DNA from: a virus
Lineage: Duplodnaviria > Heunggongvirae > Uroviricota > Caudoviricetes
Virus record (IMG/VR): IMGVR_UViG_3300042549_006728
DNA length: 64,000 nucleotides
Direction: 5' to 3' (one strand)
The number at the start of each line of letters is the position of its first letter. Position 1 is the stretch's first letter. Shown here one piece after another: positions 1 through 64,000 of the stretch. The notes under the pieces were generated by a model. That model ran no database searches. It saw only the letters and a list, made by a program, of their open reading frames with translations, and was not told where the DNA came from. The translations under genes and the position numbers were made by a program.

Positions 1-1324
1 ATAGTGTCACTCTTAATTGAGTCTGTTCCACTTTAAGCATTTCTGCTTGTGTTGAAGGGTTATTCAACGTCAAAGTAAAGTTTTCTAACTCATCCTCCAA
101 CCCTAAAATATATAAATGTATGATAGCAATTTTATTTAACTCCTGTAACATTGATTGTTGTATCCTATTTATTGTTCTAGCAAATCTAATATCTTGTAGG
201 GCTAAGTTCTTTCCATCTCCATTAACCTCCTCAAAACCTAAAAATGGTTTAGGTACCCTCAATGCAGTAAATAATTTTTTCTGTAAGTATTGAATATCCG
301 CTATTTCAGATAAATTAGTTGCCCCTGCTAATGTCTCAATAGGACTAGGTGCGTTTACATCTCTAACAGGTATAAAATAATCCTGATCCTGTGCCATCTG
401 ATTGTATCTCGTATCTATTTGTCCTGTCTTTTGATCAATTACTGCACTCCTCTTAAAATTATTTGCGATTTTATTAACGTAAGCTGGTACATCCTGCTCA
501 TCGATGTTACCCACATATATTTTAAATATTCTTCTCTCTGGTGCTCTAGTTACTCTATAAATTAACATAGCGTCTTCAGATAATAATAATTGCTTCCAAA
601 TACGTCTTGCCTTTTCTAACATAGAAGTACCATAAGGTAATCTTCTATCATCACCTAATAACCTAAAATGTGCAACTTGCCACGCATTAAATTCAATATC
701 TCTCTGACCCCAAACAAATTTAACAGGATTAAATTTATCCGTATCCATATTCATAGAGTTTTCACCAAAACCTTCATTTTCTTTTCTTGCGATTTCAATA
801 TTTGGTAATTGTTTGACACCCATAATACCTTCTTCACTATCTATATTAAGAAATAGAAAATTATCCCCATATTTACAAGTATTTCTAGTCCACATAGGTA
901 AAGAAGTATGAATATCTAACCTATTGAAAAATAAATCTTCTAATATTCTTCTTACTCTTTTACTTTCAGAAAAAATAGTTACCATTTTATTTTCTGAATT
1001 TAATGTAGTTGATTCTTCCATCATAATATCTAAAGCTGCAGAAATCTCTGGAAAAAATTCCATACCCTCAAAATCCGCATAGGATGCCAATCTTGTAGTT
1101 TCATAATAGACTGAGTGTTGATAAATCTCATTATCAACCTTCTGCCACATATTAGAAAGGTAAGAATCTTGTTGTTTTTTTAACTTCTCAAAGTCGTATT
1201 CCTCCTTTGATTTTGTCCTCAATAATTCTTTATCGTTTATAGAATATCTTGATTTATTTTGTTCTCTTTTTACTTCTGGACCAAATAAATTACTTAATTG
1301 CTGAAATATTGTTTTTTTTGCCAT
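1..1324 (-). CDS. T4 gp20-like portal protein, 3' end truncated by the window edge
   Basis: Manual translation from ATG at 1324: MAKKTIFQQLSNLFG...YETTRLASYADFEGMEFFPEISAALDIMMEE...CKYGDNF...WQVAHFRLLGDDRRLPYGTSMLEKARRIWKQLLLSEDAMLIYRVTRAPERRIF. These are gp20-type portal motifs, and the gene is adjacent to the terminase. It is absent from the ORF track. Confidence 0.9.
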   Translation of the reverse strand, partial: MAKKTIFQQLSNLFGPEVKREQNKSRYSINDKELLRTKSKEEYDFEKLKKQQDSYLSNMWQKVDNEIYQHSVYYETTRLASYADFEGMEFFPEISAALDIMMEESTTLNSENKMVTIFSESKRVRRILEDLFFNRLDIHTSLPMWTRNTCKYGDNFLFLNIDSEEGIMGVKQLPNIEIARKENEGFGENSMNMDTDKFNPVKFVWGQRDIEFNAWQVAHFRLLGDDRRLPYGTSMLEKARRIWKQLLLSEDAMLIYRVTRAPERRIFKIYVGNIDEQDVPAYVNKIANNFKRSAVIDQKTGQIDTRYNQMAQDQDYFIPVRDVNAPSPIETLAGATNLSEIADIQYLQKKLFTALRVPKPFLGFEEVNGDGKNLALQDIRFARTINRIQQSMLQELNKIAIIHLYILGLEDELENFTLTLNNPSTQAEMLKVEQTQLRVTL

Positions 1325-1378
1325 TATACTGTTATCTTTATTACTATTATAATAAATATCTTAAAAAATTAAATGTTA

Positions 1379-3166
1379 TCACAACCCAAATATCCAATTA
1401 AATTCACCACTGTCATTAGATTCATTATTTTGTTTTGGGTGATATGTAGGTGTATTGGTATAAAATGGGTTAACATAACCGTCATTCATCAAAGTATTAG
1501 TGGGTTTATTAGATACTGCAACCCAACTCTCTAACATCGCCTTAGTTTGTTTTTCAACTTGTTCTAATTTTTTAAATGAAGTCTGAACTACAAAAATACA
1601 CATAGCGAATGCCATAATAATATCATCGTGATAACTATCCATATGATCTGGTCTACCATTTCTATAAACAAATGTCCTTAGTTCGGAAATCATTCTTTGT
1701 GATCGTATAATGGTTTTATTTTCCCTTACGTGTTCTTCCAATTCTGATACCATCTGTAACCTACTATTACCGACATTAAATCCTGGTATTTTTTCACCTT
1801 CTTTAAACTTTATCTTAGAATATTTTTCAGTTAATTTTCTACTTTTTGGATCATCATAATGTAAAAATTTATAATCCATTTCTATTAGTTTTAAAACTGT
1901 TGCAACCCCCATACCACCAGTTATATCTATAATAGTATAAGCGTTATACATATTACCATATTTATAAACTATTTCTGCCAATAAATCAGGTGGTAGTTTA
2001 TATTGGAATTCAGCAACTTGTTCTAAATTGTTGAAGTCTAGTATTACTATTGTAGAACTATCTTTACCATCTCCCCTACTAACGTCCACACCCATAATAT
2101 ATTTATGTCCGACTTCAGGTTTTTTCCATATCCACATAACCTTTTCTAGTTCTGCGACAAACTCTGGATCTCTAACATTATTTTCCTCATGAAAAGTAAT
2201 AAATTCATCTTCTACGACATTACCCCCTGATCCAATAAATGAAACGTCAAGTTCTTGTGCAATTTTTTTGGCATCCCCCATATCTGCCGACATCTCATCA
2301 TACCAAGGGGATAAAGGTTTCCACCCATCTTTTACCATAACTTCATAGTATTCTATGGTTGACTCATCTGTTTCATAAATATTTTCTAAATATTCCCATC
2401 TTAACCTAGTCCTATCTAATGTATTACATTCTATTCTTTCGTCTTCACCCCTTCTCCAATATAGTCCTCTATTGTATCTTACGTCTTGATACCATTTCAT
2501 CTCAACAATATTAAAATTATTGTCTTTTTTCTTTGCCCCATCATAAGTTTTATAATATAATGGATCCATACCGTTTGGTGTGGAAATTAATGATATTTTA
2601 CCACCTGTACCTAATGAAGCCAAAGCGGCACCAAAAACCTCTGAACCATTATCAATAAATGCTGCCTCATCCATAACTAAAAAGGTTGGTGTAAAACCCC
2701 TTAACGCATCCTTAGATGTCGCAACTGCCCTGATTTCACAACCATTAGACTTTAGTTTTAAATGTCCTTTTGAATTAATCTCTAAATAATCTTGTCCTTC
2801 TTCTAACCCCCAAACCCAATAAGGTATCTGATCTAAAAATTCTTTAATTTTTTTAAGAAATTCTTGTGCTAATGTTTGTTTATTGGCCAATATTAAGACT
2901 TTGTGGGGATTATCGGGATCACCAAATGCAGATTTAACTGCAATATATGCTGCAGTAGTAGTTGATACTCCTGCCTGTCGAGGTTTGGTTACTAAATTAC
3001 GGTTATACTTTTCATATGATTTAATTATTTCTTTTTGTTTATAAAATAATTTAAATGGTACATTACCACTTTGGGTTAAATCAAACGTCTTTAAAAAAGT
3101 TTCTATTGCGTAAATTGGATCACCTAAACTACGAGCATATACTTTTAATTGTTCTGCTCTTTCCAT
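1379..3166 (-). CDS. terL: Terminase large subunit (T4 gp17-like)
   Basis: Walker A-like KPRQAGVST, Walker B LVMDEAAF, coupling motif ISTPNG, nuclease MGVDVSRGDGKD and C-terminal HDDIIMA. Confidence 0.95.
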   Translation of the reverse strand: MERAEQLKVYARSLGDPIYAIETFLKTFDLTQSGNVPFKLFYKQKEIIKSYEKYNRNLVTKPRQAGVSTTTAAYIAVKSAFGDPDNPHKVLILANKQTLAQEFLKKIKEFLDQIPYWVWGLEEGQDYLEINSKGHLKLKSNGCEIRAVATSKDALRGFTPTFLVMDEAAFIDNGSEVFGAALASLGTGGKISLISTPNGMDPLYYKTYDGAKKKDNNFNIVEMKWYQDVRYNRGLYWRRGEDERIECNTLDRTRLRWEYLENIYETDESTIEYYEVMVKDGWKPLSPWYDEMSADMGDAKKIAQELDVSFIGSGGNVVEDEFITFHEENNVRDPEFVAELEKVMWIWKKPEVGHKYIMGVDVSRGDGKDSSTIVILDFNNLEQVAEFQYKLPPDLLAEIVYKYGNMYNAYTIIDITGGMGVATVLKLIEMDYKFLHYDDPKSRKLTEKYSKIKFKEGEKIPGFNVGNSRLQMVSELEEHVRENKTIIRSQRMISELRTFVYRNGRPDHMDSYHDDIIMAFAMCIFVVQTSFKKLEQVEKQTKAMLESWVAVSNKPTNTLMNDGYVNPFYTNTPTYHPKQNNESNDSGEFNWIFGL

Positions 3167-3179
3167 AACATTTTATTAT

Positions 3180-3187
3180 ATAAATAT
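3180..3187 (-). promoter_or_regulatory. Putative phage late promoter ATATTTAT, representative copy upstream of the terminase
   Basis: The same sense-strand motif lies shortly upstream of starts at 1352, 5096, 10153, 10991, 21433, 22330, 24268, 27583, 29113, 29840, 32535, 34878, 36065, 38807, 40491, 43887, 47214, 51176, 52846, 54165 and 62146 (-), and at 15013, 25078 and 47263 (+). Confidence 0.7.
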
Positions 3188-3196
3188 GGTTATCCC

Positions 3197-4048
3197 TTAA
3201 AAAGTAACTAAATTACCTTTTTCCCATTCTTCATAATTCGGTCCAATACTATAGGTGGTGATTTTACCTGAACCTATTTTTTCTATAATACCTGACTTAT
3301 TTAATGCACTCCAAAATGTAGCATGTTGTCCACCACCTAAAGGTGAACCAATATATCTTAAAAAACCTGTTTTTGTTTTTATTTTTTCTGATGGATCTTT
3401 TAAGTAATTAATTACATCTCTAACCATAGAATTTTCTCTCCTATTAAAAGTGAATCCTTTCTCTTTTGGTATCAACAATAAATTATTCTCTTCCGCATAT
3501 TTTTTAATGACATTAAATAACCTTTCTTTATATCTTTTACCTAATTTATCAGTTATGATTGATAATTGTCTTATCGCCTCTTTTGGTGGGTACTCATTAA
3601 ACATTAATTTTGCTACATCATTAACTGAAACGTCAATAAATTCATCTAGTAAATTATTTTCATACCAGTAGGGTAGTTTCAATTTTAAATTTAATAATTT
3701 ATAAAAATTATTTATAACATCCTTCCTATTTTTAAATAATGAAATAGAGTGTCTGTCAACAACATAGTCAAAAATAGTTATTATATTATTTTTATCCTTA
3801 TAATATGAATTAATAAAATACCCAGATAATATTTTTCCTAAAAAAATATCATATAATTCATCATCAACCTCTATCGCAGATAGTGAATCATTATGATTAT
3901 AATCAAATGCACTAAAGTAATATTCAAAAAAATGATCTGGCTTAACAAACCTTCCCCTTTTTACTAATTGTTTGAATCCATCAATTCCATCTTCATTATT
4001 CTCAGATAATAGTTTTCTATATTGATTTTCGGTTATAATTATTTTCAT
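3197..4048 (-). CDS. Hypothetical protein with MKIIITENQYRKLLSE leader
   Basis: 283 aa ORF with the shared leader motif. Confidence 0.75.
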   Translation of the reverse strand: MKIIITENQYRKLLSENNEDGIDGFKQLVKRGRFVKPDHFFEYYFSAFDYNHNDSLSAIEVDDELYDIFLGKILSGYFINSYYKDKNNIITIFDYVVDRHSISLFKNRKDVINNFYKLLNLKLKLPYWYENNLLDEFIDVSVNDVAKLMFNEYPPKEAIRQLSIITDKLGKRYKERLFNVIKKYAEENNLLLIPKEKGFTFNRRENSMVRDVINYLKDPSEKIKTKTGFLRYIGSPLGGGQHATFWSALNKSGIIEKIGSGKITTYSIGPNYEEWEKGNLVTF

Positions 4049-4051
4049 ACA

Positions 4052-5089
4052 TCAAATATTATCTCTAACATTTTCATTAAAATCTGAAGCAACTAATCTA
4101 CTATCAGGATAAAAATAATCCATGTCTGGACTCTTTAATTCATCACCTTCACAAGTTAAAGTTTCACAAACAACAGTTAAGAAATAATTATGCTCATTAC
4201 CAGGCATTTTACCTTCACATTTTAAAAATCTAACTAACATATCATAAAATACTGTAGTCACATCTAAATAAAGTTTATTATCTTCCCAGTAAGGTTTATT
4301 TCCAAAAAAACCTTCTATTTCTGAACCTAATTTATTAAAAATTTCTGATTCACCAGCACTTTCATATGCCCATCTGTATACGTTTTCTAACTCAATTCTT
4401 AACTCAAAAAACAAATCATCCTCTCCGATTAATTCCAATAATGTATCTATATCATTAACCATTTCCTCAGTTAATACTGCATCATCACCCTCAAATGATA
4501 TGTTATATTGATTATCGGAGATAGGTTCTCCAATAAGACCCTTTTCTTTTACGTATTCTTGTAAACGGTTTTTTGATTTATCGTCTAAATTATCTATGAT
4601 GTCATTTTCAAAATCCACATCAAACCAACCATACAAATCTGAGTGATCTTGTTGTAATACTCTTTGCGCAACGCCACTTACATCAAATAAACAACTAAAC
4701 TCCTCCCAATCGTCTAATTTCAATAAAAACCTTTCACCATCACCAACTTCAGTTATGTCCCTAAAATCTCTAGGAAATGATGTTTTATCCTTCAGATATT
4801 TATCTAACCAACCACTATTTGACAAAATACTCACTGAATCGTCACCATAAAATTGATAACTAACATCATCAAAGTCCGTCATCTTTAATGGATCCACCCC
4901 GATATGTATAAAATATTCAAATAATATAGTATAAGATTCTAATTTAGTTAAATTTAAATTTTCTTCTAAATCTTCAATAACTTCTTCAACGTTATCATCA
5001 AAAGTCGATAGAGAATGTTCTATGTACCTAAAAAGTCTTTTGGGTTGTTCCACACTTTCTTTTAGTATTTTTCTTATAATATTTTTCAT
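4052..5089 (-). CDS. Acidic hypothetical protein with MKNIIRKILKE leader; possible paralogue of 27603..28532
   Basis: 345 aa ORF; ATATTTAT motif at 5096-5103; composition and C-terminal FNE motif resemble 27603..28532. Confidence 0.75.
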   Translation of the reverse strand: MKNIIRKILKESVEQPKRLFRYIEHSLSTFDDNVEEVIEDLEENLNLTKLESYTILFEYFIHIGVDPLKMTDFDDVSYQFYGDDSVSILSNSGWLDKYLKDKTSFPRDFRDITEVGDGERFLLKLDDWEEFSCLFDVSGVAQRVLQQDHSDLYGWFDVDFENDIIDNLDDKSKNRLQEYVKEKGLIGEPISDNQYNISFEGDDAVLTEEMVNDIDTLLELIGEDDLFFELRIELENVYRWAYESAGESEIFNKLGSEIEGFFGNKPYWEDNKLYLDVTTVFYDMLVRFLKCEGKMPGNEHNYFLTVVCETLTCEGDELKSPDMDYFYPDSRLVASDFNENVRDNI

Positions 5090-5159
5090 ATATTAATAAA
5101 TATTAACGGATAAAAAAAAATCCCACATAGGTGGGATCAATTTTGTTTTTATATATTTC

Positions 5160-6581
5160 TTACATATATTTATGTAATTTTTCCACAAGGTCAAAATCAC
5201 CTGAATCTAATGCGTCATTAATTAATTCTTCGATATCTCTTTTACTCATTTTAGAATAGTCAACCTCAGAAGGTTCTTCTTCAGTTTCGGGTTCTTCACC
5301 TAAATTATCTAAAATGTCACCCATATCATTATAACCTGTATCACTAAACATATCACTTAAACTATCCCCACTATCTTCTTTATGTAATTCTTTTAATGTG
5401 TCAACAACCTCTTTACATTTTTGACTTCCACTTAAAATTTCTTTCATAAATTCGTGAAATTGTTTTGCGGGTAATTTAGTTAACTCTCTGAATAACCATT
5501 GTTTTATATCATAATTTTCTGTACCAATACAGTCTAAGAATTTTTCCCACATACCTGGACCTAATCTCATTCCCCATACTTCACCTTCATCTGTATCTGC
5601 CTTTGCAATAACTTCTTTTTGTTCCTCAAAATCTAAATGATCGTCTGCCCAATTTATGGCTGCCAATTCCAACGCCCCCTTAATTAATTCATGTACTAAT
5701 AGTGGGAAAATCCAAGCCTTAGCGACTACCACTGGCATATCATCACCTTCTTCTAAATTGATGTCTTCCATGTCTTCCTCTTCATCTTTATTTTCTGGTT
5801 TCTCAGCCTTTCTCCATTCTATCTTTTCTACACCACCAACTTGACCTGTCATCATAGTATCAGGAATTACCCAATATTGGAAATCTGCTAATGACATTAA
5901 TTTACCATATAACCCCATCAATCTTGGATCAATTGCATCTAATTCGTCTGCCACCATATGAAATATATAGTGTCCTTTTTTAGCTGCTCCCTGCATCAAT
6001 GAATTAATAACCCTTCTTTTATCTACCTCTATTTCTAACTCTTCCATTCTCTCCGCACTTTTAGGTTGTTTAGGTACCTCAAATTGAGGTGAGTCATCTT
6101 CTTCTTCATCATCTTCTTCATCAGGTTCATTACTTAATGGTGATCCTGGAGGAGTTAAAGTTGCTTCTAACATTTGTTCAGGTAAATCAAATTCTTCTGA
6201 AACAATATCTACCGCCAATCTTTCTAATGCTTCTTTATGTCTAGTCTCAATCTGACTAATTTCACCCATTATCTGAAACATCATTTGCATCATATTAGGT
6301 GTTATATTTCTAACACCATGATATCTTTTAACTTTGTTAATGATTTCTTTAAATCTTTGTCCAGCCAATTTCTCAGAATAATTTTGCATATCTGAACCTA
6401 CAGGTAATGATTTACTCTTACCGAAAAGGTGTTCACCACTTCTAAGTTTACCTTCTAACCCTGGATGCATTCTTTCTGGATGTTCAGGATCATATTCTAC
6501 TGCCTCAGTTATTCTTTTAATTCTAACTTTTTCAGAAAGAACTCTTTTAGTTACTTCGTTAATTATATTTTTTCTTCTCAT
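5160..6581 (-). CDS. Phage hypothetical protein, possibly head-associated
   Basis: 473 aa ORF with acidic linkers, in the operon upstream of the terminase; terminator-like hairpin at about 5120-5137. Confidence 0.7.
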   Translation of the reverse strand: MRRKNIINEVTKRVLSEKVRIKRITEAVEYDPEHPERMHPGLEGKLRSGEHLFGKSKSLPVGSDMQNYSEKLAGQRFKEIINKVKRYHGVRNITPNMMQMMFQIMGEISQIETRHKEALERLAVDIVSEEFDLPEQMLEATLTPPGSPLSNEPDEEDDEEEDDSPQFEVPKQPKSAERMEELEIEVDKRRVINSLMQGAAKKGHYIFHMVADELDAIDPRLMGLYGKLMSLADFQYWVIPDTMMTGQVGGVEKIEWRKAEKPENKDEEEDMEDINLEEGDDMPVVVAKAWIFPLLVHELIKGALELAAINWADDHLDFEEQKEVIAKADTDEGEVWGMRLGPGMWEKFLDCIGTENYDIKQWLFRELTKLPAKQFHEFMKEILSGSQKCKEVVDTLKELHKEDSGDSLSDMFSDTGYNDMGDILDNLGEEPETEEEPSEVDYSKMSKRDIEELINDALDSGDFDLVEKLHKYM

Positions 6582-6592
6582 AATATTTATTT

Positions 6593-7267
6593 TTATCTAT
6601 TTCCGTATAATGCCGTTGTCCACATTTTAAAACATTCTTTAGCCAAAGATTCGAAAACTCTCTGAACTTTTGATAAATCAGGATCTTCTTCACCTCTGTT
6701 TTCTAATCTTGTCATTGCCCCCCTAATTAAAATATCTCTTATATTGTTTTTGTTATCTAATAAATACTTAATAGGTTCTAATTGACTTCTTAATAATTCT
6801 ATATCAGAATCATTTTCACCTTCTTCGTTATCGTACTCTAACTCTTCTATTTCAGATTCCATAGATTCAACATCTTTACCCATACCATATAACCATCTAT
6901 GTAAGTCATCCTTTGTCCAATTTAGTATTGGAGACGAACCAAACATATTAATAACACCACTTTGTCTTAACTGTTCGAAGAATCTAAATATTTCTCTTTT
7001 ATCTACTGATGGTATTTCAGTTACAATAAAAACTTCACCATTTTCTTTTAAAGAAATTTTAGTGTTAATGTATTCTACTAAGTCCTTTTTTTTCATTTTA
7101 GGTTTTACAATTTCATTCTTCTTTTTAGATTGTTTAACGTCTTTACACATTTCAGTAGCGTCCTTTTTAGATATTTCTCTTTCAGATTTAGGTCCATCCA
7201 TTTGATAACATGCCCATTTTCTTTGTTTTTCAGTATAAACTTCGTTAATAATATCTATTTTTTTCAT
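6593..7267 (-). CDS. Hypothetical protein
   Basis: 224 aa ORF in a tightly packed minus-strand operon; contains LRQSGVINMFG. Confidence 0.7.
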   Translation of the reverse strand: MKKIDIINEVYTEKQRKWACYQMDGPKSEREISKKDATEMCKDVKQSKKKNEIVKPKMKKKDLVEYINTKISLKENGEVFIVTEIPSVDKREIFRFFEQLRQSGVINMFGSSPILNWTKDDLHRWLYGMGKDVESMESEIEELEYDNEEGENDSDIELLRSQLEPIKYLLDNKNNIRDILIRGAMTRLENRGEEDPDLSKVQRVFESLAKECFKMWTTALYGNR

Positions 7268-7554
7268 TAAATATCTTTTTTAAATCTTTTACCTCTGGTT
7301 AATTTACGGAACCCACCTCTTTTACTATTTTTGGGTTCTATATCGACATCTTCTTCATTAACAGTTACAGAACGTATTTTACCAACTTTATCTTTAACAC
7401 CATAAGAACCCTTTTCTAATTTATCAAAAGAACTATTAAATTCATCTTGATCATAAACAGTCATTTGTTCTGCCTCATCAACAAATCTTTCCATTAGTTT
7501 ACGTCTTACCGCTCTTTTAATTTCTGATTCGTAAATTTTAATTTTATTTCCCAT
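7267..7554 (-). CDS. Hypothetical protein with leader-like N-terminus (KIKIYESEIKRAVRRKLME)
   Basis: 95 aa; stop/start overlap with the downstream gene. Confidence 0.65.
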   Translation of the reverse strand: MGNKIKIYESEIKRAVRRKLMERFVDEAEQMTVYDQDEFNSSFDKLEKGSYGVKDKVGKIRSVTVNEEDVDIEPKNSKRGGFRKLTRGKRFKKDI

Positions 7555-7565
7555 ATCTATTTCTT

Positions 7566-7964
7566 TTATGTATTAATTATTTCTTTATCATATCTAATAA
7601 CTAAATCTTTTTCGTAAAGTTTATCCTCAACAGAATTGAATTCTTCACCAAAAGTAAAGAATAATCTTTTTTCAGGATATTCATCATAATTTTCCATATT
7701 CTCCCAACCCAATGCGATAATGCCGTCAACTGCGTCCCACATAGCGAAAGAATCTGATTCCTGTACTAAATCTAATTTTAAAGTAGTAGTTAATGATCCA
7801 GATTTTTTAATAAATTTATTTTCTGGTGGTTCAGGATTTCCTGATGAAGGATACGAATCCCAACCATCACCATCAATATCGGTTAAAATATCAGAAAAGA
7901 GGAACTCATAAATGTAGTTCCCCTTCCAGTTTTGTCCAATTTTATTAATATATACTAAATACAT
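7566..7964 (-). CDS. Hypothetical phage protein
   Basis: 132 aa; stop/start overlap with the upstream gene. Confidence 0.7.
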   Translation of the reverse strand: MYLVYINKIGQNWKGNYIYEFLFSDILTDIDGDGWDSYPSSGNPEPPENKFIKKSGSLTTTLKLDLVQESDSFAMWDAVDGIIALGWENMENYDEYPEKRLFFTFGEEFNSVEDKLYEKDLVIRYDKEIINT

Positions 7965-9796
7965 TATCTAAACATTCCTCTTCTTCTAAATGAAGGTTTT
8001 GCCATTTCGTCTCCCATCGCCTTAGGTCTAGGATCAACTTGTGGTCTTTTTATTTTTTTCCATTTGTCACCTTCACCTGGTTTAGTGATTGGTTCCTTAA
8101 TTCCTGGTTCTTTAACTGGTGCGTTACCTAATGCTTTAGGTCTAGGATCAACTTGTGGTCTTTTAACAGTTTCCCAAGGTTTCTTTTCTTTAGGTCTAGT
8201 TATCGGTCTGTCAATTCCAGGTTCTTTAACTGGTGAACCACTTCTTAAAAAATCGATATCTAATTCGATAAAGTCATCGTTACCTCTTTGATTGCCGTAT
8301 CTATTAGAATTATCTGAAAAGTCTAATCTACCATCTGAATTATTATCCATATCTAAACGATTAGGAATTCTATCAAAATCTCTATCTAAATCACCTGTTG
8401 GTAAATATCCTTGTCCTGTCTGAACTGCGTCCATCATAGTCATATCGTCTTCACCCATTATACCTCTTCTTCTATCTCTTCTTCCCTCAGTTTTTTTACC
8501 ACTTCTTAATGCTTCAAAATCCGCAGAAGTTATCTTACCGTAAGGTTTTGCCTTATCTATCTTCTTTCTACCATCAGTAAATCTTTCTTCATCTACCATA
8601 TAGTTACTTCTATCGTAATTATCATCAGAACAATTACCACAACCTGCACCCATACAATTTTCACAAATTTGTCTATTTTCTCTTAAAACTTTTTTAAGTG
8701 ACTTTTTAGTTGCGTCCGTTAGAAAAGATTCCATAATTCTTTTTTTAGAGAAAACTCTACTTTCATTCTTAGTTTCTTTTGGTTTGTAAACTAATTTATG
8801 TCCTGAACAATTACATTCGCCATTTTTCAGTAACATTGCAATCATATCAGGTGTAATCTCTAAAGGTTTTTTAGATTTAGTCACTTCTTCTGATAATTCT
8901 TCTCCTTCTGGACTTGCCTCCGTTTCAGCAGGTTCTTCTGTTTCTGGACTTACTTCTGTTTCATCAGGTACTTCTTCACCCTCTTCACCTTCTTCAGTCT
9001 CTTCTTCACCTTCTATTTTTGAAATGATGTCTTCTTTATCATTTTCATCCATTTCATCTAAATGTAATGCAGAAATAATTGAGTTAATAACGTATTTCTC
9101 CAATTCAGGATCAACTTCCTCTTTATCTCTTAACATTTGACCTATCTTACCAGTTAATTTCTGTATTTTTTTTGTGATATCATCACCACCTTCAGATTCT
9201 TCATCTTCAGATTCCTCATCCTCATCACCAAAATCCACATCGGCAATATCTCCACCCATATCAACTTCAGGATCTTCGTTCTCAACCTCATCCTCAACAG
9301 GAGTCTCAGGTGATTCACTTTTAGGTGCATCAACCTTAATAACTTTTTTTTCCTCATCAGAAATGATTTCTTCTTTTTCATCCTCTAATACGAAACCAAA
9401 TCCAGCACCACCTGCAATTGCATTACCATCTGACTCAAATATGTTAGTATTTCTCTTAATACCATAAGATTCATTTAACATATCAAATTTAAGGTTAAGT
9501 TGTTTTAATGCCTCAGAGTATGAGTGATATCTCTCATCGTATTTATTTTGAAGTCCGCCAATATAACTAAAATTCTCAGCTAAAAATTTACCTGATTGTT
9601 TATTAGATGTTTTAATGAAGTAATCATGATTTTCTCTAATTATACCATATACTATCCCATTTGGACCTCTTTTTATTAATTCTAATTCAGAAAATGATTT
9701 ACTTTCATTTAAAGTATTCATTTTACCCATAAGGTCTAACATTCTATTTAGTTTGTCTTGACCTTTTAATGTTTTTGGATTTACGTATTTTCCCAT
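7964..9796 (-). CDS. Large acidic, low-complexity protein (possible prohead core/scaffold-like)
   Basis: 610 aa with E/D-rich tracts, several (L/M/I)-x-E-S sites, Cys clusters, a DxDxD-rich segment and a C-terminal 38 aa tandem repeat. Function is inferred only. Confidence 0.6.
   Translation of the reverse strand: MGKYVNPKTLKGQDKLNRMLDLMGKMNTLNESKSFSELELIKRGPNGIVYGIIRENHDYFIKTSNKQSGKFLAENFSYIGGLQNKYDERYHSYSEALKQLNLKFDMLNESYGIKRNTNIFESDGNAIAGGAGFGFVLEDEKEEIISDEEKKVIKVDAPKSESPETPVEDEVENEDPEVDMGGDIADVDFGDEDEESEDEESEGGDDITKKIQKLTGKIGQMLRDKEEVDPELEKYVINSIISALHLDEMDENDKEDIISKIEGEEETEEGEEGEEVPDETEVSPETEEPAETEASPEGEELSEEVTKSKKPLEITPDMIAMLLKNGECNCSGHKLVYKPKETKNESRVFSKKRIMESFLTDATKKSLKKVLRENRQICENCMGAGCGNCSDDNYDRSNYMVDEERFTDGRKKIDKAKPYGKITSADFEALRSGKKTEGRRDRRRGIMGEDDMTMMDAVQTGQGYLPTGDLDRDFDRIPNRLDMDNNSDGRLDFSDNSNRYGNQRGNDDFIELDIDFLRSGSPVKEPGIDRPITRPKEKKPWETVKRPQVDPRPKALGNAPVKEPGIKEPITKPGEGDKWKKIKRPQVDPRPKAMGDEMAKPSFRRRGMFR
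8021..8235. repeat. Two-copy tandem repeat with 114 bp period, encoding PVKEPGI..PIT.P...W...KRPQVDPRPKA
   Basis: ttaggtctaggatcaacttgtggtctttt at about 8022 and 8136; aattccwggttctttaactggtg at about 8099 and 8213. Confidence 0.85.
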
Positions 9797-9814
9797 TTTA
9801 TTTTTTTATTTATT

Positions 9815-10138
9815 TTATCCGTTAGTTGGTAAACCTGTTATTATGTTTACAAATTGATATTGTTCTGCACCACCAGTTGCGGTTATTAATCCAGTCGGGA
9901 ATACCCCTTGCGGTTTTAAATTACCTAAAAGTAAAAAACCAGAATTTAATGTTGTTGATGGAGGTGGTTGTATAATATTATCTAATGTTTTACCTGCAAC
10001 ACCCGTTACTGATGCGTTATTGATTGTATAAGAACCATTACTATTAAAGTATACGGCACTATAAACATATTTGTCGAAGTCTGCAGTAGTATTCGTATGA
10101 ATTACGGAATATGTTCCAGTTAAATAAGTTGTTCCCAT
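9815..10138 (-). CDS. Small T/G-rich beta-type protein, possibly a virion component
   Basis: 107 aa; first gene after the ATATTTAT motif at 10153-10160. Confidence 0.6.
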   Translation of the reverse strand: MGTTYLTGTYSVIHTNTTADFDKYVYSAVYFNSNGSYTINNASVTGVAGKTLDNIIQPPPSTTLNSGFLLLGNLKPQGVFPTGLITATGGAEQYQFVNIITGLPTNG

Positions 10139-10179
10139 ATTATTATTTATAAATAAATATTACGTTTTTAGTAAAAAAA

Positions 10180-10977
10180 TTATAATTTAAATTTATTATT
10201 TATGAAAGACTCATCTAAAGTTAAAGACTTATCATATGACTTGGTTTCTATCTCACTTAATTTATCTAAGTACATAGTTCTCCTTAAAACTTTAAACGCT
10301 ATATTCTCAAATGAGTACTCACCCTCCCTATCTAAACCAGTCTGTCTCATTTTTTTGATTTTATCTTTAAGATTTTTAACCATTCTAATAGTTTTATCGT
10401 ATTCACCTGATTTATACATTAGATAAATTTCTTCTATTGCATCAATTATACTATTAACTTTTTGTTCTACTTTTTTAGAATCTATTTCTTTTTTAGTGGA
10501 ATCAGGTTTAACTATCCACCCATCCCATAAAACAGAATAAACTCCACTAGACACATGTGGTTCTTCTGTATCCTGCATATATACTTCTACATCATACGTT
10601 TTGATGGTGATATCATGTGTTTCATTCCATAGATTTTTTTTTGAGTTGAGGTATTCCTTAACTAATTCTTCATTTTCGTCAACATCGACAAAATCGACTA
10701 AAATATGTAAGTCTACATCAGAAAATTTTGACCAATTATAATTTGCCAAACTACCTGTTAATATGACATCTTGAATATCTACCCAACCTATTTTAAGTGT
10801 TTCGAAAAAATCATCCGCAATCATAAGTAATCTTCTTCTTATTTCTAGATGCATATGTTGATCAGTATCAAAAATTTTAGGGTTTAAAGTACTTCTAACT
10901 TCAAAAGAAGATAAATCAATGTTCTCTTTCTTTATTAAGTCACTAACTTCTTGTTCTGTAATTTTTTTAATATCCAT
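10180..10977 (-). CDS. Pol-beta superfamily nucleotidyltransferase
   Basis: hG-S...DxD signature LTGSLANYNWSKFSDVDLHIL, with a third acidic residue in DVEVY. Confidence 0.8.
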   Translation of the reverse strand: MDIKKITEQEVSDLIKKENIDLSSFEVRSTLNPKIFDTDQHMHLEIRRRLLMIADDFFETLKIGWVDIQDVILTGSLANYNWSKFSDVDLHILVDFVDVDENEELVKEYLNSKKNLWNETHDITIKTYDVEVYMQDTEEPHVSSGVYSVLWDGWIVKPDSTKKEIDSKKVEQKVNSIIDAIEEIYLMYKSGEYDKTIRMVKNLKDKIKKMRQTGLDREGEYSFENIAFKVLRRTMYLDKLSEIETKSYDKSLTLDESFINNKFKL

Positions 10978-11049
10978 AAACTTTTTTATAATAAATATAT
11001 TTCTATATGGATAAATATCTAAAAAATAAGAAACGGGCGTAATCTTATT

Positions 11050-11418
11050 TTATCCTTTAATTATTTGTTTTGATTTAACCCCCAATTCCTTATAATGGGA
11101 AAAGTAAGCGTCTATTAGTTTATCTATGCGTGAGTCAGTATATTTTTTACTATCATCGGAAGATATTTCTATTGCCCGATATAGATCAGTTGTATACCTA
11201 TCTGTCATACTATGTACTTCTCTAAAAGTTTCATGAACATTACGTTCAGCATCATCTATTCTTTTATGTAAGTTTTGTTCTACAATATTAATTAAAATAT
11301 GTAGATTTTCTTTTTCTTTAGTTAATTTTTTAACCTTAAGCATATTCCATATAGTAACTGCACTTAATAGCACAATTAATACAGACGCAACACCTAAAGC
11401 GAATGAAATTGTTTCCAT
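11050..11418 (-). CDS. N-terminally membrane-anchored coiled-coil protein
   Basis: Hydrophobic residues 4-25 followed by a heptad-like region; bracketed by a 12 bp inverted repeat. Confidence 0.7.
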   Translation of the reverse strand: METISFALGVASVLIVLLSAVTIWNMLKVKKLTKEKENLHILINIVEQNLHKRIDDAERNVHETFREVHSMTDRYTTDLYRAIEISSDDSKKYTDSRIDKLIDAYFSHYKELGVKSKQIIKG

Positions 11419-11443
11419 AATTTTTATTTTTTATTTTTTGTTA

Positions 11444-11653
11444 TTAATGAAACGCCCGTTTCTCTATATTATTTATTGTAATTATTTCGTACCTCCACCC
11501 ACTGTCTGTGTTGGTATTTAATATTTCACAAAGTTTTGTTGCCTCATCTATACAGTCAGTTTCAAAAACCTCATTTAGTGAATTTAATAATAAAACATGT
11601 AATTTCTTACTGTTTAATACCATAATTTTTTTTATTTGATAACTATTATTCAT
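11444..11653 (-). CDS. Small hypothetical protein
   Basis: 69 aa; overlapping start/stop in the thyA operon. Confidence 0.6.
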   Translation of the reverse strand: MNNSYQIKKIMVLNSKKLHVLLLNSLNEVFETDCIDEATKLCEILNTNTDSGWRYEIITINNIEKRAFH

Positions 11654-11858
11654 ATTTTTTATTTTTTATTTCTTTTTTATAATCTACCCAACTTAACCAA
11701 AACCCAATACCTACTATTACGTTCATACTTATGGATGCCAATATTTCATATACGTCTTCATATATGTTAACACTTAAATGAACATGACCTACCATCCAAA
11801 AAGGTATTGATAGGTTCTGACTAACCCATAATAACATATATTTAATAAAATATTTCAT
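11646..11858 (-). CDS. Small membrane protein
   Basis: 70 aa with two hydrophobic segments. Confidence 0.6.
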   Translation of the reverse strand: MKYFIKYMLLWVSQNLSIPFWMVGHVHLSVNIYEDVYEILASISMNVIVGIGFWLSWVDYKKEIKNKKYE

Positions 11859-12093
11859 ATTTTAAAGCCCATTCCTCACTTATTTTTTTAACCCTATCCT
11901 CAATCAAAGATATATTAACCCCTTCTAATGACATTAAATCTTTCTCAAACTGTGAACCATGATCACTATTCGCAACACTAATTTTTTCTTTAAGAACCGA
12001 TAGTTCGTTTGATGTAAAGAACTCTGTTCCGTGATCAACAATTCTTAATTCTACAAGAATTTTATCATCAAATGTTTTTAATTGGTATATCAT
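11842..12093 (-). CDS. Small hypothetical protein
   Basis: 83 aa, immediately downstream of thyA. Confidence 0.6.
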   Translation of the reverse strand: MIYQLKTFDDKILVELRIVDHGTEFFTSNELSVLKEKISVANSDHGSQFEKDLMSLEGVNISLIEDRVKKISEEWALKYEIFY

Positions 12094-12095
12094 AA

Positions 12096-13346
12096 TTAAT
12101 TTGATAAAGGTGCTTTAATTGTTGGGTGTGATTGATAGTCTTTAATTTCAAAGAGGTCAATTGGATACTTTTCCATATCATAATCGAGTATTCCCGGATG
12201 AATGTCTAATATTGGTAATGGATATGGTTCTCTTGTTCGGGTTGGTAGATTTGGATGATGTTGTTTTAACCAATCTTCAGCTATATTGATTGTATGTTCG
12301 TCCCATTTAAAACCATCTCCATCTGGAAATCTATCGTCAAATGGTGCAAAGTTTGCTAACTTACAACGTTCTTCCAAACTCAATTCTCTACCAATCTGTT
12401 CCTTTGCTTGTTCAATATGATTCAAATATAAATGTGTATCACCTAAGTTACCAATTAATTCATCTGGAACCATGTTAACTAATTTAGCAATGATTTCTAA
12501 TAACAATCCGTATGATGCTATATTAAACGGAAGTCCTAAGAATGTATCTACTGAACGTTGATTCCACATTAGAGAGATTGCTCTGGTTGGAATTTCACAA
12601 TCATTCATTATTTTAATGTTCAAATCTTTTATATATGAATTTGTTTCAGTTCTAAAATTCTTAGTATTGGGTTTAAATATATCGCATCTTTCTTCATAAC
12701 TCAACTCTCTTGTATAAACTTGAAATCCATAATGACAAGGTGGAAGAACCATTTGATATAATTCTCCTGGATTCCATGCGGTAACCATTAATCGTCTACT
12801 GTCTGGGTTTGTTTTAAGGTCGTTGATTAGATTTTCAAGTTGATCACATTTTGACACATCTTTAAATGATGTTACTGATCCATGATCCCAACCACTTGGA
12901 ACTTTATTATATCCACCAAACGCTCTCCATTGTGCCCCATAGATTGGACCTAAATCACCCAATTCTTTAGCGACCATTGGATTTGTTTTTATTTCGTTGA
13001 TGAACTCCTCTTTTGTGAATTTATTAACTGGAGGTGATAAAAATTTACCTTCAGTTTCCCACCTTCTCTCATAATTCTTATACGCATCACCATCCCAAAT
13101 ATGACAATCATTATCAACAAGGTATTTGATGTTTGTATCACCACGCAAAAACCATAACAATTCTGTTACAATAAGTCGAAATGGTATCTTCTTTGTTGTA
13201 AGTAAAGGAAACCCTTCTGACATCTTGTGTCTGATTTGTCTTCCAAATACAGATAGTGTACCAGTTCCAGTACGGTCTTGCTTAGTTACTCCGTTATCTA
13301 GGATATCTTGAAGTAAGTCTGTGTATTGTTTATCTAGTGAATTCAT
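12096..13346 (-). CDS. thyA: Thymidylate synthase with insertions; start probably MNSLDKQY at 13346
   Basis: DRTGTGT, FPLLTTKK, ELLWFLRG, catalytic LPPCH, QRSVDTFLGLPFNIASY and GDTHLY motifs. Confidence 0.95.
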   Translation of the reverse strand: MNSLDKQYTDLLQDILDNGVTKQDRTGTGTLSVFGRQIRHKMSEGFPLLTTKKIPFRLIVTELLWFLRGDTNIKYLVDNDCHIWDGDAYKNYERRWETEGKFLSPPVNKFTKEEFINEIKTNPMVAKELGDLGPIYGAQWRAFGGYNKVPSGWDHGSVTSFKDVSKCDQLENLINDLKTNPDSRRLMVTAWNPGELYQMVLPPCHYGFQVYTRELSYEERCDIFKPNTKNFRTETNSYIKDLNIKIMNDCEIPTRAISLMWNQRSVDTFLGLPFNIASYGLLLEIIAKLVNMVPDELIGNLGDTHLYLNHIEQAKEQIGRELSLEERCKLANFAPFDDRFPDGDGFKWDEHTINIAEDWLKQHHPNLPTRTREPYPLPILDIHPGILDYDMEKYPIDLFEIKDYQSHPTIKAPLSN

Positions 13347-13463
13347 TGACTGTAATTTTAACTTTGCCTGACGTAACCATATCAATTACCTTCATACATT
13401 CCTTCATGTTTTTACAACCACTTAGGTCCACTTGAATCAAGTGTCTTTTTTTAACTTTATCGT

Positions 13464-13760
13464 TCATATAGTATTTTTAATAACATTTATTTGTTCTAAC
13501 ATTGGTGAAACGTCTATAATATTTTTAGATTTCTCAAAAGTATATTTTTTAATTACAGTATTAAGTAATTTACCCTGACTATCACTAGACTCAAATTGTT
13601 TATAATCCTCATTTGTTACATTGTTATAAACATACTGAGTTCCTGATTTAAAAATAACTGCCAATTTTTTTTCTTTTTTTAAGAATTTTGACCCCAAAAC
13701 ATTAGAGGAATCGTACAGACATTCAATAAAATCGTCTTCTTCGTGTTTTAATAATACCAT
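13464..13760 (-). CDS. KTSC domain protein
   Basis: DSSNV...LAVIFKSGTQYVYNNV...Y..F..S.S.GK..N..IK pattern. Confidence 0.75.
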   Translation of the reverse strand: MVLLKHEEDDFIECLYDSSNVLGSKFLKKEKKLAVIFKSGTQYVYNNVTNEDYKQFESSDSQGKLLNTVIKKYTFEKSKNIIDVSPMLEQINVIKNTI

Positions 13761-13763
13761 AAT

Positions 13764-13988
13764 TTAATTTTTAAATAATCTATATGAATATATGTCTTTC
13801 ATTTCATATATTTTTCCGTCTATAATTGCTGGATCATTTACATTAGAACTTTCTTCTTCAGTAATGATAACATAATTACCTGTTATTATCATTGCAGAAT
13901 CTAAATATTCTATTTTATTTGAAGGTTTTCCTTCACTGTCTTTAAGTAGTAAAATTATCTTACTAAATTTGGGAGCTGATGCTATCAT
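13764..13988 (-). CDS. Small hypothetical protein
   Basis: 74 aa, first gene of the KTSC-thyA run. Confidence 0.6.
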   Translation of the reverse strand: MIASAPKFSKIILLLKDSEGKPSNKIEYLDSAMIITGNYVIITEEESSNVNDPAIIDGKIYEMKDIYSYRLFKN

Positions 13989-14055
13989 TTTATAAAATTT
14001 AAAAAATCATTATTTAACAATTAAATATAGAAAAAAAATACAACATGTAAAGTTT

Positions 14056-14979
14056 TCAAGGGTTGTTAATATGTCTACCTTTTATTTTATAGTAGTTAAC
14101 ATCTATTTCTTTTTCCTCTAATAAATTTTTAGCTATATATGTTTCACCTGTCTCTAAAAAATGATCCATTCTTTTTTTACCGAATATGATATTAAAATCT
14201 ACTAAATCTATACCGATATATTTCCGATTATTTTTTAATGATGCAATTCCTGTTGTAGAAGATCCTGCGAAGGGATCTAATATAATATCATTTTCATCAC
14301 TACCTATTTTAACAAACCATTCTGCCAACTCAACAGTAAAGGGTGCGGGATGTAGGATACTTGAATTGGATTCTGCTGCCGCTATCACAACATTGTGAGG
14401 TAATGACCCATTTACATTGAGTTCTTTCATCTGAGAGTCGTAAACACCATCTCTAGAGTTAATAGTGGTGACAGGTTTTTTAAATCTTTTTTTAGTTACT
14501 TCAGAATGTTCAGTCCTACAATTATCTGCCCTAAATTTAGGTTTATTTGAATTGGAGAAATGGAATACGTATTCATACCTATCAATTGATCTATATTTAC
14601 AATTAGTCGGCATTGCATTTTTCTTAAACCATATATAAGGTTTCGCTACTAAATTCCAACCTTGTTTCCTCATCTTATATTTTAACTCATCTAAAACTGG
14701 ATGAACTACACCATCACTAATTTTATCGTTTATATTTAAGAAAAAACTACCGTTGGGTTTTAAAACTTTTAAAAACAAATCAGTAAATTCTAAAAACCAG
14801 TCGGCATATTCATCGACATGTACTGAACCCACCTCACCATCATCATTACCACTATAATTTTTTCTCATAGAGTAATAAGGTGGTGATGTAAAAATCATGT
14901 CTACCTTTTCACCTTTGGTTATCATTTGCTCTAACACATCTTTTGTGTCTCCTAAAAATAATTTGTATTGACTTTCCAT
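14056..14979 (-). CDS. Orphan beta-class amino-DNA methyltransferase (SPPY motif, probably m4C)
   Basis: Motif IV FTSPPY near the N-terminus, HPAPF, and motif I ILDPFAGSSTT near the C-terminus. Confidence 0.9.
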   Translation of the reverse strand: MESQYKLFLGDTKDVLEQMITKGEKVDMIFTSPPYYSMRKNYSGNDDGEVGSVHVDEYADWFLEFTDLFLKVLKPNGSFFLNINDKISDGVVHPVLDELKYKMRKQGWNLVAKPYIWFKKNAMPTNCKYRSIDRYEYVFHFSNSNKPKFRADNCRTEHSEVTKKRFKKPVTTINSRDGVYDSQMKELNVNGSLPHNVVIAAAESNSSILHPAPFTVELAEWFVKIGSDENDIILDPFAGSSTTGIASLKNNRKYIGIDLVDFNIIFGKKRMDHFLETGETYIAKNLLEEKEIDVNYYKIKGRHINNP

Positions 14980-15035
14980 TAAATAATAATTAAATTTGAT
15001 ACAAATATACTGATATTTATAATATAAAACAAATA

Positions 15036-17516
15036 ATGATGAAAAAAGTCTTACCTAAAGTAAAAAAAGTGATTAATATGTCACTTATACAAGCCAAAAT
15101 GTATGGTGATATAGAAATAAGGATTGAACATATAGTTATATCTTTAATAAATGATTATAATAATAATGCAATTAAAATACTGACTGACTTAGGGGTAGAT
15201 GTAGATATACTCCATAAAAAAATAGAAATGTCGTTATTAAAAGAAAAAAAAGAACAAATTTCAACAAAAAATAAAGAATTACCGTTAGAAGTTACCGCAG
15301 AAAAAATATTAAAAGGATCGGAAAACGAATGTGATAATATGGGAGATGATTTCTTAGATACCCAACATTTGTTATTATCAACATTAAAAGTGAGAAATAG
15401 TGTCGGTAGTTTTCTAAAGGGATTTAAGATTAATTATACAATGGTTAAAAAACATATGGAAAAAAATTTAATACAAAATAGTATCGATCCTATAGATAGT
15501 GATGATGAAAATATATTTAGAGATAATAAAAAATTAAATAAGAAACCGAATAAGACTAATGAAACACCGATATTAGATAATTTTTCTATTGATGTAACCA
15601 AAAGAGCATCGGAAGGTAAAATTGATCCAGTAATCGGTAGAGATGAATCCATTCAAAGAGTTGCCCAAATATTGGCGAGAAAGAAAAAAAATAATCCCGT
15701 TTTAATTGGTGATCCTGGAGTTGGTAAAACTACAATCGTTGAAGGTTTAGCGTTAAAAATAATTCAAGGTGACGCACCTAGAACATTATTAGATAAAAGG
15801 ATTATTTCTTTAGATATTACTTCATTAGTCGCAGGTACTAAATATAGGGGGCAATTCGAAGAGAGGATTAAAGGTGTGGTAGATGAACTTATGAATGTAG
15901 ATAATGTCATTTTATTCATTGATGAATTACATACGATTGTAGGTGCGGGTAATGCGTCAGGATCAATGGATGCGGCGAATGTATTAAAACCTGCACTCGC
16001 TAGAGGTGATATTCAAGTTATTGGTGCAACTACATTAGATGAATTTAGAGAAAACATTGAAAAGGATGGTGCATTGGCAAGAAGATTTCAACAAGTATTA
16101 ATTAATCCTCCTTCAGTAGAAGATACTATTAAGATTTTAAATAAAATAAAATTTTCGTATGAAAACTATCACAAAGTATATTACCCACAAGAAACTATCG
16201 AACAGTGTGTTAAAATGGCGGATAGATATCTTACAGATAGAGAATTTCCTGATAAGGCTATAGATATCTTAGATGAGGTAGGGTCTAGAACACAAGTTAA
16301 CGCTAAACCACCTAAAACTATAAATAATTTAGAAGACAAAATTAACGAAATTAAAGAAAGAAAAAGTAATGTAGTTAAAAAACAAAAATACGAGGAGGCT
16401 GCTAAATTACGAGATGAAGAAAGAGAAGTTAATGATAAATTAGAGTTTGAAAAAGAAAAGTGGTTAGAAACTATCAATAAGGATCGTAAAAAAATTACAC
16501 CTGAAGATGTTAATGAAGTTGTTTCTATTATGACAGGTATCCCGTTAAAAAGACTTAGTGGTGATCAAGGTAGAAAAATGTTAGAGATGGAATCAGAAAT
16601 GATGAAACAAATTATCGGACAAGATGACGCATTAGAAAAAATAGCTAAATCATTAAGAAGAAATAGAGTAGGTATAAGAAACCCTAAGAAACCAATAGGT
16701 TCATTTATGTTCTTAGGACCAACAGGTGTTGGTAAAACACATATCGCAAAGAAATTAGCAGAGTACATGTTTGGGGATGAGGATTCTTTGATACGTCTTG
16801 ATATGTCAGAATTTCAAGAAAAACACTCAATATCTAGACTTATCGGATCACCTCCAGGATATGTAGGACACGAAGAAGGTGGACAATTAACTGAAAAAGT
16901 TAGGAGACGACCATATTCAATTGTATTATTTGATGAGATAGAAAAGGCTAATAAAGAGATTTACAATACACTTCTACAATTATTAGATGATGGACAGTTA
17001 ACTGATAGTTCAGGTAGAAAAGTAAATTTTAAAAATTGTATGGTTATTATGACATCTAATGTAGGTGTTAAAAAATTGTCTGATTTTGGTACTGGTGTCG
17101 GATTCGGCACCAAATCAAAAATAGAAAGAGAAGAATCTATTAAGGATGGGATGTTATTAGATGAACTTAAAAAACAATTTCCACCAGAATTTTTAAATAG
17201 GTTAGATGACGTAGTTATTTTCAAAACATTAACCAAAGAACAAATCTCTAAAATTGTTGAGTTAGAAATTGATAAATTAGTAGATAGGGTTTCTGAAATA
17301 GGATTTACCTTACAAATTAATAAAACTGCTAAAGATTATTTAGTGGAACAAGGTTACGATAAAGAATATGGTGCTAGACCACTGAATAGGGCGATACAAA
17401 AATATATTGAGGATCCAGTTTCGGAAGAAATTTTAAGTGGTAGAGTTAAAAAGGGTCAAACTATAAAAGTTAGTTATATTAAAGCTAAAGAAGATATTGT
17501 AGTTAAAAGTGAATAA
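15036..17516 (+). CDS. clpC: ClpC-type Hsp100 AAA+ ATPase
   Basis: Clp N-domain repeats, NBD1 [14 protein letters not shown], short UVR middle domain ([13 protein letters not shown]), NBD2 [12 protein letters not shown] pore loop and GARPL. Confidence 0.93.
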
Positions 17517-17519
17517 AAA

Positions 17520-17551
17520 TTTGGCAGTATAGATATTTCTTATTATATTTG
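17520..17551 (+). promoter_or_regulatory. Bacteroidota sigma-A type promoter (-33 TTTG / -7 TAnnTTTG), representative copy
   Basis: TTTG at 17520 and TATATTTG at 17544. The same -7 box occurs at 24318, 29145, 29889, 33136 and 54333 (+), and at 15002, 36650, 51498, 56176 and 60339 (-). Confidence 0.75.
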
Positions 17552-17572
17552 TTTTTATAAAACTATAACGAT

Positions 17573-18205
17573 ATGAAGAAAATAATATTAATTACTTTGT
17601 TATTAAAGTCATTTATAGTAATGTCTCAGAACATAGTTTATCATGGTTATAAGTCTATTCCTTTTAGTTCTGATGTGTGGAGAGTCGAATATAAGGGATA
17701 TGGTGATTCTTTAGTTGGGGTAATTTACCCAAAGGATAGTAAATACTTTAAAATGAATTTTATACCTGTTAGAGATAAAATAGATAAAGATAAAGTTGTG
17801 TCTTATTTACTACCTTCATTCAATCAATTTAGAAAAGAACACAAGTTAAGTACTGCAACAGAAAATAAGGTTTTAACTGAAAAGGCAACTGAATGGGTTA
17901 AACAAATACCTCATATTATGATTGCAGAACACTCTAATATCTTAGAACATCCACTTAAAAAAGAATCTGAGTGGATAAGTGAAGGAATTTGTAGTATTCC
18001 ATATACCCAATTAACTATGGTGTCTGATACAATGGATATTAATAAAGTATTGGCAGATTGTATCTATGACGCACTTTCTATTTGTCCTGCACACGCATCA
18101 GATTTAATTCATGTATGTAGTAATTTTGAAATTGGGTTTGGTTTAGATTATAGAAACACTGAGATAATTGTGGTATTACAATATAGAAACAAAAAAGGGG
18201 GTTAA
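17573..18205 (+). CDS. Secreted CAP/SCP-like domain protein
   Basis: Signal peptide, then N..R..H.L...L...A..W...HS...H...L...IG.G pattern; host-type promoter upstream. Confidence 0.55.
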   Translation: MKKIILITLLLKSFIVMSQNIVYHGYKSIPFSSDVWRVEYKGYGDSLVGVIYPKDSKYFKMNFIPVRDKIDKDKVVSYLLPSFNQFRKEHKLSTATENKVLTEKATEWVKQIPHIMIAEHSNILEHPLKKESEWISEGICSIPYTQLTMVSDTMDINKVLADCIYDALSICPAHASDLIHVCSNFEIGFGLDYRNTEIIVVLQYRNKKGG

Positions 18206-18222
18206 TCACCCCCTTATTATTT

Positions 18223-19593
18223 TTACCATTTCATACACTTCGTTGTACGTAATTTCTTCTTTTTACTTTTAAATAATTTAAATTTCCTGTGTCTTTTATT
18301 TCTTTTATTCCATCTTACAATTATTTCAGGTAATCTGAAAGAAATCCCAATATATTTTGGTTTACTGTAAAAACTAACATTATATTCTTTTGTTGGTATG
18401 TCAATGGATACTACTTCCATTTTTGGTTCATCATCTTCTTCACTACCTTCTTTTGGATCAGGTTTTTGATATTTAGTATTTGCCAAAATTGACATTCCTG
18501 CAATACAATATTTATAATCATCATATGAAGTCTTATCTTTTAAAGGTGTACCATATTCATCTCTTTTTTCACTAGCCTTAGTAGAGTTGGGTGGTAATGC
18601 GGTAGACTCTTTGCCATCTGTTGCAACAAACAAACCATTAGGTGTATTAGGTCCTGATGAACCATCACCATTTTCACCATCAGAATTTTGTGATATGACT
18701 GTTTCACTATCTATTAGTACACCTATTTCTTTAAGTTTACTATAAATAAAATCTTTTGCAGCATTATTCCTATTTTCCGATAATTTTTTAAATGTTAAAT
18801 CTTTGGCATCTCTACTATTTCTGAATCTAGAACAAGATGTTATTATTTCTAATTCCTCTAAGAAAAATGTAGGTTCTCCTTCTGGTACATTTAAACCTGC
18901 TTTAATTTCTCTTAGTGGTGCTAAAACCTCTTGTTCTAAACTATCTGAGAATGCTTGTGTAGGTGCCCATTTATTGTCCTCAAAAAATGTATTTGACGGA
19001 CCATTAACAGGAAACTCTATAGGTAAACTAACTGAGTTAAAATTACTTGGTACTTTATCTTCATCAGGTGGTTTAGGTAGGTCTTTTAATTCCTTTTTTA
19101 TACCGTCTTCGGTATTACAGAATACATATTGCCATTTATATTCGTCAAACGTTCTATTAAATTCTTCTAATGAATAAACCGCATATCCGATATGTTCAGG
19201 ATCCTCTTTTAAAGTTTGCCAATTACCCTTACTTGTTGACGACATTCTTTTAACCATATTACCGTCAGTAGACAAAAATTCTTTCCATCCTGTCAACTCA
19301 TCGTCTAATGGATCAGTCTCAATCTTACCTTTGTAACCCTTTTCGTCAACAATTTGACTACCTTCTTTACCTATTTGGAATCCTAAGTGTCTTCTTTTAC
19401 CTTTACTTGTATTAAAAGTGAATCCACCTGACCCAACTCCTTTTGAACCTGGCCAAAATTTCAAACCTAATTTCCATCCTTTGGTACCTTGTTCAGATAG
19501 AACATCATGTGAATTTTCACTTATGGTAAATTCCATAAGTCTTTTTATCCTACTAATTTCTTCATTTAAATTTATTAATAAATTTTTTTTCAT
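18223..19593 (-). CDS. Hypothetical protein with LNEEISRIKRLM leader
   Basis: 456 aa ORF with a basic C-terminus. Confidence 0.75.
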   Translation of the reverse strand: MKKNLLINLNEEISRIKRLMEFTISENSHDVLSEQGTKGWKLGLKFWPGSKGVGSGGFTFNTSKGKRRHLGFQIGKEGSQIVDEKGYKGKIETDPLDDELTGWKEFLSTDGNMVKRMSSTSKGNWQTLKEDPEHIGYAVYSLEEFNRTFDEYKWQYVFCNTEDGIKKELKDLPKPPDEDKVPSNFNSVSLPIEFPVNGPSNTFFEDNKWAPTQAFSDSLEQEVLAPLREIKAGLNVPEGEPTFFLEELEIITSCSRFRNSRDAKDLTFKKLSENRNNAAKDFIYSKLKEIGVLIDSETVISQNSDGENGDGSSGPNTPNGLFVATDGKESTALPPNSTKASEKRDEYGTPLKDKTSYDDYKYCIAGMSILANTKYQKPDPKEGSEEDDEPKMEVVSIDIPTKEYNVSFYSKPKYIGISFRLPEIIVRWNKRNKRHRKFKLFKSKKKKLRTTKCMKW

Positions 19594-19598
19594 AAGTC

Positions 19599-19751
19599 TT
19601 AATAACTTCTTCTGTTAGTTCTTCTTCCTGAAAATTTTCTAGATTCTGAGATTTGATTTATTTTTTCTCTTTTAACTTCATTAACAATAGTCTCTATAAG
19701 ATTAACCATTTCTGATTCAGTTAATCTAATTGTTTTTTTACTTCTTCCCAT
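19599..19751 (-). CDS. 50 aa leader-dominated peptide (MGRSKKTIRLTESEMVNLIETIVNEVK...RRSY)
   Basis: Manual translation, below the ORF-track cutoff; matches the LTES leader class and fills the intergenic gap. Confidence 0.7.
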   Translation of the reverse strand: MGRSKKTIRLTESEMVNLIETIVNEVKREKINQISESRKFSGRRTNRRSY

Positions 19752-19786
19752 TTTATTTATTTTATATTTTTATATTATTTAATCTA

Positions 19787-21415
19787 TTATAGTAAACCAT
19801 CTTTAGTTTTTTCCGTAAATTCTAAAAAATCTTTTGCACTTTGTGCGTCTAATTTATCTTGATCAATAGTTAACATCACCAACCCATTACCAAACATTTC
19901 TATTGCAATATCTTTATTGAATTTTCTAATTGGGTTGTTAGACAAATTCAATAAGAATAAGTCTGTCAATTTTTCGTATCCAGTTAGAGGAGCTTCTTTA
20001 ATGTTATTATCTTTAGCAATGATAACATTTAATTTACTATCAATAGGTAAATGATTGATTGGTGGCAAGGATTCTAAACCACAACTATTAGCGGTAATTC
20101 TTTCTAAAGAAGAAAATTTAGATAAATCTGGTAACCTCTTCAACGATAGATTAGAAAAATCTAAAGCTTTAGTATTTTCAGTATCTAAATAATCTGTAAT
20201 AACTACCCCCTCAGTATTTTGCATTAACCATTGTAAGTATTTATTAGATTGTAATGGTCCAGTTGTTTGAGACGCTAATTTTTTAATGTTAACAACACCT
20301 TCACTATACGCTTCACCACTAACATGATCCTGAACTTTTCCACCAAACATATTTAAATACTTAATATAATGACTATCCATTAAACCAGTACCCTTTCTAA
20401 TGTCCATCTCAACTAGTTTACCTAGTTCCTTTTGGAAGAATGTTTTCATTCCTGAAAATCTATCAAGTACTTGTGTTAATTTTCCTGATCTTTCGATAGA
20501 AGAATTACCTTTATCATGTATTTGGTTAGACTCAAAATGAAATTGTAGTGGATATAAACCACCCTCATCATCTCCATCAAATAATTTTTTTGGCATTATC
20601 ACATAGTAATCAGATAAACTACCATCAGGTTTTGGGTTATTTCTCCTATATGAATCGAAATAACTATTACCTTCCCTTCTAGTACACCAAGATGCTAGTG
20701 GACCTAAAGGGTCACAACTAGATTCTATTGTTAACGGTGTATAGATTAAAACATCATTATCTCTATATGCTAATTTAGCTTCACCTAAGTCAACATATTT
20801 TTTTAATTTTTTCCATAATTTACTTTCGCCTTCTCCACCTTCCTCATCGTCTTCTGCACCTATAAATGGGCTCACTACCGAATATAAATGAGATAAATCA
20901 TTATATTGGTTGATATTTGTAACGTCTTGTGGTGCGTTAGGTCTATTAGGTGCCGATCTTTTAAATACTTTTTTATTTTTAACTGAATCAAATACAGTTA
21001 AAAATTCATTAGCCTCAGGTAAATCTTCACTTAAAAATCTAATTGCTTGTTCATTATCTCCCTCATTAATATGTCTCATAAATACTTGAATCATCCATTG
21101 AACATATTGTTTGTTTGGTGATGGATCCGCATCTACGATATCGTTAAAAATTTCTTCACTTAATTTAACTGATTGTTTTCCTTTTTTACTTTTTACTAAG
21201 TATGCAATATCAATACCATTGTGGTCCTCAATAGGTTCTATTTTAGGTTTGTTAGGGTCCATACCACCTGGTTTTCTAACATCATCCTTTTCGTCAGACC
21301 CCTCTACCGATGCATCCAACATCTTAGGGTCGATAACATTTTGTGTTTTCAAAAATTGAACTCTATCTTCTCTTAATAGAACTCTATATTGACTTTCTTT
21401 AATTATTATTTTCAT
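19787..21415 (-). CDS. Leader-bearing protein with C-terminal leucine-rich repeats
   Basis: MKIIIKESQYRVLLRE leader, central SWCT motif, and LRRs (LDFSNLSLKRLP, ITANSCGLESLP, LNLSNNPIRKF). Confidence 0.8.
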   Translation of the reverse strand: MKIIIKESQYRVLLREDRVQFLKTQNVIDPKMLDASVEGSDEKDDVRKPGGMDPNKPKIEPIEDHNGIDIAYLVKSKKGKQSVKLSEEIFNDIVDADPSPNKQYVQWMIQVFMRHINEGDNEQAIRFLSEDLPEANEFLTVFDSVKNKKVFKRSAPNRPNAPQDVTNINQYNDLSHLYSVVSPFIGAEDDEEGGEGESKLWKKLKKYVDLGEAKLAYRDNDVLIYTPLTIESSCDPLGPLASWCTRREGNSYFDSYRRNNPKPDGSLSDYYVIMPKKLFDGDDEGGLYPLQFHFESNQIHDKGNSSIERSGKLTQVLDRFSGMKTFFQKELGKLVEMDIRKGTGLMDSHYIKYLNMFGGKVQDHVSGEAYSEGVVNIKKLASQTTGPLQSNKYLQWLMQNTEGVVITDYLDTENTKALDFSNLSLKRLPDLSKFSSLERITANSCGLESLPPINHLPIDSKLNVIIAKDNNIKEAPLTGYEKLTDLFLLNLSNNPIRKFNKDIAIEMFGNGLVMLTIDQDKLDAQSAKDFLEFTEKTKDGLL

Positions 21416-21457
21416 AAAAATTTTATTTATTAATAAATATTAGATTTTTTTAAAAAA

Positions 21458-22312
21458 TTATTCTACCATATCGGATCTTACCCATCCGCTCGCATAATCA
21501 CCTACTTTTTTATCCAAAGTAACCTTATACCATTTTTTTCCTTCACCATCAGTTTTTTCTTCGGTAACCTTACCAATTTTACTGGGAGATGATATCTTAC
21601 TAATTCTATCACTATCTCTATTAGCTTTTACTCTAACATTCACATAACCATCACCACTTTTTTTAGGGTATACTACGGTACCTACTTTATTGGAACCACT
21701 ACTTTGTTTTTTTTCTACTGGTTTAGTTTCTTTTTTATTTGTAGGTACATAACTACCTGCAATATAATCGTGAATTCTTTTCGCTGATAACTTCCTTATA
21801 TCAATAGTACCTCCACAACCACCACATCTTTCTACTAATTCCGCAAATTTAACTGCCTTTTTTGGTATTGTGTCCGCTTTCATTGCCGAATTGAAGTTAT
21901 TAACTTCATATTCATCGGAAGATTTTATATCTTTAGGTAAATTAGGCATATGTTTACCATTACTTAATTTATACCCATCCACTAATTCTAGTTTTATGAA
22001 ATCTAATTGTGTATTCTCATTTGACCATTTAGATTCTTTATGTGTTGCAAAGTTAATTAATGCCTTTTTTCTATCACCTAACCACTGTATTAATCCTATT
22101 GCACCATTAGAGCTCTCTATTGTAGCATCAAATTGGGATTCTGCCCACATATTACCTGCTATTGCACAAGATTGATCCGCATTAAATCCTCTAGAATTAA
22201 GTTTTTTAACTATACTAACTGCCTTATTTAGGTATTCATCAGTTATAACCTCTTGTTTAGTTTCATTTAATAACACTCTCTTAAGTTGTGCTTCCGTTAT
22301 AATTATACGCAT
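21458..22312 (-). CDS. Phage tail-lysozyme-like muramidase with C-terminal SH3b domain
   Basis: GNMWAES...GAIGLIQW..DR...QLDF catalytic pattern; YVNVR...WYKV...GWV SH3b pattern; MRIIITEAQLKRVLLNE leader. Confidence 0.85.
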   Translation of the reverse strand: MRIIITEAQLKRVLLNETKQEVITDEYLNKAVSIVKKLNSRGFNADQSCAIAGNMWAESQFDATIESSNGAIGLIQWLGDRKKALINFATHKESKWSNENTQLDFIKLELVDGYKLSNGKHMPNLPKDIKSSDEYEVNNFNSAMKADTIPKKAVKFAELVERCGGCGGTIDIRKLSAKRIHDYIAGSYVPTNKKETKPVEKKQSSGSNKVGTVVYPKKSGDGYVNVRVKANRDSDRISKISSPSKIGKVTEEKTDGEGKKWYKVTLDKKVGDYASGWVRSDMVE

Positions 22313-22355
22313 TTCTAACTATTTATTATATAAATATAACAATATACTATCTTTT

Positions 22356-22763
22356 ATGAATAGACCCCTCAAAATTAAGAAAAAAATTATAAATAAAGAC
22401 AATATTTCTGAAAAAATAAAAAAAGAAATTAAAATTATTTGTAAAAAATACCCAAAAATCAAGCAAAAAATCAAAAATCTTAAAGATTTAGACAAAAAAT
22501 TGTATTATGCGATGGTTTGGGAGGTAACTGAGAGTCAGCCACTATATATTTTAGAGAATTCTGATAAAAGAGGGTGGAAAAGTTATCATTTGGATCACAT
22601 TTACCCAATTTCTATGGGGTTTAAAGAAAATATATCACCTGAAAAGATAGGAAACATCAAAAACCTACGTTTTATCCCTTTTGAGGAGAACATTAGGAAA
22701 GGATCTACTATCACAAGTGACTCATTGAAGTCCTTACGTAAAATAAAAAGGTTAATAAAATAA
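22356..22763 (+). CDS. HNH-family endonuclease-like protein
   Basis: YHLDHIYPIS...NL...EENIRKG. Confidence 0.7.
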   Translation: MNRPLKIKKKIINKDNISEKIKKEIKIICKKYPKIKQKIKNLKDLDKKLYYAMVWEVTESQPLYILENSDKRGWKSYHLDHIYPISMGFKENISPEKIGNIKNLRFIPFEENIRKGSTITSDSLKSLRKIKRLIK

Positions 22764-23531
22764 ATCTTTCTTAAAAATGTAATAATTATTCCTACCAAAA
22801 ATCTTTGCAAAATCAGACAGTTTTTCATTTTTTAGTATATCATATAATTTACTTTTACCTATGGTATCAACATACCATTCACATAAAGATTCTTTTGTCC
22901 AACCTAAACTTTGTAATGGATAGTGCCAATAACTAAGAAAATATGATTTTTCTCTATCTAAGGATTCAAATTCAACCATATTATCCTCAATAAACGACTC
23001 ATCTTCCATTTTTTCTTCTACTTCAGGTAGAATTTCATCCCACATACTTTCTTTGGTTATTATACCCCATCTATTTCGTTCATTAAGGACATTATCCCAA
23101 ACAAATTCAAAAAATTGTTCATTACAAGTAAAAAAATTATCTTCTAAAAATATACCGATATCATCTACATTAATTACATCGTAATAGACTTTCTTTTCTG
23201 TCTTATAATTTAATATATAATTAGAAACAATTCTAAGACAATAATCCTCACCGATACCCTCTGCTAATGGGTTATCACTAGAGTTACAAATTCTAGATAA
23301 CTCCATTGTACCGTCTTGACTGGGAAAATCATTTTTTATTCGATTTATATACTCATCGAAAGACCCAGGCCATTTATTTTCTTCCATCCATTCATAACCA
23401 TATCTCTCTAAAGCGTAGTTATAAACGGTATTATGTCTTAATTGTAGTATTGCTTTCGCACCTCTATCGTGAAGATATCTTTTTTCTTCTTCTTTTAGTA
23501 TAAGTTTGATATTTTTTCTATCATTAAACAT
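22752..23531 (-). CDS. Hypothetical protein with IKLILKEE leader
   Basis: 259 aa ORF. Confidence 0.7.
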   Translation of the reverse strand: MFNDRKNIKLILKEEEKRYLHDRGAKAILQLRHNTVYNYALERYGYEWMEENKWPGSFDEYINRIKNDFPSQDGTMELSRICNSSDNPLAEGIGEDYCLRIVSNYILNYKTEKKVYYDVINVDDIGIFLEDNFFTCNEQFFEFVWDNVLNERNRWGIITKESMWDEILPEVEEKMEDESFIEDNMVEFESLDREKSYFLSYWHYPLQSLGWTKESLCEWYVDTIGKSKLYDILKNEKLSDFAKIFGRNNYYIFKKDLFY

Positions 23532-23718
23532 TAAAAAGTTTCTTAGCCTTCTCGACTACATCCAATTTCTGAGCTTCTAATAGAGATAATTTACTTTTTT
23601 GCTCTTTATTTAATTCCATTCCTGCGGCTTCTGATTTGATATCCGCAATTTGCCCATCTAATTTATCGTGAGTTAGTAATAGGGTGTGATACATTTGTGC
23701 TTTTTGATCGTTATGCAT
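23524..23718 (-). CDS. Small coiled-coil protein
   Basis: 64 aa; overlaps the next start codon. Confidence 0.6.
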   Translation of the reverse strand: MHNDQKAQMYHTLLLTHDKLDGQIADIKSEAAGMELNKEQKSKLSLLEAQKLDVVEKAKKLFNV

Positions 23719-23744
23719 AATTTTAATTTTTAAAACTTTATTAT

Positions 23745-24254
23745 TTAATTAAATCCTAGTCTGTTTCTAAACCTTCTATGAATTTGTTGGAATAAAATAG
23801 CTAATGGTTCCATTAAAGTACTCAACTTATCTATTTCTTCTATTATTATTTGAGATAATTCATTTTTAGTCATATCTAATCCTAAACCTAACCCATCTTT
23901 ATATATTAATCTTAACTTATTTTGGAACATTTGTAAAGCTTTTCTATAGTTTAGAATTGATTCTTTGTAATCAACATCAATGTATATCTCATCAATTAAT
24001 GTATCTATTATATGTAAGTCGTTTTCTACTTTATATGACATATTTTGAGTAAACGCTAAATAATTTTCTTTACTAAGGTTACCTTCTCTTGCTTCATTTA
24101 AAAAATTGGCTAATATATTAGTAGTTTCAGTAAATATAATTAATAACTTAGATTGTATCTCACCAGCATGTTGACTCATAAGTTCTGTATCGTCATACCC
24201 ACCTATCTCATTCATCAACCTCTTCAACTGACTCTCTTTAATTATAATTTTCAT
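23745..24254 (-). CDS. Helical protein with MKIIIKESQLKRLMNE leader
   Basis: 169 aa; ATATTTAT motif at 24268-24275. Confidence 0.75.
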   Translation of the reverse strand: MKIIIKESQLKRLMNEIGGYDDTELMSQHAGEIQSKLLIIFTETTNILANFLNEAREGNLSKENYLAFTQNMSYKVENDLHIIDTLIDEIYIDVDYKESILNYRKALQMFQNKLRLIYKDGLGLGLDMTKNELSQIIIEEIDKLSTLMEPLAILFQQIHRRFRNRLGFN

Positions 24255-24343
24255 ATTATATTTCTAAATAAATATCATTTTTTTACTTAAAATATTTTGA
24301 TATTAAATATTTTTTATTATATTTGTATTATAAAACAAACAAA

Positions 24344-24841
24344 ATGAAAACTATTTTAATTTTACTATCTTCTTTAACTTTAACATTTGTAAGTTATTCG
24401 CAAAAAAAGTCTCTTTTTGAATGGCCGATTGCAGATGAAACAATTGATATTAATGAAGCAAAAAAACAAGGTTTTGCAATGTCATTTAGTCAACCAAGTT
24501 ATTATGTATATAAGGAAAAAGTTAATATCAAAAAATCTCTGTGTGGTTTGGACATGTATATGAATTCAGGTGAGACTAACGATCAGTATTATTACTTCTT
24601 TGATATTAAAAATAAAAAAATCACCGTAGTACAAAACAGGAATATGGTTTATACACTCAATTTCTCAAAGGTAAGTGTTAAAAATAATGTATTAGTTTTT
24701 AAAATTAAAGAAGATGATAAGTCCGTTAGTATATTTGTTGATTTGAATAATCATATTTTTAAATATACGGAGTATTTTGAATCAATAAATATGTCAGATG
24801 TTAGTGTTTGTGGAGATGTATATTTTTATCCAAAAAAATAA
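24344..24841 (+). CDS. Secreted hypothetical protein
   Basis: Bacteroidota-style signal peptide MKTILILL...SYS|Q; TATATTTG promoter at 24318. Confidence 0.7.
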   Translation: MKTILILLSSLTLTFVSYSQKKSLFEWPIADETIDINEAKKQGFAMSFSQPSYYVYKEKVNIKKSLCGLDMYMNSGETNDQYYYFFDIKNKKITVVQNRNMVYTLNFSKVSVKNNVLVFKIKEDDKSVSIFVDLNNHIFKYTEYFESINMSDVSVCGDVYFYPKK

Positions 24842-24850
24842 ACCCGATGA

Positions 24851-25027
24851 CTATTCATCGGGGTTTTCTACCTCACTTATCTCTAAATCCCTATCCTTTA
24901 ATTTATCCATCTCCTGTGTAAAGTATTCTTTAAATTTTTTCTGAATAAAATTTTGTTCTGTTTTAATTCTTTGAGTTCTAGCGTTAGCTTTTTGTTTTTG
25001 ATTTTTTCTGTGTTTACTCTTTGGCAT
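24851..25027 (-). CDS. 58 aa basic peptide (MPKSKHRKNQKQK...)
   Basis: Manual translation; ATATTTAT motif at 25052-25059. Confidence 0.55.
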   Translation of the reverse strand: MPKSKHRKNQKQKANARTQRIKTEQNFIQKKFKEYFTQEMDKLKDRDLEISEVENPDE

Positions 25028-25089
25028 AATATCATTAATTTATATCTAATGATAAATATTTTTTATTGAAATGTCAAATATTTATTAAT

Positions 25090-25491
25090 ATGAAATTATT
25101 GGATTTAATATTAGAAGATGTATCAGTACCATTCCCAAATCAAATGGTGATAGAGATAGAGAACGATTTAAGGGATAGAATTAAGGTAGATTGTGAATTA
25201 CCTAAAAGTGAGGAAGAAAAGTCAACTGGGTTAATGTATAGAGATAATCTATGTGATTACTGTGGAGTTTTTTATGATTATGTCAGTGGTGGTTTTTGGA
25301 TGAAGAATGTTAAATTCCCTATAGAAATGATTTTTATAGATGACGATACCATCGTAGAAATTAAAAGAGCGTTACCTAATGACGAAACTATCATTAGTCC
25401 GTCAGTTAATTCTAATGGTAATTTAGAAGTAAATGATGGATTCTGTAAAACTAATAATATCTCTATAGGTAATAAAATCTATAGATCGTAA
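25090..25491 (+). CDS. DUF192-family protein
   Basis: GLMYR...FWMKNVKFPIEMIFI...LEVN.G; starts MKLLDLILE after ATATTTAT at 25078. Confidence 0.8.
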   Translation: MKLLDLILEDVSVPFPNQMVIEIENDLRDRIKVDCELPKSEEEKSTGLMYRDNLCDYCGVFYDYVSGGFWMKNVKFPIEMIFIDDDTIVEIKRALPNDETIISPSVNSNGNLEVNDGFCKTNNISIGNKIYRS

Positions 25492-26474
25492 ATTTCAGGA
25501 TTCTCCTTACCAAACTTTCTAATTAAAGTACCTGCCTTTGCATTGGCTTCATCTTCCCAAGGGGAACCTTCTTCACCCTCTTCAGGTTTTCCTTCTAAAT
25601 CCCCCCTATCGTTTTGTTGGTGATGTACCATTTCATGTGCGATAGATCTTATTATATCAGGTATTGCTCTATTTTTTGATAATACTTTTATCGTTTTATC
25701 CCCCATATCATAGTTCGCTAATGTCTCGATACCCTCTTTTTTATCTGTTAAAATTACTTTAAAATCATCTGGTAATGATAAATAGTTTTTACCAAAATCA
25801 ATAAAATTGTCAATTATACTTTCGGTTATTAAATTATTTTCTTTAAGTAGACTATCTACCTTCTCAGGTATTCTTTCGAGAATTAACTCAAGAATATCAT
25901 ACATATGGTTACTACTTTCTACACCATAACTCTCAATAAACCTCATTATATGAATTCTGTTATTGGGGTTGTTTATGTATGGTGTATCATATTTCCTTTT
26001 AAATGGGCTCCAATATAAAGGAAATGAAAATTTATTATCTTTAGTTTTAACTAGTATGTCTGGATGAGTTAAAAACCAAACCTCCCTTTCGTCATCCCAC
26101 CCTAAATCACCCGTATCAACCATATCACCTAACCAATCATAACCTACTTCATAATGCCACTCATCACTACTAAGATAATTTTCTGGGTTATTACCATTAT
26201 CTTTATGATAATAATAATCTTCACCTTCTTCCTCATCATATATGTGAACCCATCCGTATTTACCAAATAGTTCGGGATTAGTTATTAATTGATCATATTC
26301 ATCAGTTAATATACTTAAATCCAACATTTCACTAATAGAATCAAAAGATCCTTCTGGAATGTCGTCTTTTAAGACTAAACTATCTAAAAAATTATTAACT
26401 ATATAATCTAAAAACCTTTCGATATTTTGGTTTTTTGTTTCTTCTTTTAATATATGTCTAATTATTCTTTTCAT
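25479..26474 (-). CDS. Leader-bearing protein with C-terminal zincin-like (HExxH) domain
   Basis: MKRIIRHILKEE leader, internal LITES linker, then IAHEMVHHQQ...WEDEA. Confidence 0.75.
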   Translation of the reverse strand: MKRIIRHILKEETKNQNIERFLDYIVNNFLDSLVLKDDIPEGSFDSISEMLDLSILTDEYDQLITNPELFGKYGWVHIYDEEEGEDYYYHKDNGNNPENYLSSDEWHYEVGYDWLGDMVDTGDLGWDDEREVWFLTHPDILVKTKDNKFSFPLYWSPFKRKYDTPYINNPNNRIHIMRFIESYGVESSNHMYDILELILERIPEKVDSLLKENNLITESIIDNFIDFGKNYLSLPDDFKVILTDKKEGIETLANYDMGDKTIKVLSKNRAIPDIIRSIAHEMVHHQQNDRGDLEGKPEEGEEGSPWEDEANAKAGTLIRKFGKENPEIYDL

Positions 26475-26475
26475 A

Positions 26476-26934
26476 TTAGAATCCTTTAATTTTTAAATTT
26501 AAATACTTATTATTCTCGTTTTGAATAACATCGTATTTATCAATACCCCTTATCAAATTTAGTTTTCTACCGTTTTCCCAATGTACAATTAAATGATCTT
26601 CTTTGAACATCAATAGTGAATTTATATCAATAATTTTACCTTTAGTACCTTTTTCTATAGGATCAGGATCATCTGGCATTTCTATAAGAACGACAGTATC
26701 ACCAAATAATGCCTCATCCCCATTACCATAATTTTTTCTAATCCAAGATTCTATTAAGTATGAGTATTCATCACTCCCTTTTTCTATACCGTAATTAGAT
26801 ACTAAATCATCGTCAATATTATATTTTATAACCTTTTCAATATCAGAAAATAAATCAAAACTGAAAATAGTTTCTTTATTATAATCATTGTTTAAAAAAT
26901 TCAATATTCTATCAATATACGATTTTCTTTTCAT
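26476..26934 (-). CDS. Protein with C-terminal DUF4314-like domain
   Basis: GDTVVLIEMPDDPDPI..GTKG.I..I...VHWENG..L.LI..D. Confidence 0.7.
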   Translation of the reverse strand: MKRKSYIDRILNFLNNDYNKETIFSFDLFSDIEKVIKYNIDDDLVSNYGIEKGSDEYSYLIESWIRKNYGNGDEALFGDTVVLIEMPDDPDPIEKGTKGKIIDINSLLMFKEDHLIVHWENGRKLNLIRGIDKYDVIQNENNKYLNLKIKGF

Positions 26935-26935
26935 A

Positions 26936-27577
26936 TTAAATAGGATTATATTCACCCATTTTAAATGGTTCTAAAATAGGATTAATTGCGTGTAACGAGT
27001 AACTACCATCTGGACGATATTCTGCATAAACAAATTCTGCCCCTAATACTTTATTTTGCCCATCGGCAGTATGAAAATAATCTGAAATAAACGGATTGTA
27101 TTTTATTTCTTCCGCCATACCTTTTAATGTAATTGGATCATCTGGTAACTCCTGCACTATACCACCAACACCAACTACTTGCTCTCTAGATGACATTTCA
27201 CCTTCATCTCTAGTAGTTCTCATAATTTTATGATACCCCAAACTAATATCAAAATTAATATCCCCACCCAAAAGAATGTCATTGGTATAACCAATAATTC
27301 CTGCAGTTTGGTTTTTCCTTCCTGTTTTGGTTCTACCATAAACACCAAAGGCACCATTTTTATTATGTTTAATATTATGTCTGTTAGTGTGGAACCATAT
27401 TTCTTTACCTACTAGTTCAGGTGATCCACCTTCTAAATAACCGTGTTGTGCCTTTGACGCAATAACTGGATCTGACATTCCTGAGTGCCAAGGTGGTGTT
27501 TCATTTAGTAATCTATCTCTCATCTCCATTAATAGATTTACCTTCCCTATGTTAATTCTTTTATCTTTAGTTCTCAT
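26936..27577 (-). CDS. Hypothetical protein
   Basis: 213 aa; ATATTTAT at 27583; LLNE near residue 26. Confidence 0.7.
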   Translation of the reverse strand: MRTKDKRINIGKVNLLMEMRDRLLNETPPWHSGMSDPVIASKAQHGYLEGGSPELVGKEIWFHTNRHNIKHNKNGAFGVYGRTKTGRKNQTAGIIGYTNDILLGGDINFDISLGYHKIMRTTRDEGEMSSREQVVGVGGIVQELPDDPITLKGMAEEIKYNPFISDYFHTADGQNKVLGAEFVYAEYRPDGSYSLHAINPILEPFKMGEYNPI

Positions 27578-27602
27578 ATAATATAAATATCACTTATTTT
27601 AT

Positions 27603-28532
27603 TCAGTAAGACAATTTATCAAGTAAAGTTTCGTTAAACTGATTCCAGTCTATGTCTCCATTACCACCATATCTGAAATGTCTATCTTCATTTATTCTTA
27701 TTTTTTCATCTGGTAATATTGGGTTATCTCCTCCCCCATAATAATTCTCTTGTTCTGCGATCTTCCATAAAATTTCCTCGGGTAATGCGTAACCTGATTC
27801 TATTTCATCCATTAAAACTTCCCCAAAATACGAATTATCTACTAATTCACCTAACTCTATTTCACCTTCGTATTGTAATTCATCATAGTTTTTACCTTGG
27901 CTATCTACTTTATTTGTTAGTTTACCGTTAAATCTACTCAAATAATCATTTATCGCATCTAAGATATCTGAATGTAATGAGTTGATATCTGCACTGTGCT
28001 GAGCATCTCCTGCAGCACAACCAATATCACTACCATACTCTGATTCTATAAACTCCTTAAAATCTTCTTCGTTTTCTTCACCATCTAAATTCTCTAAATA
28101 TTTTTCTTTTAATATTTTCATATTATTTTGATCAATTTTATCTATCAACCAATCATCAACATCAAAACATTCATAGTCATACCCATAATCGTAATCCCCT
28201 TCTAAAAAATTTTTCACAATTGTCTGTATACCATACTCACCGTCATTAAAAAATTCTGAAATCTCATTTGCGGTATATATAACAGGTATATAGTAAGGTG
28301 TCCTATTCTTATATTCAGTTAAATATTTATAAATGACATTAAATTCTTTCTCCGTTGATCCAAGATCTAAATCTTTTAGGGTGTTTTTCATAAATTTTTC
28401 TGGATCAGAATCAAATATCTTAAATAATTTATTATAAACATTTTCAGGAAATAATTCCCCAAATTTATCAATGTCCTCATCCGTAGAGTCATCACCAAAC
28501 TCTAATAATATTTTTCTAATTGTACCCTTCAT
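27603..28532 (-). CDS. Acidic hypothetical protein with MKGTIRKILLE leader
   Basis: 309 aa ORF. Confidence 0.75.
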   Translation of the reverse strand: MKGTIRKILLEFGDDSTDEDIDKFGELFPENVYNKLFKIFDSDPEKFMKNTLKDLDLGSTEKEFNVIYKYLTEYKNRTPYYIPVIYTANEISEFFNDGEYGIQTIVKNFLEGDYDYGYDYECFDVDDWLIDKIDQNNMKILKEKYLENLDGEENEEDFKEFIESEYGSDIGCAAGDAQHSADINSLHSDILDAINDYLSRFNGKLTNKVDSQGKNYDELQYEGEIELGELVDNSYFGEVLMDEIESGYALPEEILWKIAEQENYYGGGDNPILPDEKIRINEDRHFRYGGNGDIDWNQFNETLLDKLSY

Positions 28533-29097
28533 TATATTCTATTTTTTCTATTAATCCATCTTGCATATATAGATAATCTTCATCAGTTAAATGATCCTCA
28601 AAACTTAATTTTGTATCATCATGTGCGTCATAACTATATAATCCATACCATTTTATGAATTCCATAAAATCCCCAACTTTCCTTATATCTAATTTTCTTT
28701 GTATTTCTCCACTATGTTTAGTCATATCAATAATAAAAGGTTGTTCAGTATATGAAAAAAAATCTTCGTATACTATTTCTGGTATATAATCAATAAAATT
28801 ATCTTTTTTCAGATTAAATGAGACTAAATCATAAACTTTCTCCGCATCAGTAACGGATAACCCAAAAGAATGTTGTATATGTTCTACAATTCTTTCTGCA
28901 AATATATTTTTTTTAGATAATTGAATATATAAACCACTTCTACTATCTGGAATTATTGGTTTACCGTCTAAATCAATAATAGTTGTTCTTACTTTTCCGT
29001 TCTCCAAAAAAAAATCATCCTTAATCATATTATAAATTCTCTTTATAATACCTTCTTGAGCAAATTCATTTAATATCTTCTTTATTTTGAAATTCAT
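28516..29097 (-). CDS. Hypothetical protein with IKKILNE leader
   Basis: 193 aa; ATATTTAT at 29113. Confidence 0.7.
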   Translation of the reverse strand: MNFKIKKILNEFAQEGIIKRIYNMIKDDFFLENGKVRTTIIDLDGKPIIPDSRSGLYIQLSKKNIFAERIVEHIQHSFGLSVTDAEKVYDLVSFNLKKDNFIDYIPEIVYEDFFSYTEQPFIIDMTKHSGEIQRKLDIRKVGDFMEFIKWYGLYSYDAHDDTKLSFEDHLTDEDYLYMQDGLIEKIEYNEGYN

Positions 29098-29156
29098 TCT
29101 TATTATTTTTATATAAATATACTTAAATTATAATAAAATATTTCTATATTTGTAGA

Positions 29157-29426
29157 ATGGAAAGAAAAAAAGTGAAAACTGAAACCATCAAAAACGATGA
29201 CTTCAAAAAAAGAGAGGTTGTGGAAGAGAAAAAAACCATCATTAAAAGTGTTTCTAATGACAGTAAAGTAAAATGGGAGAAGGTTAAAGGTGTTAGTGGG
29301 AAAATAATTAGATATAAAGTGGGAGATGTTACCAGAAAAGAAGAGTTATCTAAAAAAAAATACCGTCAACTTTATGTGGGGGTTGACGGTAATGATATTT
29401 ATTTTTATTATGAAATTATAGAATAA
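29157..29426 (+). CDS. Small basic hypothetical protein
   Basis: 89 aa; TATATTTG at 29145. Confidence 0.6.
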   Translation: MERKKVKTETIKNDDFKKREVVEEKKTIIKSVSNDSKVKWEKVKGVSGKIIRYKVGDVTRKEELSKKKYRQLYVGVDGNDIYFYYEIIE

Positions 29427-29428
29427 TG

Positions 29429-29824
29429 TTATCTATTTCTCTCTCTTTCAGAAGTTATAGAGTTTTCTAAATCTTCCATTATTATATCATTTGTATCAAT
29501 TACCATTTGATATGCTTCTAATGCGTCTACAATATGTTTAGATAATCTTTCAAAAGAAACATTAGTCATATTAGATCTATTAGATTTGTCCATTATCTTT
29601 TCTAGTTCATACATTGTTTCCTCCATCTCTTCATTTAAGTCTTTAATCGATCCTGTCAATTCGTATACATATTTAGTATAATTATATCCTGTCCCTTTAA
29701 ACATACCACCGATACCCTTAATTGATGATATTAAACCTTCATTAGTGTTTTCACTATTTTCTACTATTCTTTTTAATTCAGTATTAGAAAGTTCTATAAC
29801 CTTACCATTTTTTTTGATTTTCAT
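29429..29824 (-). CDS. Helical protein with leader-like N-terminus
   Basis: 131 aa; VIELSNTELKRIVE; ATATTTAT at 29840. Confidence 0.7.
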   Translation of the reverse strand: MKIKKNGKVIELSNTELKRIVENSENTNEGLISSIKGIGGMFKGTGYNYTKYVYELTGSIKDLNEEMEETMYELEKIMDKSNRSNMTNVSFERLSKHIVDALEAYQMVIDTNDIIMEDLENSITSERERNR

Positions 29825-29915
29825 AACCTATTTTATTTAATAAATATATTCTTATTAAGAAAAATTTTTTTTATTAATAAATTTTTCGTATATTTGTATT
29901 ATAAATTAATTGACT

Positions 29916-30320
29916 ATGATTTTTAAGTACACACAACCTAAAGGTGAGAAAGACATTAAATGTAATGGTGATTGTATGGTTAGAGCAGTAACTAATATCA
30001 CTAAAGAAGATTATAATAAAGTACATAAAATTATGTATGGTCACGGGTGGAGAGCTTCTAGAGGTTCGTCTAAAGGTAAATGGGAGGAACAAATTACTAA
30101 AACTCTTGATGAATTAGGATTTAAATTTAAAAGAATTTCCTTTCCTGGTGTGAAAGGACAAAATAGAATGACAGGTAGAGAACTGTCTATGTTGAACCCT
30201 AACAGTAGGTATATTATTAGAGTATCGAAACATGTGTCTGTATTGGATTGTGGTAAACTATTAGACACTTGGGATTGTTCTGATAAGTGTGTCTACTTTG
30301 TGTGGGAAATTATCAATTAG
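29916..30320 (+). CDS. Phage protein with GDCMVRA...H...DTWDC motif (possible papain-like fold)
   Basis: Cys/His/Asp spacing; host-type promoter at 29889. Confidence 0.6.
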   Translation: MIFKYTQPKGEKDIKCNGDCMVRAVTNITKEDYNKVHKIMYGHGWRASRGSSKGKWEEQITKTLDELGFKFKRISFPGVKGQNRMTGRELSMLNPNSRYIIRVSKHVSVLDCGKLLDTWDCSDKCVYFVWEIIN

Positions 30321-30324
30321 AGGT

Positions 30325-30519
30325 ATGGAAAATAAAATAGTTAAATGTTGTAAAGAATGTCCTTGGGATATTAGGAATAAAAATAATGACTCAATAGTAG
30401 AACATTCTAAAAAATGGAAGAAGAAACATAATTGTCATATGTTGATAAAAGGTAGGGAATACAAACTTTGGGATGATTTCCCAAAGTTCCAGTGTATAGG
30501 GAACAAATCTATTTTTTAG
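30325..30519 (+). CDS. Small Cys/His-rich protein
   Basis: CCKECPW...HNCH...C; directly follows the previous stop. Confidence 0.55.
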   Translation: MENKIVKCCKECPWDIRNKNNDSIVEHSKKWKKKHNCHMLIKGREYKLWDDFPKFQCIGNKSIF

Positions 30520-31210
30520 TATCTACTTGATCCAATTCTTTAATTTTTTCTATTAGTTTTGCATACGTATTTTTTTCAGTTATCCCATTAGGATTTAATC
30601 CATTCTCTTTTTGGAATTTTCGTATTGCATCCATAGTAAATTTACCGTATTTAGAATCTACCCCATCTTTTTTTGGACCAAATTTACCGATAAAATAATC
30701 CATCTTAATTAACATAGTTTGTATTTCACCTACTAGGTTGTTATAACAACCTTTTCTAATGATACTACTACCTAATACGTCAGTTTCATCTGCGGCACAA
30801 TCGATTGTAGATTGTGTTTGTTTTTTTATGGTTTTACCACCACCCTCTAATCCGTAACAAACATTTTTTAAAAACAGACACACTTGTTCTTTATCTTTAG
30901 TCAGTTTTGTTTGAAATTCTCTAAGTTCTTCTATAATATCCTCAATAAATTCGTCGAGTACCACACTCTCCTCAACCTTCGATGAAGAAGAACAAAAATC
31001 TCCCTCTTTCACTACCTCTCTTTGGGTATCACCAAAAACATATATAACTTCTGAAGCAGATGTTTCTGCAACACACTCATTTTTATAAACTAACGTGTCA
31101 CCATTTTGGGTACTTTTCGCACAAACAGGATTCCATTCCCCACCACATTTATAGTAGTCTTCTTTAAGGATTAACTTATTAAACTGATTTTCAGTTATTT
31201 TAATTTTCAT
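30509..31210 (-). CDS. Leader, Kazal-like module and peptidoglycan-binding domain
   Basis: C...WNPVC...G.T.VYKNECVA; VGEIQTML...DSKYG..T..AIRKFQKENGLNPNG. Confidence 0.75.
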   Translation of the reverse strand: MKIKITENQFNKLILKEDYYKCGGEWNPVCAKSTQNGDTLVYKNECVAETSASEVIYVFGDTQREVVKEGDFCSSSSKVEESVVLDEFIEDIIEELREFQTKLTKDKEQVCLFLKNVCYGLEGGGKTIKKQTQSTIDCAADETDVLGSSIIRKGCYNNLVGEIQTMLIKMDYFIGKFGPKKDGVDSKYGKFTMDAIRKFQKENGLNPNGITEKNTYAKLIEKIKELDQVDTKK

Positions 31211-31211
31211 C

Positions 31212-31451
31212 TTAATATTTACCGTTTATATATATAAATAAGACTTCAGGTATTCTCACACACTGACTCATATTACCATTCGAATCATAACAACCAATAA
31301 CCTCCAAACCCCTTACAATATTTTTAATGTCTCTAGGTGCCTTCATAGTAACATTTTCGACATATTGTTTATTGTATAATTTATTTGAATCATAAAATGA
31401 TTCATTTATAATTTTTTTTAGTTGGGATTCTGATATAATAATTTTTTTCAT
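31212..31451 (-). CDS. Small protein with MKKIIISESQLKKIINE leader
   Basis: Start re-assigned to the leader Met. Confidence 0.7.
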   Translation of the reverse strand: MKKIIISESQLKKIINESFYDSNKLYNKQYVENVTMKAPRDIKNIVRGLEVIGCYDSNGNMSQCVRIPEVLFIYINGKY

Positions 31452-31452
31452 C

Positions 31453-32235
31453 TTAGTATGTTGCTTTATATCCATCACAATTTTTGATACACCAATCACC
31501 TAAAGCTTTAATTCTATTTTGTTCTTCAGTAGGTATACCTGTAGAAGGCATTTTATTAACATATCCAGTTGTAAATGTTTTACTACAAAGACTACAAGAT
31601 AAATCTTTTCCACTTTCTTTTTTATTACCTCTTAAACAAAACTCAAATCCTTTATAATCAGGATCTGTAACACTAAATATATATTTTTTAACACAGTCTT
31701 TTAAATTTTCACAATCAACTGTATCTATAATTTTTATGGGATCGATAATATAATCATCTATATCATCTTGCCAATCTTTGTCATCTTGCCAATCTTTGTT
31801 ATCTTGACAATTACAATCGGTACAAAATTTTGGTTTAGGTAATGATTTAGAGAATGACAATTTTTTACACATCATTTGCCAAGTATTAAACCCGACTTTA
31901 CCGTCAGCAGTTAACCCAAATTTGTTTTGAAACTCTTCTACTGCCCCTTTAGTTTGGTTTTTAAATACTCCATCACATTTCGTCCAGTCAGAATAACACC
32001 AATCACCACTCATACCACCACCACTGTACTTAGTATTAAATTGGTTTACGTATAATAAATGCTGAATCATTTTAACAACGTCACCGTTTGATCCGTACAT
32101 TGCCAACTTTCTTTTACATATTATTTCACATAAATCATCACCTATTTGTATGATACCAGTGTAAGCCTCATTTAGAACACTTTTAACTATCTTACTTAAT
32201 TGACTTTCAGTTAATTTAATTACTCTTTTTTTCAT
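31453..32235 (-). CDS. Cys-rich peptidoglycan-binding domain protein with leader
   Basis: MKKRVIKLTESQLSKIVKSVLNE; GS.GDVVK.IQ...DG.F...T..AV..FQ..FGLTADG.VG..TW. Confidence 0.8.
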   Translation of the reverse strand: MKKRVIKLTESQLSKIVKSVLNEAYTGIIQIGDDLCEIICKRKLAMYGSNGDVVKMIQHLLYVNQFNTKYSGGGMSGDWCYSDWTKCDGVFKNQTKGAVEEFQNKFGLTADGKVGFNTWQMMCKKLSFSKSLPKPKFCTDCNCQDNKDWQDDKDWQDDIDDYIIDPIKIIDTVDCENLKDCVKKYIFSVTDPDYKGFEFCLRGNKKESGKDLSCSLCSKTFTTGYVNKMPSTGIPTEEQNRIKALGDWCIKNCDGYKATY

Positions 32236-32237
32236 TA

Positions 32238-32522
32238 TTAATAATATATATCTTCATTATTTTCTTCACCATAATTTCCACCGAAAGATTCTGTTTGTAT
32301 CCAGTCATTAAATAGATTTGCGTATTCTTCATCAGACATCTCATCGACAACCCCACCTAACCAGTTTTCAAATTCCTCAACTCTGGATGGGGTAAGATCT
32401 CCCCAACCAAACTTAAATTTCATTATATGTAAAACGTTATCAATATCTATTGTAGATTCTCCCAATAATTTTCGATTTGCCTCTAAAATAACTTGTCTTT
32501 TAATTTTTAACAGTCTGCTCAT
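32238..32522 (-). CDS. Hypothetical protein
   Basis: 94 aa; ATATTTAT at 32535. Confidence 0.65.
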   Translation of the reverse strand: MSRLLKIKRQVILEANRKLLGESTIDIDNVLHIMKFKFGWGDLTPSRVEEFENWLGGVVDEMSDEEYANLFNDWIQTESFGGNYGEENNEDIYY

Positions 32523-32563
32523 TTCTTTTATATAATAAATATAACATTATTTGAAAAAAAATA

Positions 32564-33079
32564 TTAATCTAATGGATAATTAATATATAGCTCTATTATA
32601 TCAATTAAACGAGTATTAGAAACAAACTCAGGTAAATTTGTCACTACAATATCTCTAATTATATCACTTATTTCATTATTTATTTCCCATCCATCCTTGT
32701 GATTGGAAATTAATGAATCAGTAATTTCATATAAATCCATATCATCATTATCATCATATACTTCTACTGTACCTTCAGGTGAAATATTGATGTAAAGTCT
32801 AACTACCTCTCCGAATAATGAATTCGCATCAATTGTTATATATTTTTTTAGTTCGACTGAATGGATACCAAAATGAAAATCATAAGTACCCGTATTTGTG
32901 TAATCGGCAGTATGGAAATCTAATTTTCTTAGTTTTTTTAAAAACGATACTTCATATTTTAAAAAATTATTAAAATATTCTTTTTCATCTATTACAAAAT
33001 CGGACAATTCAGATCGTCTTCCTAACCGATGTTCGGGATTTGAGAAATACCCTATTAATTTTTTTACATAGATACTCAT
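32564..33079 (-). CDS. Hypothetical protein
   Basis: 171 aa; ATATTTAT at 33085. Confidence 0.65.
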   Translation of the reverse strand: MSIYVKKLIGYFSNPEHRLGRRSELSDFVIDEKEYFNNFLKYEVSFLKKLRKLDFHTADYTNTGTYDFHFGIHSVELKKYITIDANSLFGEVVRLYINISPEGTVEVYDDNDDMDLYEITDSLISNHKDGWEINNEISDIIRDIVVTNLPEFVSNTRLIDIIELYINYPLD

Positions 33080-33162
33080 ATTGAATAAATATGAAAATTT
33101 ATGATAAAAAATTTTGCCAATTAAAAAATAATATATATATTTGTATTATAAAACAATCGACT

Positions 33163-33324
33163 ATGAAAACTATGGTAATTAGAAATCTAAATGGTACTGA
33201 CAGAAAGGTAACTAAATTTTTGTTTATTCCTGAATTTATTAAAGGAAAAATAAAATGGTTAACATTTGTGACAATACACGAAGATTACGTTGACGGTGAA
33301 TGGATTCAAATAAGAAAGAAATGA
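33163..33324 (+). CDS. Small hypothetical protein
   Basis: Follows a TTTG(33113)...TATATTTG(33136) promoter; ATGA overlap with the next gene. Confidence 0.6.
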   Translation: MKTMVIRNLNGTDRKVTKFLFIPEFIKGKIKWLTFVTIHEDYVDGEWIQIRKK

Positions 33325-33608
33325 AACTAAGTAACATTTGTGAAATAAGAACCAATTTTGGTGATGCTGATTTTTGGTTACAACGAAAAGGTAGTGTAGA
33401 AACTGTTGGTACCCCTACCAAAGAGTTTAATCCTGAAAATATAGGTATTAAAGTTATTAGAACTGATATACTTGTTCCTGATTATCTTTACTACATTTTA
33501 ACGTATTATCAAAGTATAGGATATTTTTCTAAAATATCAAAAGGGACACTCAATCTAAAAAATATTAGAACTGAGGATATTAGAAATATTGAGTTAGCTC
33601 AAAAATAA
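33321..33608 (+). CDS. Miniature protein resembling part of a type I R-M specificity (HsdS) subunit
   Basis: MKL.NICEI...ILVPDYLYY.L...F.K.SKGT...NIR..DI.NIEL resembles HsdS conserved segments by eye. Confidence 0.5.
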   Translation: MKLSNICEIRTNFGDADFWLQRKGSVETVGTPTKEFNPENIGIKVIRTDILVPDYLYYILTYYQSIGYFSKISKGTLNLKNIRTEDIRNIELAQK

Positions 33609-33609
33609 A

Positions 33610-33690
33610 AAACCCATCTTGGTAGCGAACCTGATGGGTTTATTTTGTCCGTAGACAACAACGGTCCTAATCCGTTTTATCTTTAATATC
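33610..33690 (-). ncRNA. Candidate small structured RNA (three hairpins)
   Basis: Stems aaacccatc/gatgggttt, ttgtc/gacaa and aacgg/ccgtt; ATATTTAT at 33698-33705 upstream on the minus strand; ends in a U-tract; no ORF. Confidence 0.5.
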
Positions 33691-33739
33691 TTTTATTATA
33701 AATATTTTACTTTTAAAATTAATTTCAGTATTTTTAAAT

Positions 33740-34141
33740 ATGGATAACAATAGTATAAATAACTGGGAACTACACCAAAAACTTATGGAGAAAAAATATG
33801 GTAAAACCCCTATTACTGATAAATATAATTTTGAAAATAATAGTGAGTTAGAAAAAGAATATAAGTCTAAAAATAGAAAGTTGTTCTCTATCCAAAATAT
33901 CGATTTTAGGGAAGATTATATTGTTTTAGAATCCTATTTACGAGATAGGAAAAAATATTATGTTAGTAACACCCTTACAATCCATACTGATACACCAGTA
34001 GGTAAAAATAACGAAGTAAAGTTATTGTGCGAACACTTTTGGGTGATGAAATCTATTAGTGAATTTATTTCGCAAGAAGAAAATAGGGTAGGGGGTTATA
34101 AAAACTTATTATCAGATTTATTAACCAAAGAAAAAAATTAA
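33740..34141 (+). CDS. Hypothetical protein
   Basis: 133 aa ORF. Confidence 0.6.
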   Translation: MDNNSINNWELHQKLMEKKYGKTPITDKYNFENNSELEKEYKSKNRKLFSIQNIDFREDYIVLESYLRDRKKYYVSNTLTIHTDTPVGKNNEVKLLCEHFWVMKSISEFISQEENRVGGYKNLLSDLLTKEKN

Positions 34142-34256
34142 TTCTCTTTAGAATATTCTTTTAATAATCTCTCATTATTTTTTATTAATTCTAATCTTTG
34201 TTTAAGATTATTAGTATTTCTTTTATATTTTTTTGACTTAGCCATAATTTTTATTT

Positions 34257-34862
34257 TTAATTATTATATTTTAGTGTGAAAAAATCTCTACCATTTAAAT
34301 ATATTTCATGGTGATCCAATAAAGATCCATCACTTATCAGTCGTTCATAATCTTTTGTGGGTACGATAGACATTTTACTATTGTAAATTAAAATATTTTC
34401 TTTAAATCCATCTTCTATAAAATATTCAAATTCTGATATTTTTTCGAATTCACTTTCATATGTTTCTTGATCGTCACCAGTGATAATTGCGAAATTAAAG
34501 TTTTTATCGCTTAAAGGTAATGTTTCCTTTATAACATCCTTTCTTTTATACATTTTTTCCCAAACATTAAAGGCATCACCCCTAATATCTCCATCTCTAG
34601 AAATCATCAACCCATTAGGGTGGCAAAACATTAAAGCCACTTCTAATACTGTAGGACCAAATCCTTTTTCTGCCGCAATCATTGGAAAATAATAGGTACC
34701 ATCTTTATTTCTAGATAATCCTACAAATCCTAAAATTTCACCGTTAACAAAGTCATACAATGATATATTCATATCATCATATATGGAAATTATAATATTT
34801 CTAGGTAGAGATGACATTTTTTTGTATTCTTCTTTTAATATTCTCCGTATTATTTCTTTCAT
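34257..34862 (-). CDS. Leader-bearing protein, possibly GNAT-like
   Basis: MKEIIRRILKEE; AAEKGFGPTVLE...A.NVWEKM weakly resembles acetyl-CoA-binding motifs. Confidence 0.55.
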   Translation of the reverse strand: MKEIIRRILKEEYKKMSSLPRNIIISIYDDMNISLYDFVNGEILGFVGLSRNKDGTYYFPMIAAEKGFGPTVLEVALMFCHPNGLMISRDGDIRGDAFNVWEKMYKRKDVIKETLPLSDKNFNFAIITGDDQETYESEFEKISEFEYFIEDGFKENILIYNSKMSIVPTKDYERLISDGSLLDHHEIYLNGRDFFTLKYNN

Positions 34863-34896
34863 ATAATAATAATAATAATAAATATATTTCTATATC

Positions 34897-36057
34897 CTAA
34901 AAAGGCATTTTTTCTGATATCTCTAACGATAATTCTTTAATATATTTTTTAAAAATAATTTCTGCCAATTCCTCATCCACACCAAAATTATTTACGACAT
35001 AATCAATATCCATTGAACCCATCATCCATCCACTCTTCCATCTATGTACATCCCAAGGTTTATAAGTGTATTCTTCCCAAGGATACATAGGAAACTTTAC
35101 TGAGGCAATTTTTTCTGACATAGTACCCCCATAATTTTTATCCAATATTTCGTATTCAGTATCTTCTAACATTGTTTTTACAATGTAATCGTAGAACTTT
35201 TGTTTTCTATCTACTGATTCTGTAACGTAACTTTTACCTTCACCATCTTCAAATCCTATTAATTGACCAGTTTTAGAATCGTATTCTTTTTCCACCCAAT
35301 CCCCATAGGCATCTTCATAATACACCAACAATTCTTTACCAGTGTGGGGAATTTCTAACATTACTTGTACATATTGTGGTAGTGAAACCCCCCCAACTAT
35401 AAAAGAGTCAGACATATGGATTGTTATACGCCACCCATAAATCATTCTAAAAATATCACCCCATTCTTCTATAGGGATATTGAAATTATGGAAATCAACC
35501 ATATAAGGTTTTTTCAATAAAGGAATTATTTTTTTATAGTATGAATTTTTATCTTCTACTGATTCTGTAATATTTTTTTTCGATCTAATATCATATATTT
35601 CACCATCTGATTTTTCTCGATAAATCAATTCGTTATTGGAATTAAATTCACTTACTATCCAAAAACCATTATTTTCGTAGTATATTTGATTTTCATTTTG
35701 ATCGTACCTATATATAGATAGGTTTCCCATATCTAACTCCTCATGTTCAATTAAATTACCATAGTTATCATATACCTTCCTAAGATAATCTCCATTCGGG
35801 TATTCTTTATATGTAAGGTGATCATTATCCCAACGGTAAAGTTCCCAATACCCATCAGGTGTTTCATAATATAGTGGATTATTATCTTTTTTATCTAATA
35901 CCTCATCCATACCAGTTATGTAAACAGGTTTATTAAAAACAATAGATAATATTTGATCATGACTTTTTTTATCGTGAAACCCCATTTCCGATAAATCTTT
36001 AAAATACGGTTTTTGAATTATCTTTGCGACTTTATTATATATATTTTCTTTTTCCAT
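34897..36057 (-). CDS. Three-module polyprotein: two KPY/beta-hairpin-repeat modules and one DDT-family domain
   Basis: ITESVE and VTESVD linkers; YYE..DG.W...YD..GN repeats; KFYDYIVKTMLEDT. Confidence 0.75.
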   Translation of the reverse strand: MEKENIYNKVAKIIQKPYFKDLSEMGFHDKKSHDQILSIVFNKPVYITGMDEVLDKKDNNPLYYETPDGYWELYRWDNDHLTYKEYPNGDYLRKVYDNYGNLIEHEELDMGNLSIYRYDQNENQIYYENNGFWIVSEFNSNNELIYREKSDGEIYDIRSKKNITESVEDKNSYYKKIIPLLKKPYMVDFHNFNIPIEEWGDIFRMIYGWRITIHMSDSFIVGGVSLPQYVQVMLEIPHTGKELLVYYEDAYGDWVEKEYDSKTGQLIGFEDGEGKSYVTESVDRKQKFYDYIVKTMLEDTEYEILDKNYGGTMSEKIASVKFPMYPWEEYTYKPWDVHRWKSGWMMGSMDIDYVVNNFGVDEELAEIIFKKYIKELSLEISEKMPF

Positions 36058-36093
36058 TATAATAATAAATATAGAGGAGAAAAGAAAATAAAA

Positions 36094-36645
36094 TTACCAG
36101 TTAAAATATAAATTTCTATCTATATCTATTCGTTTTCTAGTTTCTGGTAAAGGTAATCTTAATTCTTTAAGAATAATATTATGATTTGTTAAAATCTGAT
36201 GTTCCAAATAATTAATACTAAGTCCTATACCACTTTTATAAGTATTAATTCCAGTAATTTCTAAATTTCTAATAAATTCATAACTATTTGGTAATAAAAA
36301 ATCTGGTTCATAGGACTGACCGTAAAAATGTCTGTTAGGTATATGTTGACTATATGACTTTTCCATCATTTCCCTATTGATATCATAAACCACTATATCC
36401 CATACATACCAAAAATATTCTTCTTTAACACATAAATTATTGATGAAATGTTCATAAAATCTACCTATTATAGAAAAAAGGAAATTATTGGTAATATTTT
36501 TATCTTCAACACCCAAAGGATGTAAATTAAGTACGTCTACCCCATCATCAAAAAATACATACCCCCAACGGTTTCCTGATGGGAAACGTTCTAATGAAAA
36601 ATCGTGTAAACCTATTACTTTATCTGCGTATTTTTTTGGGTCCAT
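36094..36645 (-). CDS. Hypothetical protein
   Basis: 183 aa; TATATTTG at 36650-36657. Confidence 0.6.
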   Translation of the reverse strand: MDPKKYADKVIGLHDFSLERFPSGNRWGYVFFDDGVDVLNLHPLGVEDKNITNNFLFSIIGRFYEHFINNLCVKEEYFWYVWDIVVYDINREMMEKSYSQHIPNRHFYGQSYEPDFLLPNSYEFIRNLEITGINTYKSGIGLSINYLEHQILTNHNIILKELRLPLPETRKRIDIDRNLYFNW

Positions 36646-36686
36646 AAGACAAATATAGACAAATAAAATAATAAAATCAAATTATA

Positions 36687-37508
36687 TTAGGATTTCTTAA
36701 TGTCCTTACTCTGATCCTCTACAAATGATTCTTTAATACCTGTATCTTTTAAAAACTTTTTGTGAGACTCCTTATAAGATTTTTGTGTTTCATCATCCGA
36801 ATTTTTGGTGAACTGCCAATTCCAATAAAGTGAATCGTTTATCTTAAACCCATAATACTCATGACTTTCTTTTTGTGTATCAACAACGTTATTACCATTC
36901 CAGTTCTGTCCCGTACAAATATACCCAGACTCAATATTTTTAATTAAATTAGATTCACCTAACGTTGTGTGTCTATTTTGAATCCATGTAAGTCTTTCCA
37001 TTAAGTTTTGGTAGTACATATTTGCCTGTCCCCATCTTACAGATGAAAAGAATACCACCGCATCTGATTCAAATAACTCCTTACTAATTTTCCATAGTTC
37101 ATCGGAAGGTTCATTTATATTCACCCAACACCTATGAAAACCAGAAGGATTTTTAGACTTATCCTTTAACATTGCCTTTAGTATACCACAACTGTTCCCA
37201 TCTTTTCTTGATACGTTACCCTCACAAGGTAATATTTTCATTTCTGTTACATCCATAAATTCTACAATATCACCTAACTCTTCTTTTATGTATAAGGCAA
37301 TTAATCTAGATTTAGGTATATCGATATTATCATCATCGAACTGATATCTATTAGAACAAGAAAGTAATAAAACTTTCTTTTTTTTCTTTAACTCATCTAT
37401 TGTTTTTTTAAGGTTTCTAAAACTTGCGGTATTTGGTGAATCATCTTTTGATTCAGACACAATACGCATCATATCTTTTATCCTATTTAATTCTTCTTGT
37501 AAATTCAT
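36687..37508 (-). CDS. Flavodoxin-fold (NAD(P)H-FMN reductase / iron-sulfur flavoprotein-like) protein with leader
   Basis: VLLLSCSNR, PCEGNVS...C...CW, ESDAVVFFSSVRWG...ERLTW; MNLQEELNRIKDMM leader. Confidence 0.8.
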   Translation of the reverse strand: MNLQEELNRIKDMMRIVSESKDDSPNTASFRNLKKTIDELKKKKKVLLLSCSNRYQFDDDNIDIPKSRLIALYIKEELGDIVEFMDVTEMKILPCEGNVSRKDGNSCGILKAMLKDKSKNPSGFHRCWVNINEPSDELWKISKELFESDAVVFFSSVRWGQANMYYQNLMERLTWIQNRHTTLGESNLIKNIESGYICTGQNWNGNNVVDTQKESHEYYGFKINDSLYWNWQFTKNSDDETQKSYKESHKKFLKDTGIKESFVEDQSKDIKKS

Positions 37509-37515
37509 AATAATT

Positions 37516-38124
37516 TTAATATCTTGTATTATTAGTGACAAAATCACCTAAGAATAATCTATAGTTATCCCATAATATTTTAAGATTTTTACCCTCAATA
37601 TTAAACATATCGGAACAATAACTAACGAATTTTGGTGGTGGGGTTTCTAGGTTTAATAAATATAGGATATCTATATTCTCATTACTACTATATCTTAACG
37701 AAATACTATTGACAAAAAAAGGTACCTTTAATACTGAAGAGTTAACTTGATAGGTATCATCTTCAAGAATATTTAATATCTTATCTAAATACGTAACCAT
37801 TCTATCATCCGATTCGTTAATAGTTTTTTTATTATAAACAATATCTATTAAAAAATCTTTATATTTTTCCCATACATAATCGATTTGATTATCATCTTCT
37901 AACACATAATTATCATATAGATAATCTACTAATCCCAGTGGTATAGAATTATATCGTAAAATCCCTTTCATATTTGCTTCAGTAAATGCTCTATGGTTAC
38001 TCCAAGGTAACTTAAAAAATAATAAGAATGTCGTATCGGCAAGAGATTGAGATTCTTGAAATTTCGTGTTGGTAATTAAATCATTAATGATATAATTTAA
38101 ATATTTTTCTATTCTACTGTTCAT
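37516..38124 (-). CDS. Two-domain DDT-family polyprotein
   Basis: YLNYIINDLITNT...YVWEKY, TINESDD linker, YLDKILNILEDDT. Confidence 0.8.
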   Translation of the reverse strand: MNSRIEKYLNYIINDLITNTKFQESQSLADTTFLLFFKLPWSNHRAFTEANMKGILRYNSIPLGLVDYLYDNYVLEDDNQIDYVWEKYKDFLIDIVYNKKTINESDDRMVTYLDKILNILEDDTYQVNSSVLKVPFFVNSISLRYSSNENIDILYLLNLETPPPKFVSYCSDMFNIEGKNLKILWDNYRLFLGDFVTNNTRY

Positions 38125-38794
38125 TTATAAAAATTTCTCCCATCTTATTCATTAATAAAACCGTTGATCCTAAACCAAAACTTGTTACTATCGAAGGATT
38201 TTTATTTGTGTACTCCCTAAATATTTCCAACATCTCTTTAAGGATATAGTCCATATATGTGTCACAAAATTTCTCAAATGACTCTACAGTACCATCATTT
38301 TCTAAGTATAGTCCATATGAATTTTTAAAATCATGTATTTTTACCACATACATATCACTTCTATCCTCGAATTGTTCATATGTCATACTTTCTAAAAGAC
38401 TGTCAACAGTTTGATATATAATTTTAATTAATTTTTGTTTTAGATCCTCACTAAAACCGTCAAATTTTAAAAAATCTGATGGGTTACCCATCATCCATTG
38501 GTGATGTGAGGTAATATTTTCAGTAATAGTTTCTATATTACCACCATATCTTCTATCTTTTAATTTTGAGACATATCTATCCCATACATATCTAACCTCT
38601 GATCGGGCAACCCCATAATTATCTTCAATATATTCCACAAATAAAATGTAAGGTGTTCCTTGATTCTTTAAAAAATATTCCCAACCCACAACACCAAATG
38701 GTGAGATAAGTTTTAAAGGGAGATCACTAATTTTACTATCGTCTACTAAAAAATCAACAATTCTATTCAAATATTGTATGTTTCTAACACTCAT
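38114..38794 (-). CDS. DDT-family domain plus an unrelated domain
   Basis: YLNRIVDFLVDDS...YGV...YVWDRY; ITE linker. Confidence 0.75.
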   Translation of the reverse strand: MSVRNIQYLNRIVDFLVDDSKISDLPLKLISPFGVVGWEYFLKNQGTPYILFVEYIEDNYGVARSEVRYVWDRYVSKLKDRRYGGNIETITENITSHHQWMMGNPSDFLKFDGFSEDLKQKLIKIIYQTVDSLLESMTYEQFEDRSDMYVVKIHDFKNSYGLYLENDGTVESFEKFCDTYMDYILKEMLEIFREYTNKNPSIVTSFGLGSTVLLMNKMGEIFINEQ

Positions 38795-38856
38795 ATATGT
38801 TTTTAAATAAATATCGTATAAAAACAAAAATATAAATGTAGATACGAATAGATTTA

Positions 38857-39105
38857 TTATTTTACAATTCTACTAATTAATAAATTAATCAGACTTTGTA
38901 ACTCCTCAAAAGAATAGAATCTAATATTTGGATCAGTATTAAAAACATCAACATACCACTCATCATTTATTATTTCGTCATTTGATCTAGTAATGAATGT
39001 CAAACCATCTACTATGTCTAACGCATAGTAATAGGTATCATCTTCATCATGTTCTTTCATTTCTTCTTTACTAAAACCCAATAGTTGTATTTCTCTTTCT
39101 GTCAT
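38857..39105 (-). CDS. Small hypothetical protein
   Basis: 82 aa ORF. Confidence 0.6.
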   Translation of the reverse strand: MTEREIQLLGFSKEEMKEHDEDDTYYYALDIVDGLTFITRSNDEIINDEWYVDVFNTDPNIRFYSFEELQSLINLLISRIVK

Positions 39106-39144
39106 GTTTATTTTATATAAGGGTAAAAATTTTTTTTTAATAAA

Positions 39145-40485
39145 TCAATGATATATAGGATCTCGTACACCCCATTCATTTATTAGTATTTGATTTATTT
39201 CATTAATATAATCTTCCCACACACTATATGATTCGTCTTTAGTTAATCCATAAGTGTCACTACAATAGTTAAAGAAATCCTCCCTATCGAAATGCATAAT
39301 TCTACTATATACTAAATGAGTAAAAGGGACGAAGATATTTATCCAATCCGATGGCCACATACGATGAGGTTCTATTTGTGTATCATTTACAATAAATTCT
39401 AAAACTTTATCTAAATAATTTTTTCTCCTATCATTAGATTCTTTTATTAACCTATCCCTTTTAGGAAATTTATCAAACATAATCTTACTATATTTTTCCC
39501 ACACAACATCAAACTCTTCTGAAGTTGTACCATAATGTTTATTACAGTAATCTGAAAATTCATTATAAAATACTTCATTCGGTGATAATAAGGACATAAA
39601 TGAAGAATAAAAATTTATCGATGGGTATACTATCATTTGTAATTTAGGGACAATACTTGTATCACCAATTAAAGATTCTACAACCTTATCTAAAAATCTA
39701 TTATTAGTTTCTACCGATTCATTAAGACTATTATCTTCCATTTTATCCTCTAATTCTTTTTTTAATTTGGTGAATAATATTTTTATATACCTATTAAAAA
39801 TTTCTAATATTAGAGATGTATCGGTTATTCCATACTGATTACTTATGTAATTTACTTCTACATCATTTAATGGATAGTCTCCCATAAAATTTAAATGATA
39901 ATCTGCCCCATTCCAATCCTCAGTATATATCTCACCATCACCATAAAATGGATATACAATTCTCGCCACAGGTTCGTCTTTAATTGTTTTAATCTTATAT
40001 TGAGTATCTTCTAACATAAAATTAACAATCTTATCTATAACCATATTTTCTTTATCCCCTACAGATTCATTAAGACTATTTTCACTATAATCATCTGAAT
40101 ACCCTTCAGAGTTTTCATAATATATTGCCATACTCTTATCATTATATTCGTATTTTTCCCAGTACCCATCACTCTCTTCATAATATATCATATTCCCCAT
40201 TTCATCGTAATCTCTTAATGTCCACGGACCATTATCCCACTCAACGTATAAAGGAAGTTTAGGTGGGTTAGTAGGGATATTAATAGATATAATTGTTGCC
40301 TCACTATTTATATTTCTATCTATTTCTAAAGAATTTTTATCTTTATTAAAAAGTAATGAAAATACATCTAACCATTTATCGGTAGGTATTTTGAACATCC
40401 TTAAGTCCTCAATATAAGGGGGTTTCATAACACTTACTACCTTTTGGGAGTAATTATCATCATTTATAGATTCATTAATTTTCAT
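39145..40485 (-). CDS. Four-module polyprotein: one KPY/beta-repeat module and three DDT-family domains
   Basis: MKINES start; LNESVG, LNESVE and IKESND linkers. Confidence 0.8.
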   Translation of the reverse strand: MKINESINDDNYSQKVVSVMKPPYIEDLRMFKIPTDKWLDVFSLLFNKDKNSLEIDRNINSEATIISINIPTNPPKLPLYVEWDNGPWTLRDYDEMGNMIYYEESDGYWEKYEYNDKSMAIYYENSEGYSDDYSENSLNESVGDKENMVIDKIVNFMLEDTQYKIKTIKDEPVARIVYPFYGDGEIYTEDWNGADYHLNFMGDYPLNDVEVNYISNQYGITDTSLILEIFNRYIKILFTKLKKELEDKMEDNSLNESVETNNRFLDKVVESLIGDTSIVPKLQMIVYPSINFYSSFMSLLSPNEVFYNEFSDYCNKHYGTTSEEFDVVWEKYSKIMFDKFPKRDRLIKESNDRRKNYLDKVLEFIVNDTQIEPHRMWPSDWINIFVPFTHLVYSRIMHFDREDFFNYCSDTYGLTKDESYSVWEDYINEINQILINEWGVRDPIYH

Positions 40486-40563
40486 ATAATATAAATATTA
40501 CTATAAATAAAAAAACCTCACCGTTTCTGATGAGGTTAGTTTTTTGAAACCTTGTTGTTTATT

Positions 40564-41454
40564 TTATTTATTTTTTAGAAGTTCTATTAGTTCTTCTTTT
40601 GAGAGATTACTTAATTGTTCTTCATATGTTTCTTCTTTTATTTCATTCCCACATTCAGGACAAAACTTCCAAGAAGACTTTTTAAGTTTTGTTAAACATT
40701 TCGAACATCTCTCAATTAAATCTTTTTTCTCTAATGGTTTCTGTGATTCTGGTAAAATCTTCCACACTGAAGTAGATACAGTCCATATATTAAAATTCTT
40801 ATTTACTGTTTTAAATGTTTGATCACTTTCAGAACCTTTTTCCACTCTACCTGTCTCCACAGATTTAGATTTTTTTGAGAGACTTCTACTTCTTGGTTGT
40901 TGTTCAAATTTATTTGATCGTATATTATTACTAAAACTTAATGTGTCATTAGTACTAGTTAAACTTACATCCATATTGGATTGTGAAGTATAGTTAAGAT
41001 TTGAACTGTAAAAGTTATTACCAATTGGTGCCGTTAAATTGTTATTAATATAGGTTGGATTATAGGTTGGGTAAGTCGTAAATGAGTTTAACCTAACTTC
41101 GATTTGTTCTTCTTCCTCATAAAATAAAATTTCAACATCTCCATTGTTTGCAATTGCATTCATTGTTTCATTCGTTGAGTCCACTGTGTAAGTTTCAAAC
41201 TTAAATTTGTTGGGGACATCAATGTACCTCTCAAGAAATACTCTTTCACCTGGTCGTAATATAATACCACCACCGTTAATAAATTCTCCGTTTATTTTGA
41301 TTTTTGATAGGACGTTTTTTCTTGATGGGTTATAAAGTTCTACTTCGAACTCCGATCCGTCCTTTAGATAAACACTCTGACCGAATTGTTTAACTCTTTG
41401 TTTTTCTTTTGTGATGTACGCACATGGTACATCATTGTTTAATTTGTAATTCAT
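40564..41454 (-). CDS. Phage protein with C-terminal zinc ribbon
   Basis: CSKC...FCPECG; start re-assigned to MNYKLNN; structured 5' UTR. Confidence 0.75.
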   Translation of the reverse strand: MNYKLNNDVPCAYITKEKQRVKQFGQSVYLKDGSEFEVELYNPSRKNVLSKIKINGEFINGGGIILRPGERVFLERYIDVPNKFKFETYTVDSTNETMNAIANNGDVEILFYEEEEQIEVRLNSFTTYPTYNPTYINNNLTAPIGNNFYSSNLNYTSQSNMDVSLTSTNDTLSFSNNIRSNKFEQQPRSRSLSKKSKSVETGRVEKGSESDQTFKTVNKNFNIWTVSTSVWKILPESQKPLEKKDLIERCSKCLTKLKKSSWKFCPECGNEIKEETYEEQLSNLSKEELIELLKNK

Positions 41455-41480
41455 TTTCCTTATTTTATTTTTTATTATTA

Positions 41481-41556
41481 TTGAACTCCGATTTGTTGGT
41501 ATCTTTTCCAACTCAAATGACACAAGGACACTCGGAACCCAGTAACAAGGTTTCAA
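41481..41556 (-). promoter_or_regulatory. Structured 5' leader RNA candidate
   Basis: Nested complementary segments on the minus strand (ttgaa/ttcaa, tccga/tcgga, atttg..gttgg/ccaac.aaat), directly after ATATTTAT at 41559-41566. Confidence 0.5.
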
Positions 41557-41601
41557 TTATAAATATAAGGTATTTTTATTTTATTGTAAATAGTAAAATA
41601 T

Positions 41602-42054
41602 TTACCACCAACTGAACCCACCGAATTTAGTGGCATTAAAACCAAATTTTTTATTCAATATAGATACTAATTCAGATTCCCATAATTTAGTCTTATTAAA
41701 ATAATTGTTTAAAGTCTCCATCATCTCTTCACTAATAACAATCATATCAAAATTAGTGTCCATAGCATATGTAATATCAGGTCTTTCGTAACAAGGTTCT
41801 GGTAGTTCATCGGAAAGTTCTTTAGGGTAATTACCATCCCCCCTATATCCTTTCCTCACAAGTTTAAAAATATAATCATCATGATTATCAGATTCAGGTA
41901 ATACAAAACCAATTGCGTAAGGATCACAACAAATCCCCATACCACAGTTGTATTCCGCCCAATCCATCCATGAATCAGTTAAATTAGGGTATTCAATATC
42001 TAGTACTCTCTCTATAGTACTAATCATTTTACTTTCTGTTATAATAATTTTCAT
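41602..42054 (-). CDS. Hypothetical protein with MKIIITESK leader
   Basis: 150 aa; CGMGICCD motif. Confidence 0.7.
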   Translation of the reverse strand: MKIIITESKMISTIERVLDIEYPNLTDSWMDWAEYNCGMGICCDPYAIGFVLPESDNHDDYIFKLVRKGYRGDGNYPKELSDELPEPCYERPDITYAMDTNFDMIVISEEMMETLNNYFNKTKLWESELVSILNKKFGFNATKFGGFSWW

Positions 42055-42377
42055 TTGTTAAAAATTTCAAGGTATAAATCTATTATGTATTGTCCATACC
42101 AATTCCAAATTTTATTTGATGTATCAAAATCCAATCCGTAATGTCTATCCATAATCGTATAAAAACATTCAGGTACCAACTCAAAAAACGGATTATACCT
42201 TGAATGGTTTAAATGTATAGATATGTTACAATCAAATAAATACCAATGGTATCCTTTTAGTTCTGTATTGGTTATTATGTCATTTATGACATAATCATTA
42301 AATCTTTTATTATCACTTATATTTACAGATTCATTAATAAGTCTTTTGAATTGATTTTCTGTTATAATAATCTTCAT
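42051..42377 (-). CDS. Leader plus a single DDT-family domain
   Basis: MKIIITENQFKRLINESV, then FNDYVINDIITNT...HYGL...IW..Y. Confidence 0.75.
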   Translation of the reverse strand: MKIIITENQFKRLINESVNISDNKRFNDYVINDIITNTELKGYHWYLFDCNISIHLNHSRYNPFFELVPECFYTIMDRHYGLDFDTSNKIWNWYGQYIIDLYLEIFNK

Positions 42378-42691
42378 TTTAAAAATCCCCAATCTTGTAT
42401 TTCATATAATTTTTGCATATATAGTTTCCAAACAATAAGACACTCCTGTCCAGTAAGACCATAGGTGTCCTTACAATAATGATCAAAATAAATTAACTGA
42501 GAATCTAATCCACTATATACGGTGTTGTCTAATAAACCAAATGTATGTTTAAAAACTGATCTAAATCCTGTTCTACCTGCAGTACTTCTACCATTACCTA
42601 TATAATAAGGTGGATTAAACCAAGTATTACCTATTTCGGTATCATCCACAAGGTACTCCACAATCTTATTTAAATATATCTCTTTATCCAT
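42374..42691 (-). CDS. Single DDT-family domain protein
   Basis: YLNKIVEYLVDDT...YCKDTYGLT..E...VW..Y. Confidence 0.8.
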   Translation of the reverse strand: MDKEIYLNKIVEYLVDDTEIGNTWFNPPYYIGNGRSTAGRTGFRSVFKHTFGLLDNTVYSGLDSQLIYFDHYCKDTYGLTGQECLIVWKLYMQKLYEIQDWGFLK

Positions 42692-42698
42692 AACAGTC

Positions 42699-43022
42699 TT
42701 AAAGTTTTTTCATGTCTACTCCACCAGCACTACCCTCAGTTTTGGAACTTCTTGCAAAACCAATTACTGAAGTTACATTTTCTTTAGATAAAGTTTTCTC
42801 CACACCATTTTTACTTTTCACAATACATCCACCGTCACTTGTTTTGGAGATATCCGCAACATTTATATCCATATAATATTTGGAGAATCTAATTATAGTA
42901 GTTCTATCATCAGTACTTACAGAAACAGTTCCGTCATTATTTACTTTAAATGTTGCACCATATAAAACGAAATTTTCGTTAATAAGTCTTTTGAATTGAT
43001 TTTCCGATATAATAATTTTCAT
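42699..43022 (-). CDS. Small protein with MKIIISENQFKRLINE leader
   Basis: 107 aa ORF. Confidence 0.7.
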   Translation of the reverse strand: MKIIISENQFKRLINENFVLYGATFKVNNDGTVSVSTDDRTTIIRFSKYYMDINVADISKTSDGGCIVKSKNGVEKTLSKENVTSVIGFARSSKTEGSAGGVDMKKL

Positions 43023-43045
43023 TATATTTTGTTTTTATATAAACA

Positions 43046-43870
43046 TCACTTAAGTAAGTTATAGTACTCTTTGAAGTGTTTTATTCTATCAGGTAAACCA
43101 ATTGTACCCCCATTTACTCTTTTTGTGACTGCGGTTACTGTTGAATCGTCCGCACCTTTGTCACAGATACTCCATAACTTATTAGAATCAAAAAAGAACG
43201 CCGCAGATGCCAATGGATACTTAGTCGCAACCAAATCAGGGTTAGAAACACAATCTTCACCGATAAATTTGGTAAAATTAGTGTAATTTGACTTACCAGT
43301 TAACTGAATATACCCTCTACCTCTAAATTTAAACCCTTCTTTGGTAGTTTCGTCACCATTACCCATTCTACTTGCGTAAACACGAGCCGCAATCTTCTCA
43401 GGTTGACGTGCATATGACTCATTTAAGTTACCTGGAAAGTATTTACCAAATATTTTCTTCAAACCGTCCGCAGAATAGTTTAAATTCTCTGAAACTGCCT
43501 TAAAACCACCTGATTCGTGACCACATTGAGCTAAAAAGTGAGCTAAACGTAAGTTATTTGTAATATTAAACTTTTTTGCAGTCTCAGGAATCTGTGCAAT
43601 GACAGAATCAGGTATATGACCCTTTAATTTTTCAATATTTAATGACCCACCTGAAGGAATTACAACATCTTCTTTTATTATTACGGTTGACCCAAACATT
43701 TTTAACCATGTTCCGTCACCAACAACACCATCTGAGGTTAATCCATTAGCCGATTGCCATTCTTTTACCGCTTTTTCTGTTCCGGGTCCGAATGATCCAT
43801 CCGCAGTAAGACCTAATTTTGTTTGGAGTTTTTTTACGTCTTCTCCTTTAGACCCATTTTTTAATAACAT
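43046..43870 (-). CDS. Endolysin: peptidoglycan-binding domain plus GH19 catalytic domain
   Basis: LKNGSKGEDVKKLQ...DG.FGPGT; FLAQCGHESGGF...ENLNYS; FRGRGYIQLTG..NY; VNGG..G..DR. Confidence 0.92.
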   Translation of the reverse strand: MLLKNGSKGEDVKKLQTKLGLTADGSFGPGTEKAVKEWQSANGLTSDGVVGDGTWLKMFGSTVIIKEDVVIPSGGSLNIEKLKGHIPDSVIAQIPETAKKFNITNNLRLAHFLAQCGHESGGFKAVSENLNYSADGLKKIFGKYFPGNLNESYARQPEKIAARVYASRMGNGDETTKEGFKFRGRGYIQLTGKSNYTNFTKFIGEDCVSNPDLVATKYPLASAAFFFDSNKLWSICDKGADDSTVTAVTKRVNGGTIGLPDRIKHFKEYYNLLK

Positions 43871-43936
43871 AACCTTTAATTTTATAATAAATATTCTAAA
43901 AATATTTTAAATCTTTTTTTAGTGAATATATGTAAT

Positions 43937-43965
43937 AAAAAAAACCCAGTATTTTAACTGGGTTC
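43937..43965 (-). terminator. Intrinsic terminator after the kinase-receiver-membrane operon
   Basis: aacccagt/actgggtt stem with an A-run on + (U-run on the minus-strand transcript). Confidence 0.65.
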
Positions 43966-43992
43966 TTATTTTAATTAAATATTCTCATCTTC

Positions 43993-44475
43993 TTAGTTTA
44001 TTTCACCATCTACCGATGATTCTTCTGTAGGGTACTCCTCAACAACCAAAGGAGTTTCTTCTTTAACTTGTGTATCTACAACAGTTGATCCTTGTGGTGG
44101 TCTTGGTGTTGTCGGATATTCCGCAACATTAGAAAAACTATTTCCGTCTTCCTCATCAACTTTCTGAATTAACATCTTATCTCTGTCTTCAGAGTTGAAC
44201 CAATAATCAACAACTTTATTAAGATTACCTACGAAGGCCCCGAATAAAATTAACAACATTTCTTTCCAGTTTTCTGCAATTTCAATTTGAAACATAACTG
44301 CCATATTAATACCAAAAATAATGAAGAAAAACAAGAATAAAATAATCCCTGTAATCTTCCATCTATTAGATTGCATTTGTTGCAACATATAATAGAAACG
44401 ATTTTTATCCTCCACTTTAACATAAGGAGTTTCCCCGAATAACATTTTTTTTAATCTACTTACCATTTTTTTCAT
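43993..44475 (-). CDS. Two-TM membrane protein, holin-like
   Basis: TM1 ITGIILFLFFFIIFGI, TM2 MLLILFGAFVG...VVDYWFNS; acidic tail; next to the endolysin. Confidence 0.6.
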   Translation of the reverse strand: MKKMVSRLKKMLFGETPYVKVEDKNRFYYMLQQMQSNRWKITGIILFLFFFIIFGINMAVMFQIEIAENWKEMLLILFGAFVGNLNKVVDYWFNSEDRDKMLIQKVDEEDGNSFSNVAEYPTTPRPPQGSTVVDTQVKEETPLVVEEYPTEESSVDGEIN

Positions 44476-44483
44476 TTTTTTTA

Positions 44484-45164
44484 TTATTTATCTTTGTTAG
44501 GACTTGCACCATATTTTACCCCAAGTATTGTCCCCACTATACTGAAACTATTTGTTAACAGAATACCAAACATATTACTCCAAGTGGATCCAATAATCTC
44601 AGTATCCTTTCCTATTGTCATAGAATAAACATATATTCCCGTTGTGACACACCCAACACCTATAATTACATAAAGTGCAACCTTAACAATATTATTAATC
44701 AACTCAAACTGAGTTTTCTTTTGAACTATATCTAAATTGTTTTCTGCCTCATTTTTAGCATTTTCTGCAACGACTCTTGCCTGTTCAGATTGTTTCATAG
44801 CCTCAATCAGTTCGGCACTTATTTTTTCATTCTCTAGTTTCCATTCAAGAAGTTCAGAGTTTTGACTTTCAATCCGATTGTTTTGATCCTCCATACTGGT
44901 TAAAGTATTTTGGAGTTCCTCCACCATTCTTTGGTTTTCATCGTTGAGTATAGTCAAATCTTTGTTCTGAACCTGAACCTGTTTGGTTACCTCCAAACGT
45001 TTACGTCTAGAATCTTTATCTTTATCCGTACATTTTTTTAAATAGTCTTTAAACAAATCGTTGTCCGATTCAAACAACTTAATAATGTTTCCTTCAAGTC
45101 CGATATTCTTGGACTCAAAGAGTTTAATTAAATTGTTTTCACTATTTTTATCTAACTTTATCAT
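44484..45164 (-). CDS. Coiled-coil protein with two C-terminal TM helices (holin/antiholin-like)
   Basis: Long heptad region, then VALYVIIGVGCVTTGIYV and MFGILLTNSFSIVGTILGV; ATGA overlap with the receiver gene. Confidence 0.65.
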   Translation of the reverse strand: MIKLDKNSENNLIKLFESKNIGLEGNIIKLFESDNDLFKDYLKKCTDKDKDSRRKRLEVTKQVQVQNKDLTILNDENQRMVEELQNTLTSMEDQNNRIESQNSELLEWKLENEKISAELIEAMKQSEQARVVAENAKNEAENNLDIVQKKTQFELINNIVKVALYVIIGVGCVTTGIYVYSMTIGKDTEIIGSTWSNMFGILLTNSFSIVGTILGVKYGASPNKDK

Positions 45165-45598
45165 TTATATACTTTGAAAGGTAAGGTTCTATTTTTATAA
45201 CCTTCATAATCTTTTCTGAACTCCTCTAAACGTGGCTCAATGTCGTCAGATTTGATAATCCAAAACTGAGCTCCCGCTTGAACTGCCTTTGATTGTTCTT
45301 CTGGTTCGTTTGATGATGAAATAATTCCAACAACTACGTGATTACCGTATTCAAAATTAATTTTTCTAATTAATTCTATACCATCAAAAGAACTACCAAT
45401 GATGTTTAAATCAACAAACACACAATCAGGTTTATCATTATCATCCCCACTTTTGAACCATTTTTCGAATTTTTTTGCCGCTTCGTCAGAACTATTTAAC
45501 GCGTTTAAAGACAAACTTATGTCAAGTAACGAACAAGCGTCCTCAAATACTAAATGGAATAAATCCTCGTCATCCACCAATAAAATTGAATCAATCAT
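45161..45598 (-). CDS. Stand-alone response-regulator receiver (CheY-like)
   Basis: LLVDDED acidic pocket, VFVDLN phospho-Asp, ISSS and IIKS Lys; no output domain. Confidence 0.9.
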   Translation of the reverse strand: MIDSILLVDDEDLFHLVFEDACSLLDISLSLNALNSSDEAAKKFEKWFKSGDDNDKPDCVFVDLNIIGSSFDGIELIRKINFEYGNHVVVGIISSSNEPEEQSKAVQAGAQFWIIKSDDIEPRLEEFRKDYEGYKNRTLPFKVYK

Positions 45599-45610
45599 TT
45601 TTTTCTTTTT

Positions 45611-47209
45611 TTATTTTATTTTTATTTTCATTTTAGTTCCTATTTCATTTTTCTCACAAGTAATTTTAAACTTGTGTTCTTCCAAAATTGCAACGCAAAT
45701 ATTTAATCCCAAACCAGTACCTGATTCCTTTTGTCCTTCTTTTCTTGTATATGGTTTACATAGGTAATCAAAATCTTCTTGTGTTAACCCCCTACCATTA
45801 TCTTGAATGTAAACAGTATTCTCATCAGAATATATTTTAACAAACTTAGTGTCAGAATCATTGTACTTTAAACCATTCCTGATTAAGTTGTCAACTGCAG
45901 TACAGAATAACGCTTCGTTTACTTCTATTGTTGGTAAGTCCTCAATAATTACTTGACTACTATATGCGGTTGATGATAGGTAATCAGATAGTATCACTTT
46001 TAAATCGCATTCCGCCTTATTTAAAACAACATCTTTTTTAACAAGATTTGTAAACTCATATACCCCTTTATACACTTTTTGTGAATGTTTAAGACCTTCC
46101 TTAATCATTCTAATTGGTGCCTCTATTTTTAAATCGGTAATGTCTTCGGGTTTTAATCTTCTTTCTAAAGAACTTAATCCTCTTGGCATATATGTATTGA
46201 TACCTGAGTGCATATCGTGTCTTAATATTTTAGCGGCATGTTCTAAATAAGTGTTCTTTTTTTCAATCTCTTTCTTTTGTTCGTGAGTAGTGGTGACATC
46301 TGTTGCAATTTTCATAACACGATAAATCTTACCATCCATACCAATGATTGGATTATAGGTTGCTTGAAGATGTATTAAGGAACCATCCTTTTTAACTCTA
46401 GTGATTTCACCAGTAAATAATATACCATCATTTAATTTTTCCCAAAAAAGAGAATATTCCTCACTTTTTGAGTGGTCCTCATCTATAAAAATCCTATGGT
46501 GTTTCCCAACCACTTCATCCAGTGATGAATATCCCATAGTATTTAAAAACAATTCATTAGCGAAAATTATATTCCCCTTCAAATCAAACTCAATAACAGC
46601 GTTGGATTTATTTATCGCGTTCATTCTATTACGAATTTCCACTTCTTTTTTCTTAAGATCTGTAACATCTTGTCTAATTGATGAGAATCCCTCCAACTTA
46701 CCGTGTTTGTCAAATTTTGCCTTGATGTAGGTATCGACATAATATAGTTCACCTGATTTTCCTTTGTTGGTAACAACATCATTCCATATCTCACCTTTCA
46801 TTACTTTTTCATACATTTTACCCCAATATCCATCAGGTTGTAATCCTGAGTTTACAATAACATGATCCTTACCTTTAACCTCATCTAAAGACCAACCTGA
46901 AACATCCTCAAACTTTTTATTAACGTATGTAATTTTACCGTATTTATCGGCAACAGAAACGATGGTTGCAGAATCAATAAAATCTTCACTATCTTTTATT
47001 TGTTTTAATAAACCATCTTTTAACTCTACGGTTTGGGATTTCATTAAAAAATAAAATAATGGAGAAAATAATAAAAAGCAAGATATCTCAATAATTTTTG
47101 TTATATCAGTGGATCCAATAATCCCCGATAAAACAAAAATTTTAGTTAAAAGAAAAGTAACCATCAAGATTACAGAAGGTATTATTAATAATTTACGTTT
47201 TTTAATCAT
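45611..47209 (-). CDS. Membrane-anchored PAS-PAS sensor histidine kinase
   Basis: Two N-terminal TMs, two PAS/PAC domains, H-box LRHDMH, N-box NLIRNGLKY, G1 DNGRG and G2 GTGLGL. Confidence 0.93.
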   Translation of the reverse strand: MIKKRKLLIIPSVILMVTFLLTKIFVLSGIIGSTDITKIIEISCFLLFSPLFYFLMKSQTVELKDGLLKQIKDSEDFIDSATIVSVADKYGKITYVNKKFEDVSGWSLDEVKGKDHVIVNSGLQPDGYWGKMYEKVMKGEIWNDVVTNKGKSGELYYVDTYIKAKFDKHGKLEGFSSIRQDVTDLKKKEVEIRNRMNAINKSNAVIEFDLKGNIIFANELFLNTMGYSSLDEVVGKHHRIFIDEDHSKSEEYSLFWEKLNDGILFTGEITRVKKDGSLIHLQATYNPIIGMDGKIYRVMKIATDVTTTHEQKKEIEKKNTYLEHAAKILRHDMHSGINTYMPRGLSSLERRLKPEDITDLKIEAPIRMIKEGLKHSQKVYKGVYEFTNLVKKDVVLNKAECDLKVILSDYLSSTAYSSQVIIEDLPTIEVNEALFCTAVDNLIRNGLKYNDSDTKFVKIYSDENTVYIQDNGRGLTQEDFDYLCKPYTRKEGQKESGTGLGLNICVAILEEHKFKITCEKNEIGTKMKIKIK

Positions 47210-47285
47210 ACAAATAAATATAGAAAAAATATTAAAAACTATTTACTTTAATTAATTTTTTCATATTTATAAAAAAATTAAAATT

Positions 47286-47882
47286 ATGAACTATACAAAA
47301 GAACAGGTTGAGGCTGCCGTAAAAGCCAAAGGTTATGTTTGGTTTGAGGACGCAAACAATAAAGGGTATGATGTAAACATTGTCGGTATTAGAAATTCAA
47401 GTACTGGACAAAAAGTGACTAACGTATTTGACGATTACATAACATTATCTTACAAAGTTGATGGACAATGGAAATTCCATATTTGGCCAGCAACTACTGA
47501 TCCAGGTACTAAAGGTGTTATGCAATTTGGTAACAAGGCAGGTGTCGCAAGATTAGTAGAGGGACAATACAGAGGGTCACATACAATGAGACTTCATGCT
47601 GGGAAATATGAAGCATTGGGTCAAAACAAACCAGTTAAAGTTTTCAGAGATCCTAATAAGAATATGGAATATGATGAAAATAAAATTCAAGAAGGTGTAT
47701 TTGGAATTAATATACACAAAGCAGGTGCCGACTCAACTTATGTTGAAAATTGGTCAGAAGGTTGTCAAGTGTTTAAAAAGTCAAAGGACTTTGAAGAATT
47801 TATGTCTATCTGTAGGAAAGCAAAAGGGGTACACGGTAATTCATTTACCTATACACTAATCGAAACTAACGACATTAAATAA
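47286..47882 (+). CDS. YkuD/L,D-transpeptidase-like cell-wall enzyme
   Basis: ATTDPG...GINIHKAG...WSEGCQV (H...S.GC catalytic motif). Confidence 0.7.
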   Translation: MNYTKEQVEAAVKAKGYVWFEDANNKGYDVNIVGIRNSSTGQKVTNVFDDYITLSYKVDGQWKFHIWPATTDPGTKGVMQFGNKAGVARLVEGQYRGSHTMRLHAGKYEALGQNKPVKVFRDPNKNMEYDENKIQEGVFGINIHKAGADSTYVENWSEGCQVFKKSKDFEEFMSICRKAKGVHGNSFTYTLIETNDIK

Positions 47883-47902
47883 ATCTACCAACATTAAATA
47901 AT

Positions 47903-47928
47903 AAAAGGTTCTTAGGGACCTTTTTTTT
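47903..47928 (+). terminator. Intrinsic terminator
   Basis: aaaaggttc-ttag-ggacctttttttt. Confidence 0.65.
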
Positions 47929-48053
47929 ATGATCCAAATAAAAAATCTCATCAAGAGGGGTTGGGGTGATTGAACAGTTCGGTCGTACAACTGATTAAAT
48001 AGAAGATATCATATTACGAAAAATATTTTATTATACCAAAGTATTTATTTAAT

Positions 48054-48437
48054 ATGAAAAGAACCATTAAAAGAATATTAAAGGAAGAACTAACCGAAAC
48101 AGAATATATGGGCGGAATTATTCCCTCACATTTTTTAGAGGAACTGGGAATTAAATTATTTAAAGAAGAAGATGTTGCCAGTCTTACAGAAATACAATTC
48201 GATACAAAACGTGTTGTAATAGATCTTTTTACTCTTGACGGAGACGAAGGATATGGTAGTTATGAAGATGCGATGAGTATACCTGATGGTTTTCAATACC
48301 AATACGGTTTTAACATTAATGATTTACCTGTAAGTTTTATAAAGTACTTAATAAAAGAACTGAATGATAACTATGGTACCAATTATTTGTACCCATTTTT
48401 AGATATAATACCAAAAGGTATGTTTAAGAACCTTTAA
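48054..48437 (+). CDS. Hypothetical protein with MKRTIKRILKEE leader
   Basis: 127 aa; GTATTTAT variant motif upstream. Confidence 0.7.
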   Translation: MKRTIKRILKEELTETEYMGGIIPSHFLEELGIKLFKEEDVASLTEIQFDTKRVVIDLFTLDGDEGYGSYEDAMSIPDGFQYQYGFNINDLPVSFIKYLIKELNDNYGTNYLYPFLDIIPKGMFKNL

Positions 48438-50682
48438 TATAAGAATCAAATTTATCTATAATGATATTTTTATATGTATCCCATACATATTTAATATCGT
48501 CATCAGTCAAACCATACATATCTTTAGTATAATTAGAAAAAGAAGCGGGATAATTAATACGAAAAAGTAAATTATAACTTAAAGAAGATAGACGGTAAAA
48601 AGGTGCGAAGAATATATCGTCATTAATCGAAACTTTAGTATCAGCCACAAGAAATTCCACAATTTTATTTAGATATTCATCTTTTCTATCTACAGATTCA
48701 TTAATTCTATCACCATTCTTTTTTAATAACATTTCTTCATATATAATAGTAGATAATTTTTGTATGTATCTATCATATAACTCTTGTACAGTATCTATAT
48801 CACATATACTATAAGTGTTACAAATATAATCTATATCTTCTCCTTCATCTAAATTAAAACCACTACCATTTGACCAATCATAAATATCATATATACTATA
48901 ATCATATGCATCCTCATCCACATCCTCATCAGGATTAGTAAAAGGGTACCATATTTCTACTTTAGTTTCTGAATGATCACTAAACCTATTAATGTAAATA
49001 TTATATTCGGTATCGTCTATCATAAAATCTACAATCTTATTTAGATAATCAGATTTTCTATCTACAGATTCATTTATATTATTACCTTTAACCCTTAACA
49101 TATCATCGTATATTTTAGTGAATAATTTCTCAGTGTATTTTTTAAATATATCTTCTATGGTTTTTACACTACGTATATTGTACACATCCCACATATATTC
49201 AATCTCCACTCTATTAAGGATATATTCACTCGATTCCTTAATAGTAGATACCTCATATATAGTATAAGGGAATCCAGAGTCTTGTGCAGAATAAGGATAC
49301 CTTATATAGACAAAAATTTCTGTAGAATCGACATTATATTGGGAAATACTAAGTTCATATTCGGTATCGTCTACCATATAATCAGAAATCTTATCTATTA
49401 GATCATCCTTTCTATCCACTGATTCATTAATGGGGACTTTAAATATATTAAGGATATTTTTTTTATATTTACTCCACACCCCTTTTACTTCTGAATTAGT
49501 TAACCCATAACTATCTTTACAATAGTTAAAAAAGTTTCTTTTCAACATATCATCAGATATTTTTTTTAAGTAGACTGTAGAAAACCATATAGATGCAAAC
49601 GATGGTTTAAAAATTCCAAAATCTCCTTCTCCCATAGATATTTCCGTGTCATCTACAAGAAATCCCACAATCTTATCTAAATAATCAGATTTTCTATCCA
49701 CAGATTCGTTAATGGTAGGTACACCATTAATGATAGAAAACCCATTAATTTTAGGGGTTAAAACTTTAAGATATCTTTTCCATAATTTTCTTATTTCCTC
49801 ATCATCTGTCAATCCATACGTGTCTTTACAATAGTTAAAAAAGTTTCTTACATAAGAATTACCAATAAGATATTTTAATTCTAAATGATCTGTCATAGGT
49901 ATTAGACCATAGAAATGATTAAAAGTAGGTTTAGCGTGACCAGTAGGATAAGGTGGATACCACACTTTATTCTTTTGATCCACCATAGTGTCATCCACAA
50001 GGTAATCTATAATTTTATCCATATATTCACCTTTAGAAATTTTATCCACAGATTCATTAATATTATCCTTACCAAATACAATATCCCTCATAACATCCTT
50101 ATATGTTTCCCATACATAAACAATACCCTCTTCTGAAGTAATTCCAAACGACTCATCAATGTATTCCATAAAACCGTCTATAGGGATATATGTCTCAAAA
50201 AGAAGTCTGTGAAAAGGTGTGAAATTATTACTACCTTGTCTAAGTGATCTCTTATATGTAAAAGGAAAAAATATCATCCTATTTTCATAGTCTACTTTAG
50301 TATCATCTACAAGAAATCCCACAACCTTATCTAAATATCTTTTTTTATTATCCACAGATTCATTAATGGGTTTAAGATCATACATAATAGATTCTTTATT
50401 ATATCTATCCTTAATAATGGTTTTATAGTTGTCCCATATATATTTTGTCTCATCGTAATTTAAACCATATGTATCCCTACAAGTTATCTGAACATCTGAA
50501 GGCATACCCCACGAAAGTTTATTTTTTAAATCATCGATAAAACTAGGTAAAGGTTTACCATTCGGACCTATCGGAGAAAAAGGATATATTATAACACCCG
50601 TTTCATATCTAATTATAGTATCATCAACAAACCACTTAAGAATCTTATCTAAATATATTTTTTTATTATCTTCCATATCCAT
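48424..50682 (-). CDS. Seven-domain DDT-family polyprotein
   Basis: Six INESVD linkers separate seven diverged YLDKIV.FLVDDT...YGL...W..Y units. Confidence 0.88.
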   Translation of the reverse strand: MDMEDNKKIYLDKILKWFVDDTIIRYETGVIIYPFSPIGPNGKPLPSFIDDLKNKLSWGMPSDVQITCRDTYGLNYDETKYIWDNYKTIIKDRYNKESIMYDLKPINESVDNKKRYLDKVVGFLVDDTKVDYENRMIFFPFTYKRSLRQGSNNFTPFHRLLFETYIPIDGFMEYIDESFGITSEEGIVYVWETYKDVMRDIVFGKDNINESVDKISKGEYMDKIIDYLVDDTMVDQKNKVWYPPYPTGHAKPTFNHFYGLIPMTDHLELKYLIGNSYVRNFFNYCKDTYGLTDDEEIRKLWKRYLKVLTPKINGFSIINGVPTINESVDRKSDYLDKIVGFLVDDTEISMGEGDFGIFKPSFASIWFSTVYLKKISDDMLKRNFFNYCKDSYGLTNSEVKGVWSKYKKNILNIFKVPINESVDRKDDLIDKISDYMVDDTEYELSISQYNVDSTEIFVYIRYPYSAQDSGFPYTIYEVSTIKESSEYILNRVEIEYMWDVYNIRSVKTIEDIFKKYTEKLFTKIYDDMLRVKGNNINESVDRKSDYLNKIVDFMIDDTEYNIYINRFSDHSETKVEIWYPFTNPDEDVDEDAYDYSIYDIYDWSNGSGFNLDEGEDIDYICNTYSICDIDTVQELYDRYIQKLSTIIYEEMLLKKNGDRINESVDRKDEYLNKIVEFLVADTKVSINDDIFFAPFYRLSSLSYNLLFRINYPASFSNYTKDMYGLTDDDIKYVWDTYKNIIIDKFDSYIKGS

Positions 50683-50853
50683 ATTATAAATACCTTAATA
50701 TTTGGAAACGTAAATTTTTCTGGAAAATTTTTAACCCTATATACCGTTCACCAGAAATGGGTGTTCATTGTCACTGAACAAACCTATGTATTGAACAATA
50801 AAAAAACCCCACTCTTATTAGGAATGGGGTAATATATTATAAGGTTTTTATTT

Positions 50854-51156
50854 TTACCATTTTTCTCCTTCGTCATCTTTATTTCTAAGATCTTCTAATA
50901 AATCCATAAAGATTACACTCTCATCTATATAATGTAATTGATATCTAAATTCCTCCATTATCTTTTCTGCGGCATCATAAATTTCATTTTCATACCATCC
51001 TGGATCAATATCTTGATGAGATAATTCACTTTCTATGGACGAAACAATATCTTCGATGGAAATTGAATTACCCATTGACATATCTTGTGATTCTTTTACG
51101 GTTTTTTTAACTATTCTAGTTAAATCGTTCTCTGTTAATCTTACTATCTTTTTCAT
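50854..51156 (-). CDS. Acidic protein with MKKIVRLTENDLTRIVKKTVKE leader
   Basis: 100 aa; ATATTTAT at 51176; terminator-like hairpin at about 50800-50831. Confidence 0.75.
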   Translation of the reverse strand: MKKIVRLTENDLTRIVKKTVKESQDMSMGNSISIEDIVSSIESELSHQDIDPGWYENEIYDAAEKIMEEFRYQLHYIDESVIFMDLLEDLRNKDDEGEKW

Positions 51157-51199
51157 ATTATAATTTTTTTATTATATAAATATACTATAATTCTCAAAA

Positions 51200-51800
51200 T
51201 TAAAAATTTACTTGAAAAATTTTTGGGTAGTTGGGGAAGAATGAAAATGGGGTCGACATTTGGAGAGATGAAATAAAAAAAGGTTCGAACCTAAACTTAA
51301 AAATTTCCTGGAAAATTCATGGACAATATCGCCTCCCCTACCACAACCAAAACATACCCAGAGGGAAGGGGGGATACGATGGGGGGTGTCTGGGGGACCC
51401 TCCCTCTTACTCTATAGGAGGGGGGTTTATTGTGTCTCTTATCAAAGACCCCCTCCCCATTAGGATTATATGTATATATCTATCTCATTTCATACTACAA
51501 ATATACGAATAATATATTAGAAAATCAAATTATAGGGCATAAAAAAAGGAGATAGTTTCATATTCTGTTGTAATTAATACTTACTGAATAATCTTTCTAT
51601 CTCCTTCTATCGTCTCTACTCAGTCTATGAACTCTGAGGAGACTTTACGTGTTAACCTTCCGTTCATGTATAAGAAGAACTTGTCATTCTCTACACTATC
51701 TTCTCCATAAGGGTGGGGAGGAGAAGAGGAAAGGATCCCACATAACTAAATCAAACAACTATGATACAATATTAAGTATATTATTTTAAAAAGTCAATAG
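51200..51800. other. About 600 bp non-coding island with G-tracts and hairpins
   Basis: G3/G6/G6/G5 runs at 51363-51396, C-tracts at 51398-51404 and 51450-51459, and stem aaggagatag/ctatctcctt. Confidence 0.6.
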
Positions 51801-52826
51801 TTATCTATTATAATTTATCATTTCTTCATATATAATAGGACGTAGTTTATTTATATATCTATTATATAGTTCTTGTGTGATCCATCTTTGAGTTATACCA
51901 AATTGTTCTTCTAAATAATCTCTATCAGTTTCATTCAGAAAGAACTGTTCCCAGTCTACTTCCATTTCATCCATTTGAAATTCATCAGAGTCACCACTAG
52001 GGAAAGTTATCTCCACTCTTACATGTCGTTCTAAGTCATCTTCACCTAATTCTTCCATAAAGATATCCCATGTGGTGTCTTGTACCATAAAGTCTACTAT
52101 TCTATTAAGTGTATCCTCTTTTCTTTCTACAGATTCATTCATAGGGTTTTTAGATGATCCTAATAGTTCTTTTACTTTATCATATAATAAAGAATAATAC
52201 CTTTGAGATATATTAGTAATAAGATTCCAATCTTTTATACTATATGTATCATTAACATAATTAACAAAATTCAAATCATAACCTCTCCTTAATAATAATG
52301 GTAATACTTTATCAATACTGTATGAGTTAAATCCTTCAGAAGGGTAAACTATTACCACTCTATCTCTATGAAAATAGTATTCAGTATCATCTAACATATA
52401 CTGTGAGATCTTATCTACTAATAGATCTTCCTTATTCTCTTTAGATTCATTCATTGGTTTACGTTCATAATTATCAAAGTCGTTTAATATGTTTGTAAAT
52501 AAGATTGTATAATACTTTAAATATATTTTTTCTAGAATGGTTTCATCTTTTATACTATAGTTGTCATCCATATAGTTATAATCATATAAATTAAAAAAGA
52601 TTACATCCACCCCTTTCTCTTTAAAATCATTTAGATGAGATCTAATTTCACTCTCATTTAAATATATTAGATAATTATACATTGGATATTTTACCTCACA
52701 TATTATCTCACCCATAAACCTATGGTAGACTTCATATGTAGTATCACCCAGTAGACTCTCTACAACTCTATCTACTAATAGATCCTCTCTATTCTCTTTA
52801 ACAATACCTTTAATGGTTACCTTCAT
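51801..52826 (-). CDS. Leader plus three-domain DDT-family polyprotein
   Basis: MKVTIKGIVKE leader and two PMNES linkers. Confidence 0.85.
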   Translation of the reverse strand: MKVTIKGIVKENREDLLVDRVVESLLGDTTYEVYHRFMGEIICEVKYPMYNYLIYLNESEIRSHLNDFKEKGVDVIFFNLYDYNYMDDNYSIKDETILEKIYLKYYTILFTNILNDFDNYERKPMNESKENKEDLLVDKISQYMLDDTEYYFHRDRVVIVYPSEGFNSYSIDKVLPLLLRRGYDLNFVNYVNDTYSIKDWNLITNISQRYYSLLYDKVKELLGSSKNPMNESVERKEDTLNRIVDFMVQDTTWDIFMEELGEDDLERHVRVEITFPSGDSDEFQMDEMEVDWEQFFLNETDRDYLEEQFGITQRWITQELYNRYINKLRPIIYEEMINYNR

Positions 52827-53086
52827 TTTCTTTAATAATATATTAATAAATATTAGGATATGTCAGAAATGATCCGTAACTTTATATTGTCAGTGGTTCA
52901 TAACCGAGACGGGTCAGAGAAACAAGTTCTTCTCTAAGAGGGTGGACTCCGACCTGTCTTATATATTTATAATTAGTTCACCTATGATCAACCGACCTCT
53001 GATCTCTTCATACTATATATCTATATGTACGCCTGTTTCGGTATTACCACCAACATAACAAAGGTAGTAATAATAATCGACATATC

Positions 53087-54160
53087 CTAAAATAATCCAC
53101 TATTTTTTATATAATGATGCCACACATATTGTATTTCTTCTATATGTAACCCATACATATTTTCACAATATATAGAAAACGCCCTGAAGGAATGTACTGG
53201 AAGATGTTGTTGTTTGTTAGGAGTAAGTAGGAGTATATTACTAAAGTATGGATATTTAATTTCTCTCTCTTCATAATCTATAATAGTATCATCTATTATA
53301 TACTGTACAATTTTATCTAAGTATATTTTTTTACTGTCTACAGATTCATTCATTGGTTTGGAATTTATCTTATGATTAAATATAACTTTATATTGATCCC
53401 ATACATATACTGATTCCTCATATGTTAATCCATATGTATCATTACAATATTCAGAGAACGCATTAAATAATGGAGATTCAATTGTTGCGTAATATAATGG
53501 TGTTGATAAACCCCATTGGGAATTAATATAAGGAAGAAAAGGATATGTTACTAACTTTTGTTCATAGTCTAGTTCTGTATCATCGATTATATACTGTGAT
53601 ATATTGTCTAGATATTTTTCTTTTCTCTCTACAGATTCATTAATAGATCCTTTATCGTCAACAATAGATTTATATTTTTCCCACACATATATAATTTCTT
53701 CACCTGTCAATCCATATATATCTTTACAATATTTAAGAAAAGAATAGTAGTAAGGAGAAGGTATTATAAAGGGTGGAATAATAGGAATGGGATTATATAG
53801 ATATGGTAGTTTACATAGATTCTTATTGTAATCTATCTCTGTATCATCTATTATATACTGTACAATCTTATCTAGATATATTTCTTTATTGTCTACGGAT
53901 TCATTGATAGATCCAGGAAGTTTAATCTTTCTATTAATTTGAAATAAAAGATTACCATAGACATATAAACAATCATCACTGTTTAAACCATAGTCAAACT
54001 CTAATATATCCCATACCGTACTGAAGAATCCATTTGAAAGAAACTCTACATCATAGGTTCTATTAGATCCATCTAATATCTCTACTGTAGAATGAAGATA
54101 ATTTATTTTAATATCCTCTAACAAATACTCCACTATCTTATTTAAATGTGTTTTATCCAT
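53087..54160 (-). CDS. Four-domain DDT-family polyprotein
   Basis: GSINESVD, GSINESVE and PMNESVD linkers; YLDKIVQYIIDDT units. Confidence 0.88.
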   Translation of the reverse strand: MDKTHLNKIVEYLLEDIKINYLHSTVEILDGSNRTYDVEFLSNGFFSTVWDILEFDYGLNSDDCLYVYGNLLFQINRKIKLPGSINESVDNKEIYLDKIVQYIIDDTEIDYNKNLCKLPYLYNPIPIIPPFIIPSPYYYSFLKYCKDIYGLTGEEIIYVWEKYKSIVDDKGSINESVERKEKYLDNISQYIIDDTELDYEQKLVTYPFLPYINSQWGLSTPLYYATIESPLFNAFSEYCNDTYGLTYEESVYVWDQYKVIFNHKINSKPMNESVDSKKIYLDKIVQYIIDDTIIDYEEREIKYPYFSNILLLTPNKQQHLPVHSFRAFSIYCENMYGLHIEEIQYVWHHYIKNSGLF

Positions 54161-54628
54161 ACCTATAAATATATGTTAACGGTTGAATGTAATGTTATCA
54201 CCATGTTCCCATTCTCCTACTTCTATCTCATCTTCCATATAAATAAATATACGTAGTGGTAAAAAGTGGTAAGGTTCTAGTTTTGTTAATAACTTTTTTA
54301 TCGAAATAGTTGATTTTTACATATTTTTTCCGTATATTTGTATATAGGTTTTTGAAAATTTCAGAAATATTATAGGGAGAATTAACGCACTACGCAATGT
54401 TATTTTACCCTTTCTCTTTAAACCTTATTCAATTTCCCACTTTTTACCACATTAAACATCGATTATAAAATATAGTCTATTTTAATGAGGCAAACACATT
54501 TCTACGTATAGGTACAGTTTATAGAATTAATTGTGGGGGTTTCTGGTACACTCTAATAAACTATCTTTTAAGAAATATCTTCCTATACCATACAGATGTC
54601 ATAGTGTCTCAGACGGTCTTAAATTCAT

Positions 54629-54679
54629 TATTAGGTTGTAGACTTATATTGTATGAATATTAGGTTGTAGACTTATATT
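54629..54679. repeat. 22 bp direct repeat, two copies (tattaggttgtagacttatatt)
   Basis: Copies at 54629-54650 and 54658-54679; the second overlaps the HNH gene stop. Confidence 0.85.
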
Positions 54680-55413
54680 ATTTTATCTCTTTTAACATAC
54701 CTATTAATATATGAACATAGTGGTTGTATATTACTATGGTGATTTAGTTTTATAATATCTTCTTCACACTTACCTGATGATAATGGAATTATATGATCCA
54801 AATCCCATCCATAGTTTTTAGTTTTATGATCACATAAACCATAGTTATTCCAGTTCATCCATTCTTCCCATTGTGATTCCATATATAATTTAAATTCTTC
54901 GTATGTGCAACCTAATATCTTATATGTTTTAGATTTTTTTGTATACCCATTTTTTTTTAGGGTTACATTAATTCTATTACGAATTGAGTTAGTCAGTTTA
55001 TATATAGTATTTTGATTATATCTTTGTCTACGATACCCTTGTAACCTTTCTTTATGTTTTTCCCTATATTCTTTATTTTTTATAGATAGTATTTCTTTAT
55101 TTTTTTCAGTATATATTTTGTCATATTCTTTTTTCTTATCTTTAATAATTTCTTTATTTTTTTCTAAATATAACTTCCTCTTTTCTTTGTAATTTTTACT
55201 ATAATATAGTTTAGAATATTCATTTGTTTTTAATCTATTTTTTTCTTTATTTTTTTCTCTATATTCTTTTTTATGGAGATATAATCTTTCTTTATTTTTT
55301 TCACTATAAAGTTTTTGGTATTCCTTTAAACATAACTTACATTTAGTTCTACCTTTAGGAAATTCAGTTAATTCTTTTTCTTCCTTACATTTGGTACATA
55401 CTTTCTTTTCCAT
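54673..55413 (-). CDS. HNH-type endonuclease with N-terminal CxxC zinc finger and K/E/Y-rich repeats
   Basis: CTKC...CKLC; WDLDHIIPLS...LNHHSNIQPLC..N..K. Confidence 0.8.
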   Translation of the reverse strand: MEKKVCTKCKEEKELTEFPKGRTKCKLCLKEYQKLYSEKNKERLYLHKKEYREKNKEKNRLKTNEYSKLYYSKNYKEKRKLYLEKNKEIIKDKKKEYDKIYTEKNKEILSIKNKEYREKHKERLQGYRRQRYNQNTIYKLTNSIRNRINVTLKKNGYTKKSKTYKILGCTYEEFKLYMESQWEEWMNWNNYGLCDHKTKNYGWDLDHIIPLSSGKCEEDIIKLNHHSNIQPLCSYINRYVKRDKII

Positions 55414-55443
55414 ATAAAAATGTCAAAAACGTTTGATAACCCT

Positions 55444-56157
55444 TTATATTATTTCCTTTCTATTTTTACCTCTTTGTTTACCATCGTGTCTGTATCTTTG
55501 ATGTCTACTTTTTATATCTACCCTCCAACAGAAACCTCCCGCAGTCATACGTTCACCTTTATCAACCTTACAAATATTACCTGTCGTAGTGTTATTTTCT
55601 TTTGCCGCATCACTTATTGATTCATATGTCTTTATTATATTGCCAAAGATATCCAACTTATGAACCCTTACAATTCTATTTTTATTTACATTTATAATGG
55701 TTTTTTCCTTTTTTAATACCTCATACCTGTGATGTTGATTATATGTATTATCACACCATTCCAAATTTCCTACCCTATTATCATCTGTTATACCATTAAT
55801 ATGATTAATTTGTGGTAAATTATTGGGATTCGGTATAAATGATTTGGCAACCTCTCTGTGTACCAATACTGATAATCTTTTTACTTTCGATGTTGTACAC
55901 ATATCATCATTGTAACTTAGATGAATCGATACATAGTTCTTTTTATTTAATGTACCAACAAGAATACCTTCATCAATTTTAATTAATGTTTGTTTGTATG
56001 GTTTACTAGTTTTTTTACTTATTCTGTTGGATACGGTATACCCCTCCAAACGTTTAACCCTACCCATGTTTGATACGTAAAAGGTGTTCTCATGACCCAC
56101 CATCGGTTTCCATACTTCACCTTCAATATTCTTTAAATCTTTATTTCTGTGTACCAT
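55444..56157 (-). CDS. NUMOD4-HNH homing endonuclease with C-terminal NUMOD1-like domain
   Basis: EVWKP...Y.VSNMGRVK; VHREVA..F...INHING..DNRVGNLEWC...N; YESISDAA...AGGF.W. Confidence 0.9.
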   Translation of the reverse strand: MVHRNKDLKNIEGEVWKPMVGHENTFYVSNMGRVKRLEGYTVSNRISKKTSKPYKQTLIKIDEGILVGTLNKKNYVSIHLSYNDDMCTTSKVKRLSVLVHREVAKSFIPNPNNLPQINHINGITDDNRVGNLEWCDNTYNQHHRYEVLKKEKTIINVNKNRIVRVHKLDIFGNIIKTYESISDAAKENNTTTGNICKVDKGERMTAGGFCWRVDIKSRHQRYRHDGKQRGKNRKEII

Positions 56158-56253
56158 AATAAAACTATTATACCACAAATATAATAAAATAATTCATATA
56201 AACAAAAAAAACCCCATATTTCTATAGAGGTTCTAATATTAGTTATTGTAGAT

Positions 56254-56460
56254 TCATATAAATTTTCTATTCGATATATTATGTACCTTCTTAACTTTAG
56301 AATAAGATCTAACACCTTGTTTCCTAATCTTTATCATCTTATTTTTCATAATCAGATCCTGTTTAATCATCCCATCGTTTTGGAGTTTCATATTCCTTTC
56401 ATGTAGACTATAATTAACCGAACAAGAAACTAATAGTATAAGTATTATTATAAATTTCAT
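56254..56460 (-). CDS. Small lipoprotein
   Basis: Lipobox LLVS|C. Confidence 0.6.
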   Translation of the reverse strand: MKFIIILILLVSCSVNYSLHERNMKLQNDGMIKQDLIMKNKMIKIRKQGVRSYSKVKKVHNISNRKFI

Positions 56461-58124
56461 ATATATTCTCTATTTCATTACTATATGTTTACCACAATTC
56501 TTTAATTCTTCCACATAGGTTAATAACTCTTCTACTGTCTCAAAGATCACTTCATTCTTTTCCCCACTATTAGAGACAATTACACAATAAGGTTTATAAT
56601 AAAATGTTTCATCCTCTATGTATTTTTCTGTTGATCTTTTATTATACTCTTCTATGGTTCCCCAGTATTCGTCATCCCATTTTCCATATACACCATAAAA
56701 TTTTTCATACTTAGGGAATATCCCATATCTGGTACCTACTTTTATTGAACCGTTTCTTACGGATAAACCTATATCCCACACTTCTGTCTTTGTGTGGACA
56801 TATATTTCTGATATATTATCAGTGAACAATATTTTCATAATTTATTATTTATTTAATTCTTTACGTTCCTCAATTAAATTCTCTATTTCTTCTATGGGTA
56901 GAGTTAATATTAATTGTCTTAACATTTGATATTCCATCCCAACTTGTTTTAATATATACTCCATCGTTTCCCCATCAACCTCTACCTTCTTTAACTCTTG
57001 TATGATGTCATAAATGGTGGTGAAATTTTCTTTTAATACTGTCATAATCTTATTTTAATTATGTTTAGTTATATCTAACAGATAATTTAAATCCATTTTT
57101 AATGAATCTCTACCCATTTGTAATAAATGATTCTTTATTCCCGTAATTGGATCGGTATCGTAATAAACTGTTGTTGCCTGACCATTGATACCTTTAATAC
57201 AAAAATACTTATCATTAACGTTATACGTTTCTAAATTAAACAGTTCAACTAAGTGTAATATTTCCTCTTTATTCATAACTTACTATTTTTGTTTATTATA
57301 TTATTTATTTCTTTTTAATGGTTCCTTCTTAAATGAGTATCCAGTTATGTCAGTATACCTCAGTAACTCTTTATCTCCTTCGATATCTATACTACCATTA
57401 CCAATTCTAACCATAACGATTTTAAACCCCAATTTATTTGAGAACCATTTAATTAATCTTACATTTAATCTTTTCATACTTTATTATCTACCTATTTTAT
57501 TAAAGTCTTCGGGAGTTAATTCCTCCATCCTTTTGTCTTTCCAATTAGTCCCAATAACGGCAAGTGCTTGTCCCATATCAAAACCAGTTTCAGAATAACA
57601 GAATAATTCTTCACCATCATCACCAAATACATGAGTTATATCTACTGTATCGTGAGACCAAACGTACAACCATTTTTCTTCAGTTGACCCATAAGGTCCT
57701 TCAGATTCATATTTTATTTTCCTATACTGACTACTCATCTTTATTTATTTAAAGTAATTTATATGTCTTTTAGATATTGGATGTTCATTACCTTTTGAAT
57801 CCCTAACCATATACAACCCTGATTTGGTTTTTCTCATAATGGTAAAAATTTCTTCATTTCTATAACTTCTCCAAGGTTGTGACATTCTTAAATCTCTCCC
57901 AAAATCAATTGTCGTTTCTTTTCCTATGTATTCTTCTTCACTTACATATTCTGATTTAAGTTCATCACCAACTTCTTTTTTCCAAAGTTGTTTCATCCTT
58001 CCACGAGAAAGGAAATCACACATTGTTTCCCACCAGTTAATATAACCTTTTTTAGGATGAACGTCTTCTTTCCAACGACCTGTTCCTTTTAATTTCTTTT
58101 CTCTTCCGTAAGGTTTCATTATAT

Positions 58125-58193
58125 TTAATCTTCTATACCATTATCTAAAATGTCCTGTAATAAATCTGTGTATTGTTTGTCTAATTTATTCAT
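58125..58193 (-). pseudogene. 22-codon remnant of a thyA 5' end (MNKLDKQYTDLLQDILDNGIED*)
   Basis: Matches the N-terminus of thyA at 13346 (MNSLDKQYTDLLQDILDNGVTK) at 18 of the first 19 residues, then stops. Confidence 0.85.
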
Positions 58194-58381
58194 CTGTTCC
58201 TAAGTTTTTTAATCCTTCAATAACTTCCTTATTAAACTCTAAGGCAAAATCTCTTTCTATCATGTTAATAAGTGCTTGTTCAGCATCTAGTTTACCTTCA
58301 ACAGTTGCCATTTCAACACAATCATCATCCGTTTTCTCACTCCAAAACATCATATGTTTGAGTAAATCATTCCCATCAATT

Positions 58382-58885
58382 TTAATATTCATAACTTTCT
58401 AATTTAATCATTGCAAAATATTCAAAATCTGATATAGTGAATTCTTCTATCCTACCAGGTGTTGATTTTAGATATTCAACAATCACCTTATTTTCAGTTA
58501 TATCATTTACAACTATCTCAACAGGAGTTGACCCTAAATCTAAAGTAAATTTTTTTCCAATTAGTTGTTCTTTACCATAATGCTCCAATTGATTTTCGTT
58601 GAAGATATGTAATAATCCGTATTCATCCATTTCACCAATCACCCTGATGTCACCAGCAATTGTTTCAAATACACCTACAATTGTACAAGGAAATTTATAA
58701 CCTTTTGGTTTGTGAGTCTTGTCTCCCACTTTAAATTTTGTTTCAGTTTGATTAATGATACCTTTGAGTCGTTTAATTTCCTCAATTACATCATCACCCA
58801 ATTCAATCTTAGACATCATTGTTAGGTCTACCACTTGAGAGTATAATACTTTAATTAACTCGTCTTTTGCTTCTTCTTTATTCAT
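58382..58885 (-). CDS. Protein with a central DfrB (R67 DHFR)-like SH3-fold domain
   Basis: FKVGDKTHKPKGYKFPCTIVGVFET...GLLHIFNENQLE aligns by eye with R67 FGMGDRVRKKSG..WQGQIVGWYCT...GSVQIYPVAALE. Confidence 0.5.
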   Translation of the reverse strand: MNKEEAKDELIKVLYSQVVDLTMMSKIELGDDVIEEIKRLKGIINQTETKFKVGDKTHKPKGYKFPCTIVGVFETIAGDIRVIGEMDEYGLLHIFNENQLEHYGKEQLIGKKFTLDLGSTPVEIVVNDITENKVIVEYLKSTPGRIEEFTISDFEYFAMIKLESYEY

Positions 58886-60442
58886 AACTTTCAATTGTTT
58901 TATCGTTGTATGTTATTGTGATTAGTTTGGTTGGGGTATTCCATTCATTATTCATTCTCCATTCTATGTCTTCAAGGTTGATAGTACGATTCCATGAATA
59001 ATCCCATTTTTCTTTACATAAACCCATTCTCGCTACCAAACTCAGTTCTCGTTCCTCAATCTTTAGTCCCCACTTTTCAGAGAATGTTTTATCGTAAGTA
59101 CATAAACCAACAAACATTTCTTTGTCGGGTTTTCTGTAGGTTTTTTTACCATCCAATCGTGCAACTAAAAGACACATCCCAATAGAATTATCCTTTTCAT
59201 ATTCCTTTGAATAATTCTCATATGCTTTATTCAATAAATCTTGTTGTTCTTTACTCATAACTTTCTATTGTTTGTTTCCAAAGTGTGATATATCGTATGA
59301 TATCTTTTCTTTTTCTTCAACCGTGTTGTCACTTTTAATTTCACCAATTGCTCTTGATGAAACCCACACCGTTTGTTTTTGATTAAGTATTTCGTTCACC
59401 TTTTTTGAGGCGTCGCTATCATTAAATTGAATGGTCTTTCCTTCATCTGTTGTGTATCCAACAATCTCACCATTATATTCTACAGGGATTTCTTTATTCA
59501 TCTTTGTTTTGTTTTTTTATTTTTAATGATTCAACACCCACAACGTCATCTTCTTTTAATCCGTGTAAATGTAAAGGAATTTTAAGAGATCTAAATAAAT
59601 TTTGTTGTAAGTATTCAATATCTTCAATTTCTTCTTTTGTTAATTCTTCACTCATCTTCATCTTTGTTTAGTAATTTACGACCTTCTTCCCATATTGGTG
59701 ATCCACACATATAAGGATGTTCAATAACATCTTCAAGAAATTCCTCAAGTTCTTTTATTCTATTATCCTTTTCTTCTTTATTTAATCTCCTTTCAATTAT
59801 GGATTCAAGTTCTGTTGATATTTCATTTTCAATGTCATCACCCAAATTATCCCACCAATCATCGAATCCCCATCTAACATAAAGAACATCAAGTATCTCT
59901 AAAACACATTTTTTGATTTCTAATTTACTCATCTTGATATTATCTTACATTTATCTTTACTAATGTCGTGTGATTTTTCACCAACCTTTACTCTATAATA
60001 GGAACCATAAAAATTTGACCAATCTTTAACAACCTCAAACTGTTCACCTTGTTTAAATTTTTTCTCCACAAGTCCAGATCTATAGTAATTCAATAATTCG
60101 TGAAGGTAATGTTCACACAAACAATCTTTTGTTACCTCTATTGTCATTTTAATTTTGTTTTTCGTATATATTTCTATTTTGTTCCATCTTACTAAAACCT
60201 AGTATCTGATGTTCAGTTACATTGATAACCCATTCCTCAAAATACTTATGATACTTTTTGTGGTTATCTTTATAAAATACTTCTTCTAACCAAACATAAA
60301 GTTCTGGTGTCATACTATCAGTTTAATAAAATAATAAACAAATATATGATTTTTATAACACATAATCAAATATTTTTAAAATAAAAAACCCCTATATTTC
60401 TATAGAGGGTATTATAATATTTCTTGTTATATCTAAAAAAAT

Positions 60443-61204
60443 CTATATGTATTGTTCAAAAATTTTATTATAATGCTCATAACCTACAATATTTTTATTT
60501 CTAATAATTTTAATTTCATTTAAATTATATCTCCACTCAGGTTCAACTATTCTAGGTTTTGCACCGTGAAAGTGTATTATTTTTGAATTTTCATTTATCC
60601 CCCAATACGGTTTCCAATTATATTCCAATGGTAATTTACCGATATTTCCTTTATATATATCATTGTACATTGTTTGATCCCAAACCGATAAACTATCAAA
60701 ATTAGTGTTAATATAGTTTAATATTTTTTCATCGTCAATTAAGAATGATTTAACATTGAATAACATTACACCCGCATTAATATAAGACCAATTATTAACA
60801 TCAAATTCTGGACACGCAGAGAAATATTTTGGTTTAATAGTATTGATATCGGAATAATCTCCTTTTTGGAAAATAACATCGTAATCAGTATAAAGACAAA
60901 ATTCATCATCATAACCTAATTTACTTAATAAAAATGGGATTTCAGTCCTTAAAAACGTTCCTGATGAAATAGTTAATGAACCTTCTTTTTTTGTTCTTTC
61001 CGAATTAACAAATGTATCATAACATCTATGTCTATGTTCGATAATAGTTACACCATCAGGTAAATCTAACTCCTCCTTCTTCCCATCAAAAATAACAAAC
61101 ACTTCGAAATCTGTATTTTGTAGTGCAGAATTAACTGAATGTTTAAGTAATTTTATATTGTCTGTCTTACATGTATCACTATTTGTTGCTAAAAACAATT
61201 TCAT
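60443..61204 (-). CDS. Glycosyltransferase family 8-like protein
   Basis: LYTDYDV (DxD), YINAGVML, WDQ, LP.EYN, IIHFHGAKP. Confidence 0.85.
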   Translation of the reverse strand: MKLFLATNSDTCKTDNIKLLKHSVNSALQNTDFEVFVIFDGKKEELDLPDGVTIIEHRHRCYDTFVNSERTKKEGSLTISSGTFLRTEIPFLLSKLGYDDEFCLYTDYDVIFQKGDYSDINTIKPKYFSACPEFDVNNWSYINAGVMLFNVKSFLIDDEKILNYINTNFDSLSVWDQTMYNDIYKGNIGKLPLEYNWKPYWGINENSKIIHFHGAKPRIVEPEWRYNLNEIKIIRNKNIVGYEHYNKIFEQYI

Positions 61205-61205
61205 A

Positions 61206-62141
61206 TTATGTTGGTAATTTTTTCCCTTTGTGATGAGTTTTCTCACTCTCTATTCTTATCTTTATTTTTGGTGAATAACCTTTAGGTAATTTATTATTGA
61301 TACCCTCAAATTCCCCCATTTCATTATCCATTCTTATAACAATTTGTTTTTCTTTTATGTTCATCATAATTTGTCCAACAGTATGCATATTATACATATT
61401 TTTAGTCCTATATGGATTTAAGAATGGATCGTCATCATATTTTTGTTTTAATGTATTAATTACATCCATATCTGTTTTGGCATCTTTTAAATGTTTTTTC
61501 GCCAATTCCATTCTAGATACAGATGATTTTCTTTTTTCACCTGTAGTGTAACCCGCATCTTTTTGGTATACACCATGATTTGATCTAACAACTATTTTAG
61601 AATCCTCTTTTAATTTTTTAATTATTGGTGCATGTTTAGATGTCATTTCAATAACATAAATATCTTTACCATCTGATACAAATGTCTCACCTCTTAAACC
61701 CCATTTACTTTTTGTTCCAGTAAACTCAATTAATGACTTTACTGCGGATCTCATATCTTTTTTTGTGAGAGCTTCTCTTATTTTTTGCCCATCTTTTGAG
61801 TATACCCTCTTTTCAGTTTTATCGTTTTTAGTTTTTCTTTGTTTGAGTACTTTTTCACCTTCTTTTTCATCGGAAGCAGTTGATAATGCAGAATTTACTA
61901 TACTGATTCCATACTCATTCATTCCCTCACTCCAATCAGTATCAACATCCCTCCAATAGGCAATTTCAACACCGTCAACTATTTCGTGAACCAATTCAAT
62001 TTTCGCCTTATAACCTCTATCCCTATTTTTTGCTAAAACAATGGTATCTTTTAATTTAACTCCTGCAATTACACATTCATTTAATACTCTTGGTTCCGTT
62101 TCTTCGAGTAATATTCTTCTTATATTGTTTTGTAAATTCAT
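61206..62141 (-). CDS. Cys Ntn-hydrolase (C45/C59-like) with leader/propeptide
   Basis: C-V-I-A...LAKNRD...SEGMNEYGI...RSNH...SS..R pattern; the Cys directly follows VLNE. Confidence 0.8.
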   Translation of the reverse strand: MNLQNNIRRILLEETEPRVLNECVIAGVKLKDTIVLAKNRDRGYKAKIELVHEIVDGVEIAYWRDVDTDWSEGMNEYGISIVNSALSTASDEKEGEKVLKQRKTKNDKTEKRVYSKDGQKIREALTKKDMRSAVKSLIEFTGTKSKWGLRGETFVSDGKDIYVIEMTSKHAPIIKKLKEDSKIVVRSNHGVYQKDAGYTTGEKRKSSVSRMELAKKHLKDAKTDMDVINTLKQKYDDDPFLNPYRTKNMYNMHTVGQIMMNIKEKQIVIRMDNEMGEFEGINNKLPKGYSPKIKIRIESEKTHHKGKKLPT

Positions 62142-62406
62142 ACATATAAATATATTACAAAATAAAAAAACCCCTACATTTATTTAAAGGTTTATATTAA
62201 AGTAATAGTGATTATTTATTCTCTTTCATATGTGGTAATAATTTCTTCTCCCACTTGTAAGGTTACTATATGAGTTGGGGTAGTTTCTTTATAAACTTCT
62301 TCAGTAATATATAAATTTTCCCACTCCACATCGGTGTTTTTCATTACCCATTGGATTCTTTCTTCCCAAGTCATTTTTCGTTTTATACCCATATTATTTA
62401 GTTTAA

Positions 62407-63750
62407 TTAATCTACAACACCATTACCATAATATAAGTCAAAACTTTTTTTATTATGATCATCTGACTTTAACCATTCTTTATACTTTAATTCAAACCAA
62501 TTATCTTGAAATGTGTAGTGACTACCATTACAGTATCTAAGTTTGTTATTTAGATTATAGAATTGTTCGAATAACCCAATCTCACTTTCATCAGATATTT
62601 CTTTATTATATTTAATAACTGAACTCATATCCCTATAACGAAAACCATTTTCAGTTACAACTGATTCGTCTCTAGGAGACCAGTAATCTAAAATTGTTTT
62701 AACCATATTATTTTATATTATTTTTTCCGTATTCTTTCCATTCTTTTTTGGGGATGATCGTATCATTCATATCTAAACAACTCCATTCACATGTATTGTG
62801 ATCATAAAAATGAACATGTATTCTATCTACGTGAACTTTTGGTGAACAAGATGATAGTAACAACAAAACTAATATTTTTTTTATATTACTCATCCTCTAA
62901 CTCAACTATTGTGTTCTCAATATCACCTATTTTATCCTTTACTAATTTTCGCATGTTTTCCATTTGAGATAACATTGACAATCTAAGGTTATGGAACTCT
63001 TCGTCCTTTATTTCACTAAAAGAACTATAATGTTTAAAACAATATTCAAAACCCTCGTTGTCCATCCTATAATCAACATTTAACCAATGTTCCAATTGAT
63101 CTTCTAATTCTTCTCTATTCATCTTCTTTATTTAATTTTCCTAACATTTCTTCTATTTCGTATCCGTTTTCTTCCAGTTCCTTTTGAATCTTTTTATCAT
63201 TTATGAATTTGGCATCTTCCCACGCTTCCTTAACACTACCCCATTTAAACAACAATCTAAAAAAATCATATATTAACTTAAACATTGTTAATAGTTTCTA
63301 GAAAATCCCACACGTTATTTGTAAACTCCTCATAAAGATCACCATCCTCATCATCAGATAAGTCAATGATATAATTATCAAGACAATCATCAACGACTAC
63401 TTCCAATATCTCACCAAGAGTCTGATCATCATTTTTAAATTCAATGTACTTATCTTTAATGTACTTTTTTTGATATTGTGTTAATTCCATTCTATATAAG
63501 TTTAAAGTTATTTTATAATAACAGTGCCTTCCATAACACCCCAACTCGATTTTTCCCTAAAGTAAACCACATTCGTAGTAGTATCTTTGGTACATATCCA
63601 CATTTGGTTTTCTTTCCATGTTACATTTAAGACAACTTCGTTTGTTTTAAGTTTTAACTCTTCAGTACCTCCCCATCTTCTCGCTCTAGCATTATCTGTA
63701 CAAGAGGACAATCCAATTACCCCCATTAGTAAAATTATTATTTTTTTCAT
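62407..63750 (-). other. Cluster of small hypothetical genes including two lipoproteins
   Basis: ORFs 62407-62706, 62708-62893 (LLSS|C), 62886-63122, 63278-63490 and 63508-63750 (GLSS|C). Confidence 0.7.
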
Positions 63751-64000
63751 ATATAATTTATTATTTAAACAAAATTAATGATAATATATTTAATTAACAA
63801 ATAAAAATCCCTCATTTAATTAAAAAAGAGGGATTTTTAAATTGTCATAGTAAAATTATTTTATATATTACTTTATCATTTTATTAAATTTTTTAATAGT
63901 ATGTGCCAAATCTAAATCTTTCCCGTTAAATGGTTTCGTTGGGGATATCGTATTTTTTTCATTATTCATCGCAAAATTATCTAAATTCTCAAATAAAGTT

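Follow-up and report, generated by a model that had tools for sequence, protein, structure and literature searches.

The single-domain response regulators CheY (with FliM) and DivK work through contact with other proteins, and in T-even lysis inhibition RIII acts as an antiholin. Published accounts of lysis inhibition name T as the holin and RI as the antiholin of the T-even phages, and TeaA and ArrA as the holin and antiholin of the Vibrio phage ICP1 (PMC11413866, PMC7182436). In Staphylococcus, the two-component system LytSR is described as responding to membrane potential or metabolic state and as being tied to the holin/antiholin-like CidAB/LrgAB, with LytR inducing lrgA expression (PMC5717393). 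Flavin-type PAS sensors of the Aer, MmoS and NifL class have chemotaxis or transcription control as their outputs, and the flavin-pocket residues given for MmoS are T103, G107, H132, N164 and R195 (PMC9668731).

The locus compared here with these systems lies in a window of 64,000 nt (the whole stretch of DNA analysed, one strand) from a large (giant) uncultured Caudoviricetes phage (IMG/VR record IMGVR_UViG_3300042549_006728). Domain and family matches were sought with Pfam and PHROGs, and membrane helices with a hydropathy scan. The minus strand carries, in order, a sensor histidine kinase, a receiver, a coiled-coil protein with a C-terminal two-helix membrane hairpin (CC2TM), the gene for a 160-residue membrane protein, a terminator and a PGBD-GH19 endolysin, all where the initial annotation had placed them (Table 1). 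By gene coordinates, kinase and receiver are 12 nt apart, the receiver and CC2TM genes overlap by 4 nt, and 8 nt separate the CC2TM gene from the 160-residue protein gene, which confirms that these four genes form one tight run. The terminator was recovered as a hairpin, and the ATATTTAT motif was found before the kinase as annotated, and elsewhere in the genome near gene starts. Genome-wide, 47 copies of it were counted against 28.5 expected; 26 of the 47 precede a start on their own strand by no more than 40 nt, so that 25 of 92 genes have the motif in front of them, and the terminase gene, the endolysin and the kinase operon are all preceded by it.

Table 1. Features of the kinase operon and its flanks, with positions in the window
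Feature	Coordinates	Strand	Evidence
Endolysin, PG_binding_1 + GH19	43046..43870	-	Pfam, PHROGs
ATATTTAT motif, 16 nt before endolysin ATG	43887..43894	-	
Terminator-like hairpin with T-run, between operon and endolysin	43940..43967	-	
160-residue small membrane protein, last operon gene	43993..44475	-	Hydropathy, position
CC2TM	44484..45164	-	4-nt gene overlap with receiver, AF2 model, hydropathy, homologs
Receiver-only response regulator, 145 aa	45161..45598	-	PF00072, 37.6 bits against a cut-off of 30.2
Sensor histidine kinase, 532 aa	45611..47209	-	Pfam, hydropathy, PDB matches, residue conservation
ATATTTAT motif, 4 nt before kinase ATG	47214..47221	-	
ATATTTAT motif, 15 nt before 198-residue protein gene	47263..47270	+	
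198-residue predicted peptidoglycan enzyme, divergent from kinase operon	47286..47882	+	PHROGs, fusions, residue conservation

In the cited descriptions of the T-even and ICP1 systems, a condition is sensed and the time of lysis is changed through a membrane protein acting on hole formation, with the regulators encoded in or near the lysis genes, and the phage relay would resemble them in these respects. However, those accounts describe direct holin–antiholin binding triggered by superinfection, without a kinase, a receiver or phosphorylation, whereas the phage relay has both a kinase and a receiver and its signal would be intracellular; nor do the T-even and ICP1 proteins have any sequence relationship to CC2TM or the 160-residue protein. 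The likeness to LytSR would lie in a two-component system that answers to membrane potential or metabolic state and is tied to holin-like and antiholin-like membrane proteins. LytSR as described is chromosomal, bacterial and transcriptional, whereas the link from the phage receiver, which lacks a DNA-binding domain, to CC2TM would be post-translational, and CidAB/LrgAB are unrelated to the phage membrane proteins.

The kinase had been read as an intact 2TM-PAS-PAS histidine kinase with H, N, G1 and G2 boxes, and this is borne out by Pfam, hydropathy and 67 unique relatives. It consists of a two-helix membrane anchor (hydrophobic helices beginning at residues 6 and 36), a flavin-type PAS1 (about 77-190), PAS2 (about 191-310), a probable DHp domain with H331 and a catalytic domain; the two PAS stretches were matched by Pfam PF00989 (E 2e-17) and HATPase_c at 435-531 by PF02518 (E 2.4e-14). 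The H-box histidine H331 lies in an RHDMH run that is kept in at least 98% of the 67 relatives, N445, D470, G472 and G474 of the N, G1 and G2 boxes are kept in every one, and G499 and G501 in 66. PDB chains 4jas and 3dge align with the kinase over residues 347-524. No HisKA-type domain was reported by Pfam for the window kinase, and its dimerisation domain is therefore considered divergent.

PDB matches of the kinase include MmoS (3ewk, E 4.2e-22), Aer (8dik, E 1.9e-15) and NifL (2gj3, E 1.6e-7). In the 3ewk alignment, G91, H116, N148 and R179 of PAS1 fall on MmoS G107, H132, N164 and R195, and A87 on the fifth position, T103, so that four of the five pocket residues described for MmoS (PMC9668731) are kept. 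Flavin-pocket residues are kept across all 49 relatives that bear PAS1 (G and H in 49/49). PAS1 thus resembles the sensors of this class, and probably serves as an FAD-binding reporter of respiratory or redox state; the flavin site is predicted from sequence, and it belongs here to a phage kinase encoded with a membrane hairpin rather than to a system for chemotaxis or transcription control. Among the relatives the sensor parts of the kinases vary, comprising PAS-PAS, GAF-PAS-PAS, short forms without a recognised sensor, and second kinases.

Initially described as a receiver-only regulator with DD, D, S and K residues, the second protein proved to be just that, with D9, D10, D63, S94-96 and K116 invariant in all 22 aligned sequences. 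Mean column identity in this alignment is 91%, and a 28-residue C-terminal tail is conserved. No output domain, DNA-binding or otherwise, was found in it by Pfam. A search of 1.84 billion representatives gave only 197 matches to the receiver at E<=1e-3, and its identity stays at 77-98% among relatives despite their varied kinase sensors. Its best PDB matches are weak (3ilh, E 2.6e-5), and membership of the CheY subfamily is unsupported. As with CheY and DivK, a receiver without an output domain is expected to work on another protein, but the predicted partner here is a membrane protein reserved for this role, whose translation is coupled to that of the receiver, and the system is viral.

CC2TM is built from a small N-terminal head, a coiled-coil rod of about 115 residues and the C-terminal hairpin, whose hydrophobic helices begin at residues 153 and 198 in the hydropathy scan. 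The AlphaFold2 model (pLDDT 83) has one helix at 36-184 and a second at 189-219, and comparison of homologs places invariant residues in the hairpin. The invariant N67 and Q148 are 81 residues apart in 160 of 166 sequences; in the remaining six the spacing is shorter by 7, 35 or 42, multiples of 7 only. The rod is rigid and heptad-phased, and runs straight into the first membrane helix. Of 4839 homologs, the best 120 contained no Pfam domain, and the nearest atlas clusters are 96-100% viral. No holin family was matched by CC2TM in Pfam or PHROGs. CC2TM is predicted to be the output of the relay.

The same hairpin is found in another setting. In four loci from other phages (L085-L088), the CC2TM hairpin carries one or two PAS domains fused to it, with neither kinase nor receiver, and all of the best 120 of 3112 hairpin matches carry PAS domains. 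The fusions are 53% identical to PAS2 of the window kinase and 51% identical to CC2TM over 107 residues, and their PAS domains are of the PAS2 type. Genes for GH19, Phage_lysozyme, PGBD-YkuD-like and Phage_holin_4_1 proteins are their neighbours, with lysis genes on both sides of the fusion gene in L087 and L088.

The genes flanking the triad of kinase, receiver and CC2TM in the window matched their first descriptions to differing extents. The downstream PGBD-GH19 endolysin is confirmed, both PG_binding_1 (PF01471, E 1.3e-12) and Glyco_hydro_19 (PF00182, E 1.1e-9) being present, together with a match to phrog_181 endolysin (E 1.9e-66); it forms a separate unit behind the terminator with its own start-proximal motif. 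The 160-residue protein, annotated as a holin-like 2TM protein, is a small membrane protein, but the strict hydropathy scan gave a single helix at residue 38, a second hydrophobic stretch at about 70-89 being weaker and judged by eye. No holin family was matched in Pfam or PHROGs, the sole PHROG being phrog_38564 (function not known; E 2e-4), and its closest clusters in the atlas are unnamed viral ones. As a small membrane protein encoded with an endolysin, on the same strand and immediately upstream of it in the window, the protein is holin-like by position and topology only; in many relatives it is CC2TM itself that directly precedes the endolysin.

YkuD active sites consist of a His followed by Ser/Thr-x-Gly-Cys. 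All 15 compared sequences of the divergent 198-residue protein share H144 and S157-E158-G159-C160, and homologs are fused to PG_binding_1 in six loci (L038-L042 and L087). The gene, initially annotated as L,D-transpeptidase-like, matches phrog_3000 (E 8.7e-35) as well as phrog_33083 'endolysin' (E 4.8e-10), but Pfam gave nothing for the protein and an L,D-transpeptidase fold is weakly supported. Profile comparison with PDB sequences returned chance matches only, and the AF2 model was poor (pLDDT 56), with YkuD-fold chains in 17 of the 21 top VIA rows at Z just 3.0-5.0. A YkuD (L,D-transpeptidase/carboxypeptidase) fold is possible.

To compare gene order, 81 viral loci were gathered, of which four were cut by contig ends and 77 had enough DNA to be counted; these come from related phages, and the counts are therefore not independent events. 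The order kinase, receiver, CC2TM was kept in all 77, with overlapping receiver and CC2TM genes in 76, and kinase identity to the window kinase falls to 61% among the triad-bearing relatives. Another 22 loci were reached by way of a more distant receiver; all 22 contain the triad, and in 21 of them CC2TM is the next gene downstream. The wider synteny with membrane and lysis genes held in part: 49 of the 77 loci have a recognised lysis gene no more than 500 bp away and 56 have one within 3 kb, but the gene for the 160-residue protein is present in 15 only. Lysis-gene neighbourhoods fall into about ten arrangement classes. The enzymes encoded beside the triad are GH19, Amidase_2 and YkuD-like proteins with or without PG_binding_1, and the holins, as separate genes, are Phage_holin_10 (E 3.4e-17) and Phage_holin_4_1 (E 3.9e-6). 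In 29 loci the endolysin directly follows CC2TM, which places CC2TM in the classical holin position. No recognised lysis gene was found within 3 kb in 21 loci, of which 5 had an incomplete flank and 16 had adequate flanks; YceI, dUTPase, PhoH or T9SS-tail genes are the neighbours instead in L095, L098 and L108.

We lean slightly towards a model in which a flavin-PAS relay reads the redox or energy state of the host, acts through CC2TM on hole formation and sets the time of lysis. PAS1 with FAD would sense the host state, and the phosphorylated receiver would bind the head of CC2TM by protein contact. The rod would carry the resulting change from the head to the membrane hairpin, which would either be a regulated holin itself or regulate another holin in the manner of an antiholin; in the window, that holin could be the 160-residue protein. 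CC2TM would thus promote or block the formation of membrane holes. That a phosphorelay gates lysis through a membrane protein is supported, on comparative evidence, by the fixed triad, the single output shared by many sensors, the PAS-hairpin fusions and the lysis context, and also by the signalling rod, the flavin pocket, the phage lineage and the shared start motif. The proposal in the initial annotation that the relay gates a holin via CC2TM stood in so far as CC2TM is the fixed partner of the receiver, PAS-hairpin fusions occur and lysis neighbours are varied; it is weakened by the 21 loci without a nearby lysis gene, the rarity of the 160-residue protein gene, the absence of a holin-family match and the endolysin behind its terminator. 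Alanine instead of threonine at the fifth pocket position, the missing Pfam HisKA and the PAS2 type of the fusions' PAS domains were also counted against it.

The relay and hairpin might instead serve some non-lytic function at the host membrane, for example superinfection exclusion, regulation of membrane energisation or ion flux in the course of infection, or anchoring of a replication or assembly site, and the lysis genes would then merely share a late, membrane-directed neighbourhood. The loci that lack lysis genes within 3 kb, among them the three with unrelated neighbours, are in keeping with this, as are the separate endolysin unit of the window and the lack of a holin family match for CC2TM and the 160-residue protein; many loci have canonical holin_10 and holin_4_1 genes in any case, which makes a further hole-former unnecessary there. 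Nevertheless, at least four unrelated families of lysis enzyme and two holin families adjoin the triad or the fusion in varied arrangements, and the endolysins directly behind CC2TM and the lysis genes on both sides of two fusion genes also argue against a non-lysis role, which is considered unlikely, if a serious contender.

Phages exploit host two-component systems, and a receiver without an output domain could serve as a decoy or phosphate sink against host signalling, with CC2TM acting only as its membrane tether. This is improbable given the intact and highly conserved kinase in every locus; moreover, the receiver is very unlike cellular ones, which argues against mimicry of a host partner, and the PAS-hairpin fusions do without a receiver. 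Two-component systems are typically cellular, and eight CC2TM matches lie on contigs binned into bacterial MAGs, as might be expected if the cluster were a recently captured host system (a moron) without a dedicated phage function. However, these contigs bear eight different phylum-level labels, and next to lysozymes and holins they have the triad or fusion of the phage type; for both reasons they fit mis-binned phage DNA. The triad is also kept where kinases have diverged furthest from that of the window. As the receiver is isolated from cellular receivers and CC2TM is virus-only, the set of kinase, receiver and CC2TM is, on sequence comparison, a phage lineage, which settles in favour of the phage the initial question of phage clade or host capture; recent capture is regarded as very improbable.

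The arrangement was initially thought to be without a described case, and no description of such kinase–receiver–hairpin control of lysis was found in the literature searched. If the model of relay-timed lysis is true, lysis timed by the redox or energy state of the host would be a previously undescribed form of lysis control.

All of the elements that the initial annotation had listed for a phage-encoded two-component system within the lysis module were recovered in place. The kinase, receiver and CC2TM genes form a triad on the minus strand, CC2TM being a coiled-coil rod protein that ends in a two-helix membrane hairpin, with a gap of 12 nt between kinase and receiver, an overlap of 4 nt between receiver and CC2TM and a gap of 8 nt between CC2TM and the 160-aa gene that follows. 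The kinase contains an invariant H331 together with N, G1 and G2 boxes; no HisKA domain was returned by the Pfam scan, so its dimerisation domain appears to be divergent. Residues D9, D10, D63, S94-96 and K116 of the receiver were invariant in 22 of 22 aligned sequences, and the protein lacks an output domain, carrying just a conserved tail of 28 residues.

Coordinates of features in the window
Feature	Coordinates	Strand	Description
Portal	window start		phrog_213, E 5.6e-56
Large terminase	window start		phrog_2, E 1.2e-43
122-aa protein	11050-11418	-	N-terminal membrane helix and coiled coil, i-spanin-like
70-aa membrane protein	11646-11858	-	
Thymidylate synthase	12096-13385	-	429 aa
Peptidoglycan-binding-like gene	30509-31210	-	
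Peptidoglycan-binding-like gene	31453-32235	-	
Repeat-module family	37516-38124		
Repeat-module family	38114-38827		
Repeat-module family	39145-40485		
Repeat-module family	48424-50682	-	
Repeat-module family	51801-52826		
Repeat-module family	53087-54160		
Endolysin	43046-43870	-	PG_binding_1-GH19
ATATTTAT copies	43887, 47214, 47263		
Terminator-like hairpin	43967-43940	-	separates operon from PG_binding_1-GH19 endolysin
160-aa gene	43993-44475	-	
CC2TM	44484-45164	-	
Receiver	45161-45598	-	145 aa, above Pfam cut-off
Kinase	45611-47209	-	532 aa; two N-terminal hydrophobic helices, two PAS, HATPase_c (Pfam)
Divergent gene	47286-47882	+	198 aa

To place the triad among relatives, viral contigs were searched with the kinase, which returned 105 relatives, 80 of which were kept; open reading frames were then called and clustered, and gene order was mapped. 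This gave 81 loci, 4 of them cut by contig ends and 77 with enough DNA (the window counted, the duplicate L001 left out). The conserved synteny asked about in the initial annotation was borne out for its first three genes, with the order kinase, receiver, CC2TM found in 77 of 77 loci and overlapping receiver and CC2TM frames in 76. At the same loci, the receiver was the most conserved component (77-98% identity to that of the window, against 61-94% for the kinase and 49-82% for CC2TM). Sensor parts are freely exchanged, and GAF-PAS-PAS kinases, short kinases and second kinases with no recognised sensor were all seen. A second scan with a more distant receiver produced 24 loci, and a receiver frame was called in 22 of these and in none of the other 2; in all 22 a kinase was the gene immediately upstream, and CC2TM was the next gene downstream in 21 and lay two genes further on in 1. 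The 160-aa gene was present in only 15 of the 77 loci. Protein P0125, used as a query, found no viral locus.

Several further features were noted around the triad in these relatives. At three loci (L021, L022 and L032) the tblastn kinase match spanned about 2.1 kb as against 1.6 kb, and the frames there encode 707-aa GAF-bearing kinases. Two kinases occur in L045-L049, L050 and L068-L078, with a secreted protein of about 205 aa between them that carries a Bacteroidota-type signal peptide (cluster c17), which suggests a periplasmic co-sensor for the second kinase. A gene with a NUMOD3 motif, homing-endonuclease-like (E 5.6e-8), is located between the second kinase and the receiver in L068, L069 and L078. 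A full-length DnaK/Hsp70 homolog (cluster c10, about 620 aa), named by sequence appearance with no family scan, is encoded a few genes from the triad in L008-L015, L027-L030, L069-L073 and L078.

Database searches with CC2TM returned 4839 homologs, and no Pfam domain was found among the best 120 of these. An AlphaFold2 model (pLDDT 83) comprises a small head (residues 1-35), a single helix (36-184) that passes into the first membrane helix without a break, and the second membrane helix (189-219), in which small and polar residues are abundant. The best-conserved parts are residues 1-77, covering the head and the start of the rod, and the stretch that begins at residue 133 and includes the hairpin. 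The rod varies in its middle part; the distance between the invariant residues N67 and Q148 is 81 residues in 160 of 166 unique sequences, the remainder being shorter by exactly 7 (2 sequences), 35 (3) or 42 (1). Hydrophobic residues occupy 59% of the a/d positions of the heptad register, compared with 31% overall. Such constancy of length and heptad pattern would be expected of a coiled coil that carries a signal and preserves phase. The rod is probably cytoplasmic, because CC2TM has no signal peptide and its C-terminal tail is lysine-rich and hence positive; a role as a spanin was rejected on this predicted placement.

Bacterial and archaeal genome contigs were also scanned with the CC2TM alignment, and eight loci were obtained (L082-L089 range). 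The kinase-receiver-CC2TM set was present in 4 of the 8. The other loci, L085-L088, contain neither kinase nor receiver and instead encode a single protein of 256-372 aa in which a short helix links one or two PAS domains to the hairpin of CC2TM; these fusions are 51% identical to the CC2TM of the window over 107 residues and 53% identical to its PAS2. A database search with the fusion hairpin returned 3112 proteins, with PAS domains in all of the best 120 of the 3112. A search for longer fusions gave only one 458-aa protein with no Pfam domain. Many of the PAS-hairpin proteins (P0277-P0391) are named "methyl-accepting chemotaxis protein" by one public source; nothing in the analysis supports this name, and their Pfam lists contain no MCP signalling domain. 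From these architectures, the head and upper rod of CC2TM appear to be replaceable by a sensor domain, which would identify the hairpin as the output. The head itself is likely to be the docking site of the receiver.

Receiver domains are very common in cells. Among 1.84 billion representatives, however, only 197 matched this receiver at E<=1e-3 and 58 at E<=1e-10, its best solved relatives were weak matches, and the atlas clusters nearest to CC2TM were 96-100% viral. The genome-contig loci might seem to favour recent capture from a host, but all eight lie on metagenome-assembled contigs bearing eight different phylum-level labels, so they are probably phage DNA mis-binned into MAGs. Recent capture was rejected on these three grounds, namely the viral CC2TM clusters, the isolated receiver and the probable mis-binning. 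Because receiver matches are few and CC2TM is virus-only, a long-standing phage lineage appears far more likely.

Association with lysis genes was assessed at the same 77 loci, which belong to related phages, so that the counts are not independent: 49 had a recognised lysis-family gene at most 500 bp from the triad and 56 had one at most 3 kb away, and in 21, 5 of which have truncated flanks, none was recognised within 3 kb. Ten arrangement classes of triad and lysis genes could be distinguished, including GH19 immediately following CC2TM, GH19 upstream of the kinase in divergent orientation, a YkuD-like enzyme divergent upstream, PG_binding_1-YkuD-like and Phage_holin_4_1 genes co-oriented upstream, an Amidase_2 endolysin replacing GH19, and Phage_holin_10 just after the endolysin. 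The PAS-hairpin fusions likewise adjoin GH19, Phage_lysozyme, PG_binding_1-YkuD-like and Phage_holin_4_1 genes. Among more distant loci, GH19 was located 1.4 kb downstream in one triad type, and 3 of the 4 examined had unrelated neighbours.

Within the 64-kb window no Pfam-recognised holin was found. The product of the 160-aa gene had been described as a holin-like protein with two membrane helices; one clear membrane helix was confirmed, but the second is weak, no holin family was matched, and an atlas search returned unnamed viral clusters only. Similarly, the divergent gene, initially annotated as L,D-transpeptidase-like, likely encodes a peptidoglycan enzyme (phrog_33083 "endolysin", E 4.8e-10; fused to PG_binding_1 in relatives), but the fold itself comes from a low-confidence model (pLDDT 56) whose best structural matches are YkuD-fold enzymes with weak Z scores of 3-5. 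Single-sequence and profile searches of PDB sequences with this protein gave chance matches only. Copies of ATATTTAT stand ahead of the kinase, the endolysin and the divergent gene, and the motif was considered as a mark of the lysis cluster. This idea was rejected, since the motif proved to be start-proximal in general: 47 copies were counted where 28.5 were expected, 26 of them lie no more than 40 nt upstream of a start on the same strand, and 25 of 92 genes, the terminase gene among them, are preceded by it.

Other candidate lysis genes were seen elsewhere in the window. The 122-aa protein, encoded far from the endolysin, shares 37% identity with a spanin-like protein (phrog_739, E 0.002) encoded after the triad in L068-L073, and with the 70-aa membrane protein nearby it may constitute a spanin pair remote from the endolysin. 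The products of the two peptidoglycan-binding-like genes match endolysin PHROGs by a peptidoglycan-binding-like segment alone, with no catalytic domain seen.

The window derives from a large tailed phage. It is AT-rich (G+C about 27-33%), and near its start a ClpB-like ATPase, a thymidylate synthase and a DNA methyltransferase are encoded alongside the portal and large terminase (PHROG matches). A protein identical to the CC2TM of the window is encoded on a contig of 281,944 bases, kinase relatives occur on viral contigs of up to 304 kb, and contigs of the family reach about 280-460 kb. We infer that the host is likely a member of the Bacteroidota; the endolysin and 198-aa enzyme are similar to genes found in Cellulophaga, Bacteroides and crAss-like phages, and proteins with type IX secretion tails are encoded by relatives. 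The thymidylate synthase matches a 335-position PHROG profile end to end with about 100 extra residues, which could be an insertion. Six genes form a paralogous family of repeated modules of about 110 aa, each opening with a motif like INESVDRK..YLDKIV.FLVDDT; about 6 modules make up the 752-aa member, and the members group as one cluster (c28) without a Pfam family.

With regard to the signal, PAS1 (about residues 77-190) matches the FAD-binding PAS domains of MmoS (3ewk, E 4.2e-22), Aer (8dik, E 1.9e-15) and NifL (2gj3, E 1.6e-7). The flavin-pocket residues of MmoS are given as T103, G107, H132, N164 and R195 in PMC9668731; in the 3ewk alignment, the last four correspond to G91, H116, N148 and R179 of the kinase, with A87 in place of T103. 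The pocket G and H are kept in 49 of 49 PAS1-bearing relatives. Because PAS1 matches FAD-PAS domains and retains these residues, it is plausible that the kinase reads a redox or energy signal. The fusions carry PAS2-type domains, and no ligand could be assigned to PAS2.

In the mechanism proposed, the membrane-anchored kinase would set receiver phosphorylation according to cytoplasmic signals sensed by its PAS domains, the receiver would bind the CC2TM head, and the rod would relay the change to the hairpin, which would either form holes itself or restrain a separate holin. Holins are known to fire when the membrane is de-energised, so a redox sensor would let the phage read that variable early. 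It is possible, if somewhat short of probable, that environmental jumbo phages possess a self-contained sensory lysis clock, in which a viral flavin-PAS kinase reads the respiratory state of the infected cell and, via a dedicated receiver, switches a membrane hairpin of a new, signal-gated class (a regulated holin or an antiholin), the hairpin being a modular output domain that phages also attach directly to PAS sensors.

Functional parallels are offered by lysis inhibition in T4 and ICP1 (PMC11413866, PMC7182436), by LytSR with Cid/Lrg (PMC5717393) and by FAD-PAS sensors (PMC9668731), and in the portions of these sources available, none brings together a kinase encoded by a virus, a receiver lacking an output domain and a dedicated membrane effector. 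The only mention in the accessible part of a survey of 224 jumbo phages is of a receiver-like domain of another kind, linked to NAD systems (PMC7824862). The statement that no such case was known agrees with a literature search, most subscription journals lying outside it, in which no phage two-component system in a lysis module was found.

If the proposal is true, lysis timing in these phages would be a computed decision rather than a fixed holin countdown. The burst size and fitness of a phage are set by lysis timing, for which two kinds of control are known, clocks based on holin accumulation and lysis inhibition triggered by superinfection. A phosphorelay that the virus itself encodes in the lysis module, complete with a membrane effector, would be a third principle of lysis control, in which the phage measures an intracellular variable and adjusts the burst time of its host accordingly. 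With its heptad-phased rod, the hairpin would offer a compact output unit that couples a signal to the membrane and could be transplanted. The family is abundant (4839 CC2TM homologs and 3112 hairpin matches to the fusion query), and such control, if real, would bear on the modelling of host mortality caused by large phages of likely Bacteroidota hosts.
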